In this document: piece by piece, positions 1-64,000 of the stretch | Position numbering within the stretch: the first letter of the stretch is position 1 | Layout of the letters: every line of letters starts with the position of its first letter | NCBI GenBank assembly: GCA_025677605.1 | Contig: GCA_025677605.1_4110.1 | Source of the DNA: a phage | Reading direction: 5' to 3' (one strand) | Length of the DNA: 64,000 bases | Program-made: the position numbers and the translations under genes | The notes under the pieces: model-generated | Told to the model about the DNA's origin: nothing | The model's database searches: none | Seen by the model: the letters and a program-made list of their open reading frames with translations, nothing else

Positions 1-40
1 ATATGGTTATAACATCGAACTAGGTAATTATAATTACTAT

Positions 41-3000
41 ATGTACGAAAACTTCCTACAAAGTGTTCGTTATACATATGATCATTTGGGTGTTGAAACT
101 GAAATTTCTGGATTGTACTACTATAACGTAGTTGGTAAAGATAATGAACTACACCTTAAGACCGATTGGGTTCGTTCTAAGGAAGATTCAAAGCAATTCG
201 TTAAACAAACGCCACAAATCGAACACACTGATATGTATCGTGTATTCAATACCGTATTCGAAATGGAAAACTTTAAAAATCCATTAGAAGGTATGTATGC
301 ATATGTTACTGAAGTGGATCGTACCTATCAATATTACAAAGAAGAACGTCAAACCTATATGGATTGGCATGTAATTAGTGGTGAAGGTATTCAAAGTGAA
401 CGTTTCAATCGCACATTTGAATTAGCCCAGAAAATTATTGATGGTAAGAGTACTGAAATCATTGAAATTCAAGTTGATGGTGTGGATGTAACCGATTATA
501 CACGTCATGTATATAATAACAAGGTTCAAAGCATCACTTTAGGTGAAGATGTAGCTCTTAAAGATGAATCAGTGATTCAAATTAGAACATACAGCAGTAC
601 TGAAGTACCAAATAAAGAGTTGGGTGCATATGAAATCCCAATCAACTTACAAAATAACCCATACAACGATAATATTCTTTATATCAACCAAAGTAATTTT
701 ACATTACATTTTAAAGATATCATTCAAAAGAATATCACCAGTGGTTCCGTTGATGATTTCAACGACTACGAAGATCGTTTGTCTAAAGGTTTAGTGGATA
801 ACTCCGTTGGTACTAAGATTATTCAAAACGAAGCATCAATGCTACCGTTAATGGCACATTCTGCAAATGAAGATATTGACCTATTTGAATCTGTATTGTT
901 TATGCAATCCGAATATTTCCGTTTCGTAAACAAGTTCAATACACAAATGATCCGTTTGTACAATGAGAACCCAGCAAACTTCTTAGCTAATAATGCTTCT
1001 AATATTGTTGATGAAATTCTAACAATTATTAATATGGGTCATGATAATACTTTCCCATTCTATTATGATAACGTAGCAAGTACTTCTGGCTTCATTCGTG
1101 CGTTTGTACCACCAACTCCACAGTTTTTGGGTATTTTGAAAGCACACGTTCCAGAAAAAGCAACATTTTTGAATGCTGGTAGTAAGCAAAGCTGTTATAA
1201 CATCAGTCATACAGGTGCAATCACTAAAGCATACCGTGTAATAAACGGTGTTGATAAAATGGATGACGTTATATATGAGTTAGAAAATAGAATTTTCAAT
1301 AGTATTGATGTTATTTTCAAAGATGAAGATTACCAACCTAAGCTAGATGCTTCTGATCTTTTCCCAACTCCGTATTACAGAGATACAGAGTATAATGACG
1401 AAGAGAAAAAGAACTTACTACTACGTGGTTATATTAATTTCATCGCAACCAATGGTATCAGTAACAGTTCACATGATTATGATCCAAATAACTGGATGAC
1501 TTGGAACTATACTGGAACACATTATATGGTTAATGGTCAACAAACACAAATAGCAGCCCGTGGTTCATGGCGAGCAATCTACACTGACCAATTTGGTACA
1601 TATCGCCCAGCAACCCATCCGTGGGAAATGTTTGGTTTCTCCCAACGTCCAGTTTGGTGGAACCAGGAATATGAACCTACCGCAGTTCAAGTTGGCGAAC
1701 GTGATGGTGATGTTGTTTATGTATATGAGGCATTAGTTATCAACGAACAAGGTAACATGGTTCCTAGTGGGTTATGGGACGTTGGTAACGAGAAAGGTGA
1801 TAGCTCAACGGGTACTATCTTGTTTGGTGCACGTAAAGGTCAATATGACAAGTACAAACGTTTTGGTACACAACCATTTAAGATCACTAAAACAGGCAAG
1901 CAGACAGCATCTGGTGTTGATATTTGCGTCATTGAGTACATTGCTCCTGAAGTTTTAGGTCTTGTATATGGTAGTCTAAATCATCGTGCTGAACCGTGGA
2001 CTTATGGTGATATGGGTGATATGGAATTCACTTATATGAACACAGCAATGTTTGCATATGATGAATTATTGATGTTATTCAAAGCTAAACCTGCACAGTT
2101 CACAAACTATTTCTGGGATACCCGAAATAATACATTAAAAACTGTATCTGGTAATGAACCACAGTTTTTATATGGTGATACTCGTTTACGTTTGAACTTT
2201 AATAGTGATACAATCGTACATGGTGAGAATAGTACTCGCGTTATTGGTTATCAAATGATTGTTAGTGATTATTTGATGTATCAAAACAAAAATATTACAA
2301 CTAAGTACGGTGAAATTGTTCGTTCTTCTCATATTAATGTGGGTCATAAACTAGGTGGATTCACTAAAGCTGACCAATTAACATTTACATCAGAAGCAAC
2401 TGGTCTAATTTCACAAGAAAACCAATCTATCGGTTTAGTTCGTTCTAATAATATTAGAAATGAGCAAATGAGTGCAATTAAAATTACTTGGACTGGTAGT
2501 GCTTACCAAATTGATGGTTATGATTTAGTTTCTGCAACATTCAATTATAAATTGCCTGTTAAAAACGGTCATAAAGTATCTTTGAAAGTTGATAATCGTA
2601 ATGTTGTTCATTATAATGAGTGGAAAAATGATGCATCCATTCCTTACGGAACTTTGATGAATACCTTCCAGGAAGTTTACACATTTATTTGTGGTTATGG
2701 TGAGTATCTAAAGCAACATGGTTGGATTTTTGAAGAAGTTGATGAATCTGGTATCCAACAGGACTGGAATACAATTGCAAAAGACTTTTTAATCTGGAGT
2801 CAACAACAATTGAGTACTGGTGAATTCATTTCTTGTACCCCATCAGCAATTAATGCTAAATTTGGTACAGATTTTGGTTCAGTTCAGTCAATTGCACAAA
2901 ATAGTGGTGGTGTTTGGTCATTATTAGATGATTCAAACCAAGGTATACGTCAATTTGAGATTGAAACATCTCGTATTGGTAACATATTCACGGTAAGAAC

Positions 3001-6000
3001 TACTGAAGAATCAAATAAACGCATGGCACTTATTCGTTTAAGTATCAGTTCTTATGAACATGCTGTTATTTTTGATGATCAGACTATTTTCGGTGATTAT
3101 ATCTATGAACCAACCTATGGTGCAGTTCAAGAATTGATTAAATTGTATGGATATATCACTGGTTCATGGTCTGGACGTTTACAAGCTCCTGGATTTATCA
3201 TCCTAGAAGCTGGGACATTACCATCATTTGAAACTTTGGTGTCTAATTTCCAACATTATTATGATAATGAAACCCCAGTTAGTGATGTTCAATTAAATGA
3301 ACTTTCAAACCACTTAATTGGCTATCAGTCTCGTGATTACTTACAACGTATGATCACTAATGAGCCTGGTCGAATTGATTTCTATAAAGGTTTTATTCAT
3401 GATAAAGGCACTAACCAAGTACTAGAAAAAGTATTACGTGTATCTAAATCATATAATACTGATGAGTATAAAGCATTACAAGAATGGGCATTCCGTGTTG
3501 GTTCTTATGGTAACATTGATGGTGTTAAAAATCTTCAATTTAAACTAATTAATAATGAGTTTAAACAACAACCACAAATGATTACGTTCGACCGTTATTC
3601 CGATAAGGTTGAATCTGAGAATGAAATTGTATATTATGGTGAAATTGGTGAAGATTCACGCTGGATTAGTCGTCCAAAAGGTAAATTCTCATTCCCTATG
3701 CGTAATGGGAGAAGTGAGAATATCCAATTACCTAATATTGGACCAGTAACCCTAGATGAAATTGATTATACCACATTAAATTACGAAACTGCAAATCAAG
3801 ACCGCATTAGTTATATGAATAATTCTGGTAAAATCCCAACATCTGTTTGGATGTTCCAAGATATCAATAACGAATGGAATGTGTATGATTTAGTAGATAC
3901 TGGTATTACAATGGTTTCTATTACACCAATTGAAAGTGAAGATCCATATGCTGAGCAATATTGTAAAGTACTATTGTCTGATGATATCCCACTCAATGAT
4001 GGTGATTATTATTATTTTGTTGATGAAACAAACTTTATGCCTGATGCCCTACGTGATGAATGCCAATACTACACTTCTGGACTAGATCCAAAAGTTATGG
4101 TAGTGCCATTTGACACTTCCATTACTATTGACTTTTCAACAGTAGAATCAGCACCACGTTTGTATCGTTATGTTAGTAGATTTAGTACTCAACAAGAACG
4201 CGATGAATATATTGCTAAAAAATATAGTTACAGTGCACCTGAAAGCACTTTGTTTGACCGTCCTACTACGTATGATGAAAGAACAAACATTACTGCATTG
4301 TATTTGAATGTGTTTGACCCAATTAACGGTGTTATTCCTGGGGTTGCAATGCAAGATGTTGATTTCATCTCTCCAGTGGACCCAGCACAGTATAGCAGTA
4401 ACGGTGAACTATTACAAGCATGGGGTGCTGAAAAGGTAGGTAAAGTGTGGTGGAACACTAGCACTGCATTCTATCTGGATTATACCCGTCCAATCTTTGA
4501 TGAGGATGGTAACGTTGATGTAAAAGCAACTAATGAATATAAGCGTTATAATTGGGGTAAATTATTACCACACAGTGTTATTGATGTTCTAGAATGGGTT
4601 AGTTCACCAGTAGAACCATACAACTGGGAAAAATATTGTGCAGAACAAGCCAATAAAAATAAAAACAATACTATGTATCTCCCAAGTGGGATTGCAATGG
4701 ATGAGAACTACAGTTCATCTATGGAATATGATCCAATCACTGATACATATGTAGTTCGTTATTATTTCTGGGTTCGTAATACCATTTATGTTCCACCAAT
4801 GACTACTCGTAGTAAGTCTTGTACTGATATTGCACGTATTATTCAAGATCCAACACAATTGAATGTTCCTTGGTTTGCACCTATTAATGAAAATAGTTTC
4901 ATTCTAAGTAATATGCAATTTGAAGTTAATGATGATACAAGCATTTTGACAATTTCATATAGAAATGACAATATCGAAGTACTGAAGCATGATCAATATC
5001 AACTTTGTAAAGAAGGTGATAGTTATGACTTTAACCCAGATATTTGGAATTCACTATGGAACTCACTAATTGGTCAAGAAACTACTTCAACTGGTGTTGT
5101 AAATGAAATAATTTATCCTAAAGTTGAAACTGGTTTAGGTTCTAATAAAACTTGGTTCCAGAATGTCATTGAAGCTCGTCGTGCGTTTGTTGAAAGTGCA
5201 AATAACTTTTACCGTTCACAGAACATCACAACTAACAGTGTTGTTATGAATGATGTGTTTAATGTGAAAACATTAAAAATGAACCCAAATGATATTACAT
5301 TCCGTGTTCTATCATTTAACAATGAATTGGTAATTGCACCAGAAGATAACCGCTTTAAAGAGAATGATGCAGTATTTGTAAGTTCCATCGGAACTCTACC
5401 AGCACCATTATCTTCTAGTTCAGTATATTTTGTTCACATTGATCCAAATGGATACATTCAATTGATGAACAGCCCAAGTACAGTTGGTAGTACTGTTACA
5501 ATCACTCTAGAAAATAGAGGTGAAGGTCAACACAAGATGATTAAACAAGCTGACTTCATAGAATCACTTGGTACATCTTTGGATATGACCCAGTACTGGA
5601 ATCTGGCTGATTGGTACGATACTGGATACGATAGCAACACTGAATATACACAAGAAGTTAGTTTAGATGACGCAAACACTAAAAATTACCAAATTGGTGA
5701 TATTATCCGTGTAACTGATAGTGATGGTGTTTGGACATTATACATCAAGACTGCATCTCGTAATAATATATACTGGAAAGCTATTGGACGTGAGAATAGT
5801 ACAGTTGAATTGAATTCAATGTTATATTCTGGGTACAATGTTTACAATGATGATGGTTCTTTGAATTCTCATGAGGTTAACGTTCGTAATGCGTTAGCGT
5901 TGTTGAAAAATTCATTCAACTTATATCAAAGTAATATTGTTTTTGATATGGTTAAGTACGTACACACTGAACAAAGTGTTGTTGACTGGGTATTCAAAAC

Positions 6001-8800
6001 CTCATATATCTATATTGTAGGTTTAGAACAATCTCTCGTACAAAACTACTCAAATGACAACTTGATTAATCAAATTGTTGAGTACTTCGAAGAAGTTAAA
6101 CCATACAGAACCAAAATCCGTTCTCAAATAGAACAGAAAACTTCTGATGATGATTTGATTAATGGTATCAGTAATGACCTTGACCCAGATGGCTATATTT
6201 TAGTTGATGGTGTGTGGGTTAAGACTGAAAAAGACATTTGGGATTTAGAATATGCACAATTTAATGACGTAACCCAACGTTGGGAAAAGATTGGTTCACT
6301 ACCAAGTGACTTTATCACACCTAACAGACGATTCCAAGAAATCGACGTTATTATGCATTATGATAATATTCAATGTGACCCGTATGATAGTAATTATACA
6401 ATTGATGAGTTGAAATCAACCAATAGTAAGTATCAATCTAATGCTTCGGATATAGGAAATGATTATGAGTTACAGAGATATGTTTATACATTCCCTGAAT
6501 ATGATAATAATACCTTAATTTCACAGATTGGTATTGAAATGACTACCAAATATTCAGATTTGGATATTAGTAATGGTGTCATTAAAGGAATTGATGCATG
6601 GTATAAAGCCCATTCAACTGATATTGCAATGACTGACCAATTTACTGCTGATTTGGAGCAGGTAACTGCTGATACAAACAACAGTAACATTTTAGAAGAC
6701 GTTAAGAAATATATTCAATACAATACATTGGCAACTCGTGTGAAAATGTTTAAGAATATATCTGATGACATGGTTTCTAATGAGATTGGTTGTCCATTTA
6801 AGGGTACGAACTATAATGATAATCCTAATACTCGCCTACCTTTTGGGTTCAGTGCAAGTAGTGATTACAACTATGGTTATTTTGAGATTAGTATTGAACT
6901 ATATGAAAAATATGTCGATATGATCAAGAAAAATCACCCTGAGTTTACTAATGAAGACCAAGTTCGTAATATACTAGAGATAGAATATGGTGTTTATTGC
7001 TACAAGTATGATACCACATTAAATGACCGTTATTATTCTGATACCGTTCATGTGTTATCTGCAATGCGACAAACATTTAATAAGAATATTCTAGATCATT
7101 ATTATGTTGCTAGAGAAATCTTAAGTAATCGTGCAGTTGATAAGTATGCTTTTGTTATGATGCCAAGGAAATATGTGTATGTTGTGAATGCGGCAGGTGA
7201 ATATCTACCGATTCCTGAAAGTTACAGCATATCTGATTTCATGGAAGACTTATTCATAACAACCGGAGAATCAGTTGTATTGGCTGAAATTGATTTAAAT
7301 GATTTACCACAAGACCAGAATAATCCAATGTATTCTGCATATGTTGAAGTACTGGAAAGTATCAATACTGCAAAATATTTCAATGATATGAATGCATTCG
7401 ATAACTTGGCATTGGAATCACAAACCAAATCCATTAAATGGGAAGTTAAAGATAGTGAGATTGATCCTTATATCATCGACATTTCTGAACTAAACCCATC
7501 AGGAAGAACAATGGCACAATTACGTTTCACTGTTGATGGTTACGGTTTCGATGAAGTTGCTCAAGAGCAATTAAAAGACACAAGTAGATTCCAGATTGAG
7601 GGTATGATCGTACAAAACCCTTACAATATGTCAGAAGCAGTTGTAAGTATTCCATCATATGATATTGTCATTGAGAATATGGGTAAAGATGTGTTCAAAG
7701 AATCTGAAAAATACTTCTTCCCAATTTCAGAAATTAAAACAATTACTGAAATCAAAGTTCACGATGAAGGTTTGAAAGATGGTGATAAGGTTATGATTTT
7801 CACGCCAGATGGTGAAGATTATGTACGATTCCAAGACGGTAACTGGGTAACTATATTAAGTGCTAGTAAAATCCAATCCTCTAAAAAACCAAAACTATAC
7901 ACAGTACGTGTATTGGGTAATGGTAACGTAGAGTTGGTTGATAGTAATGGTGTAGTGTTAATGTTTGATAGTATAACTAAGCGTGAAAGTAATGAGCGTT
8001 TTTATACATTATCAATGAACTTAGTTAGAATCCGCACTTTCCAAGACCCTGAGTTTGATGACAATGGACTTAAACTATATGAAAATAATCGTCATTACAG
8101 TATACATGCATTGAACTATGAAGTATTCTATGACGAAACATTATATGGTGGTAAATTCAATGATGGTATCACACCTGATGAAATTGATTTGTGGTTAGTT
8201 TCCAATGAGATTTTTGAAGTTGATGGTATTACAATTGATAATGGTTACAATCAGCCAATCTCTGGTAAAGGTGTCCTGGGTGAACTAGTACGAGCTAAAA
8301 TGACTGATGGTATTGAAATCACTGTATTTGAATACGATGTTGATGTTATTCAACCAGTACTAAGTTATGATCGCGTGTGGCAGTATGCACAACCTGTGGT
8401 CAATAACACGTTCATCAAAGAAGTAGGATGTAGTGTAATTAACATTACAACCGTTGAAGATGAGGCAATCACTTATGTTGCTAAACCTCGTTCAATAAGC
8501 CCATATATCATTACTGATTCAGTACTGTCAGGTGCTGCGGCACAGAATGATGATATTATTGTGGTTGGATATGAGAAGGTTCAGGTAAGAAACACTGACC
8601 GTCTATTACGTGGTGTCATGTATAGTGCGGAACATAATTTTACTAAAGGAACGTCTTATAGCTTTAATGGATTGAACTTGGGGAGCATTGATAAGTTTAC
8701 TCAATATCAAAACTTCTATCCACCAATTCCATTAGATACATTCAGAAATGGATTGTCAATTACTGGAACTGATATCGAAAATCTATTGAATATTCAATAA
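41..8800 (+). CDS. Giant protein (2919 aa), function unknown; possibly virion-associated
   Basis: Single uninterrupted 8.76-kb ORF; overlapping antisense ORFs are short. No catalytic motif recognised by eye. Followed by a bidirectional terminator. Confidence 0.85.
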   Translation: MYENFLQSVRYTYDHLGVETEISGLYYYNVVGKDNELHLKTDWVRSKEDSKQFVKQTPQIEHTDMYRVFNTVFEMENFKNPLEGMYAYVTEVDRTYQYYKEERQTYMDWHVISGEGIQSERFNRTFELAQKIIDGKSTEIIEIQVDGVDVTDYTRHVYNNKVQSITLGEDVALKDESVIQIRTYSSTEVPNKELGAYEIPINLQNNPYNDNILYINQSNFTLHFKDIIQKNITSGSVDDFNDYEDRLSKGLVDNSVGTKIIQNEASMLPLMAHSANEDIDLFESVLFMQSEYFRFVNKFNTQMIRLYNENPANFLANNASNIVDEILTIINMGHDNTFPFYYDNVASTSGFIRAFVPPTPQFLGILKAHVPEKATFLNAGSKQSCYNISHTGAITKAYRVINGVDKMDDVIYELENRIFNSIDVIFKDEDYQPKLDASDLFPTPYYRDTEYNDEEKKNLLLRGYINFIATNGISNSSHDYDPNNWMTWNYTGTHYMVNGQQTQIAARGSWRAIYTDQFGTYRPATHPWEMFGFSQRPVWWNQEYEPTAVQVGERDGDVVYVYEALVINEQGNMVPSGLWDVGNEKGDSSTGTILFGARKGQYDKYKRFGTQPFKITKTGKQTASGVDICVIEYIAPEVLGLVYGSLNHRAEPWTYGDMGDMEFTYMNTAMFAYDELLMLFKAKPAQFTNYFWDTRNNTLKTVSGNEPQFLYGDTRLRLNFNSDTIVHGENSTRVIGYQMIVSDYLMYQNKNITTKYGEIVRSSHINVGHKLGGFTKADQLTFTSEATGLISQENQSIGLVRSNNIRNEQMSAIKITWTGSAYQIDGYDLVSATFNYKLPVKNGHKVSLKVDNRNVVHYNEWKNDASIPYGTLMNTFQEVYTFICGYGEYLKQHGWIFEEVDESGIQQDWNTIAKDFLIWSQQQLSTGEFISCTPSAINAKFGTDFGSVQSIAQNSGGVWSLLDDSNQGIRQFEIETSRIGNIFTVRTTEESNKRMALIRLSISSYEHAVIFDDQTIFGDYIYEPTYGAVQELIKLYGYITGSWSGRLQAPGFIILEAGTLPSFETLVSNFQHYYDNETPVSDVQLNELSNHLIGYQSRDYLQRMITNEPGRIDFYKGFIHDKGTNQVLEKVLRVSKSYNTDEYKALQEWAFRVGSYGNIDGVKNLQFKLINNEFKQQPQMITFDRYSDKVESENEIVYYGEIGEDSRWISRPKGKFSFPMRNGRSENIQLPNIGPVTLDEIDYTTLNYETANQDRISYMNNSGKIPTSVWMFQDINNEWNVYDLVDTGITMVSITPIESEDPYAEQYCKVLLSDDIPLNDGDYYYFVDETNFMPDALRDECQYYTSGLDPKVMVVPFDTSITIDFSTVESAPRLYRYVSRFSTQQERDEYIAKKYSYSAPESTLFDRPTTYDERTNITALYLNVFDPINGVIPGVAMQDVDFISPVDPAQYSSNGELLQAWGAEKVGKVWWNTSTAFYLDYTRPIFDEDGNVDVKATNEYKRYNWGKLLPHSVIDVLEWVSSPVEPYNWEKYCAEQANKNKNNTMYLPSGIAMDENYSSSMEYDPITDTYVVRYYFWVRNTIYVPPMTTRSKSCTDIARIIQDPTQLNVPWFAPINENSFILSNMQFEVNDDTSILTISYRNDNIEVLKHDQYQLCKEGDSYDFNPDIWNSLWNSLIGQETTSTGVVNEIIYPKVETGLGSNKTWFQNVIEARRAFVESANNFYRSQNITTNSVVMNDVFNVKTLKMNPNDITFRVLSFNNELVIAPEDNRFKENDAVFVSSIGTLPAPLSSSSVYFVHIDPNGYIQLMNSPSTVGSTVTITLENRGEGQHKMIKQADFIESLGTSLDMTQYWNLADWYDTGYDSNTEYTQEVSLDDANTKNYQIGDIIRVTDSDGVWTLYIKTASRNNIYWKAIGRENSTVELNSMLYSGYNVYNDDGSLNSHEVNVRNALALLKNSFNLYQSNIVFDMVKYVHTEQSVVDWVFKTSYIYIVGLEQSLVQNYSNDNLINQIVEYFEEVKPYRTKIRSQIEQKTSDDDLINGISNDLDPDGYILVDGVWVKTEKDIWDLEYAQFNDVTQRWEKIGSLPSDFITPNRRFQEIDVIMHYDNIQCDPYDSNYTIDELKSTNSKYQSNASDIGNDYELQRYVYTFPEYDNNTLISQIGIEMTTKYSDLDISNGVIKGIDAWYKAHSTDIAMTDQFTADLEQVTADTNNSNILEDVKKYIQYNTLATRVKMFKNISDDMVSNEIGCPFKGTNYNDNPNTRLPFGFSASSDYNYGYFEISIELYEKYVDMIKKNHPEFTNEDQVRNILEIEYGVYCYKYDTTLNDRYYSDTVHVLSAMRQTFNKNILDHYYVAREILSNRAVDKYAFVMMPRKYVYVVNAAGEYLPIPESYSISDFMEDLFITTGESVVLAEIDLNDLPQDQNNPMYSAYVEVLESINTAKYFNDMNAFDNLALESQTKSIKWEVKDSEIDPYIIDISELNPSGRTMAQLRFTVDGYGFDEVAQEQLKDTSRFQIEGMIVQNPYNMSEAVVSIPSYDIVIENMGKDVFKESEKYFFPISEIKTITEIKVHDEGLKDGDKVMIFTPDGEDYVRFQDGNWVTILSASKIQSSKKPKLYTVRVLGNGNVELVDSNGVVLMFDSITKRESNERFYTLSMNLVRIRTFQDPEFDDNGLKLYENNRHYSIHALNYEVFYDETLYGGKFNDGITPDEIDLWLVSNEIFEVDGITIDNGYNQPISGKGVLGELVRAKMTDGIEITVFEYDVDVIQPVLSYDRVWQYAQPVVNNTFIKEVGCSVINITTVEDEAITYVAKPRSISPYIITDSVLSGAAAQNDDIIVVGYEKVQVRNTDRLLRGVMYSAEHNFTKGTSYSFNGLNLGSIDKFTQYQNFYPPIPLDTFRNGLSITGTDIENLLNIQ

Positions 8801-8801
8801 C

Positions 8802-8833
8802 AAAAAAGGAGAGCCAATGGCTCTCCTTTTCTT
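8802..8833. terminator. Bidirectional intrinsic terminator between convergent genes
   Basis: A-run, then perfect hairpin GGAGAGCC-AAT-GGCTCTCC (about 8808-8826), then T-run; reads as hairpin plus U-tract on both strands. Confidence 0.8.
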
Positions 8834-8834
8834 T

Positions 8835-11120
8835 TTACACTACAGATGGGGTTTTAACTTGACGTTTTGGTTTGATACCCAACTTTCCGTTAATCACATC
8901 AAATGTTACGTTACCACCATTTACCAGTGAACCGCATAGCATTTCTTTAGCCAGAGGAACACGGATGTTCTGCTCGATTGTACGTTTCATTGGACGTGCA
9001 CCCATTCCAGGCTGAACACCATTTGCTTCTAACCATTCACGAGCCGCTTTAGTCAGTGTTACTTTCACGCCACGCTCTTTGATTTGCTCATTTAGACCAG
9101 CCATGAACTTATCAATAACGCTCTGGATAGCTTCACTGGATAGCTCATTAAACTTCACGATGCTATCGATACGGTTTAGGAATTCAGGTGGTAGGAAAGC
9201 TTTCACTGCCTTCTCCTGTGCTGTTTCACCACCACTCAAACCCAGACTACGTTTATTTGCATCTGCTGCACCCAAGTTGGTTGTCATAATAACTGTTACG
9301 TTGTTAAAGTATACAGTTTTACCCTGTGAACCAGTTAGGTGACCTTCATCCAGAACCTGTAGGAAGGTTAGCAGTACTTTAGGGTGTGCTTTTTCAATTT
9401 CGTCCAGCAGTAGAACTGCATTCGGGAATTGCTCAATTTTGTCGAGTAGCAGACCATTACCAGTATCGTGACCAACATAGCCAGGAGGTGAACCAATTAG
9501 TTTTGCAACGGTATGTTCTTGTGAAAATTCAGACATATCGAAGCGAATCAGTTCAGAACCCATTGCATCGGCTAGTGCTTTAGTGATTTCAGTTTTACCA
9601 GTACCAGACGGACCGACAAACATGAATGCACCCTGAACACTTGCTTTCTCACGAAGTCCTGCACGTGCAACCATTACGTTATCAACCAATTTCTCCACTG
9701 CTTCTTCTTGACCGAATACACGACTACGAAGTGCTGCTGGTAGTGACTTCATACGTTCAGTTTCAGTACAAGCTACTACGTTGATATCCAAGTTTGCAAT
9801 TCCCGCAACAACTTCTTGAATTGTGCGTAGTGAAATCACATTATCAGATTCATCGCGTGAACGTTTCTTAGCTGCTGCTGCATCCATAATGTCGATTGCT
9901 TTGTCTGGGAAGTGTTTGTTCTTCAGGAACTTATCACTCAAAGACACAATCGCATCCATTGCTTCAGTACTGAAAGTTACGTTATGGAATTTCTCATATG
10001 TACCTTGCAGACCATTTACAATCGCACGAGTTTCTTCAATAGTTGGCTCAACTACGTCAATTTTCATGAAACGACGAGTCAATGCACTATCTTTCTCGAT
10101 GTTTTTACGATATTCATCATAAGTAGTTGCACCGATTACACGAATCTCACCACGAGATAGTGCTGGTTTCAACATGTTACTCATATCCATTGAACCGTTG
10201 CTTGCAGAACCTGCACCTACCATGATATGGATTTCGTCAATGAACACGATTGTATTTTCACGTTTCTTCAGTTCTTTGAGAAGATTATCAATACGTTCTT
10301 CGAATTCACCACGATACTTAGTACCAGCGGTTAGTGCACCAACGTTAAGAGATAAAATCTCAATGTTTTGTAGATGTTCTGGTACATTACCATCAACAAT
10401 GGCTTGTGCTAGACCGTCAACAATCTGAGTTTTACCAACACCAGCTTCACCAGTAAGAATAGCATTCTTCTTAGTTTTACGAGCCAGAGTTTCAATTAGT
10501 GCATCCAGTTCTTTTTGACGACCAATCATTGGGTCCAGTTTACCATCTTTAGCCAACTGTGTTAGGTTGGTCGTGTAATCTTCGATTGATTTCTGTTTTG
10601 ATGCAGGTTGTTGTTGAGCCACCTTTTTCTCCCCAGTAGGTTCATCAGCGATGCTTTGTAGGTTAATTTCAGAATCAAGAGATTCTACATATTTCTGAAG
10701 AGTGCGGGCCGCTTCAGTACGAGTTACACCCTCTTCCAACAATGCTGCTTCTAATGCAGTGTTTGGGAATGACAAACATTCAAACAGTACAAAGAATGCA
10801 TCAATTGAGAAATCGTCACGTTTGAGTTGTTCGATGACAGATTTCTTAGATAGTTCTTGCATTACACGATTGACGATTAGTGTAGTGCGATTAACTTCTT
10901 CCCCCATAGTGCTGCGTGGTGCGTGTGGAACATTGGTATTTTTCAGATATTCAATCAAGCGGTCACGCACTTTCGTTGCGTCAACGTTCATTGTACCAAA
11001 TACATCAATAATGCTATCCACTGTCAGTACTGTAGCACTGATGTGATCGATTGTCAAGAAAGTATGACCCATAGAGGTTGCAAGGTCGTCGCTGCTTTTG
11101 AATAGCTGTGTTAAATTCAT
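8835..11120 (-). CDS. ClpA/ClpB-family double-AAA+ unfoldase
   Basis: N-terminal Clp_N-like repeats; D1 Walker A GEAGVGKT and Walker B FIDEIH; D2 Walker A GPSGTGKT with LLLDEIEKAHP; SLGL loop at the position of the ClpA IGL ClpP-docking tripeptide. Confidence 0.9.
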   Translation of the reverse strand: MNLTQLFKSSDDLATSMGHTFLTIDHISATVLTVDSIIDVFGTMNVDATKVRDRLIEYLKNTNVPHAPRSTMGEEVNRTTLIVNRVMQELSKKSVIEQLKRDDFSIDAFFVLFECLSFPNTALEAALLEEGVTRTEAARTLQKYVESLDSEINLQSIADEPTGEKKVAQQQPASKQKSIEDYTTNLTQLAKDGKLDPMIGRQKELDALIETLARKTKKNAILTGEAGVGKTQIVDGLAQAIVDGNVPEHLQNIEILSLNVGALTAGTKYRGEFEERIDNLLKELKKRENTIVFIDEIHIMVGAGSASNGSMDMSNMLKPALSRGEIRVIGATTYDEYRKNIEKDSALTRRFMKIDVVEPTIEETRAIVNGLQGTYEKFHNVTFSTEAMDAIVSLSDKFLKNKHFPDKAIDIMDAAAAKKRSRDESDNVISLRTIQEVVAGIANLDINVVACTETERMKSLPAALRSRVFGQEEAVEKLVDNVMVARAGLREKASVQGAFMFVGPSGTGKTEITKALADAMGSELIRFDMSEFSQEHTVAKLIGSPPGYVGHDTGNGLLLDKIEQFPNAVLLLDEIEKAHPKVLLTFLQVLDEGHLTGSQGKTVYFNNVTVIMTTNLGAADANKRSLGLSGGETAQEKAVKAFLPPEFLNRIDSIVKFNELSSEAIQSVIDKFMAGLNEQIKERGVKVTLTKAAREWLEANGVQPGMGARPMKRTIEQNIRVPLAKEMLCGSLVNGGNVTFDVINGKLGIKPKRQVKTPSVV

Positions 11121-11159
11121 GTTCTCTCCTATGTGATTCTTCTCACTGTCATTAAAATC

Positions 11160-11187
11160 ATTATATCACATTCTTTCAGTTTGTCTA
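11160..11187 (-). promoter_or_regulatory. Sigma70-type promoter (extended -10 TGaTATAAT, -35 TAGACA, 16-nt spacer) upstream of the ClpA-like gene
   Basis: Minus strand reads TAGACA-16nt-TATAAT with TG upstream of the -10; about 35 nt upstream of the start codon at 11120. Confidence 0.6.
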
Positions 11188-11216
11188 CCTAGTAAATACA
11201 GATATACCGATTTATT

Positions 11217-12725
11217 TTGGAGAACAAAATGGCATACAGAATGTGGAAAAAAGGTAGAACCAATGATTATAAATTCATAGATTCTGCCATTGCTGAACAA
11301 TACAATATTGGTGGCGTAGACATGTGGCTTTATGCCTTTGTCGGTGCTAAACCATCAACAACTCCTAACGACTATTCTTACGGTGGTGATTATATCACTG
11401 ATGGTTCCGCTGCGTCAAGTATTGGTGACCTAATTTTTGGTGAAACCTCAAATCGTAGTTACAATCTAGAGGCTATCACACTTAGTTGTGTTTATCAAGT
11501 ACAAGAAGCAACACCTGATTTAAAAATTCCTGGGTTGTTCTTTAACTTCAACACAATGGACATTACAGTTCATTATAACACAATGATGCAGCGATTGGGA
11601 AGAAAAATTATGCCTGGTGATGTAATTGAACTTCCAAACCTTCGTGATTTCGATGTTGTTGGTAAAGATTCAGGTTTAAACCGTTTTTACGTAGTTCAGG
11701 ACGGATTTAGAACATCTGAAGGTTACTCTGCAACATGGCAACATCACATTTACAAAATTCGTGTCAAACCTATTACCGATTCACCTGAGTACGCGGACTT
11801 ACTTACTAATAATGATTATCCAGACAACCCAGATGACCCAAATAATGGTAATGGTAACAGTGGTTCCAATGGTTCTTCACCAAACAGCAGTTATGATAAC
11901 GAAATGGATATCATGAACCGTATTATAATGCAAGCTGATGATGAAGTCCCTTATATCCACTTCACAAATGAACATATATACGATGATAGACTAGATACAA
12001 CCGATTTGTCAAAGTTTGTTCTTAATGGATATGACTTCCCAGAAGAACCAGCTAACAAAATGTACTTCTTGAAGAAAACTTTACCAGTACTGAAAGAGAA
12101 AGTCAACAATTCATGGGAAAATGTTTCAGTACCGTATGGAACAACGTTTCCACGTAAACCATCTGATGGTGATTTCTTCTATAAAGAGAATGATTCAGAT
12201 GTTACTGGATATTCCCTGTATCAATATGACAAATCTCTCAAAAAGTGGCTCAATTGTGACGTTGAATACTCAACTGGTGACGTTCCACCTAATAATGCTG
12301 AGGATTTTTACATTCAATATGAAAAACCAACAATGTACCAGTACTTAGATGGTACATGGCAAGTTCCACCAGATACACATGTTAACTTACCTTTCAGTTC
12401 GAACAGCGTGTATGGTAACATAGACTCACAACAAGATTCAAGACCTAAAATTCCACCCGCTCGTGGTACTGTGCAAGAAGGAAATACTTTCCCATCTGAT
12501 CCAACTGATGGTGAATACTTCTATCGCACTGATTACAACCCTGTAACTCTTTGGGAATACAGTGAAGTTAAAAAGTCTTGGGTAATCTTTGATTATGGTG
12601 GACGTAAACCGTGGGAAGGTGCAGATTTAGCCCTAACCGAGTTCGTTAACAGTCCTAATCGTGTCCCATTACACGACGCGGCAAAACCAAACACTCTATA
12701 CCGTGCAAAAGGGGATAAAGAATGA
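11217..12725 (+). CDS. Hypothetical protein, possibly baseplate/tail
   Basis: 502-aa ORF with GGAG RBS; stop overlaps next start (ATGA), suggesting translational coupling. No motif recognised. Confidence 0.75.
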   Translation: MENKMAYRMWKKGRTNDYKFIDSAIAEQYNIGGVDMWLYAFVGAKPSTTPNDYSYGGDYITDGSAASSIGDLIFGETSNRSYNLEAITLSCVYQVQEATPDLKIPGLFFNFNTMDITVHYNTMMQRLGRKIMPGDVIELPNLRDFDVVGKDSGLNRFYVVQDGFRTSEGYSATWQHHIYKIRVKPITDSPEYADLLTNNDYPDNPDDPNNGNGNSGSNGSSPNSSYDNEMDIMNRIIMQADDEVPYIHFTNEHIYDDRLDTTDLSKFVLNGYDFPEEPANKMYFLKKTLPVLKEKVNNSWENVSVPYGTTFPRKPSDGDFFYKENDSDVTGYSLYQYDKSLKKWLNCDVEYSTGDVPPNNAEDFYIQYEKPTMYQYLDGTWQVPPDTHVNLPFSSNSVYGNIDSQQDSRPKIPPARGTVQEGNTFPSDPTDGEYFYRTDYNPVTLWEYSEVKKSWVIFDYGGRKPWEGADLALTEFVNSPNRVPLHDAAKPNTLYRAKGDKE

Positions 12726-14065
12726 AAGTAGAATACTACTATGATGGTCAATTTCGTCGAGTACTGAAACATCTTATCAGGATTTTTGGTGGGTTTCAAG
12801 TACAAAATGGAGTTGATGACGAAGGTAAACCAAGATACAAGCAAGTTCCATGTAGATATGCAGATATTTCACGTTTGGCTGCTGCTGTTATCAATGGTAA
12901 CAGTGAGAACGTAATGCCTACTGCACCGATCATGACTATTAGTGTGAATCAATTGAAATTGGATCGTAAAAGTATTCGTTCAAATGCGAACGAAACTATT
13001 ATTATGGGGACAAATAAGTCCCCTGCACCAAATGAATTCACTCCTGAGTTGGATAAGCAGTATAAAATAACAAGACATAACCCTGTACCTTGGACATTTA
13101 CATTTGATTTAAACATATGGGTTACACAACTGCAAACAAAAATGGAATTATATGAGCAAATCAGTACATTGTTTGCTCCAAGTGTTCAATTGCAACTATC
13201 TGATAACCCATTAGACTGGACGGCACAAAGTGATGTGGAATTAATTGACTGTCAATTCAGTACTCGTGGATTTCCACAAGGAACTGATACTGAACTTGAT
13301 ATTATGGTTCTTACATTTGAAACAACTATATGGTTATCATTACCTGCTATCGTTGAAAAGCCAAAGCTTATACAACAGATAACAACTAATATAGAAAGTG
13401 GTCGTGATGAATTGGATTTTGAAATAGGAAACTATCAGGATATAATTACTGATGTATTCACTCCTAAAAATTTATGCATCAAAGTTGAAGAAATAACAGA
13501 AGCATCGGATAAAAACGCAGATACTTATGTCCTTACATTGGTAAGTCAAAGTATGAGTGAGAGAACATCCAACGGTGGTATATATTCTTGGGAGAAATAT
13601 ATTCAGTACTTAGAGCCTGAATACAAAGATAAGAAACTCGGTATTAAATTCCAACAAGCAATCGAAGAAAGTAATCCTTTGCGTGGAACTATAATATCAA
13701 TGGGACACGAAGATAAGGCAAACAAGATTGTTGTTCAATTGGATAGTAGTAATTATGTTGTCGATTACTCTATCATAGCGTTGATATCTAAAGATGCAGA
13801 ATTGTATTCAGCTATACCTGAACAATATTATGTAAATAATAGTGCAAGAGATTTAATTTACAAAGACACAGTTATTCCACCAAATTATTTGTTCAAAATA
13901 ACGAATGAAGGTGCTGAACTAATTGAACCGTCTTCAGTACTTAATTATGTTTACAATCGTCAAGATAGTCACTATTATAGATACAATGAAAAATTCAAAT
14001 GGCATAAGAGTATTATGTCGCAATACCGTCAGGGATATTGGAAGATATCATTCACTGACAAATAA
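12722..14065 (+). CDS. Hypothetical protein, possibly baseplate/tail
   Basis: 447-aa ORF overlapping the upstream gene by 4 nt. No motif recognised. Confidence 0.75.
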   Translation: MKVEYYYDGQFRRVLKHLIRIFGGFQVQNGVDDEGKPRYKQVPCRYADISRLAAAVINGNSENVMPTAPIMTISVNQLKLDRKSIRSNANETIIMGTNKSPAPNEFTPELDKQYKITRHNPVPWTFTFDLNIWVTQLQTKMELYEQISTLFAPSVQLQLSDNPLDWTAQSDVELIDCQFSTRGFPQGTDTELDIMVLTFETTIWLSLPAIVEKPKLIQQITTNIESGRDELDFEIGNYQDIITDVFTPKNLCIKVEEITEASDKNADTYVLTLVSQSMSERTSNGGIYSWEKYIQYLEPEYKDKKLGIKFQQAIEESNPLRGTIISMGHEDKANKIVVQLDSSNYVVDYSIIALISKDAELYSAIPEQYYVNNSARDLIYKDTVIPPNYLFKITNEGAELIEPSSVLNYVYNRQDSHYYRYNEKFKWHKSIMSQYRQGYWKISFTDK

Positions 14066-14074
14066 GGAGGATGT

Positions 14075-14539
14075 ATGAATGAGGCAGTAGGAGCAATATT
14101 TTTATCTAAAAGTACTGGTCATATGATGCTCAATCTTAGATCTGAAAGCAGTACCTATTCAAACAACTGGGCTTTTGTTGGTGGAAAACTCGAATACAAC
14201 GAATCCCCTTTGCAAGCTTTGCATCGTGAAATACGAGAAGAATTGGGAGATTCGTTACCTGATATAATTGATATTATACCCTTTGATGTATTTTGTACTA
14301 AGAATGGTAAGTTCAAATATTATTCTTTCGTTGTTGTTGTTGAAAATGAGTTTGTTCCTATTCTCAATAAGGAAAGCTCTGGATATGCTTGGGTTAAAAT
14401 TGGCTCATGGCCTAAACCTCTTCACCCTGGAGCTAAAAATACATTATTAAATGTCAATTTGATGAAAGATTTTTATTCTTTATGGGAAAGTATAAACGCT
14501 GGTACACAATTTGTCAATAGTCTACCATATAGATATTAA
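14075..14539 (+). CDS. Nudix hydrolase
   Basis: Nudix box GGKLEYNESPLQALHREIREELG; AGGA RBS upstream. Confidence 0.8.
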   Translation: MNEAVGAIFLSKSTGHMMLNLRSESSTYSNNWAFVGGKLEYNESPLQALHREIREELGDSLPDIIDIIPFDVFCTKNGKFKYYSFVVVVENEFVPILNKESSGYAWVKIGSWPKPLHPGAKNTLLNVNLMKDFYSLWESINAGTQFVNSLPYRY

Positions 14540-14540
14540 A

Positions 14541-14567
14541 AAAAGGAGCCAATGGCTCCTTTTTCTT
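14541..14567. terminator. Bidirectional intrinsic terminator
   Basis: A-run, GGAGCC-AAT-GGCTCC hairpin, T-run, between convergent genes. Confidence 0.75.
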
Positions 14568-14572
14568 TTGTA

Positions 14573-15670
14573 TTACACACCAATAATAGGAATACCAGTT
14601 ATATTAAGCAGTACTGAAGCCTGAAGCTTAACACTTTGACCAGTTCCTAAACCGGAAATTGAACCATCAACACGGAAACCTAAATGTTTATTAGTATTGA
14701 GTGAGTTGATAACCCATGCTTCATAATCAGTCTTCGTCATTCCACCTGGATTTGGAATTGTTGGGTCCACACCATTAACTACCATATTAACATCCCAAGT
14801 TGGTTGTGAACTGGTAATAACATCTTTAATAACTTCCAGACTTGTAATTCTACGTGGATCTGGAATCTCACTACATGGGATAGAACCAGGAACAAAAGCA
14901 CCTTCATTGTCAATATAGAATTGACCTTTAATGATAAATGTCTTGGAGTTGAATGGTAAAGAAACAACTTCACCAGTACTATCCTGTACTTCACGAATCA
15001 TAATCTTCAAATCATAGAAATAGTTACTTCCGAATTGGAAAACACCATTACCATTACTAAATGATGTCCAGTTGTCTGGATCTACCTTAGAACCACCACC
15101 TAAGTTGAAATATGCAAGTGTCTTAGTACTTTCAGTTTGGGTAAATTCAATATATTTTTTACCTAAATCATAGTTTATATCCAATAGTGATGAATATTCT
15201 TTGTTTTCAGGACGAGATGTTTGAATTTCACGCCATTCTTTGTTTTTCATCAAAACACGGAGTGAATCACCGTTATTTGTCAAAACCATACGACCCATAA
15301 CACTACTTTCGCCATCTGGGATGGTGTTGAAAATTGTGATCATTGGGATTGATGCCCAATCTGCTTCAGAAGCAGTATCTATTGGTTGACGAGCGTTATC
15401 TACTAGAGAAATAAGTAGTTCACCTATGTTACCAGTGTTTTTATACCAAATTTGTCCTTTAACACTACCACGTGGTGCAGATGGACCACTAAAATGCTCA
15501 ACTAAGTGTAGAAAGTTTTCGTTCCATGCTTGACCATAACCAACCTTATTACGCCCAACTAAGTTAATAGGAACTGGGTTAGTACCTGGTTGGTTAGGAC
15601 CAAGGATAACGTTGTTTGGAATGGAAGCATAAACGCTTCCATCACTGCGATATATAGTATAATTATTCAT
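14573..15670 (-). CDS. Putative tail fiber/baseplate protein
   Basis: 365-aa ORF in the fiber module; G/N/T-rich N-terminus typical of fiber proteins. Function inferred from context. Confidence 0.7.
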   Translation of the reverse strand: MNNYTIYRSDGSVYASIPNNVILGPNQPGTNPVPINLVGRNKVGYGQAWNENFLHLVEHFSGPSAPRGSVKGQIWYKNTGNIGELLISLVDNARQPIDTASEADWASIPMITIFNTIPDGESSVMGRMVLTNNGDSLRVLMKNKEWREIQTSRPENKEYSSLLDINYDLGKKYIEFTQTESTKTLAYFNLGGGSKVDPDNWTSFSNGNGVFQFGSNYFYDLKIMIREVQDSTGEVVSLPFNSKTFIIKGQFYIDNEGAFVPGSIPCSEIPDPRRITSLEVIKDVITSSQPTWDVNMVVNGVDPTIPNPGGMTKTDYEAWVINSLNTNKHLGFRVDGSISGLGTGQSVKLQASVLLNITGIPIIGV

Positions 15671-15680
15671 TTACCACTCC

Positions 15681-16295
15681 TTACTGTAGTTGTACACGAA
15701 CAGTATATTTTATTTGTAAAACACGGTTCGCACTTTTCTCTACTGGGTGGAAAATAATATGAGATAACGGCATACCATTATCACCATCAGTATATAAACC
15801 CAATTCATCAAACACGTAAGTACCGTCCATGTTAGTACTTGAACTTGTATTCTGGTCTACTGGTTCACCTAGTCCCAAAGTACAAATACAAACGATATCG
15901 GTGTATGCTTGACCTGGAATATGAACAGTTGTGATGTTATTATATTGTGAATCAATGCTACTTGAGATTCGTGGGTTTATTTTCTTCAAATATGTTTGTG
16001 AATATAGACCACCAAATGAAGTTACACGTGGTTTTTTGTATGTTACACGCCCAGTACTCAATACTACAGTACCACCGTTACCAAAACGCATTTCTGATAT
16101 TGAACCAACTGGGATACCAGAACTATCTTGGTTATATGCTAGTGCGTTAGCGATTGCAGTACTCATGTTTTCTGGGTGAATTGCGTTCGATTTATCGAGC
16201 ACAATTTTTTCATTCGCAGGATCAGTAACGTCAGTAATTAGTACATGACCCTTAACGAACAGTTTTGGTTGTTCTGTTTCTAATTTCATTTCCAA
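15681..16295 (-). CDS. Hypothetical structural protein
   Basis: 204-aa ORF tightly packed with neighbours. Confidence 0.7.
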   Translation of the reverse strand: MEMKLETEQPKLFVKGHVLITDVTDPANEKIVLDKSNAIHPENMSTAIANALAYNQDSSGIPVGSISEMRFGNGGTVVLSTGRVTYKKPRVTSFGGLYSQTYLKKINPRISSSIDSQYNNITTVHIPGQAYTDIVCICTLGLGEPVDQNTSSSTNMDGTYVFDELGLYTDGDNGMPLSHIIFHPVEKSANRVLQIKYTVRVQLQ

Positions 16296-16298
16296 TCC

Positions 16299-16796
16299 TT
16301 AAAAGTTTATTAAAATTTCTTCAATTTTTCCAGCCATACTCTTTTGAATATCAGTTGGATTCTGACTAATGTAATTACGGTCGATGCCAACTTTCAAATA
16401 TGTAAAATTACCAGTTAGTGTTTCTGCAAATGTGCCAGTTGTACCATGCTCAAGCATACTATCGCCATTATTTGGGTTGTAAATTCTGGTATCAGTAAAT
16501 TCCAGATAATAATTACATGATTCGGTAAATTTAATCGGGAACCAATCATCATCAGTTGGGTTACTAGCTAATGTTGCTAACACATAAATTCTTCCAATAA
16601 ATTCACGTAATGTGAAGGAAATTGTATGTAGACCAGTTGTACTACCATAGTAGCCACCGCTTGCCATTGGTAATGTCACTTCGTTCCAGTGATAATCGTC
16701 ATTTGATGGATACCAACTATCAGAATCTGGAAAATCCTGAATAGCTCCATCTTTTCCTTTGCGTTTGAAAAGAAAATTCTTTGATCTTAAAGCCAT
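16299..16796 (-). CDS. Hypothetical structural protein
   Basis: 165-aa ORF; ATAAATA-like late-promoter motif upstream on the minus strand. Confidence 0.65.
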   Translation of the reverse strand: MALRSKNFLFKRKGKDGAIQDFPDSDSWYPSNDDYHWNEVTLPMASGGYYGSTTGLHTISFTLREFIGRIYVLATLASNPTDDDWFPIKFTESCNYYLEFTDTRIYNPNNGDSMLEHGTTGTFAETLTGNFTYLKVGIDRNYISQNPTDIQKSMAGKIEEILINF

Positions 16797-16905
16797 TGTT
16801 AAGCCCTTTTGTGTAGTGAACTTTCATTTATTTATTATTGGTCTTCGTTGCTGCATTGAACAGATAAATATTCCTATATGATAACAATTCATAAAGGGAA
16901 TAATT

Positions 16906-18033
16906 ATGACAATTTCATTCAACAATGGGTCTGGCGGTTCATGTAACAATTCTGGTATTAAGAGTTTAGTAATTAACTCTGCTGGTCATTTGATTGTAAC
17001 ATTCGCTGATAATACAATACAAGATTTGGGTCTAGTCGTTGGACATGACGGTACTAATGGTAAAAATTTCTATCCTGATGATGTTGGTATGGAAATACCA
17101 GACGGTACATTTGCAGTTGATAAACCAGAAGGTTGGTGTTATTTAAGTCTAGCAAATGGAACTGCAAAACTATATTTTAAAACAAATGATGCTGGTGTAG
17201 CACCAAGTACTTGGAACACAGTAGAATTTGGTAAAGGTGATACTGGTGCACCAGGTAAATCATTTAAAATTGATTCTTCTGGTCCTGTTTTCCCAACCAC
17301 TGGTCTATTTGACCAATATACTTTCTATAATACTTCCGATGGTAAAGTGTATTTTTATAATCAAAAAGCTGGTTCATGGAGTAATGGTATTGATTTCCGT
17401 GGTGAACAAGGTCCACGTGGTCGTTTCCATATTGACAGTGATGGTCCTGCTTTCCCAAGTATTGATAACTTACCAGAAGATTATTGCTTCTATAACACGA
17501 CTGATGGAAAACTATATTACGTAGATATTAATAAGCAAACCACCCCTCCAACAAAAGAATGGAGTGAAGGTATTGAGTTCCGTGGTAAAGATGGTGAACC
17601 TGGTCCAGAAGGTAAGCAAGGTGATCCGGGTCAGAATGGTAAAGATTCAATTATCGTTGTAAACACGATTGATCATTCATGGACCAACGCAGTATTGGTG
17701 ATCGGTACATGCCCAGCAGGTTATGTAGTAACTAATATTGAAGTTGATATCACCCAAGCTTATATTGACCCTGTAACTGAAATGCACATTCGTGTAGGTG
17801 GGGAAGCACAAGAAGATATCGGTGGTACTATTATTGCACCAGTTGATTATTTTGATATCAACCGTGCACTACGCTTTATCGTTAATGAAACAAACCATGA
17901 ACCGTCAGCAGAAGATGAAATCATTGCTTGTGTTTTTAATGAATCAGTTAATAACAGTAATTATGGTCAAATGAAAGTAATTTGTACTCTAGCATGGCAA
18001 GCACCAATCCAACCAATTGAAAACAACATCTAA
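16906..18033 (+). CDS. Tail fiber protein with short collagen-like Gly-X-Y runs
   Basis: GKGDTGAPGKSF, GEQGPRGRF, GKDGEPGPEGKQGDPGQNGKD triplet runs; GATAAATA motif about 45 nt upstream. Confidence 0.75.
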   Translation: MTISFNNGSGGSCNNSGIKSLVINSAGHLIVTFADNTIQDLGLVVGHDGTNGKNFYPDDVGMEIPDGTFAVDKPEGWCYLSLANGTAKLYFKTNDAGVAPSTWNTVEFGKGDTGAPGKSFKIDSSGPVFPTTGLFDQYTFYNTSDGKVYFYNQKAGSWSNGIDFRGEQGPRGRFHIDSDGPAFPSIDNLPEDYCFYNTTDGKLYYVDINKQTTPPTKEWSEGIEFRGKDGEPGPEGKQGDPGQNGKDSIIVVNTIDHSWTNAVLVIGTCPAGYVVTNIEVDITQAYIDPVTEMHIRVGGEAQEDIGGTIIAPVDYFDINRALRFIVNETNHEPSAEDEIIACVFNESVNNSNYGQMKVICTLAWQAPIQPIENNI

Positions 18034-18046
18034 GGGGGATTGATTA

Positions 18047-20218
18047 ATGGCAGTTTTTTCTAACTTTGAAGGGACAATGAAAACCAAGTTTATACTTGGT
18101 AAAAATGGGGCATTAATTAATTATGCTAACAATTCCCTGTCTATTACAGATAGTTTCGGAAGCATCTTATTGCCCGTACAAGTTGGTGAACCGATTAATG
18201 ATAATTCAGCGATTACTGCAAAGTATCTCGCTGACCACCCAACTGTATTATTTGGGAATGAAATCCCAGATAATAGTCTTGGTAAGGATAATTATACTTA
18301 TTTGCAATTAGACCAAGAAAGTGGTGGTATCCTAGATATTTTCGCTAAGAAGAATGGTGCATGGATAAAATCAATGTATGTTAATACTAAAGTATTATCC
18401 AGTACTAATGGTTCTGATTATATTGGTTTGGTTTCTGGTGGAACACTACAACAAGCTTTGTATTATATAACACCTGAAGAATTTGGTGCTATCGGTGATG
18501 GTATTGCTGATGATACTGACGCAGTTCAAGCTTGTGCTGATTACGCTAAAGCTCATGATATCCAAATACAAGGTAAAGGTGTTTATCGTTTATCCAAAGC
18601 AATATATTTTGAAAATATTGAATGGTATGGTGGAACATTAACTGGCACTGGTAAAACAATGATATCAGCAACCAACTGTAAAATACAAGGGGCAAACATT
18701 GCTCGTAGTTATATTCAGTTTTCTGGTGGTAATGGTAAGTTCTATTTCAACCGCTTTTATGGTACAACATTCACCTGTGCATTCTTTATGCGTGATTTAA
18801 CTTCAGAAGGTATTCTCGACTTTTGTTTCAATGAAATGTACGATGTTAACTTTGGTGTTCTACAGCAAGGTGGTAGTGGTGAAATAGTAAAATATGCTCG
18901 CTATGCATATAACCATATTCACGATATCTATGGTGATGGTATTGAATTAAACGTAGTTTCAAGACACTTCACTGATGGTCTAATCATTGAAGGAAACCAT
19001 ATTGAAAACGTTGATGGTACTAACGCTCCAATCCCACTATCAAACTGGGGTATCGGTATCGGTGTTGCTGGTAAAGGTCCATATGGAGTTGATATTCCAG
19101 ATAGTCAATATGTTAAAAACTTCACTATTGCTCGAAATAGAGTATATAACTGTCGTCAATGTATACACGTTGAAGTCGGTAAGAATTTTAATATAATAGA
19201 TAATGAGACATTTCCATCAACCACAATATCAACTGGAACTGGCTTAACTGCCGCAGGTATCATCACTTATGGATGTCAAGATTTTGTTGTTGACGGATTA
19301 ACTGGTCGCTATTTGGATGATCCAGCAACTGCACCAACAAACAGAATGATTAAATTTACATGGGGTGTTAACCCTGCTGATGCAACACACCAATATGCAT
19401 GGTATGCAGGTCCACCAAAAGATTTTAAAGTTCAAAACGTTTTCATTCCTGAATCTAGTATAGAAATATACACATCCGGTGCAAACGCATGGACTAACGA
19501 AACTGATATGCACAATATAACTTGTGAAAAATTATATTGGCGTGGATTACCATCATCATCAAAATTCAGTAAAATTTATACAAAAAATTTAGATGTAATT
19601 GGTCAATATCAAGATGGTGAAGGTGGTGGCGTTTATACCAGAACTAATTATACATATACCAGTTGGATTGGTAATATAGTTCAAGATGACGCTAATATAT
19701 CAAATTATTCATTCTCACGAATGTATGTTGATAGAATAGATCAATCTGGTAATAACTTCACGGTAACAACTGAAATAGATGGAACTGGTCACCGTGGCCC
19801 AGTACTGATACCAGTCACGGAGCAATATTATCTACCTTATGATGAATTCCCAGGTGGTAGATATTTCCCCAAAGGAACAATTTTACACAAACAATCTGGG
19901 GGTAAATATGTAGTAACAGTAGCTGGTGCATTCGTAGGAAAATATGAACAGCTTAAAGCAGCAGTAGTTGGTGCTAAAACTATTAGAACACATAACACTG
20001 CATGGGGTACAAACCAATATGCTAAAGCAGCAGGTACAAGAATTGTAATTCCTGGTGCTGGTGAAAATGGAACTGATCTCCACACTCATATAACACGAGC
20101 TACATACGTGGTCAACTCGGTATTTTGCATTGATATAGCAGATGAAATAAAAACTGCTTTCCCTGATGGGACTCCATTGTTAGCCGAATCCCCAATTACA
20201 TACATTACACTTCCATAA
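18047..20218 (+). CDS. Tailspike with pectate-lyase-fold polysaccharide depolymerase domain
   Basis: FGAIGDGIADDTDAVQACADYA motif typical of beta-helix depolymerase tailspikes; N-terminal ~60 aa shared with the next gene. Confidence 0.85.
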   Translation: MAVFSNFEGTMKTKFILGKNGALINYANNSLSITDSFGSILLPVQVGEPINDNSAITAKYLADHPTVLFGNEIPDNSLGKDNYTYLQLDQESGGILDIFAKKNGAWIKSMYVNTKVLSSTNGSDYIGLVSGGTLQQALYYITPEEFGAIGDGIADDTDAVQACADYAKAHDIQIQGKGVYRLSKAIYFENIEWYGGTLTGTGKTMISATNCKIQGANIARSYIQFSGGNGKFYFNRFYGTTFTCAFFMRDLTSEGILDFCFNEMYDVNFGVLQQGGSGEIVKYARYAYNHIHDIYGDGIELNVVSRHFTDGLIIEGNHIENVDGTNAPIPLSNWGIGIGVAGKGPYGVDIPDSQYVKNFTIARNRVYNCRQCIHVEVGKNFNIIDNETFPSTTISTGTGLTAAGIITYGCQDFVVDGLTGRYLDDPATAPTNRMIKFTWGVNPADATHQYAWYAGPPKDFKVQNVFIPESSIEIYTSGANAWTNETDMHNITCEKLYWRGLPSSSKFSKIYTKNLDVIGQYQDGEGGGVYTRTNYTYTSWIGNIVQDDANISNYSFSRMYVDRIDQSGNNFTVTTEIDGTGHRGPVLIPVTEQYYLPYDEFPGGRYFPKGTILHKQSGGKYVVTVAGAFVGKYEQLKAAVVGAKTIRTHNTAWGTNQYAKAAGTRIVIPGAGENGTDLHTHITRATYVVNSVFCIDIADEIKTAFPDGTPLLAESPITYITLP

Positions 20219-20235
20219 TAAGGAGATATTTCAAA

Positions 20236-21138
20236 ATGGCAGTTTTTTCTAATTTAGAAGGAACTTTGAAGAAGAAATTTATTCTAGGTAAAAATGGTGC
20301 ACAATTCACAACAAATGGTGATATTGTGCAAATCCAAGATTATTCTGGAACACGACTTCTTCCGGTTTCTGCTGGTGACCCAACCGCAAACACACACCTA
20401 GTAACCTTAGCATATTTTAATGCTCATGGTGGTAGTGGTGCAAGTGGTATTTTGCGTGGTGATATCGCTCCTGCTGATACACTAGGAACTGATGGTGATG
20501 TTTATTTTATGGTTGATGCAACCAACATCGTTCAAATATATATTAAAGACCTTGGGATTTGGAAACCATTTAATGGTGGTGGTCCAGTAACCGATAGTCC
20601 TTATGTAACTTCATTCTCTGTCCCTGTTGCAGCATTTGTTCTTATTCCTGGAACAGTCGATGAATATACATATACCATTCCTGAATCACAACATGACCGT
20701 GGTCGTGACATTTTAGTTCAAATGGAAGATACACCAACAGACGGTAATCCAAATATTCGTAGTGTGGTTAATTCCGAAATTACAGTGTCTGGATTTGGGG
20801 ATATTACAATTAAAATGCTTGGCCTCCCAGATGGTATTACTGAGGTTAAAGTTAATATTATAGGAGCAACCGCTATGACTACCCCATACGGAAAATTGAT
20901 TAACAAAGCAGACTGGATTGCTGCTGCTGATAAATTCACTTACACTGTCACTGCTGATACACATAAACAAAGTCCTGATTCTTTGTACGTGGCAATCTAT
21001 GGTAATGATGTACCTGGTTCAACAGCATCTGCACCGTTTGATTTGGTATTCGTGGATACACAAATTGATACAGATGGTAATGTTACTTTTGTATCTGATG
21101 AACAATTCAGTGGTAAGATTGTTATCGCTGGGAAATAA
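20236..21138 (+). CDS. Second receptor-binding protein sharing the N-terminal adaptor domain
   Basis: N-terminus MAVFSNLEGTLKKKFILGKNGA nearly identical to the start of 18047-20218; C-terminal part unrelated. Confidence 0.75.
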   Translation: MAVFSNLEGTLKKKFILGKNGAQFTTNGDIVQIQDYSGTRLLPVSAGDPTANTHLVTLAYFNAHGGSGASGILRGDIAPADTLGTDGDVYFMVDATNIVQIYIKDLGIWKPFNGGGPVTDSPYVTSFSVPVAAFVLIPGTVDEYTYTIPESQHDRGRDILVQMEDTPTDGNPNIRSVVNSEITVSGFGDITIKMLGLPDGITEVKVNIIGATAMTTPYGKLINKADWIAAADKFTYTVTADTHKQSPDSLYVAIYGNDVPGSTASAPFDLVFVDTQIDTDGNVTFVSDEQFSGKIVIAGK

Positions 21139-21145
21139 GATATAT

Positions 21146-21177
21146 GCCAGGTATGATGTCTTAGTGCCTGGCTTTTT
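21146..21177 (+). terminator. Putative intrinsic terminator
   Basis: GCCAGG...CCTGGC stem with a long loop, then TTTTT. Confidence 0.45.
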
Positions 21178-21252
21178 CATATATACAAATAAATAATTAC
21201 ATATTAACACAGTTAATAAGTATTTTAATTTTACCCAAATGGAGGGAAATGA

Positions 21253-24200
21253 ATGTACTCGATAAAAACAGATCTAGCAGTAACTGGTAATACTAATGTT
21301 GGTAAAGAATTATCAGTTAAAGGTAATGCGGTCTTCGATAAAAACGTAACCATTAAGGGGACCGTTAGTTTCGCTGATGCTACCTTCACTGCAATTACAG
21401 TAGATCAAGCAACAATCAACACAACACTCGATGTTACAGGCAAAGCGTCACTTAAGGGTGGAATGGATGTACTTGGCAATACAGTTATTGGTAATACTAC
21501 TGCTGGTTCCGATACAGCAACTATTAATTCCAATGCTACTTTTAATGGCACTTCTACTTTTGCCAAAGATATTACACAAACATCAGGAAAAGCAATTTTT
21601 CAAGATACCACCACTTCTGCATTAGAAGTTAATGGTACAACAACATTAAATGGTAACCTCACTGCTGCGGCAGCAACCACTGCAAGCTTTGATAAATTAA
21701 CTGCTAATGAAGCAACCATTGCAACTGTATCAGCAACTGATATTACTGCAACTGGTGCAACCGTTGAGAATCTAACTGTAACTGGTAAATTAGATGGTGA
21801 TTTCACATTAGGGGATGTTAATACCGATAATTTAGTTGTTGAAAAACTATCTACATTAAAAGGTGCTGTAACCCTAGAATCAAACATCATTGGTACTAAT
21901 ACTGTAGCAAACCTAAAAGCTGTATCTTTGGGTTCTAATGCAGCGGATTCGACTGCACGCCTAGGCTTTGCATATACTGCTCCTGGTTTACGCCCAACTG
22001 TAATTCTACAAAACGAAGTACAGTCCGAGCTAATGACACCAGCAAATCTAACAGTACTTAAAACTGCTACATTTGGTGATGTATCAGCAGCAACCAATGG
22101 TATTACCGCAAAAGGTTTGAACCTATTTGATTACCTAACACTTTCTGGTAACTCAATACAAGATCCAACCACACCAATTCTACGTGTAACTAAAGGTAAA
22201 ACACAATTAACTGACCTACAAGTTGATGGAACTACTAATATTACTGGTAAAACTACTGTTGGTGATTTGGATATTACTGGAACACTATCAGGTAACTTTG
22301 TACTAAGTGATATTACTGCGGATAATTTAGTTGTTGAAAAACTAACTACACTAAAAGGTGCATTAAACCTAGAATCTAATATTGTTGGTTCAACTGCGAA
22401 TGCTAATTTAAAATCTGTCACTTTAGGTGGAAACGTAGCAGACACGAATGCTAAAGTTAACTTTACATATACTGCTCCTGGTTTACGTCCAACTGTAATT
22501 CTACAAAACGAAGTACAGTCCGAATTAATGACCCCAGCAAATCTAACAGTGCTGAAAACTGCTACATTTGGTGATGTATCTGCATCTACCTACGGTATTA
22601 CAGCAAAAGGTTTGAACCTATTTGATTATTTGAAAATAACTGGTAATGCGGTACAAGATCCAAATACATTAACTCTAGATGTGGATGGTAAGGCTCAATT
22701 CAAAGACGTTAATTTCACTGGTACAGTTACTGGTTTTGTTCCTGACATTTCTGGTCAAGATATTACACCTAAAGATGTAACTGCTTCTGGTAATATTAGT
22801 GGTGTTAATCTAGATGCTTCTGGTACACTAACAGTTGATGGGGATTCCGTTCTAAAAGGCACAACTATAACTGATTTGACTGTTACTGGAACTACAACTG
22901 GTATTACACTAGCTGGTCAAGACATTACTCCTAAAGATGTAACTGCATCTGGTAATGTTAAAGGTGTTGACGTAACTGCATCTGGAAACCTAACAGTTGA
23001 CGGTACTACCACATTGGTTGGTAACACGGTAGTTGATGGTTTATTTGAAGTTGTTGGTCAAACAACCACTGTTAAAGATTTGAACGTTACTGGTACACTA
23101 TCTGGTGCTGCAATTAAAGCAAACGTTGATGGTCTAGACATTCTACCTAATTCTGTAACCACAACTGAAGAAGTTGCAGTGGGGACTAATCTAAGTGTTG
23201 GTGGAAACGCACTCTTTAGTGGCTTGAAAGTTGAAGTTACTGGTAAAGTTACTGGTGTTGGTTCTGATGCATTAGAAACTGGTTCAATTGAATCTGACGG
23301 TACTATCACTGCCCCAAATATCACAGCAACTACTAAAGTGACCGCAGCTTCCGCACAAATTACCGGAACCGGAACTGGTCTAAGTGTAGATCATAATGCA
23401 TCAGTTGGTGGTGATTTAAATGTTACTGGAACTTTAACGGCTGGTGTTATTGACCTAAGTGCGGCTGATGTAACTGTTAAAACACTTGATGTATCTGAAA
23501 GTGCACATGTAGGTGGAAACCTAACTGTTGATGGTACTGTAGATTTAAGTGCAGCAGATGTAAGTGTTAAATCTTTAACTAGTGCTGGTCCTGTGATTAG
23601 TAATGATGCTACTGGAACTAACATTCTACCAAAATTACAAAGTACTGATATTACTACAACTAACAGTACAACTGGTACAGCAACAGTAACTACAGCAAAC
23701 ATTTCTACATTAAATGTTACTGGTGAAAGTACATTGGCTGCTGTTTCTGCTGTTTCTGTAACTACTCCTTCTATTGTTAATACCGATGGTATTAATTTAG
23801 AAAATGATACAGTTGCACATGGTGACCTAACTGTTAAAGGTACATTTACACCTGAAGGTGGATTAGATTTAAGCCCAGTTGATATCAGTTCTAAATCATT
23901 AACAACAACTGAAGGTGCAACCATTGGTGGAAGCTTAACTGTTGATGGTGCAATTAATGCTGCTGCGGCAGATCTAACTGTTAAATCACTAACTTCTTCT
24001 GGTGTTATTACTGTTACTGAAAATACTGAACCAAGTATTCTACCAAAACTAACAAGTACTGAAGCAACCGCTGGTAAATTGAATGTTACTGGTGATGCAA
24101 CAGTCGGTGGTAAAGCGACCGTTTCTGGTGCACTTGAAGTTACTGGTGCTTCAACATTTGGTAACGCAGTAACTGTAAACGTCGGTGGTATTACTGCTAA

Positions 24201-26796
24201 AGGTGGCTTGACTGTTGCTTCTGGAAACTTGAAAGTTGCTGCTGCGGCAGTGGTTGATGGTTCAGTAAGTGCTGGTTCATACACAAGTGCTGGAGATAAA
24301 ATAACACTAGCTAAACCAACAGATGTTACTGGTGATTTGCACGTTGAAGGTGCTTTCACTGCAACTTCCGTTGATTTTAGTACAACTGATTTAACTGTTA
24401 AATCACTACAAGTTGATAATGACGTTACTATCGATGGTAACTTGACTATCACAAATGCTGATTTGGAAACTAACTCATTAGCAAGTACTACAAGTACTAC
24501 TGTTGGTACTGACCTAATTCTAACTACTGGTACAATTACTGGTGCTCCAACAATTTCTGGTGCAACTACACTAAGTTCAACCCTACATACTGTAGGTGCT
24601 GCAACTTTTGATGGTACTGTTGATGTTGGTGGTAAAATTACTTCTAAATCAATCCAAGTAAGTGCTACTGGTGTTGGTGTAGCTGTTGATAATGATGCAA
24701 CTGTTGGTGGTTATTTGACAATTGGTGAAACATTAGGTGTTACTGGACTAAGTACTCTGTCTGGTGGGGTTGATGCAGGTTCTGCATTAATCAAAACTAC
24801 TGGTGAAGTTCAATCAGCAACTCTACAAACTTCTGGTAAAGCAACACTAGCAAGTGTTGATGTTTCAGGTGATGCAGTTGTTACTGGTGACCTAACTGTT
24901 AAAGGTGCATTTACACCTGAAGGTAGCCTAAACTTAGGTTCTGCTGTTCTAAACGTTGAAGGTGTTGATGCAAGTGCTAACTTAACTGCACTCGGTTCTG
25001 TAACTGCTGGTACTACACTAACTGTTACTGGTGTTTCAACTCTAAATGGTGGTACTAACACTACTACTCTTTCAACAAGTGGTAAAGCTACATTAAGTAG
25101 TGCGGAAGTTACTGGTGCTCTAAGTGCTGGTGGTGCTTTGGCTGTTACTGGTACTACAAATCTAACTGGAAAACTAACCGCTGGTGAAGCTGCTCTCAGT
25201 TCACTAACAGTTTCTGGTGATGTTACCATTAATGGAACACTAAACCCTGGAACATTGGATCTATCTACTACTCCAGTTGATGCGAAAAGCTTGAAATCTA
25301 GAGAAACACTAGAAGTTACTGGTCTAAGCACTCTAACTGGTGGTTTGGCTGTTAGTGCAAATACCGCAATCACTGCTGCTGGTGACATTACTGGTACTAC
25401 AATTACCACAACTGGTAAAGGTACATTTGGTAGTGCAGCGGTAACTACTGGTTTGACTGTTGGTGGTGCTTTGGTTGTTAATGGTGCATCCGTGAACATC
25501 TCTGATGCTTCTACTGTGACTATGCCTAAAGCTGATATTTCTGCGAAAGGTATTATCATCGGTCCTAAAGTTAGTTCAAGACCGGAAACTATCCAATTTG
25601 TTGGTGATACTTATATTGGTAGTAACCTATTTGTTGCTGGTAATATTAACGGTTCAGTAGATTTGGCTGGTCAGGATATTTCCCTGAACTCATTAACTTC
25701 TAATACCACAATTCACGCAGTTGAGGATATTACTACTGATGAAGATATGCACGCACGTGCTGCAACATTCGGTGCACAAGGTTCAACAGCTAACAGCCTA
25801 ACTGTTAATGGTAACGCAGTAACTACTGGCGACTTTACTGTTAGTGGTAAGATTATTGGTACACTGGACCAATCTGCAAGTGCAGTCGAAGTTAAATCTC
25901 TAACTTCTACAACCTTTATCGCTGCTGGTACAACCCTAACAGTTGGTTCAACAATCACTGCTGAAGGTTTGAGTACTTTGAAAGGTGGTATTGCAACTAA
26001 TGGTGCTACAATCAACGCTGGTGATGGTGCAATCACTACAACTGGTGATGTGTCTGGTGCAAACGTTAGTGCGTCTGGTGCAGTAACTACTGCAACTATT
26101 ACAACTTCTGGCCTAGCAACTATGGCAAGTGCTAAGATTAACACTACTCTAGCAGTTACTGGTGCAACTACACTATCTGATGTTGTTACTATCGGTAAGA
26201 AACTAACTGTTAGTACTGGTGGTATCGAAATCACTGCGGGTGGCTTCAATGTAGTTGCGGGTGGTGCAGCAATTACTGGTGCTACTAACCTTAAAGGTGC
26301 TGTAACACTAGGTTCTGCGTCTGCTGATGCAATCACAGTTACTGGTACATCTTCATTTGCTGAAAATGCAACATTTGCTAAAGATGTGACTATTGAAGGC
26401 ACACTACATACAGATATTGCTGATTTAGTAACTGAAAGTGTAACTACTAAAAAGTATGCTGTTACACCTGCTGCTAAAGTACAGGCATCTGTTGCTGCTC
26501 CAAGTGAAGGAACATGGTCACCTGATGGTGAGTCTAATGTGTACTATATTACACTAGACCAAGCATCAACTACACTAGGTCCAATTAACGGATTGATTGG
26601 AAGTGGTAAGGCTGGTTCTTACTATATCTACGTACAACAAGATGCAACTGGTGGACGTGAACTTATCACTGATGGTACTTATGCAGTAGTAGGTGGTGAG
26701 ATTAACAAAACACAAAATACAGTTAGTATCATTCAGTTGATTTATGATGGATACAGCCCAGTAGTAGATATGTTTATTGCACAACGTACTGCTTAA
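21253..26796 (+). CDS. Long tail fiber (1847 aa), highly repetitive T/G/A/V-rich
   Basis: Recurrent LTV(D/T)G and TVKSL motifs, internal tandem duplications; GGAGGG RBS. Antisense ORFs here are compositional artefacts. Confidence 0.85.
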   Translation: MYSIKTDLAVTGNTNVGKELSVKGNAVFDKNVTIKGTVSFADATFTAITVDQATINTTLDVTGKASLKGGMDVLGNTVIGNTTAGSDTATINSNATFNGTSTFAKDITQTSGKAIFQDTTTSALEVNGTTTLNGNLTAAAATTASFDKLTANEATIATVSATDITATGATVENLTVTGKLDGDFTLGDVNTDNLVVEKLSTLKGAVTLESNIIGTNTVANLKAVSLGSNAADSTARLGFAYTAPGLRPTVILQNEVQSELMTPANLTVLKTATFGDVSAATNGITAKGLNLFDYLTLSGNSIQDPTTPILRVTKGKTQLTDLQVDGTTNITGKTTVGDLDITGTLSGNFVLSDITADNLVVEKLTTLKGALNLESNIVGSTANANLKSVTLGGNVADTNAKVNFTYTAPGLRPTVILQNEVQSELMTPANLTVLKTATFGDVSASTYGITAKGLNLFDYLKITGNAVQDPNTLTLDVDGKAQFKDVNFTGTVTGFVPDISGQDITPKDVTASGNISGVNLDASGTLTVDGDSVLKGTTITDLTVTGTTTGITLAGQDITPKDVTASGNVKGVDVTASGNLTVDGTTTLVGNTVVDGLFEVVGQTTTVKDLNVTGTLSGAAIKANVDGLDILPNSVTTTEEVAVGTNLSVGGNALFSGLKVEVTGKVTGVGSDALETGSIESDGTITAPNITATTKVTAASAQITGTGTGLSVDHNASVGGDLNVTGTLTAGVIDLSAADVTVKTLDVSESAHVGGNLTVDGTVDLSAADVSVKSLTSAGPVISNDATGTNILPKLQSTDITTTNSTTGTATVTTANISTLNVTGESTLAAVSAVSVTTPSIVNTDGINLENDTVAHGDLTVKGTFTPEGGLDLSPVDISSKSLTTTEGATIGGSLTVDGAINAAAADLTVKSLTSSGVITVTENTEPSILPKLTSTEATAGKLNVTGDATVGGKATVSGALEVTGASTFGNAVTVNVGGITAKGGLTVASGNLKVAAAAVVDGSVSAGSYTSAGDKITLAKPTDVTGDLHVEGAFTATSVDFSTTDLTVKSLQVDNDVTIDGNLTITNADLETNSLASTTSTTVGTDLILTTGTITGAPTISGATTLSSTLHTVGAATFDGTVDVGGKITSKSIQVSATGVGVAVDNDATVGGYLTIGETLGVTGLSTLSGGVDAGSALIKTTGEVQSATLQTSGKATLASVDVSGDAVVTGDLTVKGAFTPEGSLNLGSAVLNVEGVDASANLTALGSVTAGTTLTVTGVSTLNGGTNTTTLSTSGKATLSSAEVTGALSAGGALAVTGTTNLTGKLTAGEAALSSLTVSGDVTINGTLNPGTLDLSTTPVDAKSLKSRETLEVTGLSTLTGGLAVSANTAITAAGDITGTTITTTGKGTFGSAAVTTGLTVGGALVVNGASVNISDASTVTMPKADISAKGIIIGPKVSSRPETIQFVGDTYIGSNLFVAGNINGSVDLAGQDISLNSLTSNTTIHAVEDITTDEDMHARAATFGAQGSTANSLTVNGNAVTTGDFTVSGKIIGTLDQSASAVEVKSLTSTTFIAAGTTLTVGSTITAEGLSTLKGGIATNGATINAGDGAITTTGDVSGANVSASGAVTTATITTSGLATMASAKINTTLAVTGATTLSDVVTIGKKLTVSTGGIEITAGGFNVVAGGAAITGATNLKGAVTLGSASADAITVTGTSSFAENATFAKDVTIEGTLHTDIADLVTESVTTKKYAVTPAAKVQASVAAPSEGTWSPDGESNVYYITLDQASTTLGPINGLIGSGKAGSYYIYVQQDATGGRELITDGTYAVVGGEINKTQNTVSIIQLIYDGYSPVVDMFIAQRTA
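21784..22700 (+). repeat. In-frame tandem duplication (period 495 bp) inside the fiber gene
   Basis: 21979-22133 and 22474-22628 are near-identical, both encoding APGLRPTVILQNEVQSELMTPANLTVLKTATFGDVS; a further 165-bp repeat encodes GQDITPKDVTASGN at about 22753 and 22918. Confidence 0.85.
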
Positions 26797-26804
26797 TATA
26801 AATG

Positions 26805-26830
26805 GTGCGGGGTTTTCCCCGCACTGTATT
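26805..26830 (+). terminator. Putative terminator or stable 5' hairpin
   Basis: Perfect hairpin GTGCGGGG-TTTT-CCCCGCAC after the fiber stop; only a weak T-tract follows. Confidence 0.5.
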
Positions 26831-26862
26831 GTAAATAATTTAATTTTAAATGAGGAAATATT

Positions 26863-27651
26863 ATGGCTCAATTTACATATGTGAGTGGTAGTTCAGCGGC
26901 AGATTACAAACTAGGTAAAATAATTTCTAATCCTAGAGGTGTTAAAGGTCAATCACGTAGTCCACAACCACCCAATGATCCTAGTGGTGAGTATTTTTAT
27001 ACATACGACGATGTTCGTCCATTCTATGGTATTAAACTAAATCCAAATGCAGAAATACCAAAAGCTGCTGATGAAATTCGCAAGAGAGAAGGCTTCTGGT
27101 GGTTAGAATATGTATCTGTTGGCGATAGAAATTCAAAGGGTGAATACCTTGAATATCGCAAAATTGAAGGTGATGCAGTAGTTACATTTAACGAAACCGA
27201 AGTAGCACCATATGCAGCATTAACCGCAGTAAAAACACAAACCTACATTGATATGGATTTGGCTGATGTTAAAGCTGATTTGAAGCAAAGAACCGCATAT
27301 GAACGAGATAATTTAATTAATAGTGGTTATCATTATAAAAATGCTGACGGAACAGTTGATGTAACATTCCCTAGTGATGTTAATGGTCGTCAGATGTTAA
27401 ACAACTATTATACACAAGCGATTAATGGTTCCCAAACTATTAATATCTATCTAGATAGTGGTGAGATTGTAACAGTTGATGGTGATGAGATGGTTGAAAT
27501 TTTCAATGGTCTATTGGCACAAATCGACGGATACTTTAATGACGCAATTGCACAACAAACTGCAATTGATGCAGCAACTACCATTTTTGATGCACAAAAA
27601 GCAGCAACTTTTGTATATCCAGATCAATCTAAGATCCCAGTACGTAATTAA
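26863..27651 (+). CDS. Hypothetical protein, possibly fiber-associated
   Basis: 262-aa ORF with GAGGA RBS between two fiber genes. Confidence 0.7.
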   Translation: MAQFTYVSGSSAADYKLGKIISNPRGVKGQSRSPQPPNDPSGEYFYTYDDVRPFYGIKLNPNAEIPKAADEIRKREGFWWLEYVSVGDRNSKGEYLEYRKIEGDAVVTFNETEVAPYAALTAVKTQTYIDMDLADVKADLKQRTAYERDNLINSGYHYKNADGTVDVTFPSDVNGRQMLNNYYTQAINGSQTINIYLDSGEIVTVDGDEMVEIFNGLLAQIDGYFNDAIAQQTAIDAATTIFDAQKAATFVYPDQSKIPVRN

Positions 27652-27660
27652 TAAACACTA

Positions 27661-27691
27661 AGGTCAACTATGGTTGGCCTTTTCTTTTTCT
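27661..27691 (+). terminator. Intrinsic terminator
   Basis: AGGTCAAC-TATG-GTTGGCCT stem (one G-U wobble) followed by TTTCTTTTTCTT. Confidence 0.65.
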
Positions 27692-27704
27692 TAAAATAAA
27701 TACT

Positions 27705-27713
27705 TGATATAAT
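27705..27713 (+). promoter_or_regulatory. Extended -10 element TGATATAAT, with AATAAATA just upstream
   Basis: TGaTATAAT about 20 nt upstream of the 27733 start; no clear -35. Confidence 0.4.
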
Positions 27714-27732
27714 TGTATGAGGATAGTCAATA

Positions 27733-29706
27733 ATGTCAATTAATAGAATTCGTGGTGATGGTGGTGTTATCATAGATAGCAAAGCATTCCTTGAACTACC
27801 AAAAGCCCCAACGATAGTAACAGCAGACCAAATGCGTACAGGTATGATTCGATACAACACTGAATGGAAAGCATTCGAAGGTGTTCTTGAATTTGAAGAT
27901 GGTTCAGTTGCGTATAGACGTTTTGCGAACCTAGATGCAAATGGTAAACTATTGTCATCTCAATTACCAGATTCTGTAACAAGTGGATTGCAATTCCTTG
28001 GTACATATGATGCTATTGAAGATGATACTAACCCACCCGCATCCTATGCAGCATTACCTGCACCATCTGTTTCCTTAAATGGTGATTATTATGTAGTTCG
28101 TGGTATTATGGATGCCGCACAAGAGCACTATACACAAAATACCCCTACAACAAGTCCAGTTAAATTCACACCAGTGAACCCAACTGGTCAAGGTGATTGG
28201 ATTGAAATTCTATATTATATAGATCAAAACCCAATTGAACCAACTAAAAAATTGGTAAGTTATGCATTTGCTCGTATTGTAACAACTGCAATCCCAGCAA
28301 GTGGTCATGAAGGTCTTGTGGATTTGGCACAAGATGAATCGATCACTACACCGTTTGATACATCTTTAACACCACAAGGTCAGACTGCATTAGCTGACAG
28401 TGATTGGATTATAATCACAGAAACGAAAAACATTCGCCTACGTCAGTCAAGAGCTAGTATTTCAGCTTCTTCAGTACTGTATGATAACACTATCATGGTT
28501 GGTAGTCAACGTCAATTTAGTACCAACGCAGGTACAGTTCAAACTACCTTAGATAACCTCGTATTAGAGGGCTTACGCCGCACTGGTGACTCTATGGTTG
28601 ATGATGGACTGATAGGCAAAGGAAGACTAGGGGTAACTTATGGTAGTGCTACAGAGCCAGCTATAGGCTTTAATAACGCTCCATATGACCCAAATACTAA
28701 CCCAGGAAACGATCCAAGTAAATGGACTGACACAAAAACTGGTATTTTCCACCCAGCAGATGCCGCTATTGGTTTAACCACAGCAGGTGTTGAACGTGTG
28801 AGAGTAACAAATGGTTCTTTGAATTTATATCAAAGCACTACTACTCCCGCATCTGCACCAACATTACGTTTTGCTAATGCTTCCAACACAAACGTAGGCA
28901 TTAGTGGTGAAAATAATATTTTGTCATTTAGTTCTATGAACAAAGTACAAGTTGAAATACAAAATGGTGTAACCAAATTACATGGAAACTTAGAAGTTGA
29001 TGGTATTAGTACTTTAACGGGTGATGTTACGGCGGTTTCAAATGTTACAACTAATGGTAATTTGAACGTTAAAGGGAATACTATATTAGGAACTGGTATT
29101 TCAACTAATTTATTAACAGTTAACTCGGTGTCCACGTTTAATAAAGAAACTAATTTTAACAATGCTAATAATAATTTTAATGGAATCCTGCTAACCAGTG
29201 GTAATTCATTTAGATTTGCACACGTTACCAACGATATTAATATGAAACTACTAAACGGTGAATTGCGTATGGATGTTCGTGGTTATGCGGATTTATCTGT
29301 ATATGACAGTAATGTGTTGCGTACACGTATTAACCGTTATGGTATCCAATTACCAGTACTAACAACTGTTAATGACAGTGAAGGTGTTGATGGTATGATT
29401 GCGTACTCTGAACAGAATAGAACATCAATGCAGAAAGTTGATGGTAAATGGGTTCCGATTGGTTCTGGTACAGTAAGAACTACATTATTCACTGTTGATA
29501 ATTGGGTACTTGATGGTGCATATTACAGACTGACAGTTCCAGAAACTGATATAGTTAATGCTGAAATTCAAGAACAAGTAGCAACTGATGAATTTGTTAA
29601 AGTTGATGTTGATAGTGTTAAGTTTACATTAACTGGTGTAGTTTATAGTATTCCTTCTTCTCCTGATGTTCGTTTTGCAGGAAGAACATTAGTAACAGTG
29701 AAATAA
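27733..29706 (+). CDS. Tail fiber protein
   Basis: 657-aa ORF rich in T/G/N/S with fiber-like composition. Function inferred from composition and context. Confidence 0.75.
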   Translation: MSINRIRGDGGVIIDSKAFLELPKAPTIVTADQMRTGMIRYNTEWKAFEGVLEFEDGSVAYRRFANLDANGKLLSSQLPDSVTSGLQFLGTYDAIEDDTNPPASYAALPAPSVSLNGDYYVVRGIMDAAQEHYTQNTPTTSPVKFTPVNPTGQGDWIEILYYIDQNPIEPTKKLVSYAFARIVTTAIPASGHEGLVDLAQDESITTPFDTSLTPQGQTALADSDWIIITETKNIRLRQSRASISASSVLYDNTIMVGSQRQFSTNAGTVQTTLDNLVLEGLRRTGDSMVDDGLIGKGRLGVTYGSATEPAIGFNNAPYDPNTNPGNDPSKWTDTKTGIFHPADAAIGLTTAGVERVRVTNGSLNLYQSTTTPASAPTLRFANASNTNVGISGENNILSFSSMNKVQVEIQNGVTKLHGNLEVDGISTLTGDVTAVSNVTTNGNLNVKGNTILGTGISTNLLTVNSVSTFNKETNFNNANNNFNGILLTSGNSFRFAHVTNDINMKLLNGELRMDVRGYADLSVYDSNVLRTRINRYGIQLPVLTTVNDSEGVDGMIAYSEQNRTSMQKVDGKWVPIGSGTVRTTLFTVDNWVLDGAYYRLTVPETDIVNAEIQEQVATDEFVKVDVDSVKFTLTGVVYSIPSSPDVRFAGRTLVTVK

Positions 29707-29709
29707 AAA

Positions 29710-29736
29710 AAAAGGGAGACAAATGTCTCCCTTTTC
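29710..29736. terminator. Bidirectional intrinsic terminator
   Basis: A-run, GGGAGACA-AA-TGTCTCCC hairpin, T-run, between convergent fiber and thyA genes. Confidence 0.8.
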
Positions 29737-29738
29737 TA

Positions 29739-30668
29739 TTATACAGCCATTGGTGCTTTGATTGTTGGCATTGGATTGTAATTCAAAAGTTTGAAAGAAT
29801 CCATTGTAAAATCTTCAATATCGGTAATTGAAGGATCTAGCCATAATTCTGGTAAATCACGCGGTTCACGTTGAAGTTGTTCTTTAACTTGTTCTACGTG
29901 GTTTTTGTAAATGTGACAATCACCACCATTCCAAATAAACTCACCAACCTCAAGTCCAGTGATTTGTGCAATCATATGGGTTAGTAGTGAATAGCTACTA
30001 ATATTAAATGGTACTCCCAAAAATAGATCCGCACTGCGTTGATGTAGAATACAGCTTAGCTTACCCTGTACGACACAAAACTGTACGAAGCTATGGCAGG
30101 GTGGTAAAGTCATATCATCAAGCTCACCAACGTTCCAGGCACTTAGAATGTGACGACGACCGTATGGATCTGCTTTGATACCTTCAATGACTTGTTTTAG
30201 TTGGTCAGTAACACGACGCATAACAACACCATGTGAACCAGTATAATCAATTACTTTATAACCTTTATCTTTTAATTCTTGAATTTCTGCTGTACTGGCA
30301 CTGAATTTATAATCTTCCCATTCACGCCATTGCTTACCATAAACTGGTCCAAGCTCACCATTAGAATATCCAAGAGCTACACCTTGATTAAGGTAGTTGT
30401 CTGTCCAAATTGTTTTCTTTTCCCAATCACGAGTGCCGTGTAGAATTTCACACAAGCGACGCTCATCATGAGAACCTTCAATGAACCATAATAATTCTGA
30501 AGTCATTGCTTTCCAAGCTAAACGTTTGGTTGTCACTGCTGGAAAGCCTTGTTGAAGGTCAAAACGCATTTGTTGACCGATTAGTTTGATAGTACCTACA
30601 CCTGTACGATCAGTACTTTCTACGCCTTCATCCAGAATTTTTTGATATAGTTCTTGTAGTTGTTTCAT
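29739..30668 (-). CDS. thyA: Thymidylate synthase
   Basis: Colinear with E. coli ThyA: DRTGVGT, GPVYGKQWR, SAWNVGELD, catalytic LPPCH, QRSADLFLGVPFNI, IKAPMAV C-terminus. Continuous ORF, no intron. Confidence 0.93.
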   Translation of the reverse strand: MKQLQELYQKILDEGVESTDRTGVGTIKLIGQQMRFDLQQGFPAVTTKRLAWKAMTSELLWFIEGSHDERRLCEILHGTRDWEKKTIWTDNYLNQGVALGYSNGELGPVYGKQWREWEDYKFSASTAEIQELKDKGYKVIDYTGSHGVVMRRVTDQLKQVIEGIKADPYGRRHILSAWNVGELDDMTLPPCHSFVQFCVVQGKLSCILHQRSADLFLGVPFNISSYSLLTHMIAQITGLEVGEFIWNGGDCHIYKNHVEQVKEQLQREPRDLPELWLDPSITDIEDFTMDSFKLLNYNPMPTIKAPMAV

Positions 30669-30671
30669 TGT

Positions 30672-31262
30672 TCATCCTTGAAAAAATGTTGTAAAGTGCA
30701 TCATATGCTTTTCTTGTGCATTTCTTGAGCCTATTCCCGTCCAATTTCCATGCGGCTTAGGTACTGATGCGGTTTCTTCGAATTCTTTTAGTACTGGATT
30801 ATATGAATATACTTTTCTGTCATTAATGTCATAGCAGTATATTTCAGGATTATCAGTACTGTCAATATACATTTGTACAGCCCATGCAGTACCACCACTA
30901 ACTTGAGTAGGTGAAACCAGTGATGCCATACAATAAACTCTCTCTGTGTTTAAAATTTGATATCTATTACGAGCTAATAGATTATAAACATACGAGCCAG
31001 GTTTAGGTACACGGCGTTGTAATGAATAACATGCCATGTTTAGTTGATGTAGAATAGAACTATCATTCAAAATATAAGATGGGATTTCTAATATAGTACT
31101 TTCATCAACACTATGATTATGATTTTTGAATGAAAAGTTAATTACATTAAAACCATTTTCCATAGCATATAAAGTGAAAAAGCGGTCTGCACCTTGTGCA
31201 CCACCGCTATAAAATGTATTAGTTAATCCCTTGATTGCTTCATCAAGTTCATTTATCGTCAT
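30672..31262 (-). CDS. SLOG/DprA-like Rossmann-fold protein
   Basis: SGGAQGADRFF glycine-rich loop and later SGGTAWAV resemble SLOG-superfamily (DprA/LOG/YpsA) motifs. Weak, motif-only call. Confidence 0.55.
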   Translation of the reverse strand: MTINELDEAIKGLTNTFYSGGAQGADRFFTLYAMENGFNVINFSFKNHNHSVDESTILEIPSYILNDSSILHQLNMACYSLQRRVPKPGSYVYNLLARNRYQILNTERVYCMASLVSPTQVSGGTAWAVQMYIDSTDNPEIYCYDINDRKVYSYNPVLKEFEETASVPKPHGNWTGIGSRNAQEKHMMHFTTFFQG

Positions 31263-31575
31263 TCTTATGTTCCAAAGCAGACATTAATTCTTGTAATTTC
31301 TCATCCTCTAATGCGAAACTGGTTTCAAGGGCTGCCAAAATGACAGCACCAGCTTTGATTAAGGACTCTCTAAATTCATCGAATGATACATGCTTATCGG
31401 GGCGAGTTGCCCCTTCGAAGAGATAATAGGCACATAAGGAAGCCCAATCATTCTTTGTTTTAAGTGTATCAGATAATGTATTTGGATTATCTATTTGTTT
31501 CTGTCTTTCTTCAGTTATTTTGAGAATGATATCTTCTCTAGTAACTTTAGCCATTCTTACGCTCTGCAAAAACAA
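31249..31575 (-). CDS. Hypothetical small protein (start uncertain)
   Basis: 108-aa ORF overlapping the upstream gene by 29 nt; an internal Met (MAKVTRED) is a likelier start. Confidence 0.5.
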   Translation of the reverse strand: MFLQSVRMAKVTREDIILKITEERQKQIDNPNTLSDTLKTKNDWASLCAYYLFEGATRPDKHVSFDEFRESLIKAGAVILAALETSFALEDEKLQELMSALEHKNDDK

Positions 31576-32203
31576 GTTTTAGTTTCTCAATTGCTTTGGT
31601 TTGAGAAATACCTTCTGGAAGTTCAATGTAAAAAACTTTCTTATCAGAATCAGTTTTCACATTCGTTTCGTTGGGACGAAGAGAAGGTTCTAGGTTATAA
31701 GCACGCTCATAATGCTCTTTAGCTAGTTGATCATATTTTGCAGCAGTTTTTAGTAGTTCATCAACAATAGTTTCATCTTCGACTTTTGTATCTTGAACTT
31801 GTGGATTGAATGGGTTGTAATCTTTTACTTTACCATCTTCATGTTTTTTACTTTCATTACCGTCGATTGCATCATTCAGTACATCAAGTGAAATCTTGTT
31901 GTTACCGCCAGTGTGCATGTCAATATCACAAGTACGGACTTTACGTAGATATTGTAGATTGTGAAGAACATCTAGCATTTTACGACCATCGAGATAACCT
32001 ACTTGATGCATAACTTCCCAAAGTTCAACAGAAGCTTGTCCACGACCCATAACTAAATCGGTTACAGCAGATACATATGCTTCTGGAAGTGAGTCACGAT
32101 ACACAACAAGACAATGATCATGATCATCTGGAAGTGAACGCCAAACAACGAAAACACGAGAACCAGTATTACGAATTACACCTGTGTGACGAATAGCAGC
32201 CAT
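31547..32203 (-). CDS. Hypothetical protein
   Basis: 218-aa ORF; stop overlaps the upstream start region. Confidence 0.6.
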   Translation of the reverse strand: MAAIRHTGVIRNTGSRVFVVWRSLPDDHDHCLVVYRDSLPEAYVSAVTDLVMGRGQASVELWEVMHQVGYLDGRKMLDVLHNLQYLRKVRTCDIDMHTGGNNKISLDVLNDAIDGNESKKHEDGKVKDYNPFNPQVQDTKVEDETIVDELLKTAAKYDQLAKEHYERAYNLEPSLRPNETNVKTDSDKKVFYIELPEGISQTKAIEKLKLVFAERKNG

Positions 32204-32445
32204 TATTCTTCCCCTTCTGTACCAGCGGTATCTTGTGCTTGAGCAGCAGCTTCTTCACGTTCTTTGATATCAGCAAGTGCTTTATCAGCAAATTTAACGA
32301 ACTTGGAAACAATTGGTGCTACGTTCACTAGTTCATCAACTTGAAACGCATTACGTGCAACCGCAGATTCCATAATACGAGCAGCGTTGATTAGGTCAAC
32401 TAGGTCTAGGATTACTTCGTCTTGTGCATTGTTTTCAGTACTCAT
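32203..32445 (-). CDS. Hypothetical small acidic protein
   Basis: 80-aa ORF packed in the operon. Confidence 0.5.
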   Translation of the reverse strand: MSTENNAQDEVILDLVDLINAARIMESAVARNAFQVDELVNVAPIVSKFVKFADKALADIKEREEAAAQAQDTAGTEGEE

Positions 32446-32552
32446 ATATTACTCTCCATGTATGTTATTACAATTTCCATTATATCATAGTTAATTGGGT
32501 TGTCCCAATTATAAAATAAAAGAGAACGACGAATCGTTCTCTATATTTATTT

Positions 32553-34019
32553 TTACGAACGTTGGCGTTTTTTGTCCGCTTCATATTCGTAGTGAACAGT
32601 TTCACCAAATGGTGCTACTTTGTTCGGGTTACTGTGAATCACAAACAGTGTTTTACAGTAGTTAGGATCACCCCATGACTGCCACGGTTCACCATCGGTA
32701 AACATGATAAGCTGTTTAGGCTTATAATTGTCATGCTTCATGTGAACCCAAACTGCTTCAAAGTCAGTACCGCCACCACCTTTTACTGGATATTCAAGAA
32801 TCTTACGTTCTTCACCAGTTTTATAATCCATCACAGTATAAACTTCAGTATCAAATGTCATGATACGAATTTTAAACTGCTTGAATTGTTTAGTGATGCC
32901 TAGTACTTCACTGATGAAATCACGAAGCATATCTTCACTGATAGAGCCTGATGCATCGAGTGCAATTGCAATATCAATATCGTCATCTGGTTTCATGCCT
33001 GGGAAGATTGGATTCCCGTAGAATGAACCGTTAGAACCAAAACCAGCACCCCACGAACGGCGGCTTGGGCTTTGATAGGTCGCATCGGACTTCAACCAGC
33101 TACGAAGAGTACGTTGAAGTTTAGAACGCCAGTCAATTTTTGGTTCTTTAAAGTTATTGATCATACGAGCGATTTCAGCAGGAGTACCACCTGCACGAGC
33201 AGCATTCATCATTGCTGTTTTGAAATCGTCCATGTATTCACGTTTTTGTGCTTCAGATGCACCACCTTCACCATCTTGTGGTACATCGTGTTGGTCAATG
33301 GTAGTGCCTTTGCCTTTACCATTTTGGATATCACCAAAAGTACCGCGTGATTTACCTTCACCTTCACCACTACCAGATTGTGGTTGTCCTTCACCTTCAC
33401 CTTGTTCTTGTTTATCTTCTTCTTCTAGAAGAATATAAATCTCTTCTGCGGTCATACCATCATACTTCTTATCATACAACCATTGACTTTGAATCTTACC
33501 AATTTTTTCACGAACAATAATTTGGTTGATTGCATAGTCTGCTGCACGGTTGTATCGTTGTGGATCACGCATCCCACGACGAAGGAAGTGATCGTATGCA
33601 CAGTGAAGAATTTCATGACAGATAACTGCAATCAGGTTTTCATCAGTCAAACCTTCGGTCATTTCTTTCAATTGTTCTTCAGTTACTTCAGGATGCTTCT
33701 CACGAATTGCTTCTTCGTATGCTTCTTTCTTGCTTGGGTCTTGAATACCCATGATAAATTCTACGTTATAGAATAAATGTTTACCATCTACTGCTAAGGT
33801 ACGACACCATGTATTGTTTGCAACTGGACGCAGACGTGAAGCCAGTACACCAAAGAATGGAGCAGTTAACATCAGAGAAGTACGAGCAAGAATCAAACGG
33901 TCTTGGCATTCTTTCTGGAGTTGTGGTGTTACGTCGCTAAATTTCTTATCGGACATGATATTTCCTCGTTTAGTTAAGATAAAAGAAGGATACCATGTGG
34001 CATCCTTCTTGTCAAACAT
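32553..34019 (-). CDS. VWA-domain protein with N-terminal HExxH metallopeptidase-like motif
   Basis: HExxH in AVICHEILHCAYDH; Gly/Glu-rich linker; VWA MIDAS motif DASGS in IALDASGSISEDM. Confidence 0.85.
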   Translation of the reverse strand: MFDKKDATWYPSFILTKRGNIMSDKKFSDVTPQLQKECQDRLILARTSLMLTAPFFGVLASRLRPVANNTWCRTLAVDGKHLFYNVEFIMGIQDPSKKEAYEEAIREKHPEVTEEQLKEMTEGLTDENLIAVICHEILHCAYDHFLRRGMRDPQRYNRAADYAINQIIVREKIGKIQSQWLYDKKYDGMTAEEIYILLEEEDKQEQGEGEGQPQSGSGEGEGKSRGTFGDIQNGKGKGTTIDQHDVPQDGEGGASEAQKREYMDDFKTAMMNAARAGGTPAEIARMINNFKEPKIDWRSKLQRTLRSWLKSDATYQSPSRRSWGAGFGSNGSFYGNPIFPGMKPDDDIDIAIALDASGSISEDMLRDFISEVLGITKQFKQFKIRIMTFDTEVYTVMDYKTGEERKILEYPVKGGGGTDFEAVWVHMKHDNYKPKQLIMFTDGEPWQSWGDPNYCKTLFVIHSNPNKVAPFGETVHYEYEADKKRQRS

Positions 34020-34030
34020 TCTTTTAGTTA

Positions 34031-35356
34031 TTAACCAAGAGAACGTGCTTTGCGTACTAGGTCAGAGTACTTCATAACGAAGTCTTTGAACGCTGGAACA
34101 TCTTTGTACGCAATCGCTACCTTATGTTGAGTGATGGTACGAATTGCTAGTACTGCCAGTTCTGCCTGAGTTTCGGAGAAGTTACGGTCCAGGAAGGTGA
34201 TGAAGTTGTTGCACAGCTTGCCCCACTCTTCAACTGGAAGACGTTGTTCTTGCTTCTCATTGTACAGGTCGATAATTTTATAAACCAGATTCAGAGAGAT
34301 GAAGTAGTTCGCAGAAATATCCAGCGTTGCATCAATCTCTTTAATCTCACCCTGTAGGATGGACATAGTATCTGGTAGTTTAGATACGTTTTCTACGTAT
34401 TCGATATATTCAGTTGCTACACCTTCACCAACACGACCAGCGATTAGAGCACGGAACACTTCTTTATCAATGTTGTTGCCTTTCTTCAGGTCTTCGTAGC
34501 GTGCTACTGCTTCCCATGAACGTGGAGAAGTACCACCACTGTGAGAAGGATCTTGTGGGCTAAGGGTGTTGAAGTACTTAGCACCAGTGTTGTTGATGAA
34601 CGCAACAGTACCTGGGTTCAAACGCTTAGCAATCGCGTAATCGTCAATCCAATCTTGATGGTAAGGAACCATTTCGATGTGGGTCATACGGTCACGTAGT
34701 GGCGTTGCCAGAGAGAACGTTACGCCGCCATCAGTTTCACGGTTACCTGCTGCGAGAATCAGTGCAGTCTTAGGTAGCTTCATCTCACCAACACAACGGT
34801 CGAGGATTAGCTGATAAGACGCTGCCTGTACAATCGGCATAGCAGAGTTAATTTCGTCAAACAGGATAACACCTTTCCAATCTGGAGACAGTTTCAGTAC
34901 TTTAGGTGCTGCCCATACAACTGCTGTTTCAGCGATATAATCTTTAGCTGTTTCCAGTTCAGATTCAATCAGTTGTTTGCCATCCATATCCAGGAACACT
35001 TTTTCAGGGACTGGGATACCACGTAGGTCACTTGGTTCAATCTGTGACAAACGGAAGTCGATGAAGTTAGTGTCTTGGTCAATCAGTTTTGCTTCAAACG
35101 CTGCCAGTTCGCGGCGAAGTGCATCAGCATTTTCAGTATCAACTTCAATTTGTTGTTTCATGAACTCGATTTTAGCCAAGTTATCCTTACGAAGAGGATA
35201 GTTCTCGTCAGCGTATTGACGTGCAATCGCAGACTTACCGATACCAGGGCTACCCCAAATCATCAGACTATCCTGAATTTTATCTGCCAGAGCCATAGCC
35301 ATTTTTGCTTTCTTAGGAGTCAGTTTTACGTTCAGGATATCTTGTTGTTCGCTCAT
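34031..35356 (-). CDS. MoxR-like AAA+ ATPase
   Basis: Walker A GSPGIGKS, Walker B ILFDEIN, ~100-aa insertion between them; immediately upstream of the VWA gene; AAGGA RBS. Confidence 0.85.
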   Translation of the reverse strand: MSEQQDILNVKLTPKKAKMAMALADKIQDSLMIWGSPGIGKSAIARQYADENYPLRKDNLAKIEFMKQQIEVDTENADALRRELAAFEAKLIDQDTNFIDFRLSQIEPSDLRGIPVPEKVFLDMDGKQLIESELETAKDYIAETAVVWAAPKVLKLSPDWKGVILFDEINSAMPIVQAASYQLILDRCVGEMKLPKTALILAAGNRETDGGVTFSLATPLRDRMTHIEMVPYHQDWIDDYAIAKRLNPGTVAFINNTGAKYFNTLSPQDPSHSGGTSPRSWEAVARYEDLKKGNNIDKEVFRALIAGRVGEGVATEYIEYVENVSKLPDTMSILQGEIKEIDATLDISANYFISLNLVYKIIDLYNEKQEQRLPVEEWGKLCNNFITFLDRNFSETQAELAVLAIRTITQHKVAIAYKDVPAFKDFVMKYSDLVRKARSLG

Positions 35357-35421
35357 GTGTATTTTCCTTTTGTTGGATAAAAAACTAGGTTTATATTATA
35401 ACCAATCCGTTGGCAAAAGTA

Positions 35422-35461
35422 AAGGAACTGTGTTAAAAGTATTTTAACTTATCAGTTCCTT
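35422..35461 (-). promoter_or_regulatory. Nested inverted repeat in the 5' leader of the MoxR-like gene
   Basis: AAGGAACTG...CAGTTCCTT outer arms (9 bp) enclosing GTTAAAA-GTA-TTTTAAC. Confidence 0.45.
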
Positions 35462-35523
35462 ATCTTCAGTGAATCATCCGTGTGTTTAAAAAGGTCAATC
35501 TTGTTTGCCGTCTTGATGTGGTC

Positions 35524-35551
35524 ATTATATCACATCGTTCAGGCTTGTCAA
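35524..35551 (-). promoter_or_regulatory. Consensus sigma70-type promoter P1 (TTGACA-16nt-TGaTATAAT)
   Basis: Minus strand reads TTGACA, 16-nt spacer, TATAAT preceded by TG; perfect -35 and -10 hexamers. Confidence 0.75.
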
Positions 35552-35616
35552 CAACTTTTTTTCTTTCTTTTTCAATCTCACATCTTGTGATTTTGAAATC
35601 TTGCTTCGTGACGTTC

Positions 35617-35644
35617 ATTATATCACGTTAATCTGTACTGTCAA
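35617..35644 (-). promoter_or_regulatory. Consensus sigma70-type promoter P2, tandem copy of P1
   Basis: Second TTGACA-16nt-TGaTATAAT about 93 bp upstream of P1, same orientation; flanks also similar. Confidence 0.75.
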
Positions 35645-35708
35645 CATCTTTTTCATTTTTATTTTCGAAGCGTTCTACATATGCATCGAAAATAACTGCT
35701 TGAAATCA

Positions 35709-36053
35709 TCACCGACACAATGTTAATTCAGTAACTACCATTGCGTCGGAGAGATATATGTAGTAGCCATCAACATAATAAGGACTTCTACATATTCTAT
35801 CAAGCGATGTAAATATTATAGAGCTTTTGAACTCTCTTAGCAAGGGGATTTTTGTAAATTCATAAAGATTATTTTCTTCACAAATCATAAATCCATACTT
35901 ACTAAGCCTCAAACCACCACCAGTTCTGAAGTTTTCAAAAATAGACATCAGAAGCATTCTGTCAGTGATTTCAGCGTCCGATTCATGTACTTCTTTAACT
36001 TTTATAAGTACTTCATTTTGAAATTCAGTGCTGTTAGTGGGTTGTGGTATCAT
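35709..36053 (-). CDS. Hypothetical protein
   Basis: 114-aa ORF. Confidence 0.55.
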   Translation of the reverse strand: MIPQPTNSTEFQNEVLIKVKEVHESDAEITDRMLLMSIFENFRTGGGLRLSKYGFMICEENNLYEFTKIPLLREFKSSIIFTSLDRICRSPYYVDGYYIYLSDAMVVTELTLCR

Positions 36054-36055
36054 AA

Positions 36056-36457
36056 TTACATCCCCACAAAACCTTGTCTGGCAGCATAAGAAGGAGCATC
36101 TTTAACTTTATAGCTACGATGACCTTCACTGTCAACTTTAGGAGCCATATCTTCAGTACCGAAATCTTCTTCAATTTCTTTAGTACTGTCTTTTGCTTCT
36201 AAGTCATCATTATATTCCACATCTGCCAAAATGTCACATGCTTTTTTAAGTTTTTCTGCGATTTCTTTATGGTCAGAACCTTCTTCTTTTGCTTTATCAA
36301 CTAAAGCAACTAAAGATGTAGTGATTTCCTTTAGTAAATCAACGATAACGTTGTCCGAATCTTCTTGGACAACGATACCATTTTCTTCTTGAGGAACTTC
36401 TTCTTCTGCCATAATCGCATCTAGTGATTCCACTAGTTCACGATAGTTGTATGACAT
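36056..36457 (-). CDS. Acidic hypothetical protein
   Basis: 133-aa ORF, strongly E/D-rich. Confidence 0.6.
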   Translation of the reverse strand: MSYNYRELVESLDAIMAEEEVPQEENGIVVQEDSDNVIVDLLKEITTSLVALVDKAKEEGSDHKEIAEKLKKACDILADVEYNDDLEAKDSTKEIEEDFGTEDMAPKVDSEGHRSYKVKDAPSYAARQGFVGM

Positions 36458-36458
36458 A

Positions 36459-37409
36459 TTACTTATCTCCTAGAAACTTATTGTACTTACTTTGGAGACT
36501 TTCAAAAATGTCTTCTACAGATTCGTCTTCTTCAGACTCTTCTTCTTCAGCTTCGTAAACATTAAGTGGGTTATCACCTAGAGCAGTACCAGGTGCTTTT
36601 GGCTTGAATTCATGTACACGATGTACATTGCCTTCATTATCATATTCTTCTGGATTTGGAACATTGTCAAGTTCTTCTTGAACAACACGTCTCCAGTAGA
36701 ATTGGTTTCCTTTAGGAACTACGATGAAGTTATCACCTTCAACACCATTGGTTTTAGCTTGACCATCTTGAACAGCATCGTATTCAGAACGGAAAGGACC
36801 AAAATCAGTTGTGTCAAGTGCTGGACTCTCTTCTTCTAGACTTAGGTCAGGAAGGATTTGAGATTCAGTAACTTCTTCTTCAATTTCTTCTTCATCTTCA
36901 TCTACTGCTTCAGTAACAGGAAGACCAGCTAGAGACATCATACGACCGAAATCGAATTCTTCTTCAATAACTTCTTCGTCTTCATCTGATAGAGTAGATT
37001 CTAGCTTAGGTTGACCACTCATGTCAAGAGAAAGTTCATCTTCTTCACCAGGAGCTTCAACATCGATAACTGGAATGTCAGCTTCACCTTCTGCATCAGC
37101 ACCGAAATCAGTTACTGAACCAGATAGATCATCAACAGCTTGTGCTAGTGGGTCTTCTTCACCAATTTCTGGAACAGGTGCTACATCAGCACCCATTTCT
37201 GGAGCAACAACTTCTGGTTCTTCCGCTGAACCACCAAAAGAACCGAAGTCAAGTGGAGCGATTGGAGAAACAGTAGGTGCTACGGATGATTGCTTTTCAG
37301 CTTGACCAGCTAGTGCAAGCATACGGGATAGTGCTTCTAGATCATCAGATTCTAGACCAGCAATATCAATTTTAACCTGTGCTTCATTAATTTTTTTTGC
37401 CATTTTCAA
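36459..37409 (-). CDS. Highly acidic low-complexity protein (scaffold or internal-protein-like)
   Basis: 316-aa ORF with long E/D runs; AAGGA RBS. Confidence 0.65.
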   Translation of the reverse strand: MKMAKKINEAQVKIDIAGLESDDLEALSRMLALAGQAEKQSSVAPTVSPIAPLDFGSFGGSAEEPEVVAPEMGADVAPVPEIGEEDPLAQAVDDLSGSVTDFGADAEGEADIPVIDVEAPGEEDELSLDMSGQPKLESTLSDEDEEVIEEEFDFGRMMSLAGLPVTEAVDEDEEEIEEEVTESQILPDLSLEEESPALDTTDFGPFRSEYDAVQDGQAKTNGVEGDNFIVVPKGNQFYWRRVVQEELDNVPNPEEYDNEGNVHRVHEFKPKAPGTALGDNPLNVYEAEEEESEEDESVEDIFESLQSKYNKFLGDK

Positions 37410-37422
37410 TAAATCCTTTTAG

Positions 37423-38895
37423 TTATTCATCATTATTATTTAATGATTTTAAAATCTGCACTACTTCATCTTTATTACCAGCTAATAGAATGTCAGCGGC
37501 TAGTAAAGAAACCTTATCACCACGGGTTAGCAGTACTGTAATCTTTTTCGCATAAGGAGAAGATTTAATTTGTGATGCAAGTGCTTCCATACCATTCCCT
37601 TGCTCAACTTCTGGTTCAGGGGTCGGTTCTGGTTTAGGCTCTTCCTTTGGTTCTTCTTTCGGTTCAGCCTGTGCTTCAGGTTTAGGTTCTTCTTGTGCTT
37701 TTGGTTCTTCTTGTGGTGCGTCATTTGGTTTAGGTTCATTCTCTGATTTAGAAGATTCAAAACGATCCAGAATAGCTTGTGCAGCACTTTTTGGAATCAT
37801 TTTACCATCTGGACCAATGAATCGATCACCACCAACGTATACATATTCTTTACCTTTCTTAGAAGTAACTTTTGTTCCGATTTTCATTGCACCGGATTCG
37901 TTATGTTTAAGAATAGCTTGTTGTGCAGCACGCTCAATACTTTGTGCAGCACCTGAATTTAATTGTTTTTTAGTTTCAACATCAAACCAAGCACCACGTT
38001 GTTTAGCATAAGTTTTGTTTTTACCAGAAGTAAAACGGTATCCATCTGGTACACCAACTGCTGGTTCATCTTCAGCTTCGGTAACTTTTTCTGGCTTCTG
38101 TACAGAACCAAAACGTTGTTCTTCACCAGTACTAGCACCAGTTAAAGAAGGGAAATCTTCAGGATTTGCCTTAACGAACTGTGAATATGCTTGGAAAATA
38201 GCTTTCGAGCCTTGTTCAGATACTACCACATTACCGTCATTATCGCAAAATTCTTTACCGTTCCATTCAGAACGAACATTACCTTGAATCAATACAGATT
38301 TCAATGGGATTAGCTTATTGTTTGTAGATAATTGGCGAGCAATGCGAAGACCTTCTTCACTTAGCTTACGTGTCATTTCTGGGCTTACAGGGCGACCGCT
38401 TTTTAGTTCAACAAAGCGATGACTGTTAGGAATAAACTTATATCCTTGAACTACCATACCTGCTGGGATAGAAATATCTTGTGCATGTGGGGGTAGAATA
38501 TAAAATTTCAAAGTACTCCACTCTTTTTGTAGAGTTTCTTTGGAAACTTGATATACACGTTGTTCATCACCCATTAGTTCTGTAATCACTTCACTTTCAG
38601 AAAGAATAGTACCGTCATCACTATGGAAGCGGCTTTCACCGATGAACGTACACTCTTTTCCATTGTGAAGATAGTTTTCGCCAATTTTAAATGCAGTGTT
38701 TGATTTATTGTTGTGCTCAACAATTTGTTGTCGAGCACAAGCATACATATTTGGATATTTTTGTGGATCAACCATCATCATATTACTATCATTGAACCAC
38801 ATACCTTCTAAGAAGACATATTTTGCTCCAGTATGGGAAGTATAGATATACCCATTAGGAACTACCGTACTTTCAGTACTGAATAATTTAAGCAT
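37423..38895 (-). CDS. Hypothetical protein with Pro/Glu/Lys-rich repeat linker
   Basis: 490-aa ORF; central EPKPEAQAEPKEEPKEEPKPEPTPEPE low-complexity stretch. Confidence 0.7.
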   Translation of the reverse strand: MLKLFSTESTVVPNGYIYTSHTGAKYVFLEGMWFNDSNMMMVDPQKYPNMYACARQQIVEHNNKSNTAFKIGENYLHNGKECTFIGESRFHSDDGTILSESEVITELMGDEQRVYQVSKETLQKEWSTLKFYILPPHAQDISIPAGMVVQGYKFIPNSHRFVELKSGRPVSPEMTRKLSEEGLRIARQLSTNNKLIPLKSVLIQGNVRSEWNGKEFCDNDGNVVVSEQGSKAIFQAYSQFVKANPEDFPSLTGASTGEEQRFGSVQKPEKVTEAEDEPAVGVPDGYRFTSGKNKTYAKQRGAWFDVETKKQLNSGAAQSIERAAQQAILKHNESGAMKIGTKVTSKKGKEYVYVGGDRFIGPDGKMIPKSAAQAILDRFESSKSENEPKPNDAPQEEPKAQEEPKPEAQAEPKEEPKEEPKPEPTPEPEVEQGNGMEALASQIKSSPYAKKITVLLTRGDKVSLLAADILLAGNKDEVVQILKSLNNNDE

Positions 38896-38907
38896 TGTAT
38901 TATCCCC

Positions 38908-39459
38908 TTACGAAATCATTCGAAGTAGTTGCTCACGTTCAGCAGGACTTAGACCTTGTAGAATACCAGCAATACCTTGTGATTGGGTAGATGGATTCGC
39001 CGCTGGTTGTGGTGGTTCATTTGAAGCTTGTGGTGCTGCTGCTGGTTCACTTTGTGGTTTAGCTGGTGCTGGCTCTTCTTGATCACGATATGTGTTCATG
39101 TATTCACGAGCAGCCTGTAATAGAGCGTTACCAACATCTTTTGGTGTAAAAGAACGGCGTTGATTATTACCGAGGAATTTCACATCCAATTGATTACCTT
39201 TGAAGAATTGTGCAACATCAGCATATGGAACAGAGCTTTGTGCTTTGCCATATTTTTTACCAATATATCGTTTAAATTCAGCCCATAGGCGGTTAGCTTC
39301 TGCACCAACTTCCTGTGCACCTTGCTCAATCTGCCCACTACCGAACATACCTTTTACTTTCCCTTTAGCACTATCAATAGCACTTTGAGAACGACTATAA
39401 GGACGAGCTTCATTCAGTTCATTGTCCTCATACTCAAACATTTCATTAAGTATACTCAT
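38908..39459 (-). CDS. Hypothetical protein
   Basis: 183-aa ORF with Pro/Ala/Gln-rich C-terminal region. Confidence 0.65.
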   Translation of the reverse strand: MSILNEMFEYEDNELNEARPYSRSQSAIDSAKGKVKGMFGSGQIEQGAQEVGAEANRLWAEFKRYIGKKYGKAQSSVPYADVAQFFKGNQLDVKFLGNNQRRSFTPKDVGNALLQAAREYMNTYRDQEEPAPAKPQSEPAAAPQASNEPPQPAANPSTQSQGIAGILQGLSPAEREQLLRMIS

Positions 39460-39462
39460 CGT

Positions 39463-39993
39463 TTATTCCTTTTTACCAAAACCAGCACTCATATATTGAG
39501 AGTATTTATTATCACGTTTAATCTCTTCTTTTGCGTCTTCAACTGCTTTATCAGCACGTTCTTGACCAGAAATACCAGTACTATCTACTGCATCACCGAA
39601 ATCTTTTCCGATAACACGAATTTCGTCAAAATCAACGTCATCTTCACTGATTGACATTTCGATTTGACGTGGTTCATCTTTACCGCGAACACGAATAAGT
39701 GCTTCAGTAACAGATAGAAGGTTTCCAATTTCATACATTAGTACATTAGACTGTACACCACGATTACATTTGAAATCAAACATCCAGATTTCACCACAAT
39801 CTAGTTCATAAAAGTCTAGTGGTTTTTCCATGAAAATAGTTTTCTTCAGAGCACCAACTTCGAAAGCATCATAGCGATCTACTAGACGTTGGGTAACTTT
39901 ACTCAATTGTTCAGTACTAGGTTCAAATGCAAATTTGACACGATATTCATATACAGGTTTATTTTCTGTTAGAATTTGTTGTAGTTTGTTCAT
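39463..39993 (-). CDS. Hypothetical protein
   Basis: 176-aa ORF. Confidence 0.65.
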   Translation of the reverse strand: MNKLQQILTENKPVYEYRVKFAFEPSTEQLSKVTQRLVDRYDAFEVGALKKTIFMEKPLDFYELDCGEIWMFDFKCNRGVQSNVLMYEIGNLLSVTEALIRVRGKDEPRQIEMSISEDDVDFDEIRVIGKDFGDAVDSTGISGQERADKAVEDAKEEIKRDNKYSQYMSAGFGKKE

Positions 39994-40021
39994 TTAATAA
40001 CTCCATTAATGGTCGTTTAAG

Positions 40022-42135
<2,114 letters not shown>

Positions 42136-42146
42136 AGTACTTCTCC

Positions 42147-42923
42147 TTAAAATCCTATATTACCGAATACACGGTCAATGATATCTAGTCCTTGATTAAC
42201 TTTTTCTGGTAGTAATGAATTAATGCGAGTACTATACATTTCTTCAATATTATCAAATTGAATACAATTATCAGGCTTAATTGTAATATCCATAGTTACT
42301 GGTGCACTAGAGCTATATTCCAATGTATCGTAACTGATATTGGTGATGATACACCCTGTAAGAACAAAGTATTCCATTACACCAGCACTGTTATAGTTTG
42401 AGCCACCAATGAACTGATCTACTGCATTAACTAACCCACCATTATTTGTCACAGCGGTTGCAGCAGAAACAGCCGTATTTCTTGCCAAATCTTCAATACT
42501 ATCATCTGTGTTACGTCCATTTAGCATTTGAATAACCATACCAAATTTATACGAACCATAGTCTTGTTCACTTCTGGAGGTAATACGTCTTTGAAAATCT
42601 AATTGTTTTTGTAACTGTCTAGACAATGCTTTAGCACTTTCATTGCCAATTGAATCACGAATTGTTAGTGTGATGGGTTCCCAGTTATGATTACCAATAT
42701 ATGTAGTATTGGTAGTAAAATGGTTCAATTTATGAGTACTGAATGTTACTGTTGGTCTATCAACTTTATCAACATCTAATGCGATGTGATCACGCTCATC
42801 AATATCAGTACCGAAATTATAAACAATAACTCTAAATTTGTACTTCGCTTTAGGTTGTAGCATTGTTTTATTTCTTCCTGATGGTAATGGAACGCCATAT
42901 TTACTAATCATGTTTTTTGCCAT
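42147..42923 (-). CDS. Tail tube-like protein, paralog B
   Basis: Shares N-terminal block with 43011-43694 (YGVPL...KAKYKFRVI, SIGNESAKAL); downstream of sheath gene. Tube function inferred from synteny. Confidence 0.7.
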   Translation of the reverse strand: MAKNMISKYGVPLPSGRNKTMLQPKAKYKFRVIVYNFGTDIDERDHIALDVDKVDRPTVTFSTHKLNHFTTNTTYIGNHNWEPITLTIRDSIGNESAKALSRQLQKQLDFQRRITSRSEQDYGSYKFGMVIQMLNGRNTDDSIEDLARNTAVSAATAVTNNGGLVNAVDQFIGGSNYNSAGVMEYFVLTGCIITNISYDTLEYSSSAPVTMDITIKPDNCIQFDNIEEMYSTRINSLLPEKVNQGLDIIDRVFGNIGF

Positions 42924-42964
42924 AGCAACCTCTTTTAATTTAAGGTATTATACTTTATTTAGCA

Positions 42965-42996
42965 TAAAAAAAGCCCCGAAATAGTTTCGAGGCTTT
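42965..42996 (-). terminator. Intrinsic terminator between the two tube paralogs
   Basis: Minus-strand RNA forms AGCCUCGAAA...UUUCGGGGCU hairpin (one G-U) followed by UUUUUUU. Confidence 0.65.
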
Positions 42997-43010
42997 AGAA
43001 GTATCTTTAA

Positions 43011-43694
43011 TTAATCAAAGAAGTTTGTATCAGGTAGTGTAGTACTACTAATGTTGGTTTGTGCACCACTAATAGAAGATGCAGTACTTGGATTACCGAA
43101 ACCAGTAACTTCATCACCGAATGCTTCACCGTTTGGACCCAACTTAGCACAACCATCTGGTTGAACAGTCATAGTAATAACTTGTGCTTCGCTTGAAGAA
43201 TAATCCCAATCACCAAAGTTGCTGGATTCAATAAAGCAACCCTGACAAACCCAAGTACTTAGAGTACCTTCAAAAAGGTTTGTTGCATTTTCGCTATTAG
43301 AACCATCTAGTTCTTGAATCCACATTTCAAATTTAAACTGGGAATCAGTCATACGTGATTCTTGACTATAGTAGTTGAATTCTTTACGCATTTGGTTGTA
43401 AAGTGCTTTTGCTGAAGCATTACCAACTGAATCACGGAAAGCAACTTCAATCGCATCCCAAGTATATTTGCCTTTATAGTGTGCGGAACTGTTATAACTA
43501 TGAACAGTTACGTTTTCATGCGATACAGATACTGCACCAACAGTGTTTGTATCTAGTGTAATCATGTTGCCATCATCATTGGCACCAAAACCAAAGAAAA
43601 TTACACGGAATTTATATTTTGCTTTTGGTTGTTTCATTGAAATACGACCACCACCAGCAAGCGGAACGCCATATCGATCTAGCATAGTAGCCAT
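43011..43694 (-). CDS. Tail tube-like protein, paralog A
   Basis: 227-aa ORF directly downstream of sheath; paralogous to 42147-42923; perfect TATAAATA about 40 nt upstream. Confidence 0.7.
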   Translation of the reverse strand: MATMLDRYGVPLAGGGRISMKQPKAKYKFRVIFFGFGANDDGNMITLDTNTVGAVSVSHENVTVHSYNSSAHYKGKYTWDAIEVAFRDSVGNASAKALYNQMRKEFNYYSQESRMTDSQFKFEMWIQELDGSNSENATNLFEGTLSTWVCQGCFIESSNFGDWDYSSSEAQVITMTVQPDGCAKLGPNGEAFGDEVTGFGNPSTASSISGAQTNISSTTLPDTNFFD

Positions 43695-43731
43695 TAATTA
43701 ATTCTCCTATTAGGAAATGAGATCTTTATAT

Positions 43732-43739
43732 TATTTATA
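43732..43739 (-). promoter_or_regulatory. T4-type late-promoter-like box TATAAATA
   Basis: Perfect TATAAATA on the minus strand about 40 nt upstream of the tube-like start codon. Confidence 0.45.
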
Positions 43740-43840
43740 AAAATTAACATACTTTATGTAGTACTTAATGATATGTTTTATCTATAGGGAACCAATCCAT
43801 ATTAATACAATATGTGTACTGGAATTCACCAGTATATAGC

Positions 43841-44011
43841 TTAAACCTTACACCGAACTGACCATCTGCCATTTGTATAAGCAGAAAAATCACTCACAAT
43901 ACCCACATCTTTTAATACTTCCATTAAGGCTTCTATAAGATTTTGGGCTTCTTCTTGTGATTCTGAATTAAAGGCCAATTCTTGCAGGATACTTTTAATT
44001 ATTTCGTCCAT
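43841..44011 (-). CDS. Small hypothetical ORF (56 aa), not in the supplied track
   Basis: ATG at 44011 with AGGTGAGAGGG RBS; translates MDEIIKSILQELAFNSES...; between sheath terminator and tube promoter. Confidence 0.35.
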   Translation of the reverse strand: MDEIIKSILQELAFNSESQEEAQNLIEALMEVLKDVGIVSDFSAYTNGRWSVRCKV

Positions 44012-44057
44012 ATATCCCTCTCACCTTACTGAATATATGGTATTTAATTTAAACAAT

Positions 44058-44084
44058 AAAAAAGGGAACCATATGGTTCCCTTA
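44058..44084 (-). terminator. Intrinsic terminator downstream of the sheath gene
   Basis: GGGAACC-ATAT-GGTTCCC hairpin followed by U6 on the minus-strand transcript. Confidence 0.75.
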
Positions 44085-44089
44085 GTGTG

Positions 44090-46753
44090 TTATTGAGTCT
44101 TTTCAATACGAATCGGTACGTAAATGAAGTTGATAGACTTAGTAGGTTGGATTGCGATATCCATCCAAAGTTCGTTACGGTCAATACGCTCGGAGGTGTT
44201 GTTACTTTCATCACAAACAACTGCGAAGTTATATAGACCTTGTTGTTGAACGATTTCAGCTAGGAAGCTATTAACTACACCACTGAATTCCTGACGAGTA
44301 CTTGGAGTATTCAAACGGAATAGGAATGGTTCAGAAATAATTTCTAGTTGACGACGAATATAAACAACTAAACGTGCAACGTTAACACGGCTTAATGCGG
44401 AAGTTTGGTTAGGAGATAGTGTTTTATCACCATATACTAGCAAACCACGATTTGGACGCATTGCAATTGGGTTAATGTTGTTGGTGTACATTACATCACG
44501 TTGACCTTGGTTATAAACTACTGGCTGATATTCACCTTCATCATTGATGAAGCCAACAGATGCAGCGTTTGTTACAACACCACGAGTAGTACCAGCAGGT
44601 GGATACCATACATAACTTACGCTGTCGCTGTATGCATAGGTACGCATTGCAATAGTACTGCCAGGAACTGCAACTTCTTCACCATCAACGTTAGTACTTA
44701 AGCACCAGCCCATATATTGAGCAGCATAATCATATGCAGTAGTACGACCAACATCACCATTACTTGGTGCGTTATTTGCGTTAGTTGCCCATTGTTGAAC
44801 AGCATTACCGTTACCAGTTGGGTTCAAACGTGCTGGAACATCAGTTACGATGAAAGCAGTTTCTTTACGGTCGGTGTTTAGGGTCACACACTCATCTAAA
44901 CATTCAACATAACCAGGAACAGAAATTAGGTTAAAGTCAATGAATTCAGAACGGATATCATCGTTTCCAACGATAACTGCATTTAGTGCTTCTACAACCA
45001 ATTGGCGTTGAGCAGCACGACCAAACAAGCCATTCCCATCAAGACCAACACCACTGACAACATGCCAAAATCCATCGATCATTTTCTTAACCACACCTTC
45101 AGTATTTCCAAGGTCGATTGCGAGCATACCGTTTTGGTATAGAGCAGCCGCTGGAACTTGTTCAGGGAAGTTAAAGTCTTTGAAGATCATACCGTTTAGT
45201 GTACTTTGATCAGTACTGTCAAGTTTAACCCACTCACCATTAACATTACGATAGAAATCGTAGCCATCAATACCTTGTGATTTAGGAGAAACCCAGATTG
45301 TACGGTCAGCAGCAGGTTCGTCAACTTGCACATATTTGTTAGCTTCGTCAACTTCAACCCATTTGTCATTAGCAACATCAGCTAGATACATGGTAACATT
45401 TAGATTATCAGAATTACTGAAATCATACCATAGAGTACCTTCTTTAGCGATACTACGTGGAACGTTACTATCAACACGGAAATTGTTAACGTTAATCAAA
45501 GCATAGTTATTACTATCAACAGTTAGTTTTGCAAATTCATCTTCATCAAATAGTACACTACCACTTTGTGCAGTTTTGAAACTATAACCTTTAGAACTAT
45601 TAATTACTAGGCCACCATTACTTTCTCTTTTAAATTTAAAGCCATCATTGATTAGTTCAGATGAAGCATTTAGATTGTCAAGAATAGTTTGGGTGTTGAT
45701 AACACCACCTAGTGCAACTGCTAGTACTTTAACAGTTTTGGTCAAATAAGAGAAAGTCAAGTAAGAATCTTGGTCTGCTTGAACAACTACAGTTTCACCA
45801 ACTGGAATCGCTGGAGCACTTAGTGCTGGTAGTTTTGCACTTTGAATATAGAAAGAGAAACTCTTACTATCCCAGTCAAAACGAGTAGCGATGAAGCTGT
45901 TATTTAGAACACCACTTTTGGATTCAATTTCTTGGAAACTGTTACCAGTGAATGCTTGTACTTGATTCCAAACTTGAGTTAGGGATGCATAACGTTTAAT
46001 AACAAAACGAGTACCGAAGTAATTAGCACCATTTTGAGTGTAACCATCACGAATCCAGATATTACCTTTCTCAACTGTATTACCTACTGGTACTTTGTTG
46101 ATTGGTGAAAGGTAAGTTTCAACTTGAACTAGACCAGATGCTGCACGTTTGTACATTAGCATTTGACCATTGCTTGGCTTATAACGTAGTACTAGATCGT
46201 CAACGTTAATACCAACTAGGCTAACATCACTAACTTCTTCAGCACTAACAATAGTTACTGGTTTTAGTTGCCAGTCATAGAAACTGGTTGGTGAATCCAC
46301 TTTAGAAACATATGCTTCAACTTGTGATTGAGCAACATCTAGCCACAATGTACCGTTTGGTACTGGACCAGTTGGAGCAGTAGCAGAAGGTGATAGTTGT
46401 GCCAAGTCGATATCTGCACGTACAACATAAGCACGGTTAGTAATACCAAGGTAAGAATAAGCAGCATGTAGGCCGTATTCGTTTAGTTCGTCACCTTGAA
46501 CAACTGAACCATTACTTGATTGAAAAATCGGTGTGCCGTAAGTGTCTAGTGAACTTTTCTGAGAAGTTAGAAGTTGCAACTTACCAGCATTTGCTTTTGT
46601 GGTTCCAGCAGCGATTGTGTTGCTACCTGGTACTAATTTATCTTCTGCGGTAGCAATGATGAATAGTGGTACTGTTCCAGGTGCGGAAGCAGTGCTCATA
46701 CTTTCATCAGTAACTGAAATGGAAACGCCAGGCGATAGGAGTTCTCCTGCCAT
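44090..46753 (-). CDS. Tail sheath protein
   Basis: 887-aa ORF; N-terminal LLSPGV and NRAYVVRADID blocks and hydrophobic C-terminal region as in contractile sheath proteins; AATAAATA about 50 nt upstream. Confidence 0.88.
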   Translation of the reverse strand: MAGELLSPGVSISVTDESMSTASAPGTVPLFIIATAEDKLVPGSNTIAAGTTKANAGKLQLLTSQKSSLDTYGTPIFQSSNGSVVQGDELNEYGLHAAYSYLGITNRAYVVRADIDLAQLSPSATAPTGPVPNGTLWLDVAQSQVEAYVSKVDSPTSFYDWQLKPVTIVSAEEVSDVSLVGINVDDLVLRYKPSNGQMLMYKRAASGLVQVETYLSPINKVPVGNTVEKGNIWIRDGYTQNGANYFGTRFVIKRYASLTQVWNQVQAFTGNSFQEIESKSGVLNNSFIATRFDWDSKSFSFYIQSAKLPALSAPAIPVGETVVVQADQDSYLTFSYLTKTVKVLAVALGGVINTQTILDNLNASSELINDGFKFKRESNGGLVINSSKGYSFKTAQSGSVLFDEDEFAKLTVDSNNYALINVNNFRVDSNVPRSIAKEGTLWYDFSNSDNLNVTMYLADVANDKWVEVDEANKYVQVDEPAADRTIWVSPKSQGIDGYDFYRNVNGEWVKLDSTDQSTLNGMIFKDFNFPEQVPAAALYQNGMLAIDLGNTEGVVKKMIDGFWHVVSGVGLDGNGLFGRAAQRQLVVEALNAVIVGNDDIRSEFIDFNLISVPGYVECLDECVTLNTDRKETAFIVTDVPARLNPTGNGNAVQQWATNANNAPSNGDVGRTTAYDYAAQYMGWCLSTNVDGEEVAVPGSTIAMRTYAYSDSVSYVWYPPAGTTRGVVTNAASVGFINDEGEYQPVVYNQGQRDVMYTNNINPIAMRPNRGLLVYGDKTLSPNQTSALSRVNVARLVVYIRRQLEIISEPFLFRLNTPSTRQEFSGVVNSFLAEIVQQQGLYNFAVVCDESNNTSERIDRNELWMDIAIQPTKSINFIYVPIRIEKTQ

Positions 46754-46847
46754 ATTAAATCCTCCAAAAATAATTGGTTATTCGAATATATTTCGTATAG
46801 TCTTATTTATTGGTGGATTTAATTGACTTGAGCTAATTGATTTTTTA

Positions 46848-47474
46848 TCAGTTTTTCGTATAAATAATATCCAGTGCTTTGTTTTCTAGGTCTTTTATAG
46901 TTCCATTATTCTTGATAATATAATGTGGGTTGTTAATACCAATCCATGCCCATTCAGATTCATGTACTGATTCCAGTTCAACTGGTTTCATTTGGATATC
47001 ACCTTTATTGTATGATGCTGCTAGACCATACCAGAATGGTAAATTGCGTTGAACTTCAATGATGATACCGTTATTTTCACGAATCATTTTCAATTCATTT
47101 GGAAAACGACAATCAGTAATGATAATGTTACCTTCTATGTCCATCATAGAACGTTCTAAACTGAATACCCAAATGTCATTATGCAAATAACGACGAACTA
47201 CATTAGTACCGTAATTTTGCAGTACCCAACGTGGTGAAACATCATCACGTCCTAATTTATTACACCAGTACTGATCCGGTTGTTCACGAATAGCACGACC
47301 TTCTTTAGTAGTTCCTTCTAGCATTTCCCTGTCCCAGCCAAAAATAGCTGCAACTGAATCTTTCAGGTTCTTTGCAAACGACATACGGGTATATCCATTA
47401 TCGATGAATGTTTTAGCGTATGTATCTTTACCACTTCCTATTGAGCCATTGATGGCTACGATTTTTCTTTCCAT
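46848..47474 (-). CDS. Deoxynucleoside monophosphate kinase-like protein
   Basis: P-loop INGSIGSGKDT resembling the T4 gp1 N-terminus; ~200 aa. Confidence 0.7.
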   Translation of the reverse strand: MERKIVAINGSIGSGKDTYAKTFIDNGYTRMSFAKNLKDSVAAIFGWDREMLEGTTKEGRAIREQPDQYWCNKLGRDDVSPRWVLQNYGTNVVRRYLHNDIWVFSLERSMMDIEGNIIITDCRFPNELKMIRENNGIIIEVQRNLPFWYGLAASYNKGDIQMKPVELESVHESEWAWIGINNPHYIIKNNGTIKDLENKALDIIYTKN

Positions 47475-47476
47475 AG

Positions 47477-47791
47477 TTACACTTCCTTCATATATTCATC
47501 ACCAACTAAGCTTCTAACTATATCAATAATAGTTTCATTACCGTTGTATACTGACACATATACAACATAAAATGTTTTTCCATTATCATCCCTGCATATA
47601 CTTGCCCATGCGTTAATTACATCCCTGGTGAATACATCAACTAATGCATTTTTGATAAATCGCCAGTACTGTTCTGATTCGAAATAATTGTCGCTTAATT
47701 TTCCACATCTGAATTTTGCATATTCAATTGTCATTATATCACCGTATATGAAAAAAGACCCCAACATGGAGTCTTTTTTTATTTTAACCAA
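47477..47791 (-). CDS. Hypothetical protein, start uncertain
   Basis: The annotated 5' end contains a terminator-like hairpin (about 47755-47776) and a GTGATATAATGA element overlapping an internal Met codon (47734-47732); true start probably internal. Confidence 0.45.
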   Translation of the reverse strand: MVKIKKDSMLGSFFIYGDIMTIEYAKFRCGKLSDNYFESEQYWRFIKNALVDVFTRDVINAWASICRDDNGKTFYVVYVSVYNGNETIIDIVRSLVGDEYMKEV

Positions 47792-48575
47792 TAATCATAC
47801 CAAGTGGTTCACCACCATCTTTGTATCTCTTCAACTGTTCTTTAAGTTGTTCCTGGAGTTGCATACCTTCATTACGAAGTGTATCACCATCCATTGAAAA
47901 TGTTCCTTGTGGTCCTGGTAAAGAAGCAAACTTAGCACGGTTGCGACCTAACATAATCATCGCTTCCGATAAAGCCCAATCACGAAGCCACGGATAACTC
48001 ATTTGACGTTGGAATAGTAGTGGTTCTGGGATGTTATGATACACATGAACCAGTACTTCTTCTGTGCCGCGAATATCACGGTCAATAACCAGTTTCTTAG
48101 TCATAGGGTTAAACTGGAAAATAATCTCACGTCCAAACATACGTCCTACTAATTCCTGAAACTGGAAACTGAAGTCATAGGTTGTTAAATCATAACCACC
48201 AGCGTTGCGAGCAGACGTTAGTAGATATGTGTTTGTAAATGCAATTGAAAATGGATCAACTGAGTTACCACTACCAGAACTCAAATAACCATTACCATAA
48301 CGATAAATTTTCTTAACAATTTCCACTTCAGTTGGTAACATGTAAACTGATTGAGAATCATAGAATTTCATGCTTAAAAAAGCTTCTTCTTTTGATGCAG
48401 AACTCCATGCTCTGTAGTTTGATACCGCATTATCGATTGCGATTTCTAATTGTCCATCAGTAATTTCAACTTCAACAGCACCAGCACCCAACATTTGTGT
48501 AATCACATCTTTTAATTTTTCACGGTGATCGTAATTTGGGGCATCTGGATTTCCACCCATATAGTCATATGACAT
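47784..48575 (-). CDS. Hypothetical protein
   Basis: 263-aa ORF. Confidence 0.7.
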   Translation of the reverse strand: MSYDYMGGNPDAPNYDHREKLKDVITQMLGAGAVEVEITDGQLEIAIDNAVSNYRAWSSASKEEAFLSMKFYDSQSVYMLPTEVEIVKKIYRYGNGYLSSGSGNSVDPFSIAFTNTYLLTSARNAGGYDLTTYDFSFQFQELVGRMFGREIIFQFNPMTKKLVIDRDIRGTEEVLVHVYHNIPEPLLFQRQMSYPWLRDWALSEAMIMLGRNRAKFASLPGPQGTFSMDGDTLRNEGMQLQEQLKEQLKRYKDGGEPLGMIIG

Positions 48576-48626
48576 AAAAAAGCACCTCTTTAATGTTTAT
48601 ATACATTATTTAGAGGTGCTATTGAT

Positions 48627-48839
48627 TTAGCTTAGTCTATCGTACCAACAACGCAAATAAACTAAGTTAACAAAGTGTTCAGTATCTATCATATCAAGGA
48701 AACCAAATATACTAACTGAATATATATGTTTCCCATCATGATAGTATATTATATAGTCTTGATTTGGCTCAATCCAGTAATGAGTATTTCCGACTATTAA
48801 TTTATGATTATAAACACCTGTTAAAAGATGATCGCTCAT
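48627..48839 (-). CDS. Hypothetical small protein
   Basis: 70-aa ORF. Confidence 0.45.
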   Translation of the reverse strand: MSDHLLTGVYNHKLIVGNTHYWIEPNQDYIIYYHDGKHIYSVSIFGFLDMIDTEHFVNLVYLRCWYDRLS

Positions 48840-49216
48840 TAACTTATCTTTGTACAGTTAGTGACAATGTGTTCAATATCTTTTTTAGTGAAGGGGCCGA
48901 GTACTAGAACCTCTTCCCCATTACCAAACATACTTAGTGGTACTGACTGCTGATTCGCAAGATATTCAATCTGCATCATTTCATCCATGTCATCTGCTTC
49001 ATAGACAACTTGTTCCAGTTCATTGTCTTTAATCCATGAATCCCAATGAGCTTTAAACTGTTTGGCTTCATATTCTTGAACATAGTTAGGGGATGCTGGG
49101 TTGTACTGATGTAGCATAGTCATGCCAGCCATAACCAATTCTTTTGGTGATGGGGTTTTACCTTTCAGTACTACGATAGCTTGAATAGTTTTTGCTTTCA
49201 CTTCATTAGCAGCCAT
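48839..49216 (-). CDS. Hypothetical protein, weak PTH2-like peptidyl-tRNA hydrolase resemblance
   Basis: IQAIVVLKGK N-terminus and VLVLGPFTKKDIEHIV C-terminus loosely resemble PTH2; weak. Confidence 0.55.
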   Translation of the reverse strand: MAANEVKAKTIQAIVVLKGKTPSPKELVMAGMTMLHQYNPASPNYVQEYEAKQFKAHWDSWIKDNELEQVVYEADDMDEMMQIEYLANQQSVPLSMFGNGEEVLVLGPFTKKDIEHIVTNCTKIS

Positions 49217-49228
49217 TTTATACCTCTA

Positions 49229-49537
49229 TTATAGGATGATTTTGTTGTCAGGGACAATCAACGCTGGCTTATCTTCTAGAGTCTTAATTGCTTCAACATA
49301 AGCATCAACCAGTGCAGGGTTTGCATCACTGATACTGATGATGTTAGATTTGAAGAAAATAACACCTTTTTCTGAACTAATAAATTCTAGATAATCACGT
49401 AGAATGATTTCACCTTTTTCGTCAGTACCTAGCTGTGCTGGGTAGTTAACTACTACTGCTTCTGGAGCATCGGTTTGTAGAACTGCTAGTACTGGGCCAA
49501 CGTTGTTGATGTTTAGTAGTTTAACGGTAATAGTCAT
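49229..49537 (-). CDS. Hypothetical protein (start trimmed to internal ATG)
   Basis: Track ORF 49229-49687 overlaps the upstream gene by 130 nt; ATG at 49537 (MTITVKLL) has an AAGGA RBS just after the upstream stop. Confidence 0.5.
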   Translation of the reverse strand: MTITVKLLNINNVGPVLAVLQTDAPEAVVVNYPAQLGTDEKGEIILRDYLEFISSEKGVIFFKSNIISISDANPALVDAYVEAIKTLEDKPALIVPDNKIIL

Positions 49538-49556
49538 TTTTGTCAAGTCCTTTTGT

Positions 49557-50069
49557 TTATTTGAGAATATATAAATGTTTTTCAGCATTAACCAGCCTGT
49601 GGTCAATGATTTCTTTGATAACGTTCCAGTTACCACCGCCCAAATCGGCTCCAATTTTCGGAAAGTGTACATGAACATTTCGTTCAATTTTACAGAAAAA
49701 ATTCAAATGCATGAAAACGTCATCAATGGCATCATAGCTTACGTATTTTGCACCATCAGTTCCGTACCATTTTTGAGTAATGCAGTTTGCGATAATCAAA
49801 TCATCATTAATTGCTGAATATGCAATTTGTCCGGTTCTTAGAAAACCCATTCTCTTTTCATATTCTTTATAATCATCATATGCCTTTGGGTACTGCATTC
49901 TGAGTTCTTTTGCAAAACCAGAACCCATTTTACCTTGAGCATTACAACCATGAGCTATAATATGTAATGCAGTATGATCATCAGTTACAGTACTGAATAA
50001 TTCAAACAGATTACCGTGATGTTCATGTATCATGTGTTCTCCGAAAAGAAAAGGACTCGAATATATCAA
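49557..50069 (-). CDS. Putative macro-domain (ADP-ribose binding/processing) protein
   Basis: HIIAHGCNAQGKMGSGFAKEL and FPKIGADLGGGNW resemble the two glycine-rich macro-domain loops; motif-only call. Confidence 0.5.
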   Translation of the reverse strand: MIYSSPFLFGEHMIHEHHGNLFELFSTVTDDHTALHIIAHGCNAQGKMGSGFAKELRMQYPKAYDDYKEYEKRMGFLRTGQIAYSAINDDLIIANCITQKWYGTDGAKYVSYDAIDDVFMHLNFFCKIERNVHVHFPKIGADLGGGNWNVIKEIIDHRLVNAEKHLYILK

Positions 50070-50087
50070 GTCCTTTATATTATTAGG

Positions 50088-50345
50088 TTATTCTTCTTCA
50101 CCGAAACGAATTTTCTTCAATTCTTTTCGATGCTTTCTTGCTATTGTACTTTTGTGAAGTCTATTACTACGTTTTGTGTCTTTTTCAATATACCAGCTAT
50201 CTTCTGGTGGATTGAAGTCACAATAACCATCTTCCGTAATTGTTCCTAAGAATGCAGATTTTTTAGGAATATTTGTTTGAGCTTTAGTCTGAAATTGACC
50301 TTTTGCTAATTGTTCACGAAAACTGAGCATAATAGTATCTCCCAA
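50088..50345 (-). CDS. Hypothetical small basic protein
   Basis: 85-aa ORF. Confidence 0.45.
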   Translation of the reverse strand: MGDTIMLSFREQLAKGQFQTKAQTNIPKKSAFLGTITEDGYCDFNPPEDSWYIEKDTKRSNRLHKSTIARKHRKELKKIRFGEEE

Positions 50346-50380
50346 ATTGTTAAGAAGAACTTGTTGTTCTTCAATATTAT

Positions 50381-50620
50381 TTAGGGGTTTTTTACAACCT
50401 CATGTGAAGCAATAAATGCTAAAATATCATCTTTACTAAACACTTCAATAATGTGAGAAATAGCAGCATCGTATTCTTCACGTCTTGATGTGTATTCTTT
50501 CATTTCATGAATTTTCTTTTGAGCTTTTTGTTTTGATTGGTTGATATCTGGAGTTTCAAATTTAACTCCCAAACTGTCAGCCAATGCACGTGCTCGTGAT
50601 GATACCTTATCGATATTCAT
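50381..50620 (-). CDS. Hypothetical small protein
   Basis: 79-aa ORF. Confidence 0.45.
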   Translation of the reverse strand: MNIDKVSSRARALADSLGVKFETPDINQSKQKAQKKIHEMKEYTSRREEYDAAISHIIEVFSKDDILAFIASHEVVKNP

Positions 50621-50868
50621 TAGTTCCAGCGACCTTCTTTTAGCCCGTTAACAAAACCAGTACATCCACCAGGAACATACTCATCATTTACGAAAATTTG
50701 TGGAACTTGACGAACTGGCTCACCGCAAATTTCTGATAGTTTAGCACCATCAATACCTTCAGAAACCACATCGATAAAATCCATTTCAAATGAATTGTTC
50801 TCACAAATTGCTTTTGCTGTATCACAGAAATTACAACCAGTCGTGCGACCATAAATTTTCACTTTCAT
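50620..50868 (-). CDS. Glutaredoxin/NrdH-like redoxin
   Basis: 82 aa with CxxC (CNFC) near the N-terminus and thioredoxin-fold pattern. Confidence 0.75.
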   Translation of the reverse strand: MKVKIYGRTTGCNFCDTAKAICENNSFEMDFIDVVSEGIDGAKLSEICGEPVRQVPQIFVNDEYVPGGCTGFVNGLKEGRWN

Positions 50869-50872
50869 ATAA

Positions 50873-51289
50873 CTATCCTTTATTTTTTTGAAACAATTTA
50901 ACAGCTTTAATTATACTGTTACACATTCGTTCGGTCAAATACTTTTGACAATCTTGAACATCAATGTACATGAATTTATCCAATTCTGGATGGCTTTTAC
51001 CATATCGATTGGTATAAGTACTGTTACACTTCAGTTCATCCGGTTCGGGTTTGTATTTAGCTGTATAGAAAAATAAAACTAATCTTTTCCCTTTCCTGTA
51101 TGATACATCACCTAATAAGAGAAGATCCTTTTCATCAATCTCAAATCCTGTTTCTTCATAGCACTCACGAACAGCAGCTTCAGCAAATGTTTCATTGCCC
51201 TCGGTTTTACCTTTTGGTAAATCCCAATGCTTCTGTCCGTGTTGTGTGTCCAACAAGTATCTGACCATCACGATAAAATATAATGCCAC
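50873..51289 (-). CDS. Nudix hydrolase
   Basis: Nudix box GKTEGNETFAEAAVRECYEETGFEI. Confidence 0.8.
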   Translation of the reverse strand: MALYFIVMVRYLLDTQHGQKHWDLPKGKTEGNETFAEAAVRECYEETGFEIDEKDLLLLGDVSYRKGKRLVLFFYTAKYKPEPDELKCNSTYTNRYGKSHPELDKFMYIDVQDCQKYLTERMCNSIIKAVKLFQKNKG

Positions 51290-51375
51290 AACTATAACGC
51301 ATAATCTTATCTCTTAATAGCAATGATGCCCAGATACAATTATTATATCAGAAGTCGTTCTCTTTTCCCAGAGTT

Positions 51376-52509
51376 TTAAAACATTTGTTGAATTGCTTCA
51401 CAACGTAAAACTGAAACAAAATCACGGATTTCAGATGCTTCTAACTCACCGTCTTTTACCAGTTGTTGAATATCTGGAAGTACTACATCAGTGTAACGAT
51501 CATATACCTTAATGATTAAATCTTCAAGGTCTAAATCAATCTCTTTACGTAGAATAAAATATTCCAGTACTTTGTAAAGGAATTCTTCACCGCCGTTATT
51601 CTTGATATTCATATCCAGTAATAATTGTCCCATTTCATTTGGGGTCTTTTTACGGAATGCCTTGATATCATCACGGAAACGTTTGATGTAATTACTGAAT
51701 TTAACGTACTTAACGGGCATTTTAATAGCACCATTCAGTACTGAATCCTCACCAATTTCTTCTTTCTCAAGAAGCACAGACCATAAGAAATATGGCTTAT
51801 ATGCTTCAGTACAATTATCAGAGATATGATCAATGAGTTCCAATGACTTTTTGGTTAATGTAGCATTAAATGCTTTTTCATAGTAACCAAACTTACTTAG
51901 TGTTTTAAGGAACTTAGCTGGCTTTTCTTCTGACAGTGCTTTTTCAAATTCAACATAAACACGGTCTGGAACAAGGTGATTTAGCTCACCAGACGCTACC
52001 ATATCGATTGCAAGTGCTTCAGTAGTCTCGTGTATAGAGAAATCAGAATAACGCGTAGCAAAGCGAGCTAGACGTAATACACGCAATGGATCTTCTTTGA
52101 AGTGTTCGGATACATGACGTAGTACTTTATTCTTGATATCAGCTTTACCACCGTATGGGTCGATGTGAATTTGCAGTACTGGATCATACGCGATTGCATT
52201 AATTGTAAGATCACGACGATACAAATCTTGTTCCAGTGTTACACCTTTTGTATCCACTTCGAAGCCACCGTATCCAGTACCAGTTTTTCGTTCAGTACGG
52301 GCTAATGCGTGTTCGTTACCTTCTGGGCTTAGATAAACTGGAAAATCTTTACCAACCTGTTTATATCCAATACTTTCTAAGTATTTGATATCAGATTCAG
52401 TTGCACCAACAATGACATAATCTTTGTCCTTTGCACGAATGCCCATTAGACGGTCGCGGCAGTATCCACCAACAAGGTATTTTTTCATTCTTATTCTCCC
52501 ATCAACCAA
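51376..52509 (-). CDS. tRNA nucleotidyltransferase (CCA-adding enzyme family)
   Basis: Head-domain motifs GGYCRDRLMG...DKDYV, RRDLTINA, EDPLRVLRLARFA; likely true start MKKYLVGG. Confidence 0.85.
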   Translation of the reverse strand: MVDGRIRMKKYLVGGYCRDRLMGIRAKDKDYVIVGATESDIKYLESIGYKQVGKDFPVYLSPEGNEHALARTERKTGTGYGGFEVDTKGVTLEQDLYRRDLTINAIAYDPVLQIHIDPYGGKADIKNKVLRHVSEHFKEDPLRVLRLARFATRYSDFSIHETTEALAIDMVASGELNHLVPDRVYVEFEKALSEEKPAKFLKTLSKFGYYEKAFNATLTKKSLELIDHISDNCTEAYKPYFLWSVLLEKEEIGEDSVLNGAIKMPVKYVKFSNYIKRFRDDIKAFRKKTPNEMGQLLLDMNIKNNGGEEFLYKVLEYFILRKEIDLDLEDLIIKVYDRYTDVVLPDIQQLVKDGELEASEIRDFVSVLRCEAIQQMF

Positions 52510-52624
52510 TCACGCAGACTTTCCCAGAAGCCTTTTGGCTTGTATTCTGGAACTTGATATTCGTCGGTTCCTTGTTCAGAAACACCCCAATCTTCTTCTA
52601 ACATTGCAATCATAAAGCCTCCAA

Positions 52625-53047
52625 TTAAATTAATCTGTCACGCAAGCGGGATTCATATTGTTTATGTATAGATAGTATATACTGAAATGAAGAATAGTCA
52701 ATACCAAATGTGTCATCAATGAACATATACTGGGCCAGTACTTCAGGTCCATCATCAACTACAGGCAATGAACCTGCTTTTTTTTCTAACACATTCCATG
52801 CAAACTCATCGGAAGTATCAAATCTATGGTATTGTAGTTCTATCTTACTTTTTCTTAGTATAATTAATAATTCATCACCATCATCATATGCATTACGGAT
52901 TTTAATACGTACTGTTCCTTGTAACTGGTTAGTATACATTACGCGATATTGGTTGTATGTGACTAAACCACGTCTTTCAGTACTGAACTCTTGTTCAGAA
53001 AAGTACTTTAACGTTTCGTTGAATTTGGGTATTTTAGTAACGTCCAA
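52625..53047 (-). CDS. Hypothetical protein, tandem paralog 1
   Basis: C-terminus AQYMFIDDTFGIDYSSFQYILSIHKQYE matches paralog 2. Confidence 0.6.
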   Translation of the reverse strand: MDVTKIPKFNETLKYFSEQEFSTERRGLVTYNQYRVMYTNQLQGTVRIKIRNAYDDGDELLIILRKSKIELQYHRFDTSDEFAWNVLEKKAGSLPVVDDGPEVLAQYMFIDDTFGIDYSSFQYILSIHKQYESRLRDRLI

Positions 53048-53450
53048 TTACGTAATCCTCATACTGTTCGTATACACGCATTATACTCTGATATGTCACA
53101 AAGTCAATACCAAAGGTATCATCAATGAACTGATATTGCATAAACTCTTCCTCGGTAGCACCAATAGGAAGTGTGCCGTTTCGTTGATCGTTTGATTGAA
53201 CATCTTCAATGTACATCAAACCTATACTTTCATCTAAAGTGATATCTATCATAAAAACATCTTCACTATAAAACATGTTATATGAACGGATGAAAAGATT
53301 ACCAGTTCTATCAAAACTTGATACATGTGTTTCAACGTAGGTTCTATCTAAACTAAAGAATAAACCAGTACCATCGGGTTTTCGTTGGTCTTTCAATTTA
53401 ATTTCGATAGCATCAAATATCGGTTTAATATTAAACTTTTTCATAAGCAA
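53034..53450 (-). CDS. Hypothetical protein, tandem paralog 2
   Basis: C-terminus MQYQFIDDTFGIDFVTYQSIMRVYEQYE matches paralog 1. Confidence 0.6.
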   Translation of the reverse strand: MLMKKFNIKPIFDAIEIKLKDQRKPDGTGLFFSLDRTYVETHVSSFDRTGNLFIRSYNMFYSEDVFMIDITLDESIGLMYIEDVQSNDQRNGTLPIGATEEEFMQYQFIDDTFGIDFVTYQSIMRVYEQYEDYVIGRY

Positions 53451-53629
53451 ATCACATACTTATTACTATGTGGATCGTAACAGTAAGAGTCGTTCACCTT
53501 AATGCCAGGTTTGAGTTCCAGGGTTGTACCCATTTCAGTACTGGGTTCTGCATCAAAGTAAATCATCACACCAATGCCACCGAGTAAGGCTATGATACAT
53601 ATAACTGCACCTATTGTATATTCCATCAC
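53441..53629 (-). CDS. Small predicted membrane protein
   Basis: 62 aa with hydrophobic span GAVICIIALLGGIGVMIYF. Confidence 0.5.
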   Translation of the reverse strand: MMEYTIGAVICIIALLGGIGVMIYFDAEPSTEMGTTLELKPGIKVNDSYCYDPHSNKYVICL

Positions 53630-53642
53630 TATACCTCTGTTA

Positions 53643-53729
53643 TAAAAAGTAATTATACATTTTATTGTACAATATAAAAAGGTCTTAAAAAGTAATTATA
53701 CATTTTATTGTACAATATAAAAAGGTCTT
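53643..53729. repeat. Perfect 43-bp tandem direct repeat (2 copies), each with palindrome TATTGTACAATA
   Basis: 53644-53686 and 53687-53729 are identical; overlaps the stop of gene 53662-54075 and the intergenic space before 53441-53629. Confidence 0.9.
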
Positions 53730-54075
53730 TCACATTATCATAAGTAATGTTAGATAGATCATAAATCAATGATAACTGAAAAAATGAAGCTTCGTCTATA
53801 TCTACTGGGATTATAACATCATCATCTTCTGCCATTTTATTATCGTAGTATTTTATGTGGTCTTCATTAAACTCAATAGAGATTGATACTGCGTTGGATT
53901 TCATATCTTCAATTAATCCAATCAAATTAGATTTATCATTAATAAAAAATCCAATTCCAACCCTACGGTCCTCTGGATATGGATAGTACCATCTATTAAA
54001 TACTAGACTATCTGGTAAATCAACATCATGTGTTGATACGAGAGATTTTACAATTTCCATCCAAGCATAATTCAT
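53662..54075 (-). CDS. Hypothetical protein
   Basis: 137-aa ORF whose last ~20 codons are encoded by the 43-bp repeat. Confidence 0.6.
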   Translation of the reverse strand: MNYAWMEIVKSLVSTHDVDLPDSLVFNRWYYPYPEDRRVGIGFFINDKSNLIGLIEDMKSNAVSISIEFNEDHIKYYDNKMAEDDDVIIPVDIDEASFFQLSLIYDLSNITYDNVKDLFILYNKMYNYFLRPFYIVQ

Positions 54076-54094
54076 AATTAAAACTCCATAAGAA

Positions 54095-54122
54095 AAGGGA
54101 CAGAATTAATCTGTCCCTTTAT
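54095..54122 (-). terminator. Intrinsic terminator
   Basis: GGGACAG-AATTAAT-CTGTCCC hairpin followed by a U-tract on the minus-strand transcript. Confidence 0.65.
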
Positions 54123-54126
54123 TATA

Positions 54127-54459
54127 TTACTCTTCTTCGTCAGTTACATCAACTACAACTGGACGGTCTGGATGGTTTCGGCGGTGCAATTTAATGCTTT
54201 TGTCTTTACTGAATACAGTTTCCATTTTTTCGAATGAATCGACAATCGCCTTGTATAAATCTGCATCATCGGCAGTAACAGACTTACCACCTGATGTTAA
54301 AGTTACTGCGTACTGTGTCTTATGCTCTTTTTTCACATGAACACCAATATTCAGTACTGAAGAATCACTAAATTTATTTAGAGTGTTTGCTTCTTGATGA
54401 ATTGCGTCATGGATTGCTGGAGTAATATCAACATTACCTTGAATAACTAGATTTAGCAT
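54127..54459 (-). CDS. Ribosome hibernation promoting factor-like protein (HPF/YfiA/RaiA family)
   Basis: 110 aa colinear with bacterial HPF: MLNLVIQGNVDITPAIHDAI vs MQLNITGNNVEITEALREFV, then VHVKKEH...TLTSGGKSV...DLYKAIVDSFEKME. Confidence 0.8.
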   Translation of the reverse strand: MLNLVIQGNVDITPAIHDAIHQEANTLNKFSDSSVLNIGVHVKKEHKTQYAVTLTSGGKSVTADDADLYKAIVDSFEKMETVFSKDKSIKLHRRNHPDRPVVVDVTDEEE

Positions 54460-54473
54460 ACTTCACCTTCCTT

Positions 54474-55400
54474 TTAGATTGAGCTTAACAAAGTATCCGC
54501 TCTGTTTGTTACTTGCCTATACCATAAGGAATTTTTGATTTCTCTTTTAAACTTCTTATGATTTTCAGCTTCAGCACTTCTCCATAGTTTATTAAATGAG
54601 GCCAACTTATCAACACCCATCGTGTAAGCCATGTCAAAGAGAATACGTTGTTGGTCTTTTGTAAGATTTACTGCATTTTTTTTCTTCATTAGAGTTGTAA
54701 AGTCATTATATGTCCTTTTCAAATCTTGAAGTAATAGTTTATGTGCTTGTGCGTTGGTAATACCGTTTCTGTACTTAATTGCATCAGATTCTTTCTTACC
54801 TAAGTAATGTCCATAACCTATTGTATAATTACCTTTCATATCCTTATAAGGATGAAATTTTGAATTGTAGAAAGGAACTCCAACTTTTCCCCCAAGTAAA
54901 CGTCTTTTGTTCTTGGACTGAAATTCAATTGAACCTTCAGCTTCTTTGATGTGTGCTACTATTTCAGGATCATTATAATCGAAAAGTACTACCACATCAG
55001 GTAACAGTACGTCTTTCAAATCCTCTTTTGTTGGGATAAAGATACCCTGCGATGTATGAAGTTTAGCATTAAGATTGATATTCTTCAATACTGTAACGTA
55101 ATCTTCAAACAACACATTATGCGGTTTAAACTTCTTAGCTATCGAATGATAACTATCACCGTATTCAACAGTATAATGTTTCTCGCTGCCTGGAACTACT
55201 TTAGGTGTATACCCTTTAGGTAATTCCTGCTTTTGAATTTGTGTAACTTGCGGTTTTAAATTGTGCACCTGACTTTCGCCCGATGATGATGCACGATCAT
55301 GTTGAGAAAAACCATAAAATCCAAACGCAGCGATGATAACAAGTGAAACTAATAAGCCTATAGCTGTCTTAGTTTTAGGTGTTTGTATCGCTATTGTCAA
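54474..55400 (-). CDS. Endolysin: N-terminal signal-anchor, LysM, T4-lysozyme-like (GH24) domain
   Basis: Hydrophobic anchor GLLVSLVIIAAFGFYGF; LysM-like HYTVEYGDSYHSIAKKF; GNYTIGYGH and LWYRQVTNRADTLL match T4 lysozyme YYTIGIGH and RWYNQTPNRAKRVI. Confidence 0.85.
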   Translation of the reverse strand: MTIAIQTPKTKTAIGLLVSLVIIAAFGFYGFSQHDRASSSGESQVHNLKPQVTQIQKQELPKGYTPKVVPGSEKHYTVEYGDSYHSIAKKFKPHNVLFEDYVTVLKNINLNAKLHTSQGIFIPTKEDLKDVLLPDVVVLFDYNDPEIVAHIKEAEGSIEFQSKNKRRLLGGKVGVPFYNSKFHPYKDMKGNYTIGYGHYLGKKESDAIKYRNGITNAQAHKLLLQDLKRTYNDFTTLMKKKNAVNLTKDQQRILFDMAYTMGVDKLASFNKLWRSAEAENHKKFKREIKNSLWYRQVTNRADTLLSSI

Positions 55401-55533
55401 AAACGCCTCCTTTGTTTGCGTGTTATGATGAGCAATTACAAAGAGGGCTTATGAGGCCATTTGCAAAAGCCTCATCGGACTTTCTACAATACTTTCAGTA
55501 CTGAAAAGGTAACTTTCATTCTGTACATGTAAG

Positions 55534-55562
55534 TAGTATAGCATCTTTCAATTTCATATCAA
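55534..55562 (-). promoter_or_regulatory. Putative sigma70-type promoter (TTGATA-16nt-TATACT)
   Basis: Minus strand reads TTGATA, 16-nt spacer, TATACT; the 14-bp palindrome TTTCAGTACTGAAA (55493-55506) lies in the predicted leader. Confidence 0.4.
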
Positions 55563-55647
55563 GTAAAATCTTGATATTTCTTTTGGTTATAATTATGGGT
55601 ATATTAATACCCATTTTATTTAGCCAATTGTATGACAAACCTATAGG

Positions 55648-56058
55648 TTAGTCGTAGTACGTTCTCCCTACTGTGAGGTGATAACGTAAGTACTTTGATT
55701 GTAATCCTAGTTCATTGCGAATGTGTCCAATGAATTCATCATCGAACTCTATGATAAAGAACGAGCCTGGTTTCTTTTTATCTTTCACTTGAACAATATC
55801 AGGATTGAATTTTATTTTAATTTTTTGACCATCGTACTTTTTCCAGTACTCTGGATTTGGTGGCACTTCACCTCGAACAATACTGACGTGTGCTCCCCAT
55901 TGTGGGTCTTTAACATCAATGTGTAGATCAGTTCTGATGAAGTACTGGTAGTATCTAACCAACTGTAATGGAAGTTGCAGTACTAACCAGAAGTCCTTCT
56001 TCTTTTTCATAGTGCCACGGTCTGGATCATACACCAGAGTTCCTTCCATTTCAATCAT
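55648..56058 (-). CDS. Hypothetical protein
   Basis: 136-aa ORF. Confidence 0.6.
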   Translation of the reverse strand: MIEMEGTLVYDPDRGTMKKKKDFWLVLQLPLQLVRYYQYFIRTDLHIDVKDPQWGAHVSIVRGEVPPNPEYWKKYDGQKIKIKFNPDIVQVKDKKKPGSFFIIEFDDEFIGHIRNELGLQSKYLRYHLTVGRTYYD

Positions 56059-56065
56059 ATTTTAC

Positions 56066-56269
56066 CTATAAATGTACATATATGTTTTTATTTTCAATAC
56101 GAACATATGTTTCCAAAACATCTTTTGGAATTTTATTACTTGTTTTGTACCATGTAGTATTATCTACTAAAACAAAAGTTTCACCGTCAGTTTCACCAAA
56201 TGTACTCAATGCATAAATGAAGTAATTTGGTGCTGCACTACAATAGATATCAGCATTAATTTCAATCAT
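56066..56269 (-). CDS. Hypothetical small protein
   Basis: 67-aa ORF. Confidence 0.5.
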   Translation of the reverse strand: MIEINADIYCSAAPNYFIYALSTFGETDGETFVLVDNTTWYKTSNKIPKDVLETYVRIENKNIYVHL

Positions 56270-56272
56270 ATT

Positions 56273-56407
56273 TTACACCACTACAAAGCTTAACACAACT
56301 AATGTAATAAACACACCGACAATGGCGGTCATTTCTGGATTTGCATCATAAGTGTAGCGAATACACTTAACAAAATCCGATCCAAATTTCTTTAATCCTT
56401 TCATCAT
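56273..56407 (-). CDS. Small hydrophobic ORF (44 aa), not in the supplied track
   Basis: ATG at 56407 after AAGGAAAAAA; encodes MMKGLKKFGSDFVKCIRYTYDANPEMTAIVGVFITLVVLSFVVV; stop 3 nt before the next start. Confidence 0.3.
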   Translation of the reverse strand: MMKGLKKFGSDFVKCIRYTYDANPEMTAIVGVFITLVVLSFVVV

Positions 56408-56456
56408 TTTTTTCCTTTTTTAACATCAAACATAAAGACTTCTACGTATACCACGG

Positions 56457-56843
56457 TCAATTCCCCAAATCTGATAAGATATCTAAGATTATATCATGAA
56501 TTTCGAAATCTGTGTAAGAAAAGTTTCGTGTGAGCTTATCATTAACTTCATCAATGGACAACATTTGATATCCGACTAGTACACCCTGAACACGACTGCG
56601 TTTAACTCTTGAGTACAGGTAAGAAGGTACTGAAATACGAGTCCCAAGAAATGTAGTACCTTCCCCATATAACTCTACTGTATATCGGTTCTTACTTTTG
56701 TTTCTTACATTAACATAGCATTGTGGATAACGTCTAGGTGTAATACTTTCATACAACATAGATGCAAAACTATCTTTAGAATTATAATACTTTTTGACGA
56801 TCTCAGTAAATCGTTTAGTATGTCTTTTTTTCCATCTCATCAT
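56457..56843 (-). CDS. Hypothetical protein
   Basis: 128-aa ORF. Confidence 0.55.
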   Translation of the reverse strand: MMRWKKRHTKRFTEIVKKYYNSKDSFASMLYESITPRRYPQCYVNVRNKSKNRYTVELYGEGTTFLGTRISVPSYLYSRVKRSRVQGVLVGYQMLSIDEVNDKLTRNFSYTDFEIHDIILDILSDLGN

Positions 56844-57301
56844 TTAGATCCTATAAAAACTAATGGAAAATATATCTCATCATAAGTTGAGAGTGATTTA
56901 CATTTCTGAATCATCTCATAATGGATAATTTCAGATTCAATATTAGGATATGGAACAGGTGTAGGTGTGGATGGTTGTAATGCATAAAATGTATCTAATC
57001 TATTATATTCACCCATTGGTGTATTACTCCCATCTGGATATCTAACTTCGATCATAACCTGACAATTCGTTGTGTCATCCCACACATAAAATAACTCTTG
57101 TGCTACGCATTGGACTGAATAATTACCATCAAATGCACTAAACATCGCACCGTCATAGTATCGGAATTGAGGATTTGTATATCCAAGAATTTCAGCTAAT
57201 ATATTAGCTTTGTGTTCATAAAAATCCATTTTCAATAGATTAGTATCTTTACAAACATCAACCAAACGATACAAGCATTGCAATATTTCACGATTAATCA
57301 T
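56840..57301 (-). CDS. Hypothetical protein
   Basis: 153-aa ORF overlapping the downstream gene by 4 nt. Confidence 0.6.
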   Translation of the reverse strand: MINREILQCLYRLVDVCKDTNLLKMDFYEHKANILAEILGYTNPQFRYYDGAMFSAFDGNYSVQCVAQELFYVWDDTTNCQVMIEVRYPDGSNTPMGEYNRLDTFYALQPSTPTPVPYPNIESEIIHYEMIQKCKSLSTYDEIYFPLVFIGSK

Positions 57302-57347
57302 AATATTACCTTAAAAATATTCCCCACATAGTGAGGAATATAAAGTT

Positions 57348-57581
57348 TTAGTCATCTTTATCAAGCAACTCTTGCAATTCTTCACGATATGTGAAATACG
57401 AGATGATGATAAGTAGAACGACAATTGCAGTAATTACAATCCATACTGGTACAAAATGTAATACTAATGCGAACATCAATATTACTAAAATGCTCATTGC
57501 AGTACTGAATAGTAGTTTCACTGTATCAACAAAACCATCCAACAAGCGTACTGCAATATTTTTAAGTAGTTTATCAACCAT
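57348..57581 (-). CDS. Small predicted membrane protein
   Basis: 77 aa with two hydrophobic spans. Confidence 0.5.
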   Translation of the reverse strand: MVDKLLKNIAVRLLDGFVDTVKLLFSTAMSILVILMFALVLHFVPVWIVITAIVVLLIIISYFTYREELQELLDKDD

Positions 57582-58164
57582 TTTTATTCCTCATATAGTT
57601 TTTATAACATTTTCTACACAGGCTCTTATATGATTCATCACCACCAATAAACACTTTATCAGTACTATCTACGATGCGAGCATTCATTATGGCATTTCTT
57701 CCGCACTTTTGATTTTCACATACGTTCTTTAATTCATGGATCTCATCTGCTATTTCAAATAACCTTTGAGAACCTTCAAATGTATTTGATTCAAAATCGG
57801 TTTTAATACCATAACAATATACATCAACCATATGCTCATCAGCAATATCGGCTAATAAATCAATTTGTTTTCGATTTAAAAACTGACATTCATCAACGTA
57901 GATACTATTATAATCATTGTCAACCTGTAATAGTTTTATTACGTCATGAATAACGCTTAGGTCATCTTTTGGAATAACTTGAGCTTCAGATTCTATACCG
58001 ATTCTCGATGTTATTTTACCAGTACCATAACGATCATCTAATGCACTCGTTAAGTAGATGACTTTCATCCCGTTCTTCTTGTGGTTATATGCGTTCTGTA
58101 AAAGATGTGTACTCTTTCCTGATGACATACTCCCACTAAAGAAAATAAGTTTACCCATAACCAA
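57574..58164 (-). CDS. tdk: Thymidine kinase
   Basis: P-loop FFSGSMSSGKST, YVDECQF Walker B-like, C-terminal zinc ribbon CENQKCGRNA...CRKCY. Confidence 0.9.
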   Translation of the reverse strand: MVMGKLIFFSGSMSSGKSTHLLQNAYNHKKNGMKVIYLTSALDDRYGTGKITSRIGIESEAQVIPKDDLSVIHDVIKLLQVDNDYNSIYVDECQFLNRKQIDLLADIADEHMVDVYCYGIKTDFESNTFEGSQRLFEIADEIHELKNVCENQKCGRNAIMNARIVDSTDKVFIGGDESYKSLCRKCYKNYMRNKNG

Positions 58165-58172
58165 TCCTTAGT

Positions 58173-58343
58173 TTATAAACTTGTTTCTGTTGTACTAATT
58201 ACACTACCTCCGTATAGTAATTTTACAGTAATGCGTTTATGTGGTGAAGTACTACCATCACTATTCCACAGTTCTACATCTTCTGATTCTATTTCTACAC
58301 TAAGATTATTTCGAATTAGTAATTCTATATCTGTTTCATCCAT
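58173..58343 (-). CDS. Small hypothetical ORF (56 aa), not in the supplied track
   Basis: ATG at 58343 just after the upstream stop; encodes MDETDIELLIRNNLSVEIESEDVELWNSDG...; stop 8 nt before the tdk start. Confidence 0.3.
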   Translation of the reverse strand: MDETDIELLIRNNLSVEIESEDVELWNSDGSTSPHKRITVKLLYGGSVISTTETSL

Positions 58344-58671
58344 TTTTAATTCTCAAAAAAGTATGTTTACATTTTACTCTTTGTCCGTAATAAGAAACAC
58401 CTTCATTGAACATTTCAATCTTACCTTCTTTAAGAAGACGTAAGATATCAGGGTCATTCTTCGTTTGAACACAATGTTTTCCATTAACCTGTAATTCTGC
58501 ACCGCTTTTCAGAATTTCATAAATCAATTTGCGGCGTTTCCCGCCATAAGGTGCATCACGCACTGTATCAAGTAATACCTTACATTCAGGCTTTAAATCT
58601 CGGTGTAGTTTTCCATCTTTCGAAACGTATGTTTCAAAAGCATTATAGTTCTTACTACCTCTAAGTGCCAT
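58336..58671 (-). CDS. Hypothetical basic protein
   Basis: 111-aa ORF. Confidence 0.55.
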   Translation of the reverse strand: MALRGSKNYNAFETYVSKDGKLHRDLKPECKVLLDTVRDAPYGGKRRKLIYEILKSGAELQVNGKHCVQTKNDPDILRLLKEGKIEMFNEGVSYYGQRVKCKHTFLRIKNG

Positions 58672-59158
58672 AATTTTTCACCATATCAGGATACTTTTCC
58701 ATTAGTTCAGTAAGACGTTTACGTTCTTGTTCTTCAAGTAAGCTATTAGAATATAGTGTTTTTAACTTTATACCTAATACATTTTCTTCGTTTTTAATTC
58801 GCTCACAGAAAACATAATTTTTTGAGAATTTCTTACTTTCTGATAACATTATATCACCAACATCGAAAATGTACTTTTCTTCTTCAGTACTGAATTCTGG
58901 TGCTTCAGCAACTATATAGATATCTTCAGAATATTGTGGGTACGTACTAAAAACTTTACCATTATACAAGGCAGTGATTGCAATATCAGCAAATACATTC
59001 GTTGGTTCAGAACGTACACGGTAATGTTCAGTTCGTACAATCTCTTTAATGGTATCAATCGCATCTGATGTACTATGTGCGTAATCAAAACTCATTATAC
59101 CATCAGTTGCACAATCAGATTCACCATATGAACTACGCAATAATATAATTGTATACAT
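58661..59158 (-). CDS. Hypothetical protein
   Basis: 165-aa ORF. Confidence 0.6.
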   Translation of the reverse strand: MYTIILLRSSYGESDCATDGIMSFDYAHSTSDAIDTIKEIVRTEHYRVRSEPTNVFADIAITALYNGKVFSTYPQYSEDIYIVAEAPEFSTEEEKYIFDVGDIMLSESKKFSKNYVFCERIKNEENVLGIKLKTLYSNSLLEEQERKRLTELMEKYPDMVKNYGT

Positions 59159-59165
59159 AAAACCT

Positions 59166-59447
59166 CTACATTGCTGGTACTGTACTCAACATTAGAAGTA
59201 CTGCATTTTCATCAAGGGACTCTGCTGAATCCATAATTACAGAGTTAAACAAATCAGAATCATACTCAAATGCTTCGTAGTCTGTGTCATTAGGGATAAG
59301 CTGGTACGTATAGACGATATCGAATGTATCATCGTCAGTGGTTTTCTTGAAATGCTTTAAATCATTTACATTTTCAAGGATTGCATATTCTTCAAAGCCT
59401 TTAGTACCATCATTCATCAACATCCATGCTACGCCAACAATTTTCAT
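59166..59447 (-). CDS. Hypothetical small acidic protein
   Basis: 93-aa ORF. Confidence 0.5.
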   Translation of the reverse strand: MKIVGVAWMLMNDGTKGFEEYAILENVNDLKHFKKTTDDDTFDIVYTYQLIPNDTDYEAFEYDSDLFNSVIMDSAESLDENAVLLMLSTVPAM

Positions 59448-59462
59448 ATATTTGAATCCTTA

Positions 59463-60032
59463 TTATTTGTTTACAAAGAAATTACGTGCTTCTTCAAAGG
59501 TCATTGAAGTATATACTGGATTCCACGCATCGTCAACAGAAGTCAGTACTTTAACTTCCATTACATCTTGTGGTGTATAGAATTGCCATGTATTGTGATC
59601 TGGCTCATAGTTAGGGTCCAGAACAAAAACTGTTCCATCCTGACCATAAACTTGACCATCCTCGAATAGCTCACGGAAGAAGTCTTCCCCAGTAGTTGGG
59701 TCTTCGTATGCATTATAAAAACGAAAAACAACATTCTCAACATCAGTTCTGGTAGTACCATCGTCTTCATCATATTCTACCAAACGGTCCTGATGAAATA
59801 CGAGGTCAATAGCACCAATGCGAGGTTTATTATGTGGAGTTTTGATTTCTTGCTGGGAATTGAAATCAACACGTTCAGTACTGATGAATACACCACTTGG
59901 AGTAATTTCAATACCAGTGACATTTTCAGCAGAATAGTAAACCTCACACATATCATCAATGTGCATGTGCTCATGATACACTTCCATTTCAGGATTCTGC
60001 ATCAACAGTGCTGCTAAGTCTTTTGCTTTCAA
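59463..60032 (-). CDS. Hypothetical protein
   Basis: 189-aa ORF. Confidence 0.6.
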   Translation of the reverse strand: MKAKDLAALLMQNPEMEVYHEHMHIDDMCEVYYSAENVTGIEITPSGVFISTERVDFNSQQEIKTPHNKPRIGAIDLVFHQDRLVEYDEDDGTTRTDVENVVFRFYNAYEDPTTGEDFFRELFEDGQVYGQDGTVFVLDPNYEPDHNTWQFYTPQDVMEVKVLTSVDDAWNPVYTSMTFEEARNFFVNK

Positions 60033-60421
60033 TCTTCAATCTCCATAGAATTATCATCATCATAATCGTCACTTGTGTACTTAGTTTTTACCTCAATACC
60101 ATTCTCGTGAAGGTATGTGATAAAACCATTACCATAAACGAATTGATTATAGTAAATGTTTTCTTCCACATGAGTGTCATATTCATCTTCATAATATGTG
60201 GGCATTGTAACATCATGCCCTGCACTTTGCAAGTACTGGAACAACTCTTTCAGTACTACTTCAATATCACCTTCTTCTGTACCATAACAATACGCAGGTT
60301 CACCATGTGTGAATTTGAATCCTTTACAGGAAACTGTAAAAATATCACTCATACACATACCACAGTCATCACATTCATGAATTGAGCAATGCTGATGGAA
60401 TTTAATTTTTTTGATTTGCAT
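60029..60421 (-). CDS. Hypothetical Cys-rich protein (possible zinc-binding N-terminus)
   Basis: N-terminal HQHCSIHECDDCGMC cluster; acidic C-terminus. Confidence 0.55.
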   Translation of the reverse strand: MQIKKIKFHQHCSIHECDDCGMCMSDIFTVSCKGFKFTHGEPAYCYGTEEGDIEVVLKELFQYLQSAGHDVTMPTYYEDEYDTHVEENIYYNQFVYGNGFITYLHENGIEVKTKYTSDDYDDDNSMEIED

Positions 60422-60761
60422 TCAGGAAATCACCGATTTCAGTAGTTGACATTGGACTATCAGCACCATCATACCATAAAGATACATAAGGCTTAATAGA
60501 AGAAGTATCAATGCAAAGACCTTCTCGTTCACATTTAGTACTGAATTCTGTACTGTCACTTGGTTCTCCAATGAGAATATCAAACTCGTACATTGTAACA
60601 TCTTTATCAGTACTGTACACTAGCATACCATCATAAGAAATATGAAGGTTTACATCTGCTTGAAACAGACGGTCAGTGATAGATTCCCAATCTTCTCGTG
60701 GTACTGGATCTACTAAACGTGCAATAAGACCTGCTGTTATGCGATAATCACTCATAGTCAA
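60402..60761 (-). CDS. Hypothetical protein
   Basis: 119-aa ORF. Confidence 0.55.
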   Translation of the reverse strand: MTMSDYRITAGLIARLVDPVPREDWESITDRLFQADVNLHISYDGMLVYSTDKDVTMYEFDILIGEPSDSTEFSTKCEREGLCIDTSSIKPYVSLWYDGADSPMSTTEIGDFLNANQKN

Positions 60762-60784
60762 CCTCTTTTTTATAGTAAAAGAAA

Positions 60785-60812
60785 AGGAGAGTCAAAATGA
60801 CTCTCCATGTTT
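60785..60812 (-). terminator. Intrinsic terminator
   Basis: GGAGAGTCA-AAA-TGACTCTCC hairpin followed by UUUUCUUUU on the minus-strand transcript. Confidence 0.7.
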
Positions 60813-60815
60813 ATA

Positions 60816-61277
60816 TTATTCAAGATACTTAAGTTTATATAAAGTACCCTCAATGAAACTCATTATATCTTCAAGGGTATTAGTACTGCCATAGTCTTCA
60901 GCTTCTTCAAGCATAGCATGAACGTACTTACATTGTTCACAGTATTCTTCAAGAATCGGAATACACTGTTCAATTGGTGTGAACTTATAACTGTGTCCAG
61001 TACCAATTTGTAAAGCACCACGAGTGTTCATAATTCCTTCAATGAACGCATCGACATATTCTGGTAACTCTTTATACAACTCATCTAATTGTAGATGTTT
61101 TGTGTAGTGTTTACTTTGTAAATGCCAGCTATGTGCAATTGCTGGTAGTATAATGCTGTTTTCAATAAATGTCAATAGTACTTCATCATAAGCACTGTCT
61201 TCTTCAGTACAGCCAATGAAGTCCATAACATGTCGCAAGTCGTTAATATTTTCCATAAAATCTCTCCAGGGAGTCAT
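60816..61277 (-). CDS. Hypothetical protein
   Basis: 153-aa ORF. Confidence 0.6.
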   Translation of the reverse strand: MTPWRDFMENINDLRHVMDFIGCTEEDSAYDEVLLTFIENSIILPAIAHSWHLQSKHYTKHLQLDELYKELPEYVDAFIEGIMNTRGALQIGTGHSYKFTPIEQCIPILEEYCEQCKYVHAMLEEAEDYGSTNTLEDIMSFIEGTLYKLKYLE

Positions 61278-61288
61278 TCTATGTCTAT

Positions 61289-61705
61289 TTATTTGATCAG
61301 AAATGTAAATTCGGGATTCATATCTCTTATTACTGAATTACGTCTTCTATCCCATACAACTTTACTAAAATACTCGGAGTCATCACATACTATCAGTATA
61401 CAATTCCTAAGAGAACTCGTTGTGTAAGTACTTAAATCATTTTCTGTAATGAAATGAACATTCCTGTTGACTTGTACTGGATAATCTCGTTTAAAAAACA
61501 AAACTACTATAGGTCTTTCAGTACTCAATGCATTAATAAATTCAATTACACTATCATAGATTTCAGTACGGATATTATTAGTTTTTATTGTACTTATGTA
61601 ATTCTGTTTAATTCCGTACTCTTCATTGATTTGATACTCAAAAAACTTTTTAAACAATTCTTTGGTTAAATCAGATGAATTTTTAATATTCGTTGCGTTA
61701 CTCAT
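61289..61705 (-). CDS. Hypothetical protein
   Basis: 138-aa ORF directly downstream of the non-coding island. Confidence 0.6.
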   Translation of the reverse strand: MSNATNIKNSSDLTKELFKKFFEYQINEEYGIKQNYISTIKTNNIRTEIYDSVIEFINALSTERPIVVLFFKRDYPVQVNRNVHFITENDLSTYTTSSLRNCILIVCDDSEYFSKVVWDRRRNSVIRDMNPEFTFLIK

Positions 61706-62425
61706 TCACTTCGTTCTCTCGTAACTCAAGAATTCGTTTCGTTATCTACGATAACTCACTCATTCATATTAATTAATATTGTATTGTACTTTTAAAGATT
61801 GACGGGATTTGTTGAGGACATTTTCATCCCCCCGCAGGGGAATGATATTAAAAAAGAACCAATGAAGGTTCTTGATTTTGACGCTGATGGCATCGGAATT
61901 TATCGAATTGCGAATTTCTCCATATTTTGGACGGATCAAGGGTGTCCAATTTTTGGAGAACGAAAGCGGGTTGCTCTGTTTCTCTCTATCGCAGTCATAT
62001 GCAACGGTCGCAGGTATTTTCATCCCCTGCACTAAAGTACTGGAACTATTCGATCAATTCAGTACTCGTTTTACTCAAATTTTGGGTGCAACTTTCCCGT
62101 AGAAAAATTGACCGCTTGTTTTAAGTAAAACTCCCTTAGCAAATCTGGTAAGGTGCGATCCTTATACATCTATCGAGGAACTCTCTGTATGCTTATCGGA
62201 GTTCTTTATTGAGCCGTGTCGCCGTGTGATCCGTGTCTTATTTCGCGTTTGTATGAATGCACTTGGATGGTACTAACGGGTTTCTTTTGCTCATCGCCTC
62301 AGTGGGAAGGCTCATCTATCCTTTACATTTTCAAGAGAAGTAGGTTCTTCTTGTCCGTTGTTAAAACGTCCACTGACATTTTCCATTACAATATAATTAT
62401 AGCACAATATAAAGTATTGTCCCAA
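61706..62425. other. GC-richer non-coding island (~720 bp), candidate structured RNA or origin-like element
   Basis: No convincing ORF (track ORFs overlap each other, lack RBS); about 45-48% GC in sampled 60-nt stretches; three CCGTGT iterons at 62213-62240; duplicated TTTTCATCCCC..GCAGGGG motif at ~61822 and ~62013. Confidence 0.5.
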
Positions 62426-62839
62426 TTACATATAAACTTTTTTCAATTCTTTGCTGCTTCGTTCAAATACTGTTTCAATGAACTCAATATCCTGAAGAAG
62501 CTGAAGAGTACTGGCATCTGTCTCATTGCGTGACACATTTCTGTACTTTTGTTCAGGGTGATTGAATACCACCTTGACTACACTATTTAGGTCTACAAAA
62601 TTTGACGTTTTTTTCGTATAGGAAGCCTGAAGCTTAATATACTTCCCATTATCTTGTAGATTAGTTTTATGAATTAGTTCTTCAATACCTGTAAGATGTA
62701 AATAACTATCTTCTTCTTTGACAAATGTAATAGTTAACAGTACTGTCTTTTCGTCTCCCATGTCAGAGATATTTTTCACAGCACTAACAATTTCTAAGTT
62801 TGAAAAATCTAAATCTTTAAGCATTACACATATTTCCAC
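62426..62839 (-). CDS. Hypothetical protein
   Basis: 137-aa ORF. Confidence 0.55.
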   Translation of the reverse strand: MEICVMLKDLDFSNLEIVSAVKNISDMGDEKTVLLTITFVKEEDSYLHLTGIEELIHKTNLQDNGKYIKLQASYTKKTSNFVDLNSVVKVVFNHPEQKYRNVSRNETDASTLQLLQDIEFIETVFERSSKELKKVYM

Positions 62840-63180
62840 AAAGTTCTATAAGTGATAATTTCTTCTCTGGTAACAGAAACTTCATTGCACTTAACACCAT
62901 CCGTTTCATACTCGAATGGTCGTTGTGGTCGATATTCTGTTAAACCTCGTTCATACGTACAATGATAATACTTGTTCTCGTTCATGTCAAGAAAAACAAG
63001 ATCAAATTCTTCAGTAAATCGTCTATGCCCTTTACTTTCATTGCAAATGATTTTGTACTGCACATCTGGACCAAAGGTTTCAGTACTGTCATCCCATGTA
63101 CCATAGTCAGTATACACATCATCTTCATCTAACTCTGCAAGATGCCACATTAACTGTGGTAAAAAGATTTTTGATTTCAT
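62824..63180 (-). CDS. Hypothetical protein
   Basis: 118-aa ORF. Confidence 0.55.
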   Translation of the reverse strand: MKSKIFLPQLMWHLAELDEDDVYTDYGTWDDSTETFGPDVQYKIICNESKGHRRFTEEFDLVFLDMNENKYYHCTYERGLTEYRPQRPFEYETDGVKCNEVSVTREEIITYRTLWKYV

Positions 63181-63200
63181 TTATTTTCTCCATTAAAAAA

Positions 63201-63228
63201 GGACTTGATTTCTCAAGTCCCTATTATA
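63201..63228 (-). terminator. Intrinsic terminator downstream of the HNH gene
   Basis: GGACTTGA-TTTC-TCAAGTCC hairpin followed by U6 on the minus-strand transcript. Confidence 0.7.
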
Positions 63229-63233
63229 ACATA

Positions 63234-63845
63234 TTACTCATGTTTATCCAACAGCTTTTGTGCCTTTTTTAATGCTTTCATGTGTCGCCCGTACTCACGA
63301 ACATGCCACAGATGATCGTTATCCCATAGCTCTTGACGCAATCTACGTTCTTCGAGCATTTCTGGTGTAGGACGTTTACTTTCCTTCTCAATCTTATTGA
63401 AATAACGATTCATATGTTCTTCAAGAAGATTACGTCCCTTCACTTTATCAAGAAATTCATCAACTGTTTCAGTTTTATTTGAACGCAACTGATTACATCT
63501 CGCACACATAGTATTGAAGTTTGACTCCAAATCAGCACCACCTTTAGATGCAAGATGATTATGATCTACAGTCATCATAACTTCATAAAGACCACATACT
63601 GCATACACATTTAAATGCGGTTTACCATATACCGGATCACTACAGTTAGAACGTTCGATTCGAACTTCTGTAGCCTCGATGCCACAAGCAACGCACTTAC
63701 AATTCTTAACGAATGTTAGTACTTTTTGTGGAAAGTATCTGAAAGTAATACCATTATAAGTATAACGTTTCATTTTGGTACTAGTATGATTGAGTTCATC
63801 TAGTAAACTCAATTTGGTTACATAATAAACATGATATTTAGACAT
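63234..63845 (-). CDS. HNH family endonuclease
   Basis: Cys-rich CKCVACG, DHNH (MMTVDHNHLASKGG) and downstream CARCNQLRSN as in HNH homing endonucleases. Confidence 0.8.
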   Translation of the reverse strand: MSKYHVYYVTKLSLLDELNHTSTKMKRYTYNGITFRYFPQKVLTFVKNCKCVACGIEATEVRIERSNCSDPVYGKPHLNVYAVCGLYEVMMTVDHNHLASKGGADLESNFNTMCARCNQLRSNKTETVDEFLDKVKGRNLLEEHMNRYFNKIEKESKRPTPEMLEERRLRQELWDNDHLWHVREYGRHMKALKKAQKLLDKHE

Positions 63846-63846
63846 A

Positions 63847-64000
63847 CTATTCCTTAACTTTTATGTTAACACGAATATTTTGGTCTTGGAGTTTGCGAAT
63901 TGTATCAATTAGTGCATCATATCTCAGTGCACATTCATTGTACATGGAATCCCAACGCGTCAGAACGTTAAGAATTTCATCACCAGCATATCCTCTATTA
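63847..64000 (-). CDS. Partial CDS (C-terminal ~50 codons; continues beyond window)
   Basis: Open minus-strand frame from the window edge to TAG at 63849-63847, just upstream of the HNH start. Confidence 0.4.
   Translation of the reverse strand, partial: NRGYAGDEILNVLTRWDSMYNECALRYDALIDTIRKLQDQNIRVNIKVKE

What the first reader, a model, noticed from the sequence alone, without database searches (positions are those of the whole stretch)
41..8800. Single 2919-aa ORF with no recognisable motif
An 8.76-kb uninterrupted frame in an AT-rich genome must be under strong selection. I see no polymerase, lysin or fiber motif. Giant phage proteins of this size are usually virion-associated (tail hub or tape-measure-like, ejected proteins or virion RNA polymerases). 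It ends convergently with the ClpA-like gene.
Basis: seen in the sequence. Interest (0 to 1): 0.6.

Follow-up and report, generated by a model that had tools for sequence, protein, structure and literature searches.

The report
Giant baseplate protein of jumbo phage
The long open frame is real, but it is only the last 2,932 codons of a 3,325-residue virion protein of a RaK2/121Q-like jumbo coliphage. It is most likely a hugely enlarged outer baseplate (wedge) protein, and its folds match nothing solved so far.

Summary
The frame 41..8800 is open and cannot be chance (P about 1e-88). It is also open back to window base 2, so the ATG at 41 is internal. The window is 99.6% identical to Escherichia phage A4 (Asteriusvirus), where the gene starts 1,218 nt upstream and encodes 3,325 aa.

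Orthologues were found in virions by mass spectrometry in phAPEC6 (gp245), CBB (CBB_236) and PA5oct. None has an assigned function.

In A4, PA5oct, Atu_ph07 and four deep-branching metagenomic phage contigs the gene directly follows a gp6-like wedge gene, preceded by gp25 in six of the seven. The fuller module gp53, gp5-like, gp25, gp6-like was shown in four. That is the slot of T4 gene 7 and P2 gene I.

The family has about 800 clusters at 50% identity, and nearly all of the 150 best-scoring members are 1,500-6,300 aa. Some members carry carbohydrate-binding inserts.

Best reading (about 0.6): a gp7-position wedge and peripheral scaffold that carries the fibre apparatus. It is not a tape measure, hub or virion RNA polymerase.

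The parts
2..8800 (+). 3' part (codons 394-3325 plus stop) of the 3,325-codon giant virion protein gene (phage A4 locus tag A4_580). The first 393 codons lie upstream of the window.
   Evidence: open frame reaching base 2; A4 annotation and upstream sequence; PHROG profile positions 407-3324.
2..838 (+). Residues 394-672. Beta-rich and predicted with low to moderate confidence. Includes one of the less conserved stretches among RaK2-like orthologues (about residues 491-590).
   Evidence: pLDDT 31-87; mean identity 0.43 in that stretch.
839..3091 (+). Residues 673-1423. Confidently predicted conserved core of mixed alpha/beta domains. It holds the most invariant motif, GSWRAIY..Y.T.RP.THPWEM(L/F)GF..P.WW. 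No solved structure resembles it.
3218..3514 (+). Residues 1466-1564. Helical stretch LPSFETLVSNF...HLIGYQSRDYL...FYKGFIHDKGT...QEWAFRVGSYG, present in all 120 family members examined. It is a candidate, not shown, for the gpI/gp7-type core-bundle segment.
   Evidence: conservation; short helices, pLDDT < 50. hhalign puts KGT..EWA onto P2 gpI KGT..EWW, but only at P 0.09 and 0.016. Nothing with T4 gp7 or HMMER.
3920..4250 (+). Residues about 1700-1810. Main insertion hot-spot of the family, where distant homologues carry up to about 1,100 extra residues including FG-GAP repeats. Poorly conserved among RaK2-like orthologues.
   Evidence: alignment breaks at about 1710-1820 in P0001 numbering; positions of the inserted domains; identity 0.46.
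2..6290 (+). The window part of the region shared by the whole family (protein residues about 1-2490). Mean identity is 55-75% among RaK2-like orthologues and 22-35% to Vibrio, Agrobacterium, Pseudomonas and metagenomic giants.
6293..8797 (+). Residues about 2491-3325. C-terminal third that is specific to the clade and evolves fast (mean identity 30-47%). It has no counterpart in distant homologues. Inferred to be the distal part that faces the fibres or the host.
   Evidence: no alignment beyond about 2470-2500.
8804..8830 (.). Hairpin (12-bp stem) with T-runs between the convergent giant gene and the ClpA-like gene. Likely a bidirectional terminator.

Best explanation
The frame encodes the C-terminal 88% of a 3,325-residue, roughly 380-kDa structural protein of the baseplate of a RaK2/121Q-like jumbo myovirus (near-identical to Escherichia phage A4).

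Proposed mechanism:
1. It occupies the place of T4 gp7 / P2 gpI ('wedge 1').
2. One short helical segment would join two copies of the upstream gp6-like protein in the wedge core.
3. The rest, a chain of mostly novel globular domains, would form the periphery of an oversized baseplate.
4. This periphery would be the platform on which the branched fibre and tailspike apparatus docks.
5. The conserved first 2,500 residues would build the scaffold. The variable last 830 residues would face the fibres or the host.

Shown: the gene is intact, strongly conserved and truncated by the window. Orthologues are in virions. The position behind gp25 and gp6-like genes is conserved. The protein is neither fibrous nor repetitive. 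Distant relatives carry carbohydrate-binding inserts.

Inferred: the location in the wedge and periphery, the contact with gp6, the fibre docking, and the copy number (six per virion by analogy with T4).
For: (1) Synteny. In A4 the order is gp53-like (PF11246), a 716-aa protein, gp5-like (OB fold, M23, lysozyme), a lysozyme, gp25 (PF04965), a gp6-like 1,154-aa wedge protein (phrog_219 N-terminus, E 1e-21), then the giant. The triad gp25, gp6-like, giant recurs in PA5oct and Atu_ph07. It also recurs in three metagenomic contigs of 258-375 kb whose giants are only 24-28% identical to this one. A fourth metagenomic contig has the gp6-like gene directly upstream, preceded by an unassigned 144-aa gene. 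T4 has 53-5-6-7 and P2 has J-I-H in the same order.

(2) The CBB paper's table of T4 homologues for this phage group lists gp5, gp6, gp25 and gp53 but no gp7 (PMC5259590). The wedge partner is therefore unaccounted for.

(3) Virion mass spectrometry detected the orthologue in three relatives.

(4) The AlphaFold model shows compact alpha/beta domains, and self-BLAST finds no internal repeats.

(6) Distant members carry CBM_5_12, FG-GAP, Laminin_G_3 and a T7-fibre-N-like stretch at the insertion hot-spots or the C-terminus. This argues for an exposed position.

(7) Downstream genes in distant loci are fibre genes (Collar, Laminin_G_3, a T4 gp10-like domain).

(8) Length is held within 3,310-3,361 aa with almost no gaps across the 54 aligned RaK2-like orthologues (two longer variants of 3,465-3,469 aa were left out), although identity falls to 43%. 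The C-terminal third evolves fastest.
Against: No sequence or profile similarity to T4 gp7 or P2 gpI reaches significance. hhalign gave probabilities of 0.1-2.8%, with the best P at 0.016. HMMER, Pfam and NCBIfam found nothing.

The two candidate core-bundle segments are predicted with pLDDT < 50.

No structure or localisation experiment exists for this protein. Gene order alone does not fix a position in the particle.

A 211-339-aa unassigned structural gene at the head of the module could instead be the small gp7/gpI-type protein.
Confidence: 0.6

Rival explanations
1. It is a peripheral fibre-network or adhesin protein, an analogue of T4 gp9/gp10/gp12 or of the primary branched-fibre protein. 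It would be attached to the outside of the baseplate but would not be part of the wedge core. A different small protein would play the gp7/gpI role.
Against: The protein has no repeats, no coiled-coil or beta-helix signature and no trimeric fibre-like prediction. Its first 2,500 residues are more conserved than is usual for receptor-binding proteins. It is invariably fused to the gp6-like gene's 3' side, whereas recognisable fibre genes lie further downstream.
Confidence: 0.2
2. It is an internal or ejected virion protein, such as a head or tail-lumen cargo, a virion RNA polymerase or a DNA-protecting protein, that merely sits in the tail gene cluster.
For: Giant virion proteins of N4-like and crAss-like phages are ejected RNA polymerases (general knowledge). 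Mass spectrometry only shows presence in particles. PHROGs files the family under 'head and packaging'.
Against: No polymerase, nuclease or other enzyme family or fold was found. The phage has its own late sigma factor gene next to the module (A4_588). Lectin-type and CBM inserts in relatives make no sense inside the capsid. The synteny with wedge genes is conserved.
Confidence: 0.07
3. It is the tape measure or a central hub component of the tail.
For: It is very long and lies near the hub and lysozyme genes.
Against: The predicted structure is compact mixed alpha/beta domains, not an extended helix. The length would correspond to about 500 nm against a tail of about 130 nm (general rule of 1.5 A per residue; PA5oct tail 136 nm, PMC3936114 abstract). 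A separate gp5-like protein and a 716-aa candidate hub or tape-measure gene lie upstream.
Confidence: 0.03
4. It builds the atypical 'hairy' whiskers or the collar decorations seen along the tails of CBB and phAPEC6.
For: These phages carry unusual tail appendages whose proteins are unassigned (PMC7247149, PMC5259590).
Against: Whiskers are thin, numerous fibres, whereas this protein is globular, non-repetitive and recovered at low coverage (7.6-7.7%). The family is also present in about 800 clusters of diverse phages and is always beside wedge genes.
Confidence: 0.05

Closest known systems
T4 gp7 / P2 gpI / Mu gp48 / T6SS TssG ('wedge 1' baseplate proteins)
   Same: The gene sits immediately 3' of the gp6/J-like wedge gene in a module with gp25, gp53 and gp5. 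The protein is a virion component and a multi-domain protein. T4 gp7 also carries its core segment in mid-chain (LP..KG(T/I) stretch at residues about 650-770 of 1,032), with peripheral domains on both sides.
   Different: It is 3-19 times larger. Profile and fold comparisons are negative or at noise level. The confident core has no solved counterpart.
Orthologues already in databases: 121Q gp582, PBECO4, phAPEC6 gp245, CBB_236, GAP32, RaK2, PA5oct gp128 (RefSeq PQE65_gp355), Atu_ph07 AUZ94962; PHROG phrog_10938
   Same: Same protein family: 43-100% identity within the RaK2-like clade and about 28% to PA5oct and Atu_ph07. Detected by virion mass spectrometry. Known as 'the largest ORF' of these genomes.
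   Different: All are annotated only as 'structural', 'hypothetical' or 'virion structural protein'. PHROGs files the family under head and packaging. The five papers opened here assign no function or location.
Gp7-like part of eCIS wedge proteins (Alg12/Afp12/Pvc12), described as an evolutionary hot-spot for fibre binding
   Same: The idea that the wedge protein's lateral part is exposed, variable and binds fibres or superstructures (PMC8894135).
   Different: Those proteins are under 1,100 aa and are recognisably gp6/gp7-like. No similarity was detected here.
CBA120 TSP4 / RaK2 gp528 branched-fibre anchors with T4 gp10-like docking domains
   Different: The match covers one small beta domain at a weak score. 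The giant is not a tailspike and has no enzymatic beta-helix.

Membership tests
T4 gp7 / P2 gpI (PF09684) / TssG wedge-1 family | Gene directly downstream of the gp6/J-like wedge gene within the baseplate module | tested here: met
   Met in 7 of 8 loci examined: A4, PA5oct, Atu_ph07, L005, L006 (one small PD-(D/E)XK gene intervenes), L007 and L089. The eighth locus (L090) is cut by the contig end.
T4 gp7 / P2 gpI (PF09684) / TssG wedge-1 family | Detectable sequence or profile similarity to gp7, gpI or their Pfam/NCBIfam models | tested here: not met
   Pfam and NCBIfam found nothing for the whole protein, for 333-aa windows, or for 24 family members' segments. hhalign against T4 gp7 gave probabilities of 0.1-0.8%. 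hhalign against P2 gpI gave P 0.09, and 0.016 with a 112-sequence profile, aligned on the KGT..EWW motif. hmmsearch found nothing.
T4 gp7 / P2 gpI (PF09684) / TssG wedge-1 family | A helix that completes the three-helix core bundle, plus a trifurcation unit, with two gp6 copies | not testable with these tools
T4 gp7 / P2 gpI (PF09684) / TssG wedge-1 family | Structural component of the particle | tested here: met
   Literature mass spectrometry on orthologues: phAPEC6 gp245, CBB_236 and PA5oct. Not measured for this isolate.
PHROG phrog_10938 (giant 'virion structural protein' of RaK2-like phages) | Full-length match to the family profile | tested here: met
   E = 0, 4,464 bits. Protein residues 1-2916 of the window ORF align to profile positions 407-3324 of 3324.
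Tape measure proteins | Extended, almost all-helical chain whose length matches the tail length | tested here: not met
   The AlphaFold model of residues 394-1593 has many beta-sheets and compact domains. No TMP family hit was found. The length is about four times too great for the tail (general rule).
Virion RNA polymerases (N4 gp50, crAss-like gp66 type) | Polymerase catalytic motifs or fold | tested here: not met
Fibre-anchor / T4 gp10-like / T7 gp17-N docking domains | Small beta-sandwich domain superposable on solved anchor domains | tested here: inconclusive

The most novel reading that the evidence does not exclude
A single polypeptide of 3,000-6,000 residues, built largely of folds with no solved relative, replaces the multi-protein periphery of the T4-type baseplate (gp7 to gp11). 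It would serve as the docking scaffold for branched fibre systems in a large, mostly uncultured group of jumbo myoviruses (about 800 clusters at 50% identity). These would be among the largest baseplate proteins described, and a distinct architectural solution for contractile tails.
Probability: 0.35. Interest if true: 0.65.

Novelty: new variant of a known kind. Interest (0 to 1): 0.45.

Why it matters
RaK2/121Q-like jumbo phages are candidates for therapy against E. coli and Klebsiella. Their elaborate adsorption apparatus sets host range. The site where the branched fibres attach to the baseplate is unknown: the RaK2 adsorption study leaves the partner of the gp528 anchor open (PMC10253068).

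If the largest gene of these genomes is the wedge and peripheral scaffold, that gives a concrete target for cryo-EM, for engineering fibre attachment, and for annotating hundreds of metagenomic giants now labelled 'hypothetical'.

The 750-residue confidently predicted core without any solved neighbour is also a candidate source of new folds.

The finding is not a new gene. The gene is deposited, and its product is known to be in virions.

Tried and rejected
- Pfam on the whole protein and on ten consecutive windows of 328-333 aa: no domain.
- NCBIfam and Pfam on N-terminal and mid-protein segments of 13 and 24 family members: only scattered chance hits.
- PDB sequence search with the protein, and PDB profile searches with three alignments (N-terminus, full length, mid module): zero hits at E <= 10.
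- hhalign of family profiles against T4 gp7: nothing.
- hhalign against P2 gpI: the expected motif is aligned, but not significantly.
- hmmsearch of the mid-module profile against T4 gp7, T4 gp6 and P2 gpI: noise.
- Test for an internal duplication between the N-terminal and mid 'LP...G(Y/F)IG' stretches: negative.
The model had pLDDT 65 and Foldseek gave nothing.
- The search for related loci with the family alignment failed because no stretch was conserved enough.
- The P2 gpI scan of viral contigs returned only 99-100% identical copies, and the last protein search listed only relatives at 70% identity or more. No diverse gpI profile could therefore be built.
- Self-BLAST for repeats: none.
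- Exact T4 late promoter TATAAATA before the gene: absent. Only 'CATAAATAAAT' follows a hairpin there.

Full report
**Observation**

The + strand frame that ends with the stop at 8798-8800 is uninterrupted. With the window's composition (36% GC) a stop codon is expected every 15 codons. The chance of 2,932 stop-free codons is about 1e-88, and the other five frames of the same stretch hold 151-490 stops.

There is no stop between window base 2 and the ATG at 41; the translation reads YGYNIELGNYNYYM.

The window is 99.6% identical over its first 12 kb to Escherichia phage A4. This phage (ON286972, Asteriusvirus) is a 355.5-kb RaK2/121Q-like jumbo myovirus. There the annotated CDS A4_580 begins 1,218 nt upstream of window base 41, behind a GGAG ribosome-binding site. 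It encodes 3,325 aa.

The PHROG family profile confirms this. The window product aligns to profile positions 407-3324 of 3324. The window therefore carries residues 394-3325.

The gene ends 3 nt before a 12-bp hairpin terminator (8804..8830). It is convergent with a true ClpA/ClpB-type double AAA+ gene.

**Is it a real, intact gene?**

tblastn finds it in 93 phage records. In 72 of them a single place covers at least 80% of the query. A few records annotate it in 3-13 pieces; these are most likely sequencing or assembly frameshifts.

Orthologues were identified in purified virions by mass spectrometry in three phages:
- phAPEC6 gp245: 381.9 kDa, 17 unique peptides, listed directly after the 131-kDa 'baseplate wedge' gp244 (PMC7247149).
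- CBB_236: 21 peptides, next to CBB_237, which is gp6-like (PMC5259590).
- PA5oct: RefSeq note 'ESI-MS/MS'. The paper calls it one of the two largest proteins, gp128, next to baseplate genes gp129, gp130 and gp133 (PMC7318152).

None of the five papers opened here (on phAPEC6, CBB, PA5oct, RaK2 and phiKp24) assigns it a function.

**Family**

A word-indexed search returned 120 relatives. Fifty-seven are RaK2-like proteins of 3,310-3,469 aa at 43-100% identity. The rest are metagenomic giants of 2,785-5,075 aa at 20-32% identity.

An exhaustive HMMER scan used the confidently folded core (residues 673-1423) against 1.84 billion cluster representatives. It found 796 proteins at E <= 1e-3 and 472 at E <= 1e-30. 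Nearly all of the 150 best are 1,545-6,281 aa, with the core beginning about 230-2,260 residues (typically 600-1,500) from the N-terminus.

Cultured distant members include Vibrio phage 2.275.O (35%), Agrobacterium phage Atu_ph07 (28%) and the PA5oct group (28%).

Residues about 1-2,490 are shared by the whole family. This shared part is interrupted by insertion hot-spots near residues 150-160, 755, 1,240, 1,700-1,810 and 2,140-2,250. In distant members these hot-spots and the C-terminus carry CBM_5_12, FG-GAP and Laminin_G_3 domains and a sub-threshold T7-fibre-N-like stretch.

Within the RaK2-like clade the alignment has almost no gaps. Mean identity to A4 is 55-75% up to residue about 2,490 and drops to 30-47% in the last 830 residues. 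There are no internal repeats.

**Context**

Upstream in A4, in order:
1. A 243-aa structural protein.
2. A gp53-like protein (PF11246).
3. A 716-aa structural protein.
4. A gp5-like protein (OB fold, M23, lysozyme).
5. A lysozyme.
6. gp25 (PF04965).
7. A 1,154-aa 'baseplate wedge' protein. Its N-terminus matches the T4 gp6 PHROG (phrog_219, E 1e-21) and aligns colinearly, though weakly, with T4 gp6.
8. The giant.

The same order (gp25, then a 1,000-1,300-aa gp6-like protein carrying phrog_219 or PF27647, then the giant) is found in several other places:
- PA5oct and Atu_ph07.
- Three metagenomic contigs of 258-375 kb.

A fourth metagenomic contig has the gp6-like gene directly upstream, preceded by an unassigned 144-aa gene at the gp25 position.

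The most divergent hit lies at a contig end and is uninformative.

T4 (53-5-...-6-7) and P2 (J-I-H) place their gp7/gpI gene in exactly this slot. The CBB paper's table of T4 homologues lists gp5, gp6, gp25 and gp53 for this phage group but no gp7.

Genes downstream in distant loci are fibre genes: Collar, Laminin_G_3 and a T4 gp10-like domain.

**Homology and fold tests**

Sequence and profile searches were negative:
- Pfam, whole protein and 328-333-aa windows: nothing.
- NCBIfam on segments: nothing.
- PDB by sequence and by three profiles: nothing at E <= 10.
- hhalign of family profiles against T4 gp7: nothing.

AlphaFold2 with a 22-sequence alignment gave pLDDT 71 for residues 394-1593. 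Residues 673-1423 scored mostly 85-95 and form compact mixed alpha/beta domains. This model has no neighbour in the PDB by Foldseek (best E 0.46).

The N-terminal 390 residues lie outside the window. They could only be modelled through an orthologue fragment (pLDDT 65) and gave no Foldseek hit.

**A lead that stayed a lead**

Residues 1466-1564 (window 3218..3514) read LPSFETLVSNF...HLIGYQSRDYL...FYKGFIHDKGTNQVLEKVL...QEWAFRVGSYG. The stretch is present in all 120 members.

By eye it recalls the P2 gpI and T4 gp7 (residues 650-770) pattern LLP...KGT...EWW. hhalign does align KGT..EWA onto gpI KGT..EWW, but only at P 0.09 with a single sequence and 0.016 with a shallow 112-sequence profile. HMMER and the T4 comparison show nothing. 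AlphaFold gives this stretch pLDDT < 50.

I therefore do not claim family membership.

**Interpretation**

The best-supported reading (about 0.6) is that this is the gp7-position wedge and peripheral scaffold of an oversized baseplate. A short segment would join two gp6-like subunits. The conserved 2,500 residues would build the rim. The fast-evolving C-terminal third would face the fibre network or the host. The protein as a whole would be the platform for the complex fibres of these phages.

The RaK2 adsorption study leaves the baseplate partner of the fibre anchor gp528 unidentified (PMC10253068).

What is shown: integrity, conservation, virion presence (in orthologues), synteny, non-fibrous domain architecture, and exposed-type inserts in relatives. 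What is inferred: location, contacts and copy number.

Rival explanations:
- A purely peripheral fibre-hub or adhesin protein, with another small protein acting as gp7 (0.2).
- An internal or ejected protein (0.07).
- Whisker or collar decoration (0.05).
- Tape measure or hub (0.03).

The last three conflict with the predicted structure, the inserts and the synteny.

**Novelty and score**

The gene and its presence in virions are already in databases and papers, so the observation itself is not new. What is new is its placement in the gp7 slot across a family of about 800 clusters, together with the demonstration that its confidently predicted core has no solved relative. I rate this as a new variant of a known kind (a baseplate wedge or peripheral protein).

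Interest is 0.45. A specialist would be moderately surprised by the size and structural novelty, and the question is directly testable by cryo-EM.

Noticed in passing
window 8835..11120 (-): A 761-aa ClpA/ClpB-type protein with two AAA+ modules and a ClpB_D2-small domain. It is convergent with the giant gene and stays adjacent to it in the RaK2-like records listed. It is absent from that position in PA5oct, Atu_ph07 and the metagenomic loci. It may be an unfoldase or chaperone for very large virion proteins.
   Followed up: partly
window 8804..8830: Perfect 12-bp hairpin flanked by A- and T-runs between the two convergent genes. Probably a bidirectional intrinsic terminator.
   Followed up: partly
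window 32553..35356 (-): A gene pair: a DUF2201_N metallopeptidase-like plus VWA protein, and an AAA (MoxR-like) ATPase. The same pair lies a few kb from the giant gene in metagenomic locus L007 (31478..32560 and 30134..31381). This suggests a conserved accessory module of these jumbo phages.
   Followed up: no
window 21253..26796 (+): A 1,847-aa ORF, annotated 'long tail fiber proximal subunit' in A4, with no Pfam hit. Four antisense ORFs of 165-353 aa lie inside it, and GC rises locally to 0.41. This may reflect strongly periodic codon usage or repeats.
   Followed up: no
L001 375..3582 (upstream of the window, phage A4): Two unassigned structural genes (243 aa and 716 aa) flank the gp53-like gene at the head of the baseplate module. 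They are conserved in PA5oct and L005. The 716-aa protein has about the right length for a tape measure of a 110-nm tail, or it could be the gp27-type hub. The small one is the only other candidate for a gpI-type wedge protein.
   Followed up: partly
GenBank relatives SD-1_S14, SD-6_S16, CMSTMSU: The giant gene is annotated as 3-13 separate ORFs in these records, although the pieces are colinear with the intact gene. These are most likely sequencing or assembly frameshifts rather than biology.
   Followed up: no
L001 10750..10800: Between the gp6-like gene and the giant gene lies a GC-rich hairpin with a T-run, followed by CATAAATAAAT. This is a near-match to the T4-type late promoter TATAAATA. 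The giant gene may therefore have its own late promoter. The only exact TATAAATA in the 36-kb locus is at 334..341, before the first gene of the module.
   Followed up: partly
window 37423..38895 (-): A 490-aa ORF with an acidic, proline-rich low-complexity stretch at residues 384-438 (weak Trypan_PARP hit, far below the cut-off).
   Followed up: no

Follow-up and report, generated by a model that had tools for sequence, protein, structure and literature searches.

The closest described counterparts of the protein considered here are ClpA of Escherichia coli, the ClpB/Hsp104 and ClpC families, and the ClpA group of the Rak2-like phages. The N-domain of E. coli ClpA is the domain that binds ClpS, whose N-degron pocket is made up of residues N34, D35, T38, M40, and H66, and the canonical ClpP-docking tripeptide follows the consensus [LIV]-G-[FL]. 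The contact residues described for the E. coli complex (bioRxiv 10.1101/820209) include ClpA I620 and H621, which touch the ClpP pocket and R192. As for the phages, two comparative-genomics papers reported ClpA to be conserved among Rak2-like members, and a literature search for experiments or transcriptomes on their Clp proteins returned genomic mentions only; neither biochemical nor genetic data on any of these proteins were found in the searchable literature.

The window analyzed in this work is a 64,000-nucleotide (64-kb) stretch of phage DNA that shows about 99.5% identity, in the compared 8-kb stretch around its clpA-like gene, to Escherichia phage A4 (Asteriusvirus, Rak2-like), an E. 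coli jumbo phage with a 355-kb genome; about 1 kb of indels separates both genomes outside the surroundings of clpA. The gene product is 99.9% identical to the A4 protein annotated as "ClpA-like protein" and matches the PHROGs family phrog_4871 with 1006 bits. The gene is not a new discovery; it already had a GenBank annotation and a PHROGs entry, and the two papers cited above mention it. One database record (H21) labels the clpA product as "putative virion protein and lysozyme murein," which looks like an annotation slip.

Class and domain architecture of the phage protein

The gene and the segments of its product are arranged in the window as follows.

8835..11120, minus strand: clpA-like gene with an ATG start, encoding 761 aa (83.5 kDa); orthologue of A4_579 (phage A4) and gp581 (121Q)
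10671..11120, minus strand: N-domain, a divergent double Clp_N repeat (aa 1-150)
9756..10565, minus strand: D1 AAA+ module (aa ~186-455), with Walker A GEAGVGKT at 10428-10451, KYRG pore loop, FIDEIH, and RR
8898..9755, minus strand: D2 AAA+ module plus D2-small (aa ~456-741), with Walker A GPSGTGKT at 9591-9614, GYVG, LLDEIE, Arg finger, and GAR
9237..9245, minus strand: tip of the ClpP-docking loop, L626-G627-L628, equivalent of ClpA I617-G618-L619 (alignments; SLGLS translation)

The span of 8835-11187 given in the earlier note thus contains the open reading frame itself, although its end at 11187 corresponds to the upstream edge of the promoter. The phage protein aligns with E. coli ClpA in one colinear stretch (43% identity over 733 aa) without inserts beyond a few residues, whereas its alignments to ClpB, ClpC, and ClpV are split in two stretches because the phage protein lacks a middle domain; that of ClpB is interrupted at aa ~424 and continues in D2. 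A ClpB-type disaggregase was rejected, since the M-domain (the coiled-coil insert of D1-small) is absent. Pfam matches were obtained for AAA (aa 221-341), AAA_lid_9 (aa 361-442), AAA_2 (aa 497-654), and ClpB_D2-small (aa 660-739). The motifs aligned to those of E. coli ClpA comprise, in D1, Walker A GEAGVGKT, Walker B FIDEIH, the pore loop KYRG, and the Arg fingers RR and, in D2, GPSGTGKT, LLDEIE, the pore loop GYVG, the Arg finger NR, and the sensor-2 GAR; both pore loops are kept in their immediate context (TKYRGEF in D1 and PPGYVGHD in D2). The N-domain shares only about 20% identity with that of E. coli ClpA, and the second of its repeats escapes detection at the sequence level, but it has the Clp_N double-repeat fold. 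The Clp_N-like repeats and the two complete AAA+ modules described in the earlier note were both recovered, and its broad assignment to a phage-encoded Clp unfoldase could be narrowed to the ClpA type.

ClpA is also the best-scoring family for this protein, with 762 bits on the TIGR02639 (ClpA) profile over aa 3-741, although the curated NCBIfam equivalog cut-offs are missed (762 versus 993 bits for TIGR02639, and 654 versus 1350 bits for NF008263). The phage proteins form a clade separate from cellular ClpA, with scores of at least 846 bits within the clade versus at most 666 bits for cellular proteins. This separation, together with the 43% identity to E. coli ClpA, led us to reject a recent capture from an enterobacterial host. 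As judged from these alignments and profiles, the protein is assigned as a ClpA-type Clp/Hsp100 unfoldase, orthologous to ClpA and belonging to a divergent phage-specific clade. The clpA gene is under purifying selection, with dN/dS values of 0.085-0.25 against 121Q, RaK2, and GAP32.

The segment SLGL (aa 625-628; positions 9237-9248) aligned with S616-I617-G618-L619 of E. coli ClpA by phmmer, BLASTP, and MAFFT, which places it exactly where the earlier note had located the IGL-like loop, and the LGL tripeptide fits the canonical [LIV]-G-[FL] consensus. Nevertheless, compared with its E. coli counterpart, the loop is two residues shorter, with no equivalents of I620 and H621. Variants across the phage clade include IGM, IGV, IGA, LGM, and MNM. 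In 30 clade sequences, the first position is hydrophobic in all of them, the Gly is kept in 26 and replaced in 4 (e.g. MNM and MSM), and the third position is occupied by M (16), A (4), V (3), F (3), L (2), G (1), or H (1). Hence, the description of the docking loop as "retained" holds for the tripeptide of the window protein but overstates its conservation, because the third position varies and the Gly is sometimes lost. A canonical ClpP-docking constraint would predict a tighter conservation of the tripeptide than that seen, a point that counts against a ClpAP function.

ClpP and ClpS-fold proteins encoded elsewhere in the near-identical A4 genome

No homologue of ClpP or ClpS was found in the 64-kb window when it was searched by tblastn, with the E. 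coli and the phage proteins as queries. The statement in the earlier note that the window has no ClpP-like gene is thus correct; the search of the remaining genome, carried out in the near-identical phage A4, from which (rather than from the window's own genome) the clpP and clpS-like genes discussed below were taken, revealed a catalytic ClpP, A4_455, about 90 kb from clpA, and a ClpS-fold protein, A4_74. Consequently, the proposal that the unfoldase hijacks host ClpP or acts alone, insofar as it was drawn from a missing ClpP, was an artefact of the 64-kb window.

A4_455 scored 143.7 bits on PF00574 (positions 2-179 of 182) and 156.6 bits on TIGR00493, and its Ser113-His139-Asp188 triad corresponds to S97, H122, and D171 of E. 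coli ClpP (mature numbering) and is kept in 9/9 phage ClpP orthologues. The phage ClpP also has a conserved C-terminal tail of about 20 aa. The clpA product is the sole detectable Clp-type unfoldase of the A4 genome, and A4_455 is its sole detectable catalytic ClpP homologue. A4_467 was considered as a second ClpP of a ClpP1/ClpP2 pair and rejected, since its similarity to ClpP is faint (17 bits, 24% over 135 aa) and the triad is absent at the aligned positions; it has a signal-peptide-like N terminus. ClpP and ClpA occur together in all of the phages examined, i.e. A4, 121Q, RaK2, CBB, GAP32, XbC2, pEa_SNUABM_19, Munch, and XaC1.

Of the 14 contact positions in the docking pocket, only Y62 and M92 are identical between the phage ClpP and E. 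coli ClpP, and the other 12 differ. Six of the changes are conservative (L23M, E26D, L48V, F49W, I90V, and L189I), and non-conservative changes include Y60T, F82S, L114G, and R192P. Because of these differences, docking is not directly transferable from the E. coli structure. Covariation between tripeptide and pocket in nine phages gave no clear pattern, the independent points being too few: A4 (LGL) and 121Q (IGM) have identical ClpP pockets, and F112 is kept only in XaC1 (VGF) and RaK2 (IGV).

A4_74 has the ClpS alpha/beta core fold according to the family profile and a structure model; the homology came to light with these two only, and direct BLASTP against E. coli ClpS retrieved nothing (E=3.5). 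At the positions of the N-degron pocket it carries D82, D83, T86, A88, and N114, which are invariant in the phage family and in three of five cases unlike the E. coli residues. For its first ~65 aa the prediction is a folded region, which does not match the disordered N-terminal extension of canonical ClpS.

Promoter, terminator, and gene neighborhood of clpA

The elements flanking the gene are the following.

11160..11187, minus strand: sigma-70-type promoter with an extended -10, TAGACA-16-TGtgaTATAAT (11/12 consensus matches plus TG)
11124-11130, minus strand: Shine-Dalgarno sequence AGGAGAG, between the promoter and the clpA ATG
8804..8830, no strand assigned: bidirectional intrinsic-terminator-like hairpin with a perfect 12-bp stem, an A run on one side, and a T run on the other

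Two claims of the earlier note, that clpA lies behind its own extended -10 promoter and that it is convergent to a giant gene, were borne out by this arrangement, the giant gene (plus strand) ending at 8800 and clpA (minus strand) at 8835. An extended -10 is also found upstream of clpA in 121Q, RaK2, GAP32, and CBB. In A4 (355 kb), the pattern TAGACA-N13-15-TGnTATAAT occurs in exactly two copies, one lying upstream of clpP and the other upstream of clpA (TAGACAAA...TGTGATATAAT), versus no occurrence in 40 simulated genomes. The clpP genes of 121Q and RaK2 have extended -10 promoters of their own, and none was found for clpP in GAP32, XbC2, pEa19, and Munch; the argument from matched promoters is therefore limited to the A4 group.

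The location of clpA between the tail-completion genes and the giant structural gene, whose product has 3,325 aa, is kept in A4, 121Q, RaK2, GAP32, and CBB, and the hairpin between clpA and the giant gene is kept with compensatory stem changes in the last four phages. This location within a structural module, together with the record label quoted above, raised the question of whether ClpA is a virion or injected protein. The ClpA orthologue CBB_235 was absent from CBB virions by mass spectrometry, whereas its neighbors 233, 234, 236, and 237 were detected, and among the proteins listed for phAPEC6 virions there is no Clp protein. A virion role was rejected on these grounds.

A putative phage-encoded ClpAP protease and its relation to known systems

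The co-occurrence of ClpP and ClpA and the matched A4 promoters make a phage-encoded ClpAP therefore the likeliest reading, and we consider it probable that the clpA product is a functional ClpA-type unfoldase that partners with the phage's own ClpP. A ClpA hexamer would capture its substrates by way of the N-domain and pore loops, use ATP to unfold them, dock on the phage ClpP through the tips of its L-G-L loops, and thread the unfolded chains into it. A4_74, the ClpS-fold protein, would probably act at the N-domain of ClpA, either as an adaptor or by modulating specificity. The physical contacts that this scheme requires, of ClpA with ClpP and with the ClpS-like protein, are inferred from sequence. 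Transcription of clpA would probably depend on the host sigma-70 RNA polymerase acting at the extended -10 promoter of the gene, which suggests an early or middle, non-virion gene despite its location inside the late tail/baseplate module. Substrates might be host proteins, phage early proteins, or misfolded giant structural proteins.

Two other roles for the unfoldase were weighed against the phage-encoded ClpAP. A ClpP-independent chaperone or remodeler, helping for example to fold or assemble the 3,325-aa structural protein encoded next to it or other components of tail and baseplate, with the loop being a relic or serving another contact, appears unlikely. The preserved location of the gene between tail-completion and giant structural genes may point to such a role in assembly, and the clade tolerates departures from the docking tripeptide, as far as the Gly-less MNM and MSM; furthermore, a pair of GroES-like proteins and one resembling the DnaJ zinc finger indicate that the phage invests in folding, and RepA can be remodeled by E. 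coli ClpA acting by itself. However, the lack of a ClpB-type middle domain argues against a DnaK-coupled disaggregase, the tripeptide is under more constraint than expected of a relic (hydrophobic first position in 30/30 and Gly in 26/30), ClpP is present in every phage examined, the one with the MNM type included, and clpA is transcribed divergently from the neighboring structural genes from a sigma-70-type promoter. It is a rather improbable alternative that the phage ClpA docks on E. coli ClpP, either alone or besides the phage ClpP, and redirects host proteolysis. The host possesses ClpP, the LGL tripeptide fits the docking consensus at the exact ClpA position, and phage ClpS proteins have been proposed to feed into the host's ClpAP system (Iyer et al. 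2021). Nevertheless, a catalytic ClpP of the phage would be redundant if that of the host were enough, the phage loop lacks the two residues that contact the ClpP pocket and R192 in E. coli, and close relatives carrying IGM, IGV, IGA, or MNM infect hosts that have a standard ClpP.

The identity of the peptidase itself was also considered. If A4_455 were a head maturation protease, as the RefSeq and PHROGs labels of its orthologues (phrog_94) state, ClpA would be left without a dedicated phage peptidase partner, and one CBB_104 peptide (4.5% coverage) was indeed detected in CBB virions. This possibility is very remote, however, because the phage encodes a separate T4 gp21-type prohead protease, A4_8 (Peptidase_S77), amid the portal, scaffold, and major capsid genes, and A4_455 scored 156.6 bits on the cellular ClpP model TIGR00493 versus 52.4 bits on the ClpP-related head-maturation model.

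Within the preferred reading of a phage-encoded ClpAP, we tentatively put forward a more specific version, which we regard as possible though doubtful: that Rak2-like phages carry a self-contained, orthogonal ClpS-ClpA-ClpP system whose interface has co-diverged from that of the host and which is used early against specific host proteins. The short and variable ClpA loop and the remodeled ClpP pocket would then prevent both cross-docking with host Clp partners and titration by them, and the ClpS-like adaptor, with its altered pocket and its extra folded N-terminal domain, might select targets such as defense or stress-response factors.

The corrected picture is that of a three-part set, i.e. 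ClpA, a catalytic ClpP that is not the prohead protease, and a protein with the ClpS fold, rather than that of a lone unfoldase, and this set is old within the Rak2-like lineage and under purifying selection. Should these proteins constitute a protease private to the phage, with a docking interface and an adaptor specificity of its own, they would offer a tractable case of a virus importing a whole machine for regulated proteolysis and a possible source of orthogonal ClpAP parts. Host defenses, host regulators, and phage early proteins are candidate substrate classes that can be tested.

Compared with known systems, the window protein is a member of the Rak2-like ClpA group (A4_579, 121Q gp581, PBECO4, RaK2 ORF069, GAP32_229, and CBB_235; phrog_4871), with identities of 99.9% to A4, 85-86% to the 121Q group, 74% to RaK2, and about 60% to GAP32 and CBB. 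It shares with this group synteny, promoter type, and terminator, and differs from it in having the tripeptide LGL rather than IGM, IGV, or LGM and in the exact clpA-clpP promoter match, which is seen in A4 only. Its resemblance to ClpB/Hsp104 lies in the Clp_N fold, in the presence of two AAA+ modules, and in a sequence similarity that is strong in both D1 and D2, but the coiled-coil middle domain is found only in ClpB/Hsp104, and the ClpP-loop tripeptide of the phage protein is absent from ClpB. ClpC, which works with the adaptors MecA and McsB, likewise belongs to the double-ring Clp ATPases and possesses an N-domain as well as a loop that docks on ClpP; however, it contains a short middle domain that the phage ClpA lacks, and the phage adaptor candidate is ClpS-like, not MecA-like. 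E. coli ClpA (PDB 1ksf, 6w1z, and 7uiv) is of nearly the same length (758 versus 761 aa), colinear throughout N-domain, D1, D2, and D2-small, equally devoid of a middle domain, and shares the Walker, pore-loop, Arg-finger, and sensor-2 motifs and a hydrophobic-Gly-hydrophobic tripeptide at the IGL position. In contrast to it, the phage protein has a strongly diverged N-domain (~20% identical), a loop shortened by two residues, and a place in a separate clade below the ClpA equivalog cut-off, and whereas E. coli keeps clpS and clpA in one operon, the clpS-like and clpP genes of the phage are scattered through its genome.

Family and lineage of the phage ClpA

The clpA-like gene and its product carry the following features.

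8835..11120, minus strand: clpA-like ORF, 761 aa, ATG start
aa 221-341: AAA (Pfam match)
aa 361-442: AAA_lid_9 (Pfam match)
aa 497-654: AAA_2 (Pfam match)
aa 660-739: ClpB_D2-small (Pfam match)
D1 motifs: Walker A GEAGVGKT; pore loop TKYRGEF; Walker B FIDEIH; Arg fingers RR
D2 motifs: Walker A GPSGTGKT; pore loop PPGYVGHD; Walker B LLDEIE; Arg finger NR; sensor-2 GAR

The earlier note had given the gene as 8835-11187, a span that contains the ORF, but its upper bound marks where a promoter-like site outside the ORF begins. Every catalytic element of ClpA was found in the phage protein by pairwise alignment, in agreement with the two complete AAA+ modules proposed in that note. The Clp_N-like repeats also proposed there are only weakly visible by sequence: a single repeat scored 19.1 bits, under the Pfam cut-off of 20.7, and the isolated N-domain matched ClpA N-domains in the PDB at E ~0.09 only.

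The top NCBIfam model was ClpA (TIGR02639, 762 bits), which matched in a single stretch (aa 3-741), whereas the ClpB, ClpV, ClpK and ClpG models each matched as two separate stretches only. The top PDB matches were those to E. coli ClpA (1ksf, 6w1z and 7uiv; E ~1e-179; aa 17-741 vs 20-734), and the matches of ClpC, ClpB and Hsp104 were also split in two. The BLASTP alignment with E. coli K-12 ClpA (43% identity over 733 residues) contained no D1-D2 insertion. Taken together, these alignments indicate that the protein, previously placed in a joint ClpA/ClpB family, is a ClpA-type unfoldase, with no clear ClpB-type middle domain.

Over 8 kb, the region matches Escherichia phage A4 (ON286972.1, 355,528 bp, Asteriusvirus, host E. 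coli LF82) at 99.5% identity. The two ClpA proteins share 99.9% identity, the A4 one (A4_579) carrying the annotation 'ClpA-like protein'. The offset between the window and ON286972.1 differs by about 1 kb at the two ends, which breaks strict colinearity and implies at least one indel between the two phages within 64 kb. ClpA homologues covering at least 80% of the protein were found in 93 phage records, including 121Q (gp581), PBECO4, RaK2, GAP32 and CBB, and the PHROGs family is phrog_4871, 'ATP-dependent protease' (1006 bits). The same orthologue is labelled inconsistently in GenBank ('hypothetical protein', 'heat shock protein', 'putative virion protein and lysozyme murein'), and as 'ClpB protein' in a fragmented CMSTMSU record. 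ClpA, ClpX, ClpP and ClpS are among the jumbo-phage proteins listed by Iyer et al. 2021 (PMC7824862); clpA is already known from annotation and literature, and no experimental work on the Clp proteins of Rak2-like phages was found in the literature.

In a large protein collection, the phage ClpA clade extended from 100% to ~53% identity (at least 846 bits) and was followed by cellular ClpA at 666 bits or less; the dN/dS of clpA was 0.085 vs 121Q, 0.12 vs RaK2 and 0.25 vs GAP32. This bit-score gap and the low dN/dS indicate that clpA has long been a phage gene and is under purifying selection, and a recent capture from the host was ruled out.

A ClpP encoded outside the window

No ClpP or ClpS homologue was found in the 64-kb window. 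The lack of a ClpP-like gene pointed out in the earlier note is therefore correct for the window but an artefact of it, since the complete A4 genome carries a full-length ClpP elsewhere.

A4 88,155-88,850 (L002:39155-39850): A4_455, clpP, full-length ClpP by profile
A4_8: Peptidase_S77 of the T4 gp21 type, prohead protease between portal, scaffold and capsid genes

A4_455 matched PF00574 at 143.7 bits and shares 36% identity with E. coli ClpP, with Ser113, His139 and Asp188 aligned to the catalytic triad. It is the sole detectable catalytic ClpP of the A4 genome, in which clpA encodes the sole detectable Clp-type unfoldase. Orthologues with an intact triad were present in all nine ClpA-bearing phages checked (A4, 121Q, RaK2, CBB, GAP32, XbC2, pEa_SNUABM_19, Munch and XaC1), the gene usually adjoining DNA ligase and phosphoesterase genes, and all nine proteins end in a conserved extension of ~20 aa (...RNEKGQYLVKRRGGVEEWV) that is absent from E. 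coli ClpP. Two further protease-like genes follow the phage clpP about 7 kb downstream. A4_467 (L002:46219-46824) encodes a ClpP/crotonase-like protein (phrog_26024) whose N-terminus resembles a signal peptide and which lacks Ser-His-Asp where the triad aligns; A4_469 (L002:47227-47829) encodes a homologue of HslV-family peptidases (phrog_1040, 77 bits), and no HslU is annotated.

Gene layout and transcription signals

11187..11160, minus strand: promoter-like site TAGACA-16-TGtgaTATAAT (11/12 matches plus TG), followed by AGGAGAG and then ATG
8804..8830: perfect 12-bp hairpin between convergent stop codons, A run upstream, T run downstream
1..8800, plus strand: giant gene, frame already open at base 2, cut by the window edge

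The clpA gene does have an extended -10 promoter of its own, as the earlier note had proposed, and TGnTATAAT is also found upstream of clpA in 121Q, RaK2, GAP32 and CBB despite diverged surrounding sequence; promoter-like sites in the region are no more numerous than in shuffled sequence. The proposed convergence with the giant gene was likewise confirmed, the stop codons facing each other across the hairpin. Compensatory changes in the stem (GGAGAGCC/GGCTCTCC vs GGGAGCC/GGCTCCC) preserve this hairpin in those four phages, making it a plausible bidirectional terminator. The A4 orthologue of the giant gene is A4_580, 'structural protein' (9,978 nt, 3,325 aa), and orthologues were found in CBB (PMC5259590) and phAPEC6 (381.9 kDa; PMC7247149) virions.

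The A4 clpP promoter has the same form as that of clpA, TAGACA-16-TGtgaTATAAT. TAGACA-N13-15-TGnTATAAT occurred at exactly two sites when both strands of the 355-kb A4 genome were searched, those of clpA and clpP, and none turned up in 40 first-order Markov simulations; two of the three genomic copies of the 9-mer GTAGACAAA lie at these sites. The shared form suggests that clpA and clpP may be co-regulated. The exact match is specific to A4, because clpP of 121Q and RaK2 is preceded by a sigma-70-type extended -10 promoter of its own whose -35 differs, and clpP abuts the preceding gene in GAP32, XbC2, pEa_SNUABM_19 and Munch.

The extended -10 11-mer TGTGATATAAT may mark one promoter class: its seven A4 copies are all on the strand of early/middle genes, two of them preceding clpP and clpA and a third preceding an ATPase/VWA pair, and the window copies are at 11170 and 35534 (minus strand). 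This pair (32553..35356, minus strand) consists of A4_560, a weak-AAA ATPase of 441 aa, and then A4_561 (467 aa), a DUF2201_N putative metallopeptidase and VWA-like protein, an arrangement reminiscent of MoxR/VWA-type pairs; upstream of it (~35524..35644) are promoter-like sites of the form TTGACA...TGTGATATAAT, two in tandem. A 49.5-kDa 'ATPase', gp265c, listed in the phAPEC6 virion proteome (PMC7247149 Table 1), may be the orthologue.

A putative phage ClpAP protease and its E. coli counterparts

The SLGL that the earlier note read as a ClpP-docking-like loop (aa 625-628, window 9237-9248) is correctly placed, since three independent alignments matched it to ClpA S616-I617-G618-L619. The docking tripeptide consensus of ClpX and ClpA is [LIV]-G-[FL], to which the phage L-G-L conforms. 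Compared with E. coli ClpA, the phage protein has a loop shorter by two residues, I620 and H621 being absent; in the ClpAP cryo-EM structure, ClpA I617, G618, L619 and I620 occupy the ClpP pocket (bioRxiv 10.1101/820209). Over 30 phage-clade ClpA sequences (E. coli numbering), every residue at position 617 was hydrophobic (I 14, L 6, M 6, V 4), 618 was Gly in 26 (N 3, S 1), 619 varied (M 16, A 4, V 3, F 3, L 2, G 1, H 1), and I620 and H621 were deleted in nearly all. At the 14 ClpP residues touching the loop in E. coli ClpAP (contacts from bioRxiv 10.1101/820209), A4 ClpP retains only Y62 and M92, and most of its non-conservative changes (Y60T, F82S, L114G, R192P) recur among phage ClpPs. The alterations in both partners would fit a ClpA-ClpP interface that has co-diverged and is specific to the phages, and the variability could equally mean relaxed constraint; no clean tripeptide-pocket covariation was seen among nine phage genomes, and the pockets of A4 (LGL) and 121Q (IGM) are identical.

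The products of genes next to the ClpA orthologue (CBB_233, 234, 236 and 237) appear in the CBB virion proteome, whereas the orthologue itself, confirmed to be CBB_235, does not; ClpP (CBB_104) is represented by a single peptide (PMC5259590 Table 4). The phAPEC6 virion proteome includes the giant protein and baseplate and tail proteins, and no Clp proteins (PMC7247149 Table 1). According to these two proteomes, the phage ClpA is not a virion component.

We consider it probable that the phage encodes a non-virion ClpAP protease with a ClpS-like adaptor, expressed from its own sigma-70-type promoter. A ClpP-independent assembly chaperone is unlikely; the place of clpA beside a structural-protein gene would fit such a role, but its product keeps a loop at the IGL position, and ClpP accompanies it in every genome checked. 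Pairing with host ClpP appears slightly less probable again; the tripeptide fits the general consensus, but the phages own a catalytic ClpP. It is very improbable that the phage 'ClpP', which RefSeq names 'head maturation protease', is really such an enzyme and ClpA lacks a dedicated phage peptidase, because A4_455 scored 156.6 bits on TIGR00493 vs 52.4 on the ClpP-related head-maturation model. The prohead protease is A4_8, not A4_455, and the RefSeq label is probably wrong since these phages own a separate T4 gp21-type prohead protease.

The candidate adaptor of the proposed phage ClpAP is also encoded in A4.

L006:18162-18707, outside the window: A4_74, 181 aa, directly after the phage gene for translation initiation factor IF3; annotation 'protease adapter protein'

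A4_74, a protein with a ClpS fold, matched Pfam ClpS at a sub-threshold 20.3 bits, and BLASTP found no similarity to E. coli ClpS. The CBB protein AMM43882.1, cited as a phage ClpS by Iyer et al. 2021 (PMC7824862), is, by its accession number, probably encoded near the CBB IF3 gene and would then be the A4_74 orthologue. The N-terminal ~65 aa of A4_74 are confidently predicted to be folded (three strands plus helices, aa 1-65), whereas canonical ClpS has a disordered extension there and lacks the C-terminal helix predicted in A4_74. The N-degron pocket of E. coli ClpS consists of N34, D35, T38, M40 and H66; the aligned residues in A4_74 are D, D, T, A and N, and these are invariant within its phage family.

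Follow-up and report, generated by a model that had tools for sequence, protein, structure and literature searches.

A shared N-terminal module and two different distal parts in neighbouring tail-fibre-cluster proteins of an Asteriusvirus jumbo phage

Introduction

Two adjacent reading frames in a 64-kb stretch of phage DNA (the window, meaning the whole of the sequence analysed here) begin alike and end differently, which raises the question of what the common N-terminus does and what each distal part contributes. The original prediction took the pair to be receptor-binding proteins with a shared adaptor that docks to the virion, the first carrying a depolymerase domain and the second possibly a second receptor specificity. 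Both frames, here ORF1 and ORF2, are present exactly as it described them. The window belongs to an Asteriusvirus jumbo coliphage (121Q/PBECO4-like and RaK2-related) with 99.7% identity to Escherichia phage A4, and ORF1 and ORF2 are members of the tail-fibre cluster of this jumbo myophage.

Results

The locus

The features of the locus are collected in Table 1. The 375-aa tail protein lies directly 5' of the module gene in the loci examined (RaK2, GAP32, 121Q, JNE01 and phAPEC6) and is 68% identical to RaK2 gp062; in phAPEC6 mass spectrometry shows the orthologue, gp253, to be an abundant component of the virion. Proteins of 165, 204 and 365 aa (16299–16796, 15681–16295 and 14573–15670, minus strand) are also conserved at this locus. 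The idea that the module or its β unit is also contained in this protein was rejected at the sequence level: a match to the module HMM was absent even at E ≤ 10, and when the ORF2 and 375-aa families were compared with hhalign the probability was 0.5%. The 1847-aa fibre on the other side contains two tandem ∼165-aa repeats (aa 182–346 and 347–490, 70% identical), which we considered as docking sites for ORF1 and ORF2. This was rejected because the GAP32 fibre has at least two such units, yet there is a single module protein, and because RaK2 has kept the module while a fibre of the 1847-aa type is absent. A promoter scan of positions 16700–21400 gave none above the shuffle expectation. As a separate observation, a 375-aa viral protein stands at rank 3 of the Foldseek matches.

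Table 1. Positions of the genes and protein parts discussed in the text (window coordinates)
Feature	Residues	Position	Strand	Remarks
Upstream 'tail protein'	375 aa	16906..18033	+	phrog_13565; candidate docking partner
ORF1	723 aa	18047..20218	+	Predicted colanic-acid depolymerase (colanidase) tailspike; A4_571
ORF1 N-terminal adaptor module	1–106	18047..18364	+	BLASTP against ORF2; HMM
Conserved N-terminal peptide, MAVFSNFEGTMKTKFILGKNGA	1–22	18047..18112	+	Candidate docking element
Portable N-sub-module	1–66	18047..18244	+	Conserved peptide, three-strand β-meander, 'ExP....A.T..Y' helix
Four-strand β unit, ∼45 aa	67–108	18245..18370	+	Single copy of a repeat widespread in tail fibres
Colanidase body	104–722	18356..20212	+	Homologous to phi92 gp150 (PDB 6E0V)
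ORF2	300 aa	20236..21138	+	Small virion protein conserved among RaK2-like jumbo phages; A4_570
ORF2 N-terminal adaptor module	1–112	20236..20571	+	BLASTP, AF2 model, HMM
ORF2 Ig-like β-sandwich domain 1	∼121–210	20596..20865	+	Most variable part of the family
ORF2 Ig-like β-sandwich domain 2	∼213–300	20872..21135	+	Internal duplicate of domain 1
Downstream tail-fibre protein	1847 aa	21253..26796	+	phrog_4549; labelled 'long tail fiber proximal subunit' in A4

The shared module

BLASTP aligns the two N-termini with 44/111 identities (40%; E = 8 × 10⁻¹⁹), so that the homology is real; the description of the first ∼60 residues as near-identical was an overstatement, as the identity is 19/22 at residues 1–22, then 22/40 and 30/60 (50%). 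The similarity does end, as had been noted, but it does so well beyond residue 60 and is detectable to about residue 106 of ORF1 and 109 of ORF2. ORF1 matches positions 1–112 of the module HMM (E = 1.6 × 10⁻³⁹), and 20 invariant positions are common to both paralogue types. The AF2 models, which cover ORF2 and the module of ORF1, have secondary-structure elements in identical order and the same predicted topology. The module is confined to RaK2-like jumbo phages (72 records), in which Asteriusvirus has two copies and the others have one; tblastn and HMM searches of the window gave none beyond ORF1 and ORF2. No solved structure that includes the module was found.

The module has three parts: a near-invariant 22-residue peptide with a small β-meander, a short helix and a β unit of ∼45 residues. 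The peptide has 86% mean pairwise identity among 47 orthologues from several genera. One explanation for its likeness in ORF1 and ORF2 would be ongoing gene conversion between adjacent paralogues rather than functional constraint, as the genes adjoin on the same strand with a 17 nt gap and the DNA is 82% identical over the first 66 nt, against 54% over the first 186 nt and about 50% downstream. However, 8 of the 19 conserved codons of the peptide differ synonymously, which leads us to reject recent conversion at residues 1–22, and the same 22 residues are kept in genomes with a single copy. We therefore regard gene conversion as highly improbable; the comparison favours selection as the source of the likeness.

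The best fold match of the C-terminal half of the module is the trimerisation domain of collagen XV/XVIII (multiplexin), and a profile search finds this half commonly as an internal repeat of fibres and not as a terminal anchor. The β unit is a possible trimerisation unit. Among the closest systems are also the N-proximal small β domains of Acinetobacter podophage tailspikes and the crAss001 head-fibre trimer gp21. Both properties of the C-terminal half would also suit a different account of the locus, in which the shared N-terminus is the remnant of an old tandem duplication that serves trimerisation or folding and plays no part in attachment to the virion, and ORF1 is a soluble depolymerase that, once released at lysis, would degrade colanic acid around neighbouring cells. 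The other end of the module speaks against this: conservation is highest in the peptide at the very N-terminus, and this peptide is predicted to be disordered in the monomer (pLDDT < 50 at residues 1–11 in the ORF1 module and 1–6 in ORF2). Conservation together with predicted disorder is typical of an element that binds a partner and not of a folding core.

The colanidase body of ORF1

The catalytic part of ORF1 aligns end to end with phi92 gp150 (phmmer against residues 17–623 of the PDB entry 6E0V chain; E = 6 × 10⁻²¹⁶, 329/605 identities, 54%), and on this alignment ORF1 is predicted to be a depolymerase, as originally proposed. It also matches phrog_6117 'colanic acid degradation' (E = 3 × 10⁻²²⁹), has a partial WcaM match and in phage A4 already carries the GenBank label 'colanic acid-degrading protein'. 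Tailspikes of the gp150 type are right-handed β-helix homotrimers, and the body of ORF1 presumably is one as well. The motif that had been called pectate-lyase-type, GAIGDGIADDTD, is present at residues 147–158 (nt 18485–18520, by translation and alignment), and the likeness to pectate lyases holds at the level of the β-helix fold; membership of a Pfam pectate-lyase family does not, as no Pfam pectate-lyase model matched ORF1 at E ≤ 0.1 and the PHB05 homologue scored 16.4 bits against Pect-lyase_RHGA_epim, below the cut-off of 27. phi92 gp150 has been reported as a colanic acid hydrolase (PMC13450770), which does not agree with the β-elimination chemistry of pectate lyases. The BF17 paper (PMC10059673) considers the orthologue PBECO4 gp547 likely to degrade polysaccharide and cites Kim et al. 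(2015).

As judged from these alignments, ORF1 is a chimera of the jumbo-phage module and a colanidase of the phi92 gp150 type, the two being joined at about residue 105. ORF1 shares the entire catalytic body with phi92 gp150 (PDB entries 6E0V and 6E0W) and the 'colanidase tailspike' proteins of Justusliebigvirus; the shared part takes in GDGxxDDT, where the helix starts, and, as judged by homology, an Ig-like domain at the C-terminus. The phi92-type tailspike begins with ∼190 unrelated residues, whereas ORF1 begins with the 105-residue module; the ORF1 body is 52% identical to the 'colanidase tailspike' of PHB05 from PHB05 residue ∼195 onward. The same body follows other N-termini in 252 phage records, among them phi92-like myophages (the unrelated ∼190 residues of PHB05) and T7-like podophages (altidsur, with an N-domain of the T7 tail fibre). 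That the body elsewhere always comes with a lineage-specific N-terminal attachment domain argues against a soluble ORF1. PBECO4 gp547 and 121Q gp573 ('colanic acid-degrading protein') have the same gene position and module–colanidase architecture as ORF1, which is a divergent allele relative to them (the bodies are 63% identical, the modules 57%). The JNE01 allele is frameshifted, with module and body separated, although this may reflect an error of assembly.

ORF2

The resident carrier of the module throughout the lineage is ORF2, in which two Ig-like domains stand in tandem behind it. It matches phrog_10468 (E = 7 × 10⁻⁷⁸) and has 71 homologues, 70 of them aligned over the full length, with no match in Pfam, NCBIfam or the PDB sequences. 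Its position 3' of the 375-aa tail protein is syntenic in 121Q, GAP32 and RaK2. The two domains match each other in hhalign (probability 95%, E = 3.7 × 10⁻⁸; control 0.2%), and domain 2 is modelled by AF2 with a pLDDT of 83–96. The nearest folds of the distal part are Ig-like domains of bacterial adhesins; similarity to the folds of the solved T4 baseplate fibre connectors gp9, gp10, gp11 and gp12 was not found.

The suggestion that ORF2 binds a receptor with a specificity of its own found no support. Across residues 113–300 the family has 48% mean pairwise identity, and the last ten residues have a consensus-residue frequency of 91%. Full-length orthologues (41–83% identity) come from phages that infect at least nine genera, among them Escherichia, Cronobacter, Erwinia, Yersinia and Salmonella. 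Conservation over the full length, in jumbo phages with such a range of hosts, lends no support to a second specificity, and the pattern is not that of a host-specific tip. Some features would nevertheless suit an ORF2 that does bind a second receptor, with the Ig-like domains recognizing it on the surface and giving the phage two specificities: besides the adhesin-like folds, domain 1 is the part that varies most (42% mean identity, with a consensus-residue frequency of 0.23 at residues 171–180) and the number of distal domains in relatives is 0, 1 or 2. We consider this unlikely. The nearly invariant C-terminus and the range of host genera count against it, ORF2 has no known receptor-binding or enzymatic domain, and RaK2 and K64-1 do without the entire distal part.

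Portability of the module and its presence in virions

RaK2 gp061 (ORF061w) and its K64-1 orthologue occupy the same locus as ORF2, directly 3' of the 375-aa tail protein. At 115 residues, gp061 consists of the module alone (57% identity to that of ORF2) and differs from ORF2 in lacking the distal domains; it was found in virions by MS/MS with two peptides and 26% coverage. The N-terminal sub-module also occurs apart from the β unit. Word-index searches retrieved two proteins with ORF1 residues 1–202 and one with the sub-module alignment, the index being too restrictive; in an exhaustive profile search, positions 1–68 alone were found to head unrelated proteins in uncultured phages. These carry a β-helix with Peptidase_S74 (P0099), a Beta_helix domain (P0105) or a BNR propeller (P0123, P0125, P0165 and P0211, with CBM_5_12 in the last two). 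A single contig of an Eneladusvirus-like jumbo phage encodes both P0099 and P0105, at a distance of 6 kb. Contig L007 is a second example, beside ORF1 and ORF2, of tail proteins with a common N-terminus and differing distal parts.

Several tail proteins of one genome likewise share an N-terminal element, ahead of distal domains that differ, in the KP32/KP34 Klebsiella phages, K1E/K1-5/SP6, G7C and CBA120. Branched systems of receptor-binding proteins with an anchor or a conserved peptide have been described by Latka et al. (2019; PMC6872550) and for phiKp24 (PMC9700779), and the truncated carriers that occur in such systems are described as possible placeholder docking sites (PMC6872550; PMC9700779). 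ORF1 and ORF2 have the conserved N-terminal element and divergent distal parts of a multi-receptor-binding-protein system; a T4gp10-like branching domain that would supply the docking site, as in the CBA120/G7C/KP32 type, was not found. The modular-adaptor role that had been proposed for the common N-terminus is supported, the evidence being comparative, and the module probably attaches both proteins to the virion.

The virion data bear on a soluble ORF1 in both directions. Orthologues of ORF1 and ORF2 are absent from the phAPEC6 virion mass-spectrometry list, as would be expected of an enzyme released at lysis, although the coding sequence of the ORF1 orthologue is also absent from the phAPEC6 record; a literature search found no virion proteomics mentioning the 121Q colanidase. 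Against it stand the detection in virions of RaK2 gp061, which is the module alone, and the location of both genes within the tail-fibre cluster. Taken with the conserved peptide, these points make us think that a lysis-released enzyme with a mere folding nucleus is improbable.

Discussion

We consider it likely that the module mounts a colanidase of the phi92 gp150 type (ORF1) and an Ig-domain fibre (ORF2) on the virion. Through the module, each trimer would be held at an acceptor site that belongs to the baseplate or the fibre complex, and the docking of the module would bring the colanidase into the virion. There, the enzyme would strip the colanic-acid slime layer so that the phage reaches its receptor on the cell surface. 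ORF2, at an equivalent site, would be a short Ig-domain fibre with a structural or weakly adhesive role.

As the enzyme is known and the rule of an anchor plus a distal domain is established, the arrangement is of little surprise; the adaptor family is previously undescribed. It is useful that the fusion point is delimited at about residue 105, and with it a compact adaptor with a near-invariant 22-residue peptide that RaK2-like jumbo phages reuse for different enzymes. The adaptor is a concrete target in the interpretation of poorly resolved tail-fibre complexes by cryo-EM and a handle for depolymerase swaps onto jumbo phages. The locus also carries a caution, namely that a common N-terminus in a fibre cluster does not make every protein receptor-binding.

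More tentatively, and with somewhat less than an even chance in our estimation, the first ∼65–110 residues may serve RaK2-like jumbo phages as a portable domain for docking to the virion, by which any trimeric distal domain can be recruited to the same site, with proteins of the RaK2 gp061 type as placeholders. The distal domains seen on the module are the colanidase, other β-helix depolymerases, BNR-propeller glycosidase-like proteins and Ig-domain fibres. If this is true, the module would offer a ready means of altering by design which hosts jumbo phages infect.

Genomic context

Over 16900-21300 the sequence shares 99.7% identity with that of Escherichia phage A4 (ON286972, genus Asteriusvirus, 355 kb) and ~72-73% with those of other jumbo coliphages of the 121Q/PBECO4 type. 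ORF1, ORF2 and their flanking genes all have annotated counterparts in A4 (see table); the finding therefore concerns genes that were already deposited and annotated in part. The 375-aa tail protein upstream of ORF1 shows, by eye, three alike units of ~50 residues ('..FP...L..Y.FYNT.DGKLY......W..G..FRG') with short G-X-Y stretches of the collagen type on either side, and its weak Pfam Collagen and WW matches and its match to phrog_3904 are consistent with collagen-like, repeated units. The unit pattern recalls the β unit of the adaptor described below; a profile comparison of this protein with the adaptor gave no significant similarity. The 1847-aa fibre downstream of ORF2 has a ~165-aa tandem duplication near its N-terminus (70% identity between copies), which is also present in two copies in 121Q and, more weakly, in at least two in GAP32. 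The fibre gene also contains long antisense ORFs, the longest of 353 aa, which look like by-products of repetitive Thr/Val/Ala/Gly-rich coding.

The shared N-terminal module

Both ORFs were found as originally predicted, separated by 17 nt, and their N-termini are homologous (44 of 111 residues identical, E=8e-19 with BLASTP). The near-identity claimed for the first ~60 residues applies to residues 1-22 (19/22 identical); it falls to 30/60 overall and to 40% over ~110 aligned residues, with DNA identities of 82% over the first 66 nt and ~54% over 186 nt. Searches of the 64-kb window with tblastn and HMMs found no further module-bearing ORF. AF2 models of ORF2 (pLDDT 80) and of ORF1 residues 1-112 (pLDDT 71) have an identical order of elements in the module.

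Coordinates of the genes and of features within their products
Source	Feature	Position	Remark
Window	165-aa protein	16299-16796 (-)	
Window	375-aa tail protein	16906-18033 (+)	A4: 'structural protein'
Window	ORF1	18047-20218 (+)	723 aa; A4_571, 'colanic acid-degrading protein'
Window	ORF2	20236-21138 (+)	300 aa; A4_570, 'structural protein'
Window	1847-aa fibre	21253-26796 (+)	A4: 'long tail fiber proximal subunit'
1847-aa fibre	Tandem duplication	aa 182-346, 347-490	
Module	Disordered extreme N-terminus	1-6 (ORF2 model), 1-11 (ORF1 module model)	pLDDT <50
Module	Three-strand meander	14-35	AF2
Module	Short helix	~60	AF2
Module	Four-strand unit	~67-110	AF2, well predicted
ORF1	GAIGDGIADDTD	147-158	
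phAPEC6 (MK817115)	ORF1 orthologue	5001-7142	713 aa, intact, no CDS
phAPEC6 (MK817115)	ORF2 orthologue	7159-8055	298 aa, intact, no CDS
vB_EcoM_JNE01 (OR670491)	Colanidase, overlapping CDSs	4501-4926, 4877-6643	141-aa module-only product, 588-aa catalytic body

The module occurs in 72 phage records (tblastn); those examined come without exception from RaK2-like jumbo phages, as full or partial records. Asteriusvirus genomes carry two copies and other genera one, which is the ORF2 orthologue and always lies directly 3' of the 375-aa tail protein (e.g. in GAP32). The RaK2 and K64-1 version of this gene encodes only 115 aa, the module alone, stopping right after the WKP motif, and MS/MS detected this protein in RaK2 virions. 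ORF1-type modules form a separate group (57-68% identity among themselves, 29-47% to ORF2-type modules of any genus), so the duplication is old. Virion proteomics of phAPEC6 lists gp253 and gp256 and not gp254 and gp255, the ORF1 and ORF2 orthologues; this absence is ambiguous, as GenBank also has no CDS for either gene, both of which have an intact ORF. The phAPEC6 locus tags skip from gp253 to gp256.

An exhaustive profile search with the module against 1.84 billion representatives divided it into two parts. Positions 65-112 correspond to a single copy of a repeat of ~45 residues, of which many long fibre or collagen-like proteins have 5-15 copies. Positions 1-68 are found at N-termini only, ahead of widely differing bodies: a β-helix with a Peptidase_S74 chaperone (P0099), another β-helix (P0105), BNR propellers (P0123, P0125, P0165 and P0211, two of the four with CBM_5_12) and a thin fibre (P0201). 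A single 120-kb contig encodes both P0099 and P0105, 6 kb from each other, and its NrdD is 89% identical to those of Serratia phage BF and the Erwinia pEa_SNUABM phages; it is a second, independent example of a jumbo phage that attaches two enzymes to one type of adaptor. This variety of bodies is the strongest, though comparative, support for an adaptor function. The docking to a common virion site that the original prediction envisaged is putative, as is its acceptor; the 375-aa protein and 165-, 204- and 365-aa proteins are proposed as candidate partners from synteny and conservation only. In a distant relative on a 19.5-kb JGI metagenome contig, the adaptor-bearing P0201 and the protein directly upstream of it (together at 3924-4379 and 4393-5292) lie near T4 gp15-like and ClpA-like genes, which are also neighbours in the window. 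This upstream protein resembles, by eye, the window's 165-aa protein, an arrangement that possibly points to the 165-aa protein and the adaptor being functionally connected.

The colanidase body of ORF1

Residues 104-722 of ORF1 can be aligned, with no large gaps, to phi92 gp150, which has a crystal structure (6E0V; E=6e-216, 329/605 identities); they also match phrog_6117 'colanic acid degradation' and, in part, WcaM, a colanic-acid protein of the host. gp150 is reported to hydrolyse the Glc-Fuc β-1,4 linkage of colanic acid (PMC13450770), and the BF17 paper (PMC10059673), citing Kim et al. 2015, gives the PBECO4 orthologue gp547 a likely role in cell-wall polysaccharide degradation. Homology to a solved enzyme thus supports the predicted depolymerase activity. 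The description as 'pectate-lyase type' stands for the fold, a β-helix inferred by homology, and not for the family, as no Pfam pectate-lyase model scored above threshold.

The body was found in 252 phage records, from Asteriusvirus jumbo phages, phi92-like and rV5-like myophages of ~148 kb and podophages of ~42 kb, and each group has its own N-terminus. Where ORF1 has the jumbo-phage module, with a junction at ~residue 105, the colanidase of the phi92-like PHB05 has an unrelated ~190 aa and that of the podophage altidsur a T7 tail-fibre N-domain. The body is thus mobile. The A4-type allele has only 63% protein identity to those of other Asteriusvirus genomes; its adaptor has only 57% and the adjacent ORF2 adaptor 79%, so the spike gene is diverging faster than its neighbour. 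In JNE01 the colanidase gene is broken at about residue 120 by a frameshift, which reflects either a fault in the assembly or an enzyme that has naturally become uncoupled from its adaptor. P0073 (201 aa, an NCBI TPA entry labelled Escherichia coli) joins, by eye, the N-terminal ~150 residues to about the last 50 and looks like an internal-deletion derivative of a 121Q-type colanidase.

ORF2

Downstream of the module, ORF2 has two Ig-like β-sandwiches that are homologous to one another (hhalign probability 95%, control 0.2%); relatives have two, one (P0076, P0085 and P0086) or none. The family is conserved over its full length across phages of many host genera, with a nearly invariant C-terminal FSGKxVISGK, and searches of Pfam, NCBIfam and PDB sequences found no enzymatic or receptor-binding domain of known type. 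We therefore do not regard a second receptor specificity as supported for ORF2, which is more likely a short fibre, structural or weakly adhesive. Within the family, variability is highest in the first Ig domain; this leaves some room for a receptor-binding protein with its own specificity.

By homology, ORF1 belongs to a known type of colanidase tailspike and comes from a phage already known, and its adaptor-plus-distal-domain plan is familiar from earlier work (PMC6872550, PMC9700779). As we found no Pfam model, solved structure or mention of the adaptor family in the literature searched, the new element, a modest one, is a previously undescribed adaptor family specific to jumbo phages.

Follow-up and report, generated by a model that had tools for sequence, protein, structure and literature searches.

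The open reading frame at positions 21253 to 26796 (+ strand) of the window, the 64,000-nucleotide stretch of phage DNA analysed here, contains two similar segments spaced 495 bp apart, and the question is how old this repeat is and what has kept its copies alike. The frame was confirmed from the window; it has an ATG start and encodes 1847 amino acids. In our best explanation, to which we give a probability of roughly 0.8, this frame is the long tail-fibre gene of an Asteriusvirus, a jumbo coliphage of the 121Q/A4 type and a myophage, and an ancient tandem pair of 165-aa modules within the gene was partly homogenized by gene conversion. The gene and its flanking elements are as follows:

21146..21178, + strand: hairpin GCCAGG...CCTGGC followed by a T-run, 3' of the upstream gene; read from the sequence, putatively functional
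21253..26796, + strand: long tail-fibre gene, 1847 aa, orthologue of A4_569, 121Q gp571 and phAPEC6 gp256
26805..26824, no strand assigned: perfect GC-rich palindromic hairpin (GTGCGGGG TTTT CCCCGCAC) starting 9 nt past the fibre stop codon; putative terminator

The ATG at 21253 is preceded by an AT-rich spacer and a Shine-Dalgarno sequence, GGAGGG. A promoter and terminator scan revealed no enrichment over shuffled sequences, and only the gene-flanking hairpins were noted.

Assignment as a tail fibre is based on several observations. Phage A4 gene A4_569 shows 98.0% nucleotide identity over 100% of the gene, the protein matches PHROG 4549 ("tail fiber protein") with an E value of 1.2e-177, and the gene order of this tail/baseplate block is identical in A4, 121Q, Turkey5 and BF17. 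The modules and the C terminus can be aligned with those of 121Q, Turkey5 and BF17, and one protein on record, HCQ0858466.1, is identical to the window fibre. Threonine (18.2%), glycine (11.9%), alanine (10.8%) and valine (10.0%) together make up 51% of the residues, cysteine is absent, and a weak 6-residue periodicity was detected. The initial annotation had described a fibre built of degenerate repeats, and this is supported. Presence in the virion has been shown for the orthologue phAPEC6 gp256 (1841 aa), which was detected by mass spectrometry (180.38 kDa, 15 peptides; PMC7247149).

From N to C terminus, the fibre consists of a beta-helix-like N terminus, two 165-aa modules, G-x-D-I-x-P units, a T/G/A/V-rich shaft of about 1000 aa and a small C-terminal tip domain:

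21253..21747, + strand: N-terminal 165 aa with beta-helix-like repeats from the first residues; 0 variable columns in seven alleles; sub-threshold Bactofilin match
21748..22242, + strand: module A (aa 166-330), A-type by profile search and alignment; its C-flank groups with the A-types of 121Q, Turkey5 and BF17
22243..22737, + strand: module B (aa 331-495), B-type by profile search and alignment; its C-flank groups with the B-types
22747..23070, + strand: two 54-aa units starting (I/L)(S/A)GQDITPKDVTASGN; repeated part 22751-22841 / 22913-23003
23071..26319, + strand: T/G/A/V-rich shaft with degenerate repeats (repeat search, composition)
26320..26793, + strand: C-terminal domain (aa 1690-1847), homologous to the phiTE fibre C terminus

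The Bactofilin match (PF04519, aa 54-140; E 1.6e-4) was rejected, as its 22.3 bits fall below the Pfam gathering score of 27.9; it is a resemblance in composition and periodicity only.

The 495-bp repeat had been described as lying in frame, and it indeed corresponds to two full tandem units of 165 aa that are 66% identical at the protein level (tblastn of A against B, E 5e-66), a similarity far beyond chance. Each module combines about 70 aa of shaft-like repeats with a unique part of about 95 aa containing proline and aromatic residues; module B carries the one-residue deletion and the FTGTVTG end of the B-type. A repeat search detected a pair with 495-bp spacing at 21966-22187 / 22461-22682 (222 nt at 86%), of which the best-scoring ungapped segment is 21966-22133 / 22461-22628 (168 nt at 92.3%). 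The 155-bp stretches at 21979-22133 and 22474-22628, which had been called almost identical, are very similar, but they differ at 12 positions (92.3% identity). Overall, the modules are diverged by about 27% and their flanks by about 36%. Tandem Repeats Finder reported only trivial repeats of 9 to 12 nt, since the modules are too diverged for it.

An exhaustive HMMER search of 1.84 billion proteins found the module in only 11 cluster representatives. A smaller homologue index, in which the family is barely covered, returned 2 matches for the double module, 1 for the module profile and 0 for the C terminus, and a search of the literature yielded no account of how the modules are built or of conversion. 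The 165-aa module is an undescribed fibre domain without a Pfam or NCBIfam family. An AlphaFold2 monomer model of aa 131-520, covering both modules and based on a 3-sequence alignment, was unusable (pLDDT 42), as was one of the C-terminal 160 aa made from a single sequence (pLDDT 35).

That the repeat is a collapsed or expanded assembly artefact, as the initial annotation had feared, is close to impossible. Repeats in fibre genes are a generic risk for assembly, and no support for an artefact was found here. The longest exact repeat in the gene measures 35 nt, the copies are about 27% different overall and about 36% in the flanks, A4 has the same structure, and seven independent assemblies agree on 1845 or 1847 aa with two modules each.

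The distribution of the modules among related phages indicates that the duplication is ancient and predates the divergence of the Asteriusvirus fibres compared. Every orthologue examined contains a pair of modules (aa ~167-331 and 337-500), and those of 121Q, Turkey5 and BF17 are an A-type and a B-type at the same position as in the window. A-types are 71-82% identical among themselves and B-types 69-79%, compared with about 60% between A and B. The window copies follow this pattern in the C-flank, where module A is 64-71% identical to the A-types and 61% to module B of the window, while module B is 58-65% identical to the B-types and 51-57% to the A-types; both placements are recovered jointly in 94% of bootstraps. 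They also share the A/B-specific one-residue indel, and the flank dS between them (0.79-1.08) is saturated. In the N-flank, the window's copies cannot be clearly assigned to A or B by orthology, which leaves part of the module history ambiguous. More distant relatives mostly carry one copy, among them phiTE, in whose fibre a profile search detected a single module, and most Mimasvirus- and Eneladusvirus-type phages.

The duplication had been called recent, which would mean that a 495-bp segment was copied lately and that its flanks diverged fast while the core stayed unchanged. Two features agree with such a history: the window copies are joined without a gap (aa 330/331), whereas a linker of 5 aa separates those of relatives, and the window N-flanks are 64% identical to each other, compared with 50-57% to any other phage's module. 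Against these stand a flank dS of 0.8-1.1, as high as in phages with clearly old copies, the positional orthology of the C-flanks, the shared indel and a two-module layout common to all related fibres, so that a recent copying of the whole module is largely refuted and highly improbable. The similar core is a gene-conversion tract and not the remnant of a young duplication. The tract copies and a smaller shared patch are located as follows:

21966..22133, + strand: gene-conversion tract, module A copy, encoding ...FAYTAPGLRPTVILQNEVQSELMTPANLTVLKTATFGDVSA..GITAKGLNLFDY; 168 nt, 92.3% identical to 22461-22628
22461..22628, + strand: gene-conversion tract, module B copy, apparently overwritten by A-type sequence
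21826..21849, + strand, versus 22321-22344: small shared patch with a 24-nt exact match; the encoded DNLVVEKL is a derived state in both copies when compared with all other phages

Within the core, dS between modules A and B of the window is only 0.28-0.36, while the same core reaches 0.97-1.33 in four other fibres; this difference points to lineage-specific gene conversion as what kept the core alike. The window cores are 92% identical at the nucleotide level and 82% at third positions, compared with 73-79% and 48-61%, respectively, for A-B pairs in other phages, and synonymous differences are distributed unequally between core and flanks (Fisher test, p = 0.0055). Identity between the two window cores exceeded that of every cross-phage pair in 99.95% of bootstraps. 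Tract and flank are also incongruent: the core groups the two window copies together, and the C-flank groups copies by A/B type. The direction was apparently from A to B: in 94.5% of bootstrap resamples, the A-types and not the B-types were the nearer relatives of the window's module B core. On the line of descent of the window phage and A4, A-type sequence would thus have replaced the 168 best-conserved nt of module B, and the DNLVVEKL patch would be an older, smaller tract that was homogenized as well.

Could the cores instead be alike through purifying selection, including constraint at the nucleotide level (from codon usage or RNA structure, for example), with no conversion at all? The core is the best-conserved part of the module at the protein level in all phages, its cross-phage nucleotide identity (67-83%) is higher than that of the flanks, and megablast across phages detects the cores only. 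However, core A-B dS is 0.97-1.33 and third-position identity 48-61% in 121Q, Turkey5 and BF17, compared with ~0.3 and 82% in the window. General constraint cannot be lineage-specific and is therefore excluded by a low core dS confined to the window lineage, which makes an origin without conversion very unlikely.

A further possibility is that both cores were imported by homologous recombination from a third phage with already homogenized modules. Mosaicism is evident elsewhere in the gene, namely in the tip, and the differences between window and A4 that cluster in the cores could equally reflect exchange with population alleles. Yet a single imported tract covering both cores would have had to spare the lineage-typical N-flank of B and C-flank of A, or two imports would be needed; no donor was found in 50,697 phage records, and the proposal merely shifts the conversion event to another genome. 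We consider it very improbable and retain gene conversion between the modules as the preferred reading.

The initial annotation had also proposed ongoing recombination. The core dS and bootstrap values argue that recombination has acted between the copies, and there are signs that short exchanges probably continue. Ten differences between window and A4 cluster in the cores, against 1.1 expected (P = 3e-7, for a region chosen post hoc and two genomes only); with the predefined 2 x 168 nt, the clustering has P = 4e-4, again for two genomes. Nine of these 10 core differences are at third codon positions. Among the seven alleles, four of six polymorphisms at A/B-differing positions switch to the residue of the paralogue (P = 0.006 at p = 0.15). 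The cores are still 8% apart (dS ~0.3), and therefore the main conversion is not very recent; frequent ongoing conversion would predict a higher core identity than that observed.

The proposal that repeat number varies found support in related fibres, which have two or three modules, one or two GQD units and two or three shaft super-repeats. Asteriusvirus fibres are found at three places per genome in JP4/CRJP21 and at five in Turkey5/JNE01. The shaft super-repeat comprises about 138 aa, with DLSxxDVxVKSL pairs plus ILPK at aa ~720-800 versus ~858-938. As for the GQD units, a 165-bp repeat had been reported to encode GQDITPKDVTASGN twice; both copies are present (aa 501 and 555), but their spacing is 162 bp (54 aa). 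The repeat search gave 91 nt at 82% for this pair (spacing 162); the first ~33 codons of the units are 78% identical at the nucleotide level (dS 0.48) and the other 21 codons are unrelated. Five related fibres contain a single SGQDLTPxSV motif each, and the second unit, confined to the window/A4 lineage, is a duplication specific to that lineage. Unequal crossing-over at such tracts is a likely source of this extra GQD unit and also of the three-module paralogue of Turkey5.

Module repeats had further been suggested to vary fibre specificity. No evidence for this was found for the modules; the seven alleles differ mainly in the C-terminal tip and, between window and A4, also in the chaperone-like gene downstream:

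26467..26742, + strand: hypervariable tip (aa 1739-1830) with variable patches set in a conserved framework; at least four allele types among seven assemblies
26863..27651, + strand: 262-aa DUF4376 protein, probable cognate tail-fibre chaperone, beginning 67 nt past the fibre stop

The tip has 39 variable columns per 100 aa in the seven alleles, compared with 0-5.7 elsewhere in the fibre, and contains 31 of the 35 amino acid differences from the A4 fibre. A diversity-generating retroelement was rejected as its source, with a substitution spectrum that is not A-biased and no 20-mer of the gene recurring elsewhere in the window. In the 262-aa protein, 19 of 22 differences from A4 fall at aa 12-75, so that its N-terminal part co-varies with the fibre tip between window and A4. 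The Pfam match of this protein (PF14301, aa 136-240, E 6.9e-6) lies only just above the cutoff (26.9 versus 25 bits), and PHROGs labels its family "virion structural protein". DUF4376 occurs in V22 gp27 and A5 gp9, which have been shown to be fibre chaperones (PMC7289586, PMC10579305), and by analogy the window protein is probably the chaperone for the tip domain. The tip would bind the receptor, and strain-level differences that could change host recognition lie in the tip and chaperone cassette (~26467-27090), not in the modules.

A different role for the modules, which we regard as unlikely, would be to serve as a hinge, or as a site of docking or branching, along the proximal fibre of a "hairy" multi-fibre jumbo phage. 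The cores would then be alike through their fit to a common partner protein and not through neutral conversion, and the module number (1, 2 or 3) would set the number of partners per fibre, such as tailspikes or secondary fibres.

For annotation and for phage engineering or therapy with Asteriusvirus coliphages, the practical consequence is that the internal duplication should not be taken as recent, unstable or an assembly error. Host-range differences between near-identical isolates are better sought in the ~620-nt cassette of fibre aa 1739-1830 and chaperone aa 12-75. The module itself offers a small, cleanly documented case of mosaic concerted evolution within a phage fibre gene, as well as an example of a domain family without a database entry or known fold.

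The window case is an ordinary one of tail-fibre repeat evolution. T-even fibre genes evolve via shuffling and duplication of short motifs. In T4, duplication of a small gp37 domain reportedly widens the host range. T4 gp34 is the source of the deposited label "long tail fiber proximal subunit" and resembles the window protein as a long, repeat-rich myophage fibre. No gp34 similarity was found in Pfam, NCBIfam or PDB chains; neither Pfam nor NCBIfam has a family matching the fibre, and the sole PDB-chain match at E<=1 is the phiTE fibre. Candidate gp35-37-like hinge and distal half-fibre genes are absent downstream, where the 262-aa DUF4376 protein is followed by a 657-aa protein assigned to PHROG 14293 only. 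With no gp34 match and a DUF4376 gene downstream, the label is therefore probably a misnomer, and the protein resembles a complete fibre that has a tip of its own and a DUF4376 chaperone.

Among the closest relatives, A4 and 121Q share the window's synteny (colanic-acid-degrading protein, 300-aa structural protein, fibre, 262-aa protein, 657-aa protein, thymidylate synthase), and A4_569, 121Q gp571 and phAPEC6 gp256 share its two-module layout at a length of 1841-1847 aa. The A4 fibre differs from that of the window in its tip allele. Compared with 121Q, the window modules are only 49-54% identical, and the window fibre has one GQD unit more and one shaft super-repeat less. In the Alteromonas phages V22 (gp26/gp27) and A5 (gp8/gp9), the fibre is directly followed by a DUF4376 protein in the same order as in the window, and tip and chaperone are likewise swapped or varied together, but these fibres are unrelated in sequence and far shorter (369-462 aa).

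A solved structure exists for only one relative, the 793-aa long tail fibre of the Vequintavirinae member Pectobacterium phage phiTE (PDB 9CUY/9MJN chain g; E 1.6e-26), which is less than half as long as the window fibre. Both share the module, the G-x-D-I-x-P units, the shaft repeats and the C-terminal domain; phiTE has the module once (aa 178-328) and the window twice. The alignment covers window aa 353-810 and 1693-1844, and the C-terminal domain matches 9cuy_g aa 650-792 with E values of 1.6e-10 (phmmer) and 1.9e-16 (profile search). The N-terminal helical "rip-cord" attachment region of phiTE (residues 14-171, the only experimentally modelled part) has no detectable counterpart in the window: phiTE residues 1-170 gave no alignment to the window protein, whose N terminus is beta-repeat-like instead. 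According to PMC11972413, the phiTE homologue is trimeric and is predicted to form an extended beta-helix, and the window fibre may adopt a similar trimeric beta-helix structure.

The repetitive gene encodes an ordinary phage tail fibre whose internal modules are ancient and which carries a gene-conversion tract specific to its lineage. As the initial annotation proposed, the reading frame encodes 1847 aa rich in threonine, glycine, alanine and valine (51% of residues together); the protein has no cysteine and a weak glycine periodicity of 6 residues. The window derives from an Asteriusvirus jumbo myophage. Along its entire length the fibre gene shares 98.0% identity with A4_569, a gene of Escherichia phage A4 that carries the annotation "long tail fiber proximal subunit". 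The fibre matches PHROG 4549, "tail fiber protein" (E 1.2e-177), and in the related phage phAPEC6 its orthologue gp256 (1841 aa) is a tail fibre protein of 180.38 kDa that mass spectrometry detected in virions (PMC7247149). Pfam and NCBIfam searches of the fibre returned no matching family, and a match to the beta-helix family Bactofilin was sub-threshold. Comparison with T4 gp34 gave no similarity, and the deposited label of proximal subunit is therefore unsupported. An identical protein (HCQ0858466.1) is encoded by a contig of 351,638 bp that was submitted under E. coli. Several near-complete phage contigs of ~350 kb with this fibre are filed as Escherichia coli assemblies (e.g. HCQ0858466.1; MED6699528.1, "E. 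coli O157"), and the lineage is present in bacterial WGS data.

The features considered here are as follows:
21253-26796, (+) strand: long tail-fibre gene, 1847 aa
21748-22242, (+) strand: module A, aa 166-330, a complete 165-aa module
22243-22737, (+) strand: module B, aa 331-495, a complete 165-aa module
26863-27651, (+) strand: 262-aa DUF4376 protein directly 3' of the fibre, with DUF4376 at aa 136-240

Gene-order comparison showed that synteny is kept in A4 and the related phages 121Q, Turkey5 and BF17, the shared order being colanic-acid-degrading protein, 300-aa structural protein, fibre, 262-aa protein, 657-aa protein and, on the opposite strand, thymidylate synthase. Two genes 5' of the fibre lies a 723-aa protein (18047-20218, + strand) that matches PHROG 6117, "colanic acid degradation" (E 3e-229), has N-terminal tailspike-like matches and is a probable depolymerase tailspike. 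Further upstream, a giant ORF of 2919 aa (41-8800, + strand) aligned to PHROG 10938, "virion structural protein", over positions 407-3324; with the alignment beginning at position 407, the gene probably starts before the window. A virion protein of 382 kDa, gp245, is listed for phAPEC6 in this neighbourhood. The fibre gene is flanked by hairpins (21146-21178, GCCAGG...CCTGGC plus a T-run, on the 5' side; 26805-26824, a perfect GC-rich palindrome 9 nt past the stop codon), which suggests that it forms its own transcription unit. Minus-strand ORFs of 353, 249, 229 and 165 aa lie inside the gene (21600-26871), and because ACT, GGT, GTT, GCT and similar codons dominate the sense frame, one antisense frame is interrupted by just 22 stop-generating triplets over 5.5 kb; these ORFs are almost certainly composition artefacts.

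The repeat with 495-bp spacing described in the initial annotation is real, its two 155-nt stretches differing at 12 positions (92.3% identity). A repeat search extended it to 222 nt at 86% identity (21966-22187 / 22461-22682), with a best ungapped segment of 168 nt at 92.3% (21966-22133), here called the core. The surrounding tandem modules A and B share 66% protein identity. The GQDITPKDVTASGN repeat, which belongs to the 54-aa GQD unit following the modules, also occurs twice, its copies 162 bp (54 aa) apart rather than 165 bp, and is limited to the first ~33 codons. The observation was thus confirmed with small numerical corrections, and its interpretation is partly supported. Each module comprises ~70 aa that, to judge by weak partial HMM matches along the shaft, are shaft-repeat-like, and a following part of ~95 aa with more proline and aromatic residues. 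The module family is rare (11 representatives among 1.84 billion proteins), and word-indexed protein search recovers almost none of the fibre family. The shaft itself contains, at 23368-24195, a degenerate super-repeat of ~138 aa (414 nt) with paired DLSxxDVxVKSL and ILPK motifs and ~50% aa identity over ~80 aa.

The duplication had been described as recent, which its flanks and its distribution contradict. When related fibres were searched with an HMM of window modules A and B, 121Q gp571 and the first fibre genes of Turkey5 and BF17 each proved to contain a tandem module pair in the same place, aa ~167-331 and 337-500. Across these phages, first copies (A-type) share 71-82% and last copies (B-type) 69-79% mutual aa identity, and the two types are about 60% identical to each other. 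The window copies follow this division, copy A having an A-type C-terminal end (...VTKGKT...) and copy B a B-type end, marked by FTGTVTG and the loss of one residue. In the C-flank, copy A is 64-71% identical in nucleotides to A-types versus 61% to copy B, and copy B 58-65% to B-types versus 51-57% to A-types; both placements were jointly supported in 94% of bootstrap resamples. Synonymous divergence between the flanks of the window copies (0.79-1.08) matches the A-B divergence of the other phages. Exactly one module is present in the Pectobacterium phage phiTE, and tblastn found 2-5 module places per genome in Asteriusvirus versus mostly one in more distant Mimasvirus-, Eneladusvirus- and Vequintavirus-type phages. 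The positional types, the flank divergence and the single copies in distant phages therefore place the duplication before the divergence of the compared Asteriusvirus fibres.

The core (module codons 74-129) departs from this pattern. The window copies are 92% identical there (82% at third positions), versus 73-79% (48-61%) for the A-B pairs of 121Q, Turkey5 and BF17, and 67-76% between the window cores and any other phage. Core dS is 0.28-0.36 in the window versus 0.97-1.33 in four other fibres; synonymous differences differ between core and flanks (Fisher test, p = 0.0055), and the identity of the two window cores exceeded all cross-phage identities in 99.95% of bootstraps. General DNA constraint on the core does not account for the similarity, since the drop in dS is lineage-specific. 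The incongruence between core and C-flank trees is a classic signature of gene conversion. The core of copy B lies nearer the A-types in 94.5% of resamples, which suggests that gene conversion overwrote the module B core with A-type sequence. A second, smaller patch (21826-21849), which encodes DNLVVEKL and matches exactly over 24 nt, occurs in both window copies, unlike all other phages, and the N-flank as a whole gave no clear A/B signal in the window copies; both are consistent with older exchanges.

Recombination had also been proposed to be ongoing, for which there are signs on a small scale. Outside the C-terminus, the window and A4 fibre genes differ at 26 positions, ten of them in the module cores (1.1 expected; Poisson P = 4e-4 over the predefined 2x168 nt, and P = 3e-7 when the region is picked post hoc). 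Of these ten, nine fall at third codon positions, at eight one phage has the base of its paralogous copy, and three lie within 13 nt. Among seven alleles from independent assemblies, 4/6 polymorphisms at A/B-differing positions switch to the paralogue residue (binomial P about 0.006 at p = 0.15). This suggests continuing micro-conversion between the copies, but exchange is neither frequent nor long-tract, because the cores still differ by 8%.

The idea that the repeats vary fibre length holds on an evolutionary scale, with lengths of 1628 to 2120 aa in the group, but not within the window lineage, where each of the seven alleles is 1845 or 1847 aa long and has two modules. Across the genus there are 2 or 3 modules, one GQD unit (two in the window/A4 lineage alone) and two or three ~138-aa super-repeats (three in 121Q, two in the window). 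The window, A4 and 121Q each have one long fibre gene; Turkey5 (L003 13519-18486, 2120 aa) and BF17 (L004 13560-18486, ~1906 aa) carry a paralogous second one just 3' of the first, with three and two modules, respectively, and the first two copies in the three-module Turkey5 fibre are 85% identical. The suspected assembly hazard was not borne out for reads of at least 100 nt: the longest exact repeat within the gene is 35 nt, the module flanks are ~36% diverged, and A4 and five further assemblies have the same architecture. None of the gene's 20-mers occurs elsewhere in the window.

Most variation lies at the other end of the protein. Of 117 nucleotide differences from A4, the last ~410 nt of the gene account for 91; at protein level, 31 of 35 differences lie within aa 1740-1827, as variable patches in a conserved framework. 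Among the seven alleles, the tip (aa 1739-1830) has 39 variable columns per 100 aa versus 0-5.7 elsewhere and forms at least four types. The hypervariable tract between window and A4 is sharply bounded (26467-27090) and covers this tip plus aa 12-75 of the 262-aa protein, where 19 of that protein's 22 aa differences are found; raised but lower divergence extends to ~30500, and the genes 5' of the fibre show 0 and 1 aa differences. Diversification by a DGR was rejected, because substitutions are not adenine-biased and a template repeat is absent. The 262-aa protein, whose A4 and 121Q counterparts are labelled simply "structural protein", matches DUF4376 just above the Pfam cutoff (26.9 versus 25 bits). 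Most likely, ~26467-27090 is a cassette of receptor-binding tip and cognate chaperone that is exchanged or diversified between isolates. The value of the feature is modest and lies in annotation and in locating a likely host-range determinant.

Two tail-fibre chaperones characterised by experiment, gp27 and gp9 of Alteromonas phages V22 and A5, respectively, have DUF4376 as their C-terminal domain and are likewise encoded directly 3' of their fibres (PMC7289586, PMC10579305). For the fibre, the sole relative of solved structure is that of phiTE (793 aa, PDB 9CUY/9MJN chain g; E 1.6e-26), a chain that we take from its sequence character to be the long tail fibre. The phiTE long tail fibre is described as a trimer, with an experimental model for residues 14-171 only and an AlphaFold-predicted extended beta-helix thereafter (PMC11972413). 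It has in common with the window fibre the module, the G-x-D-I-x-P units, the shaft repeats and the C-terminal domain.
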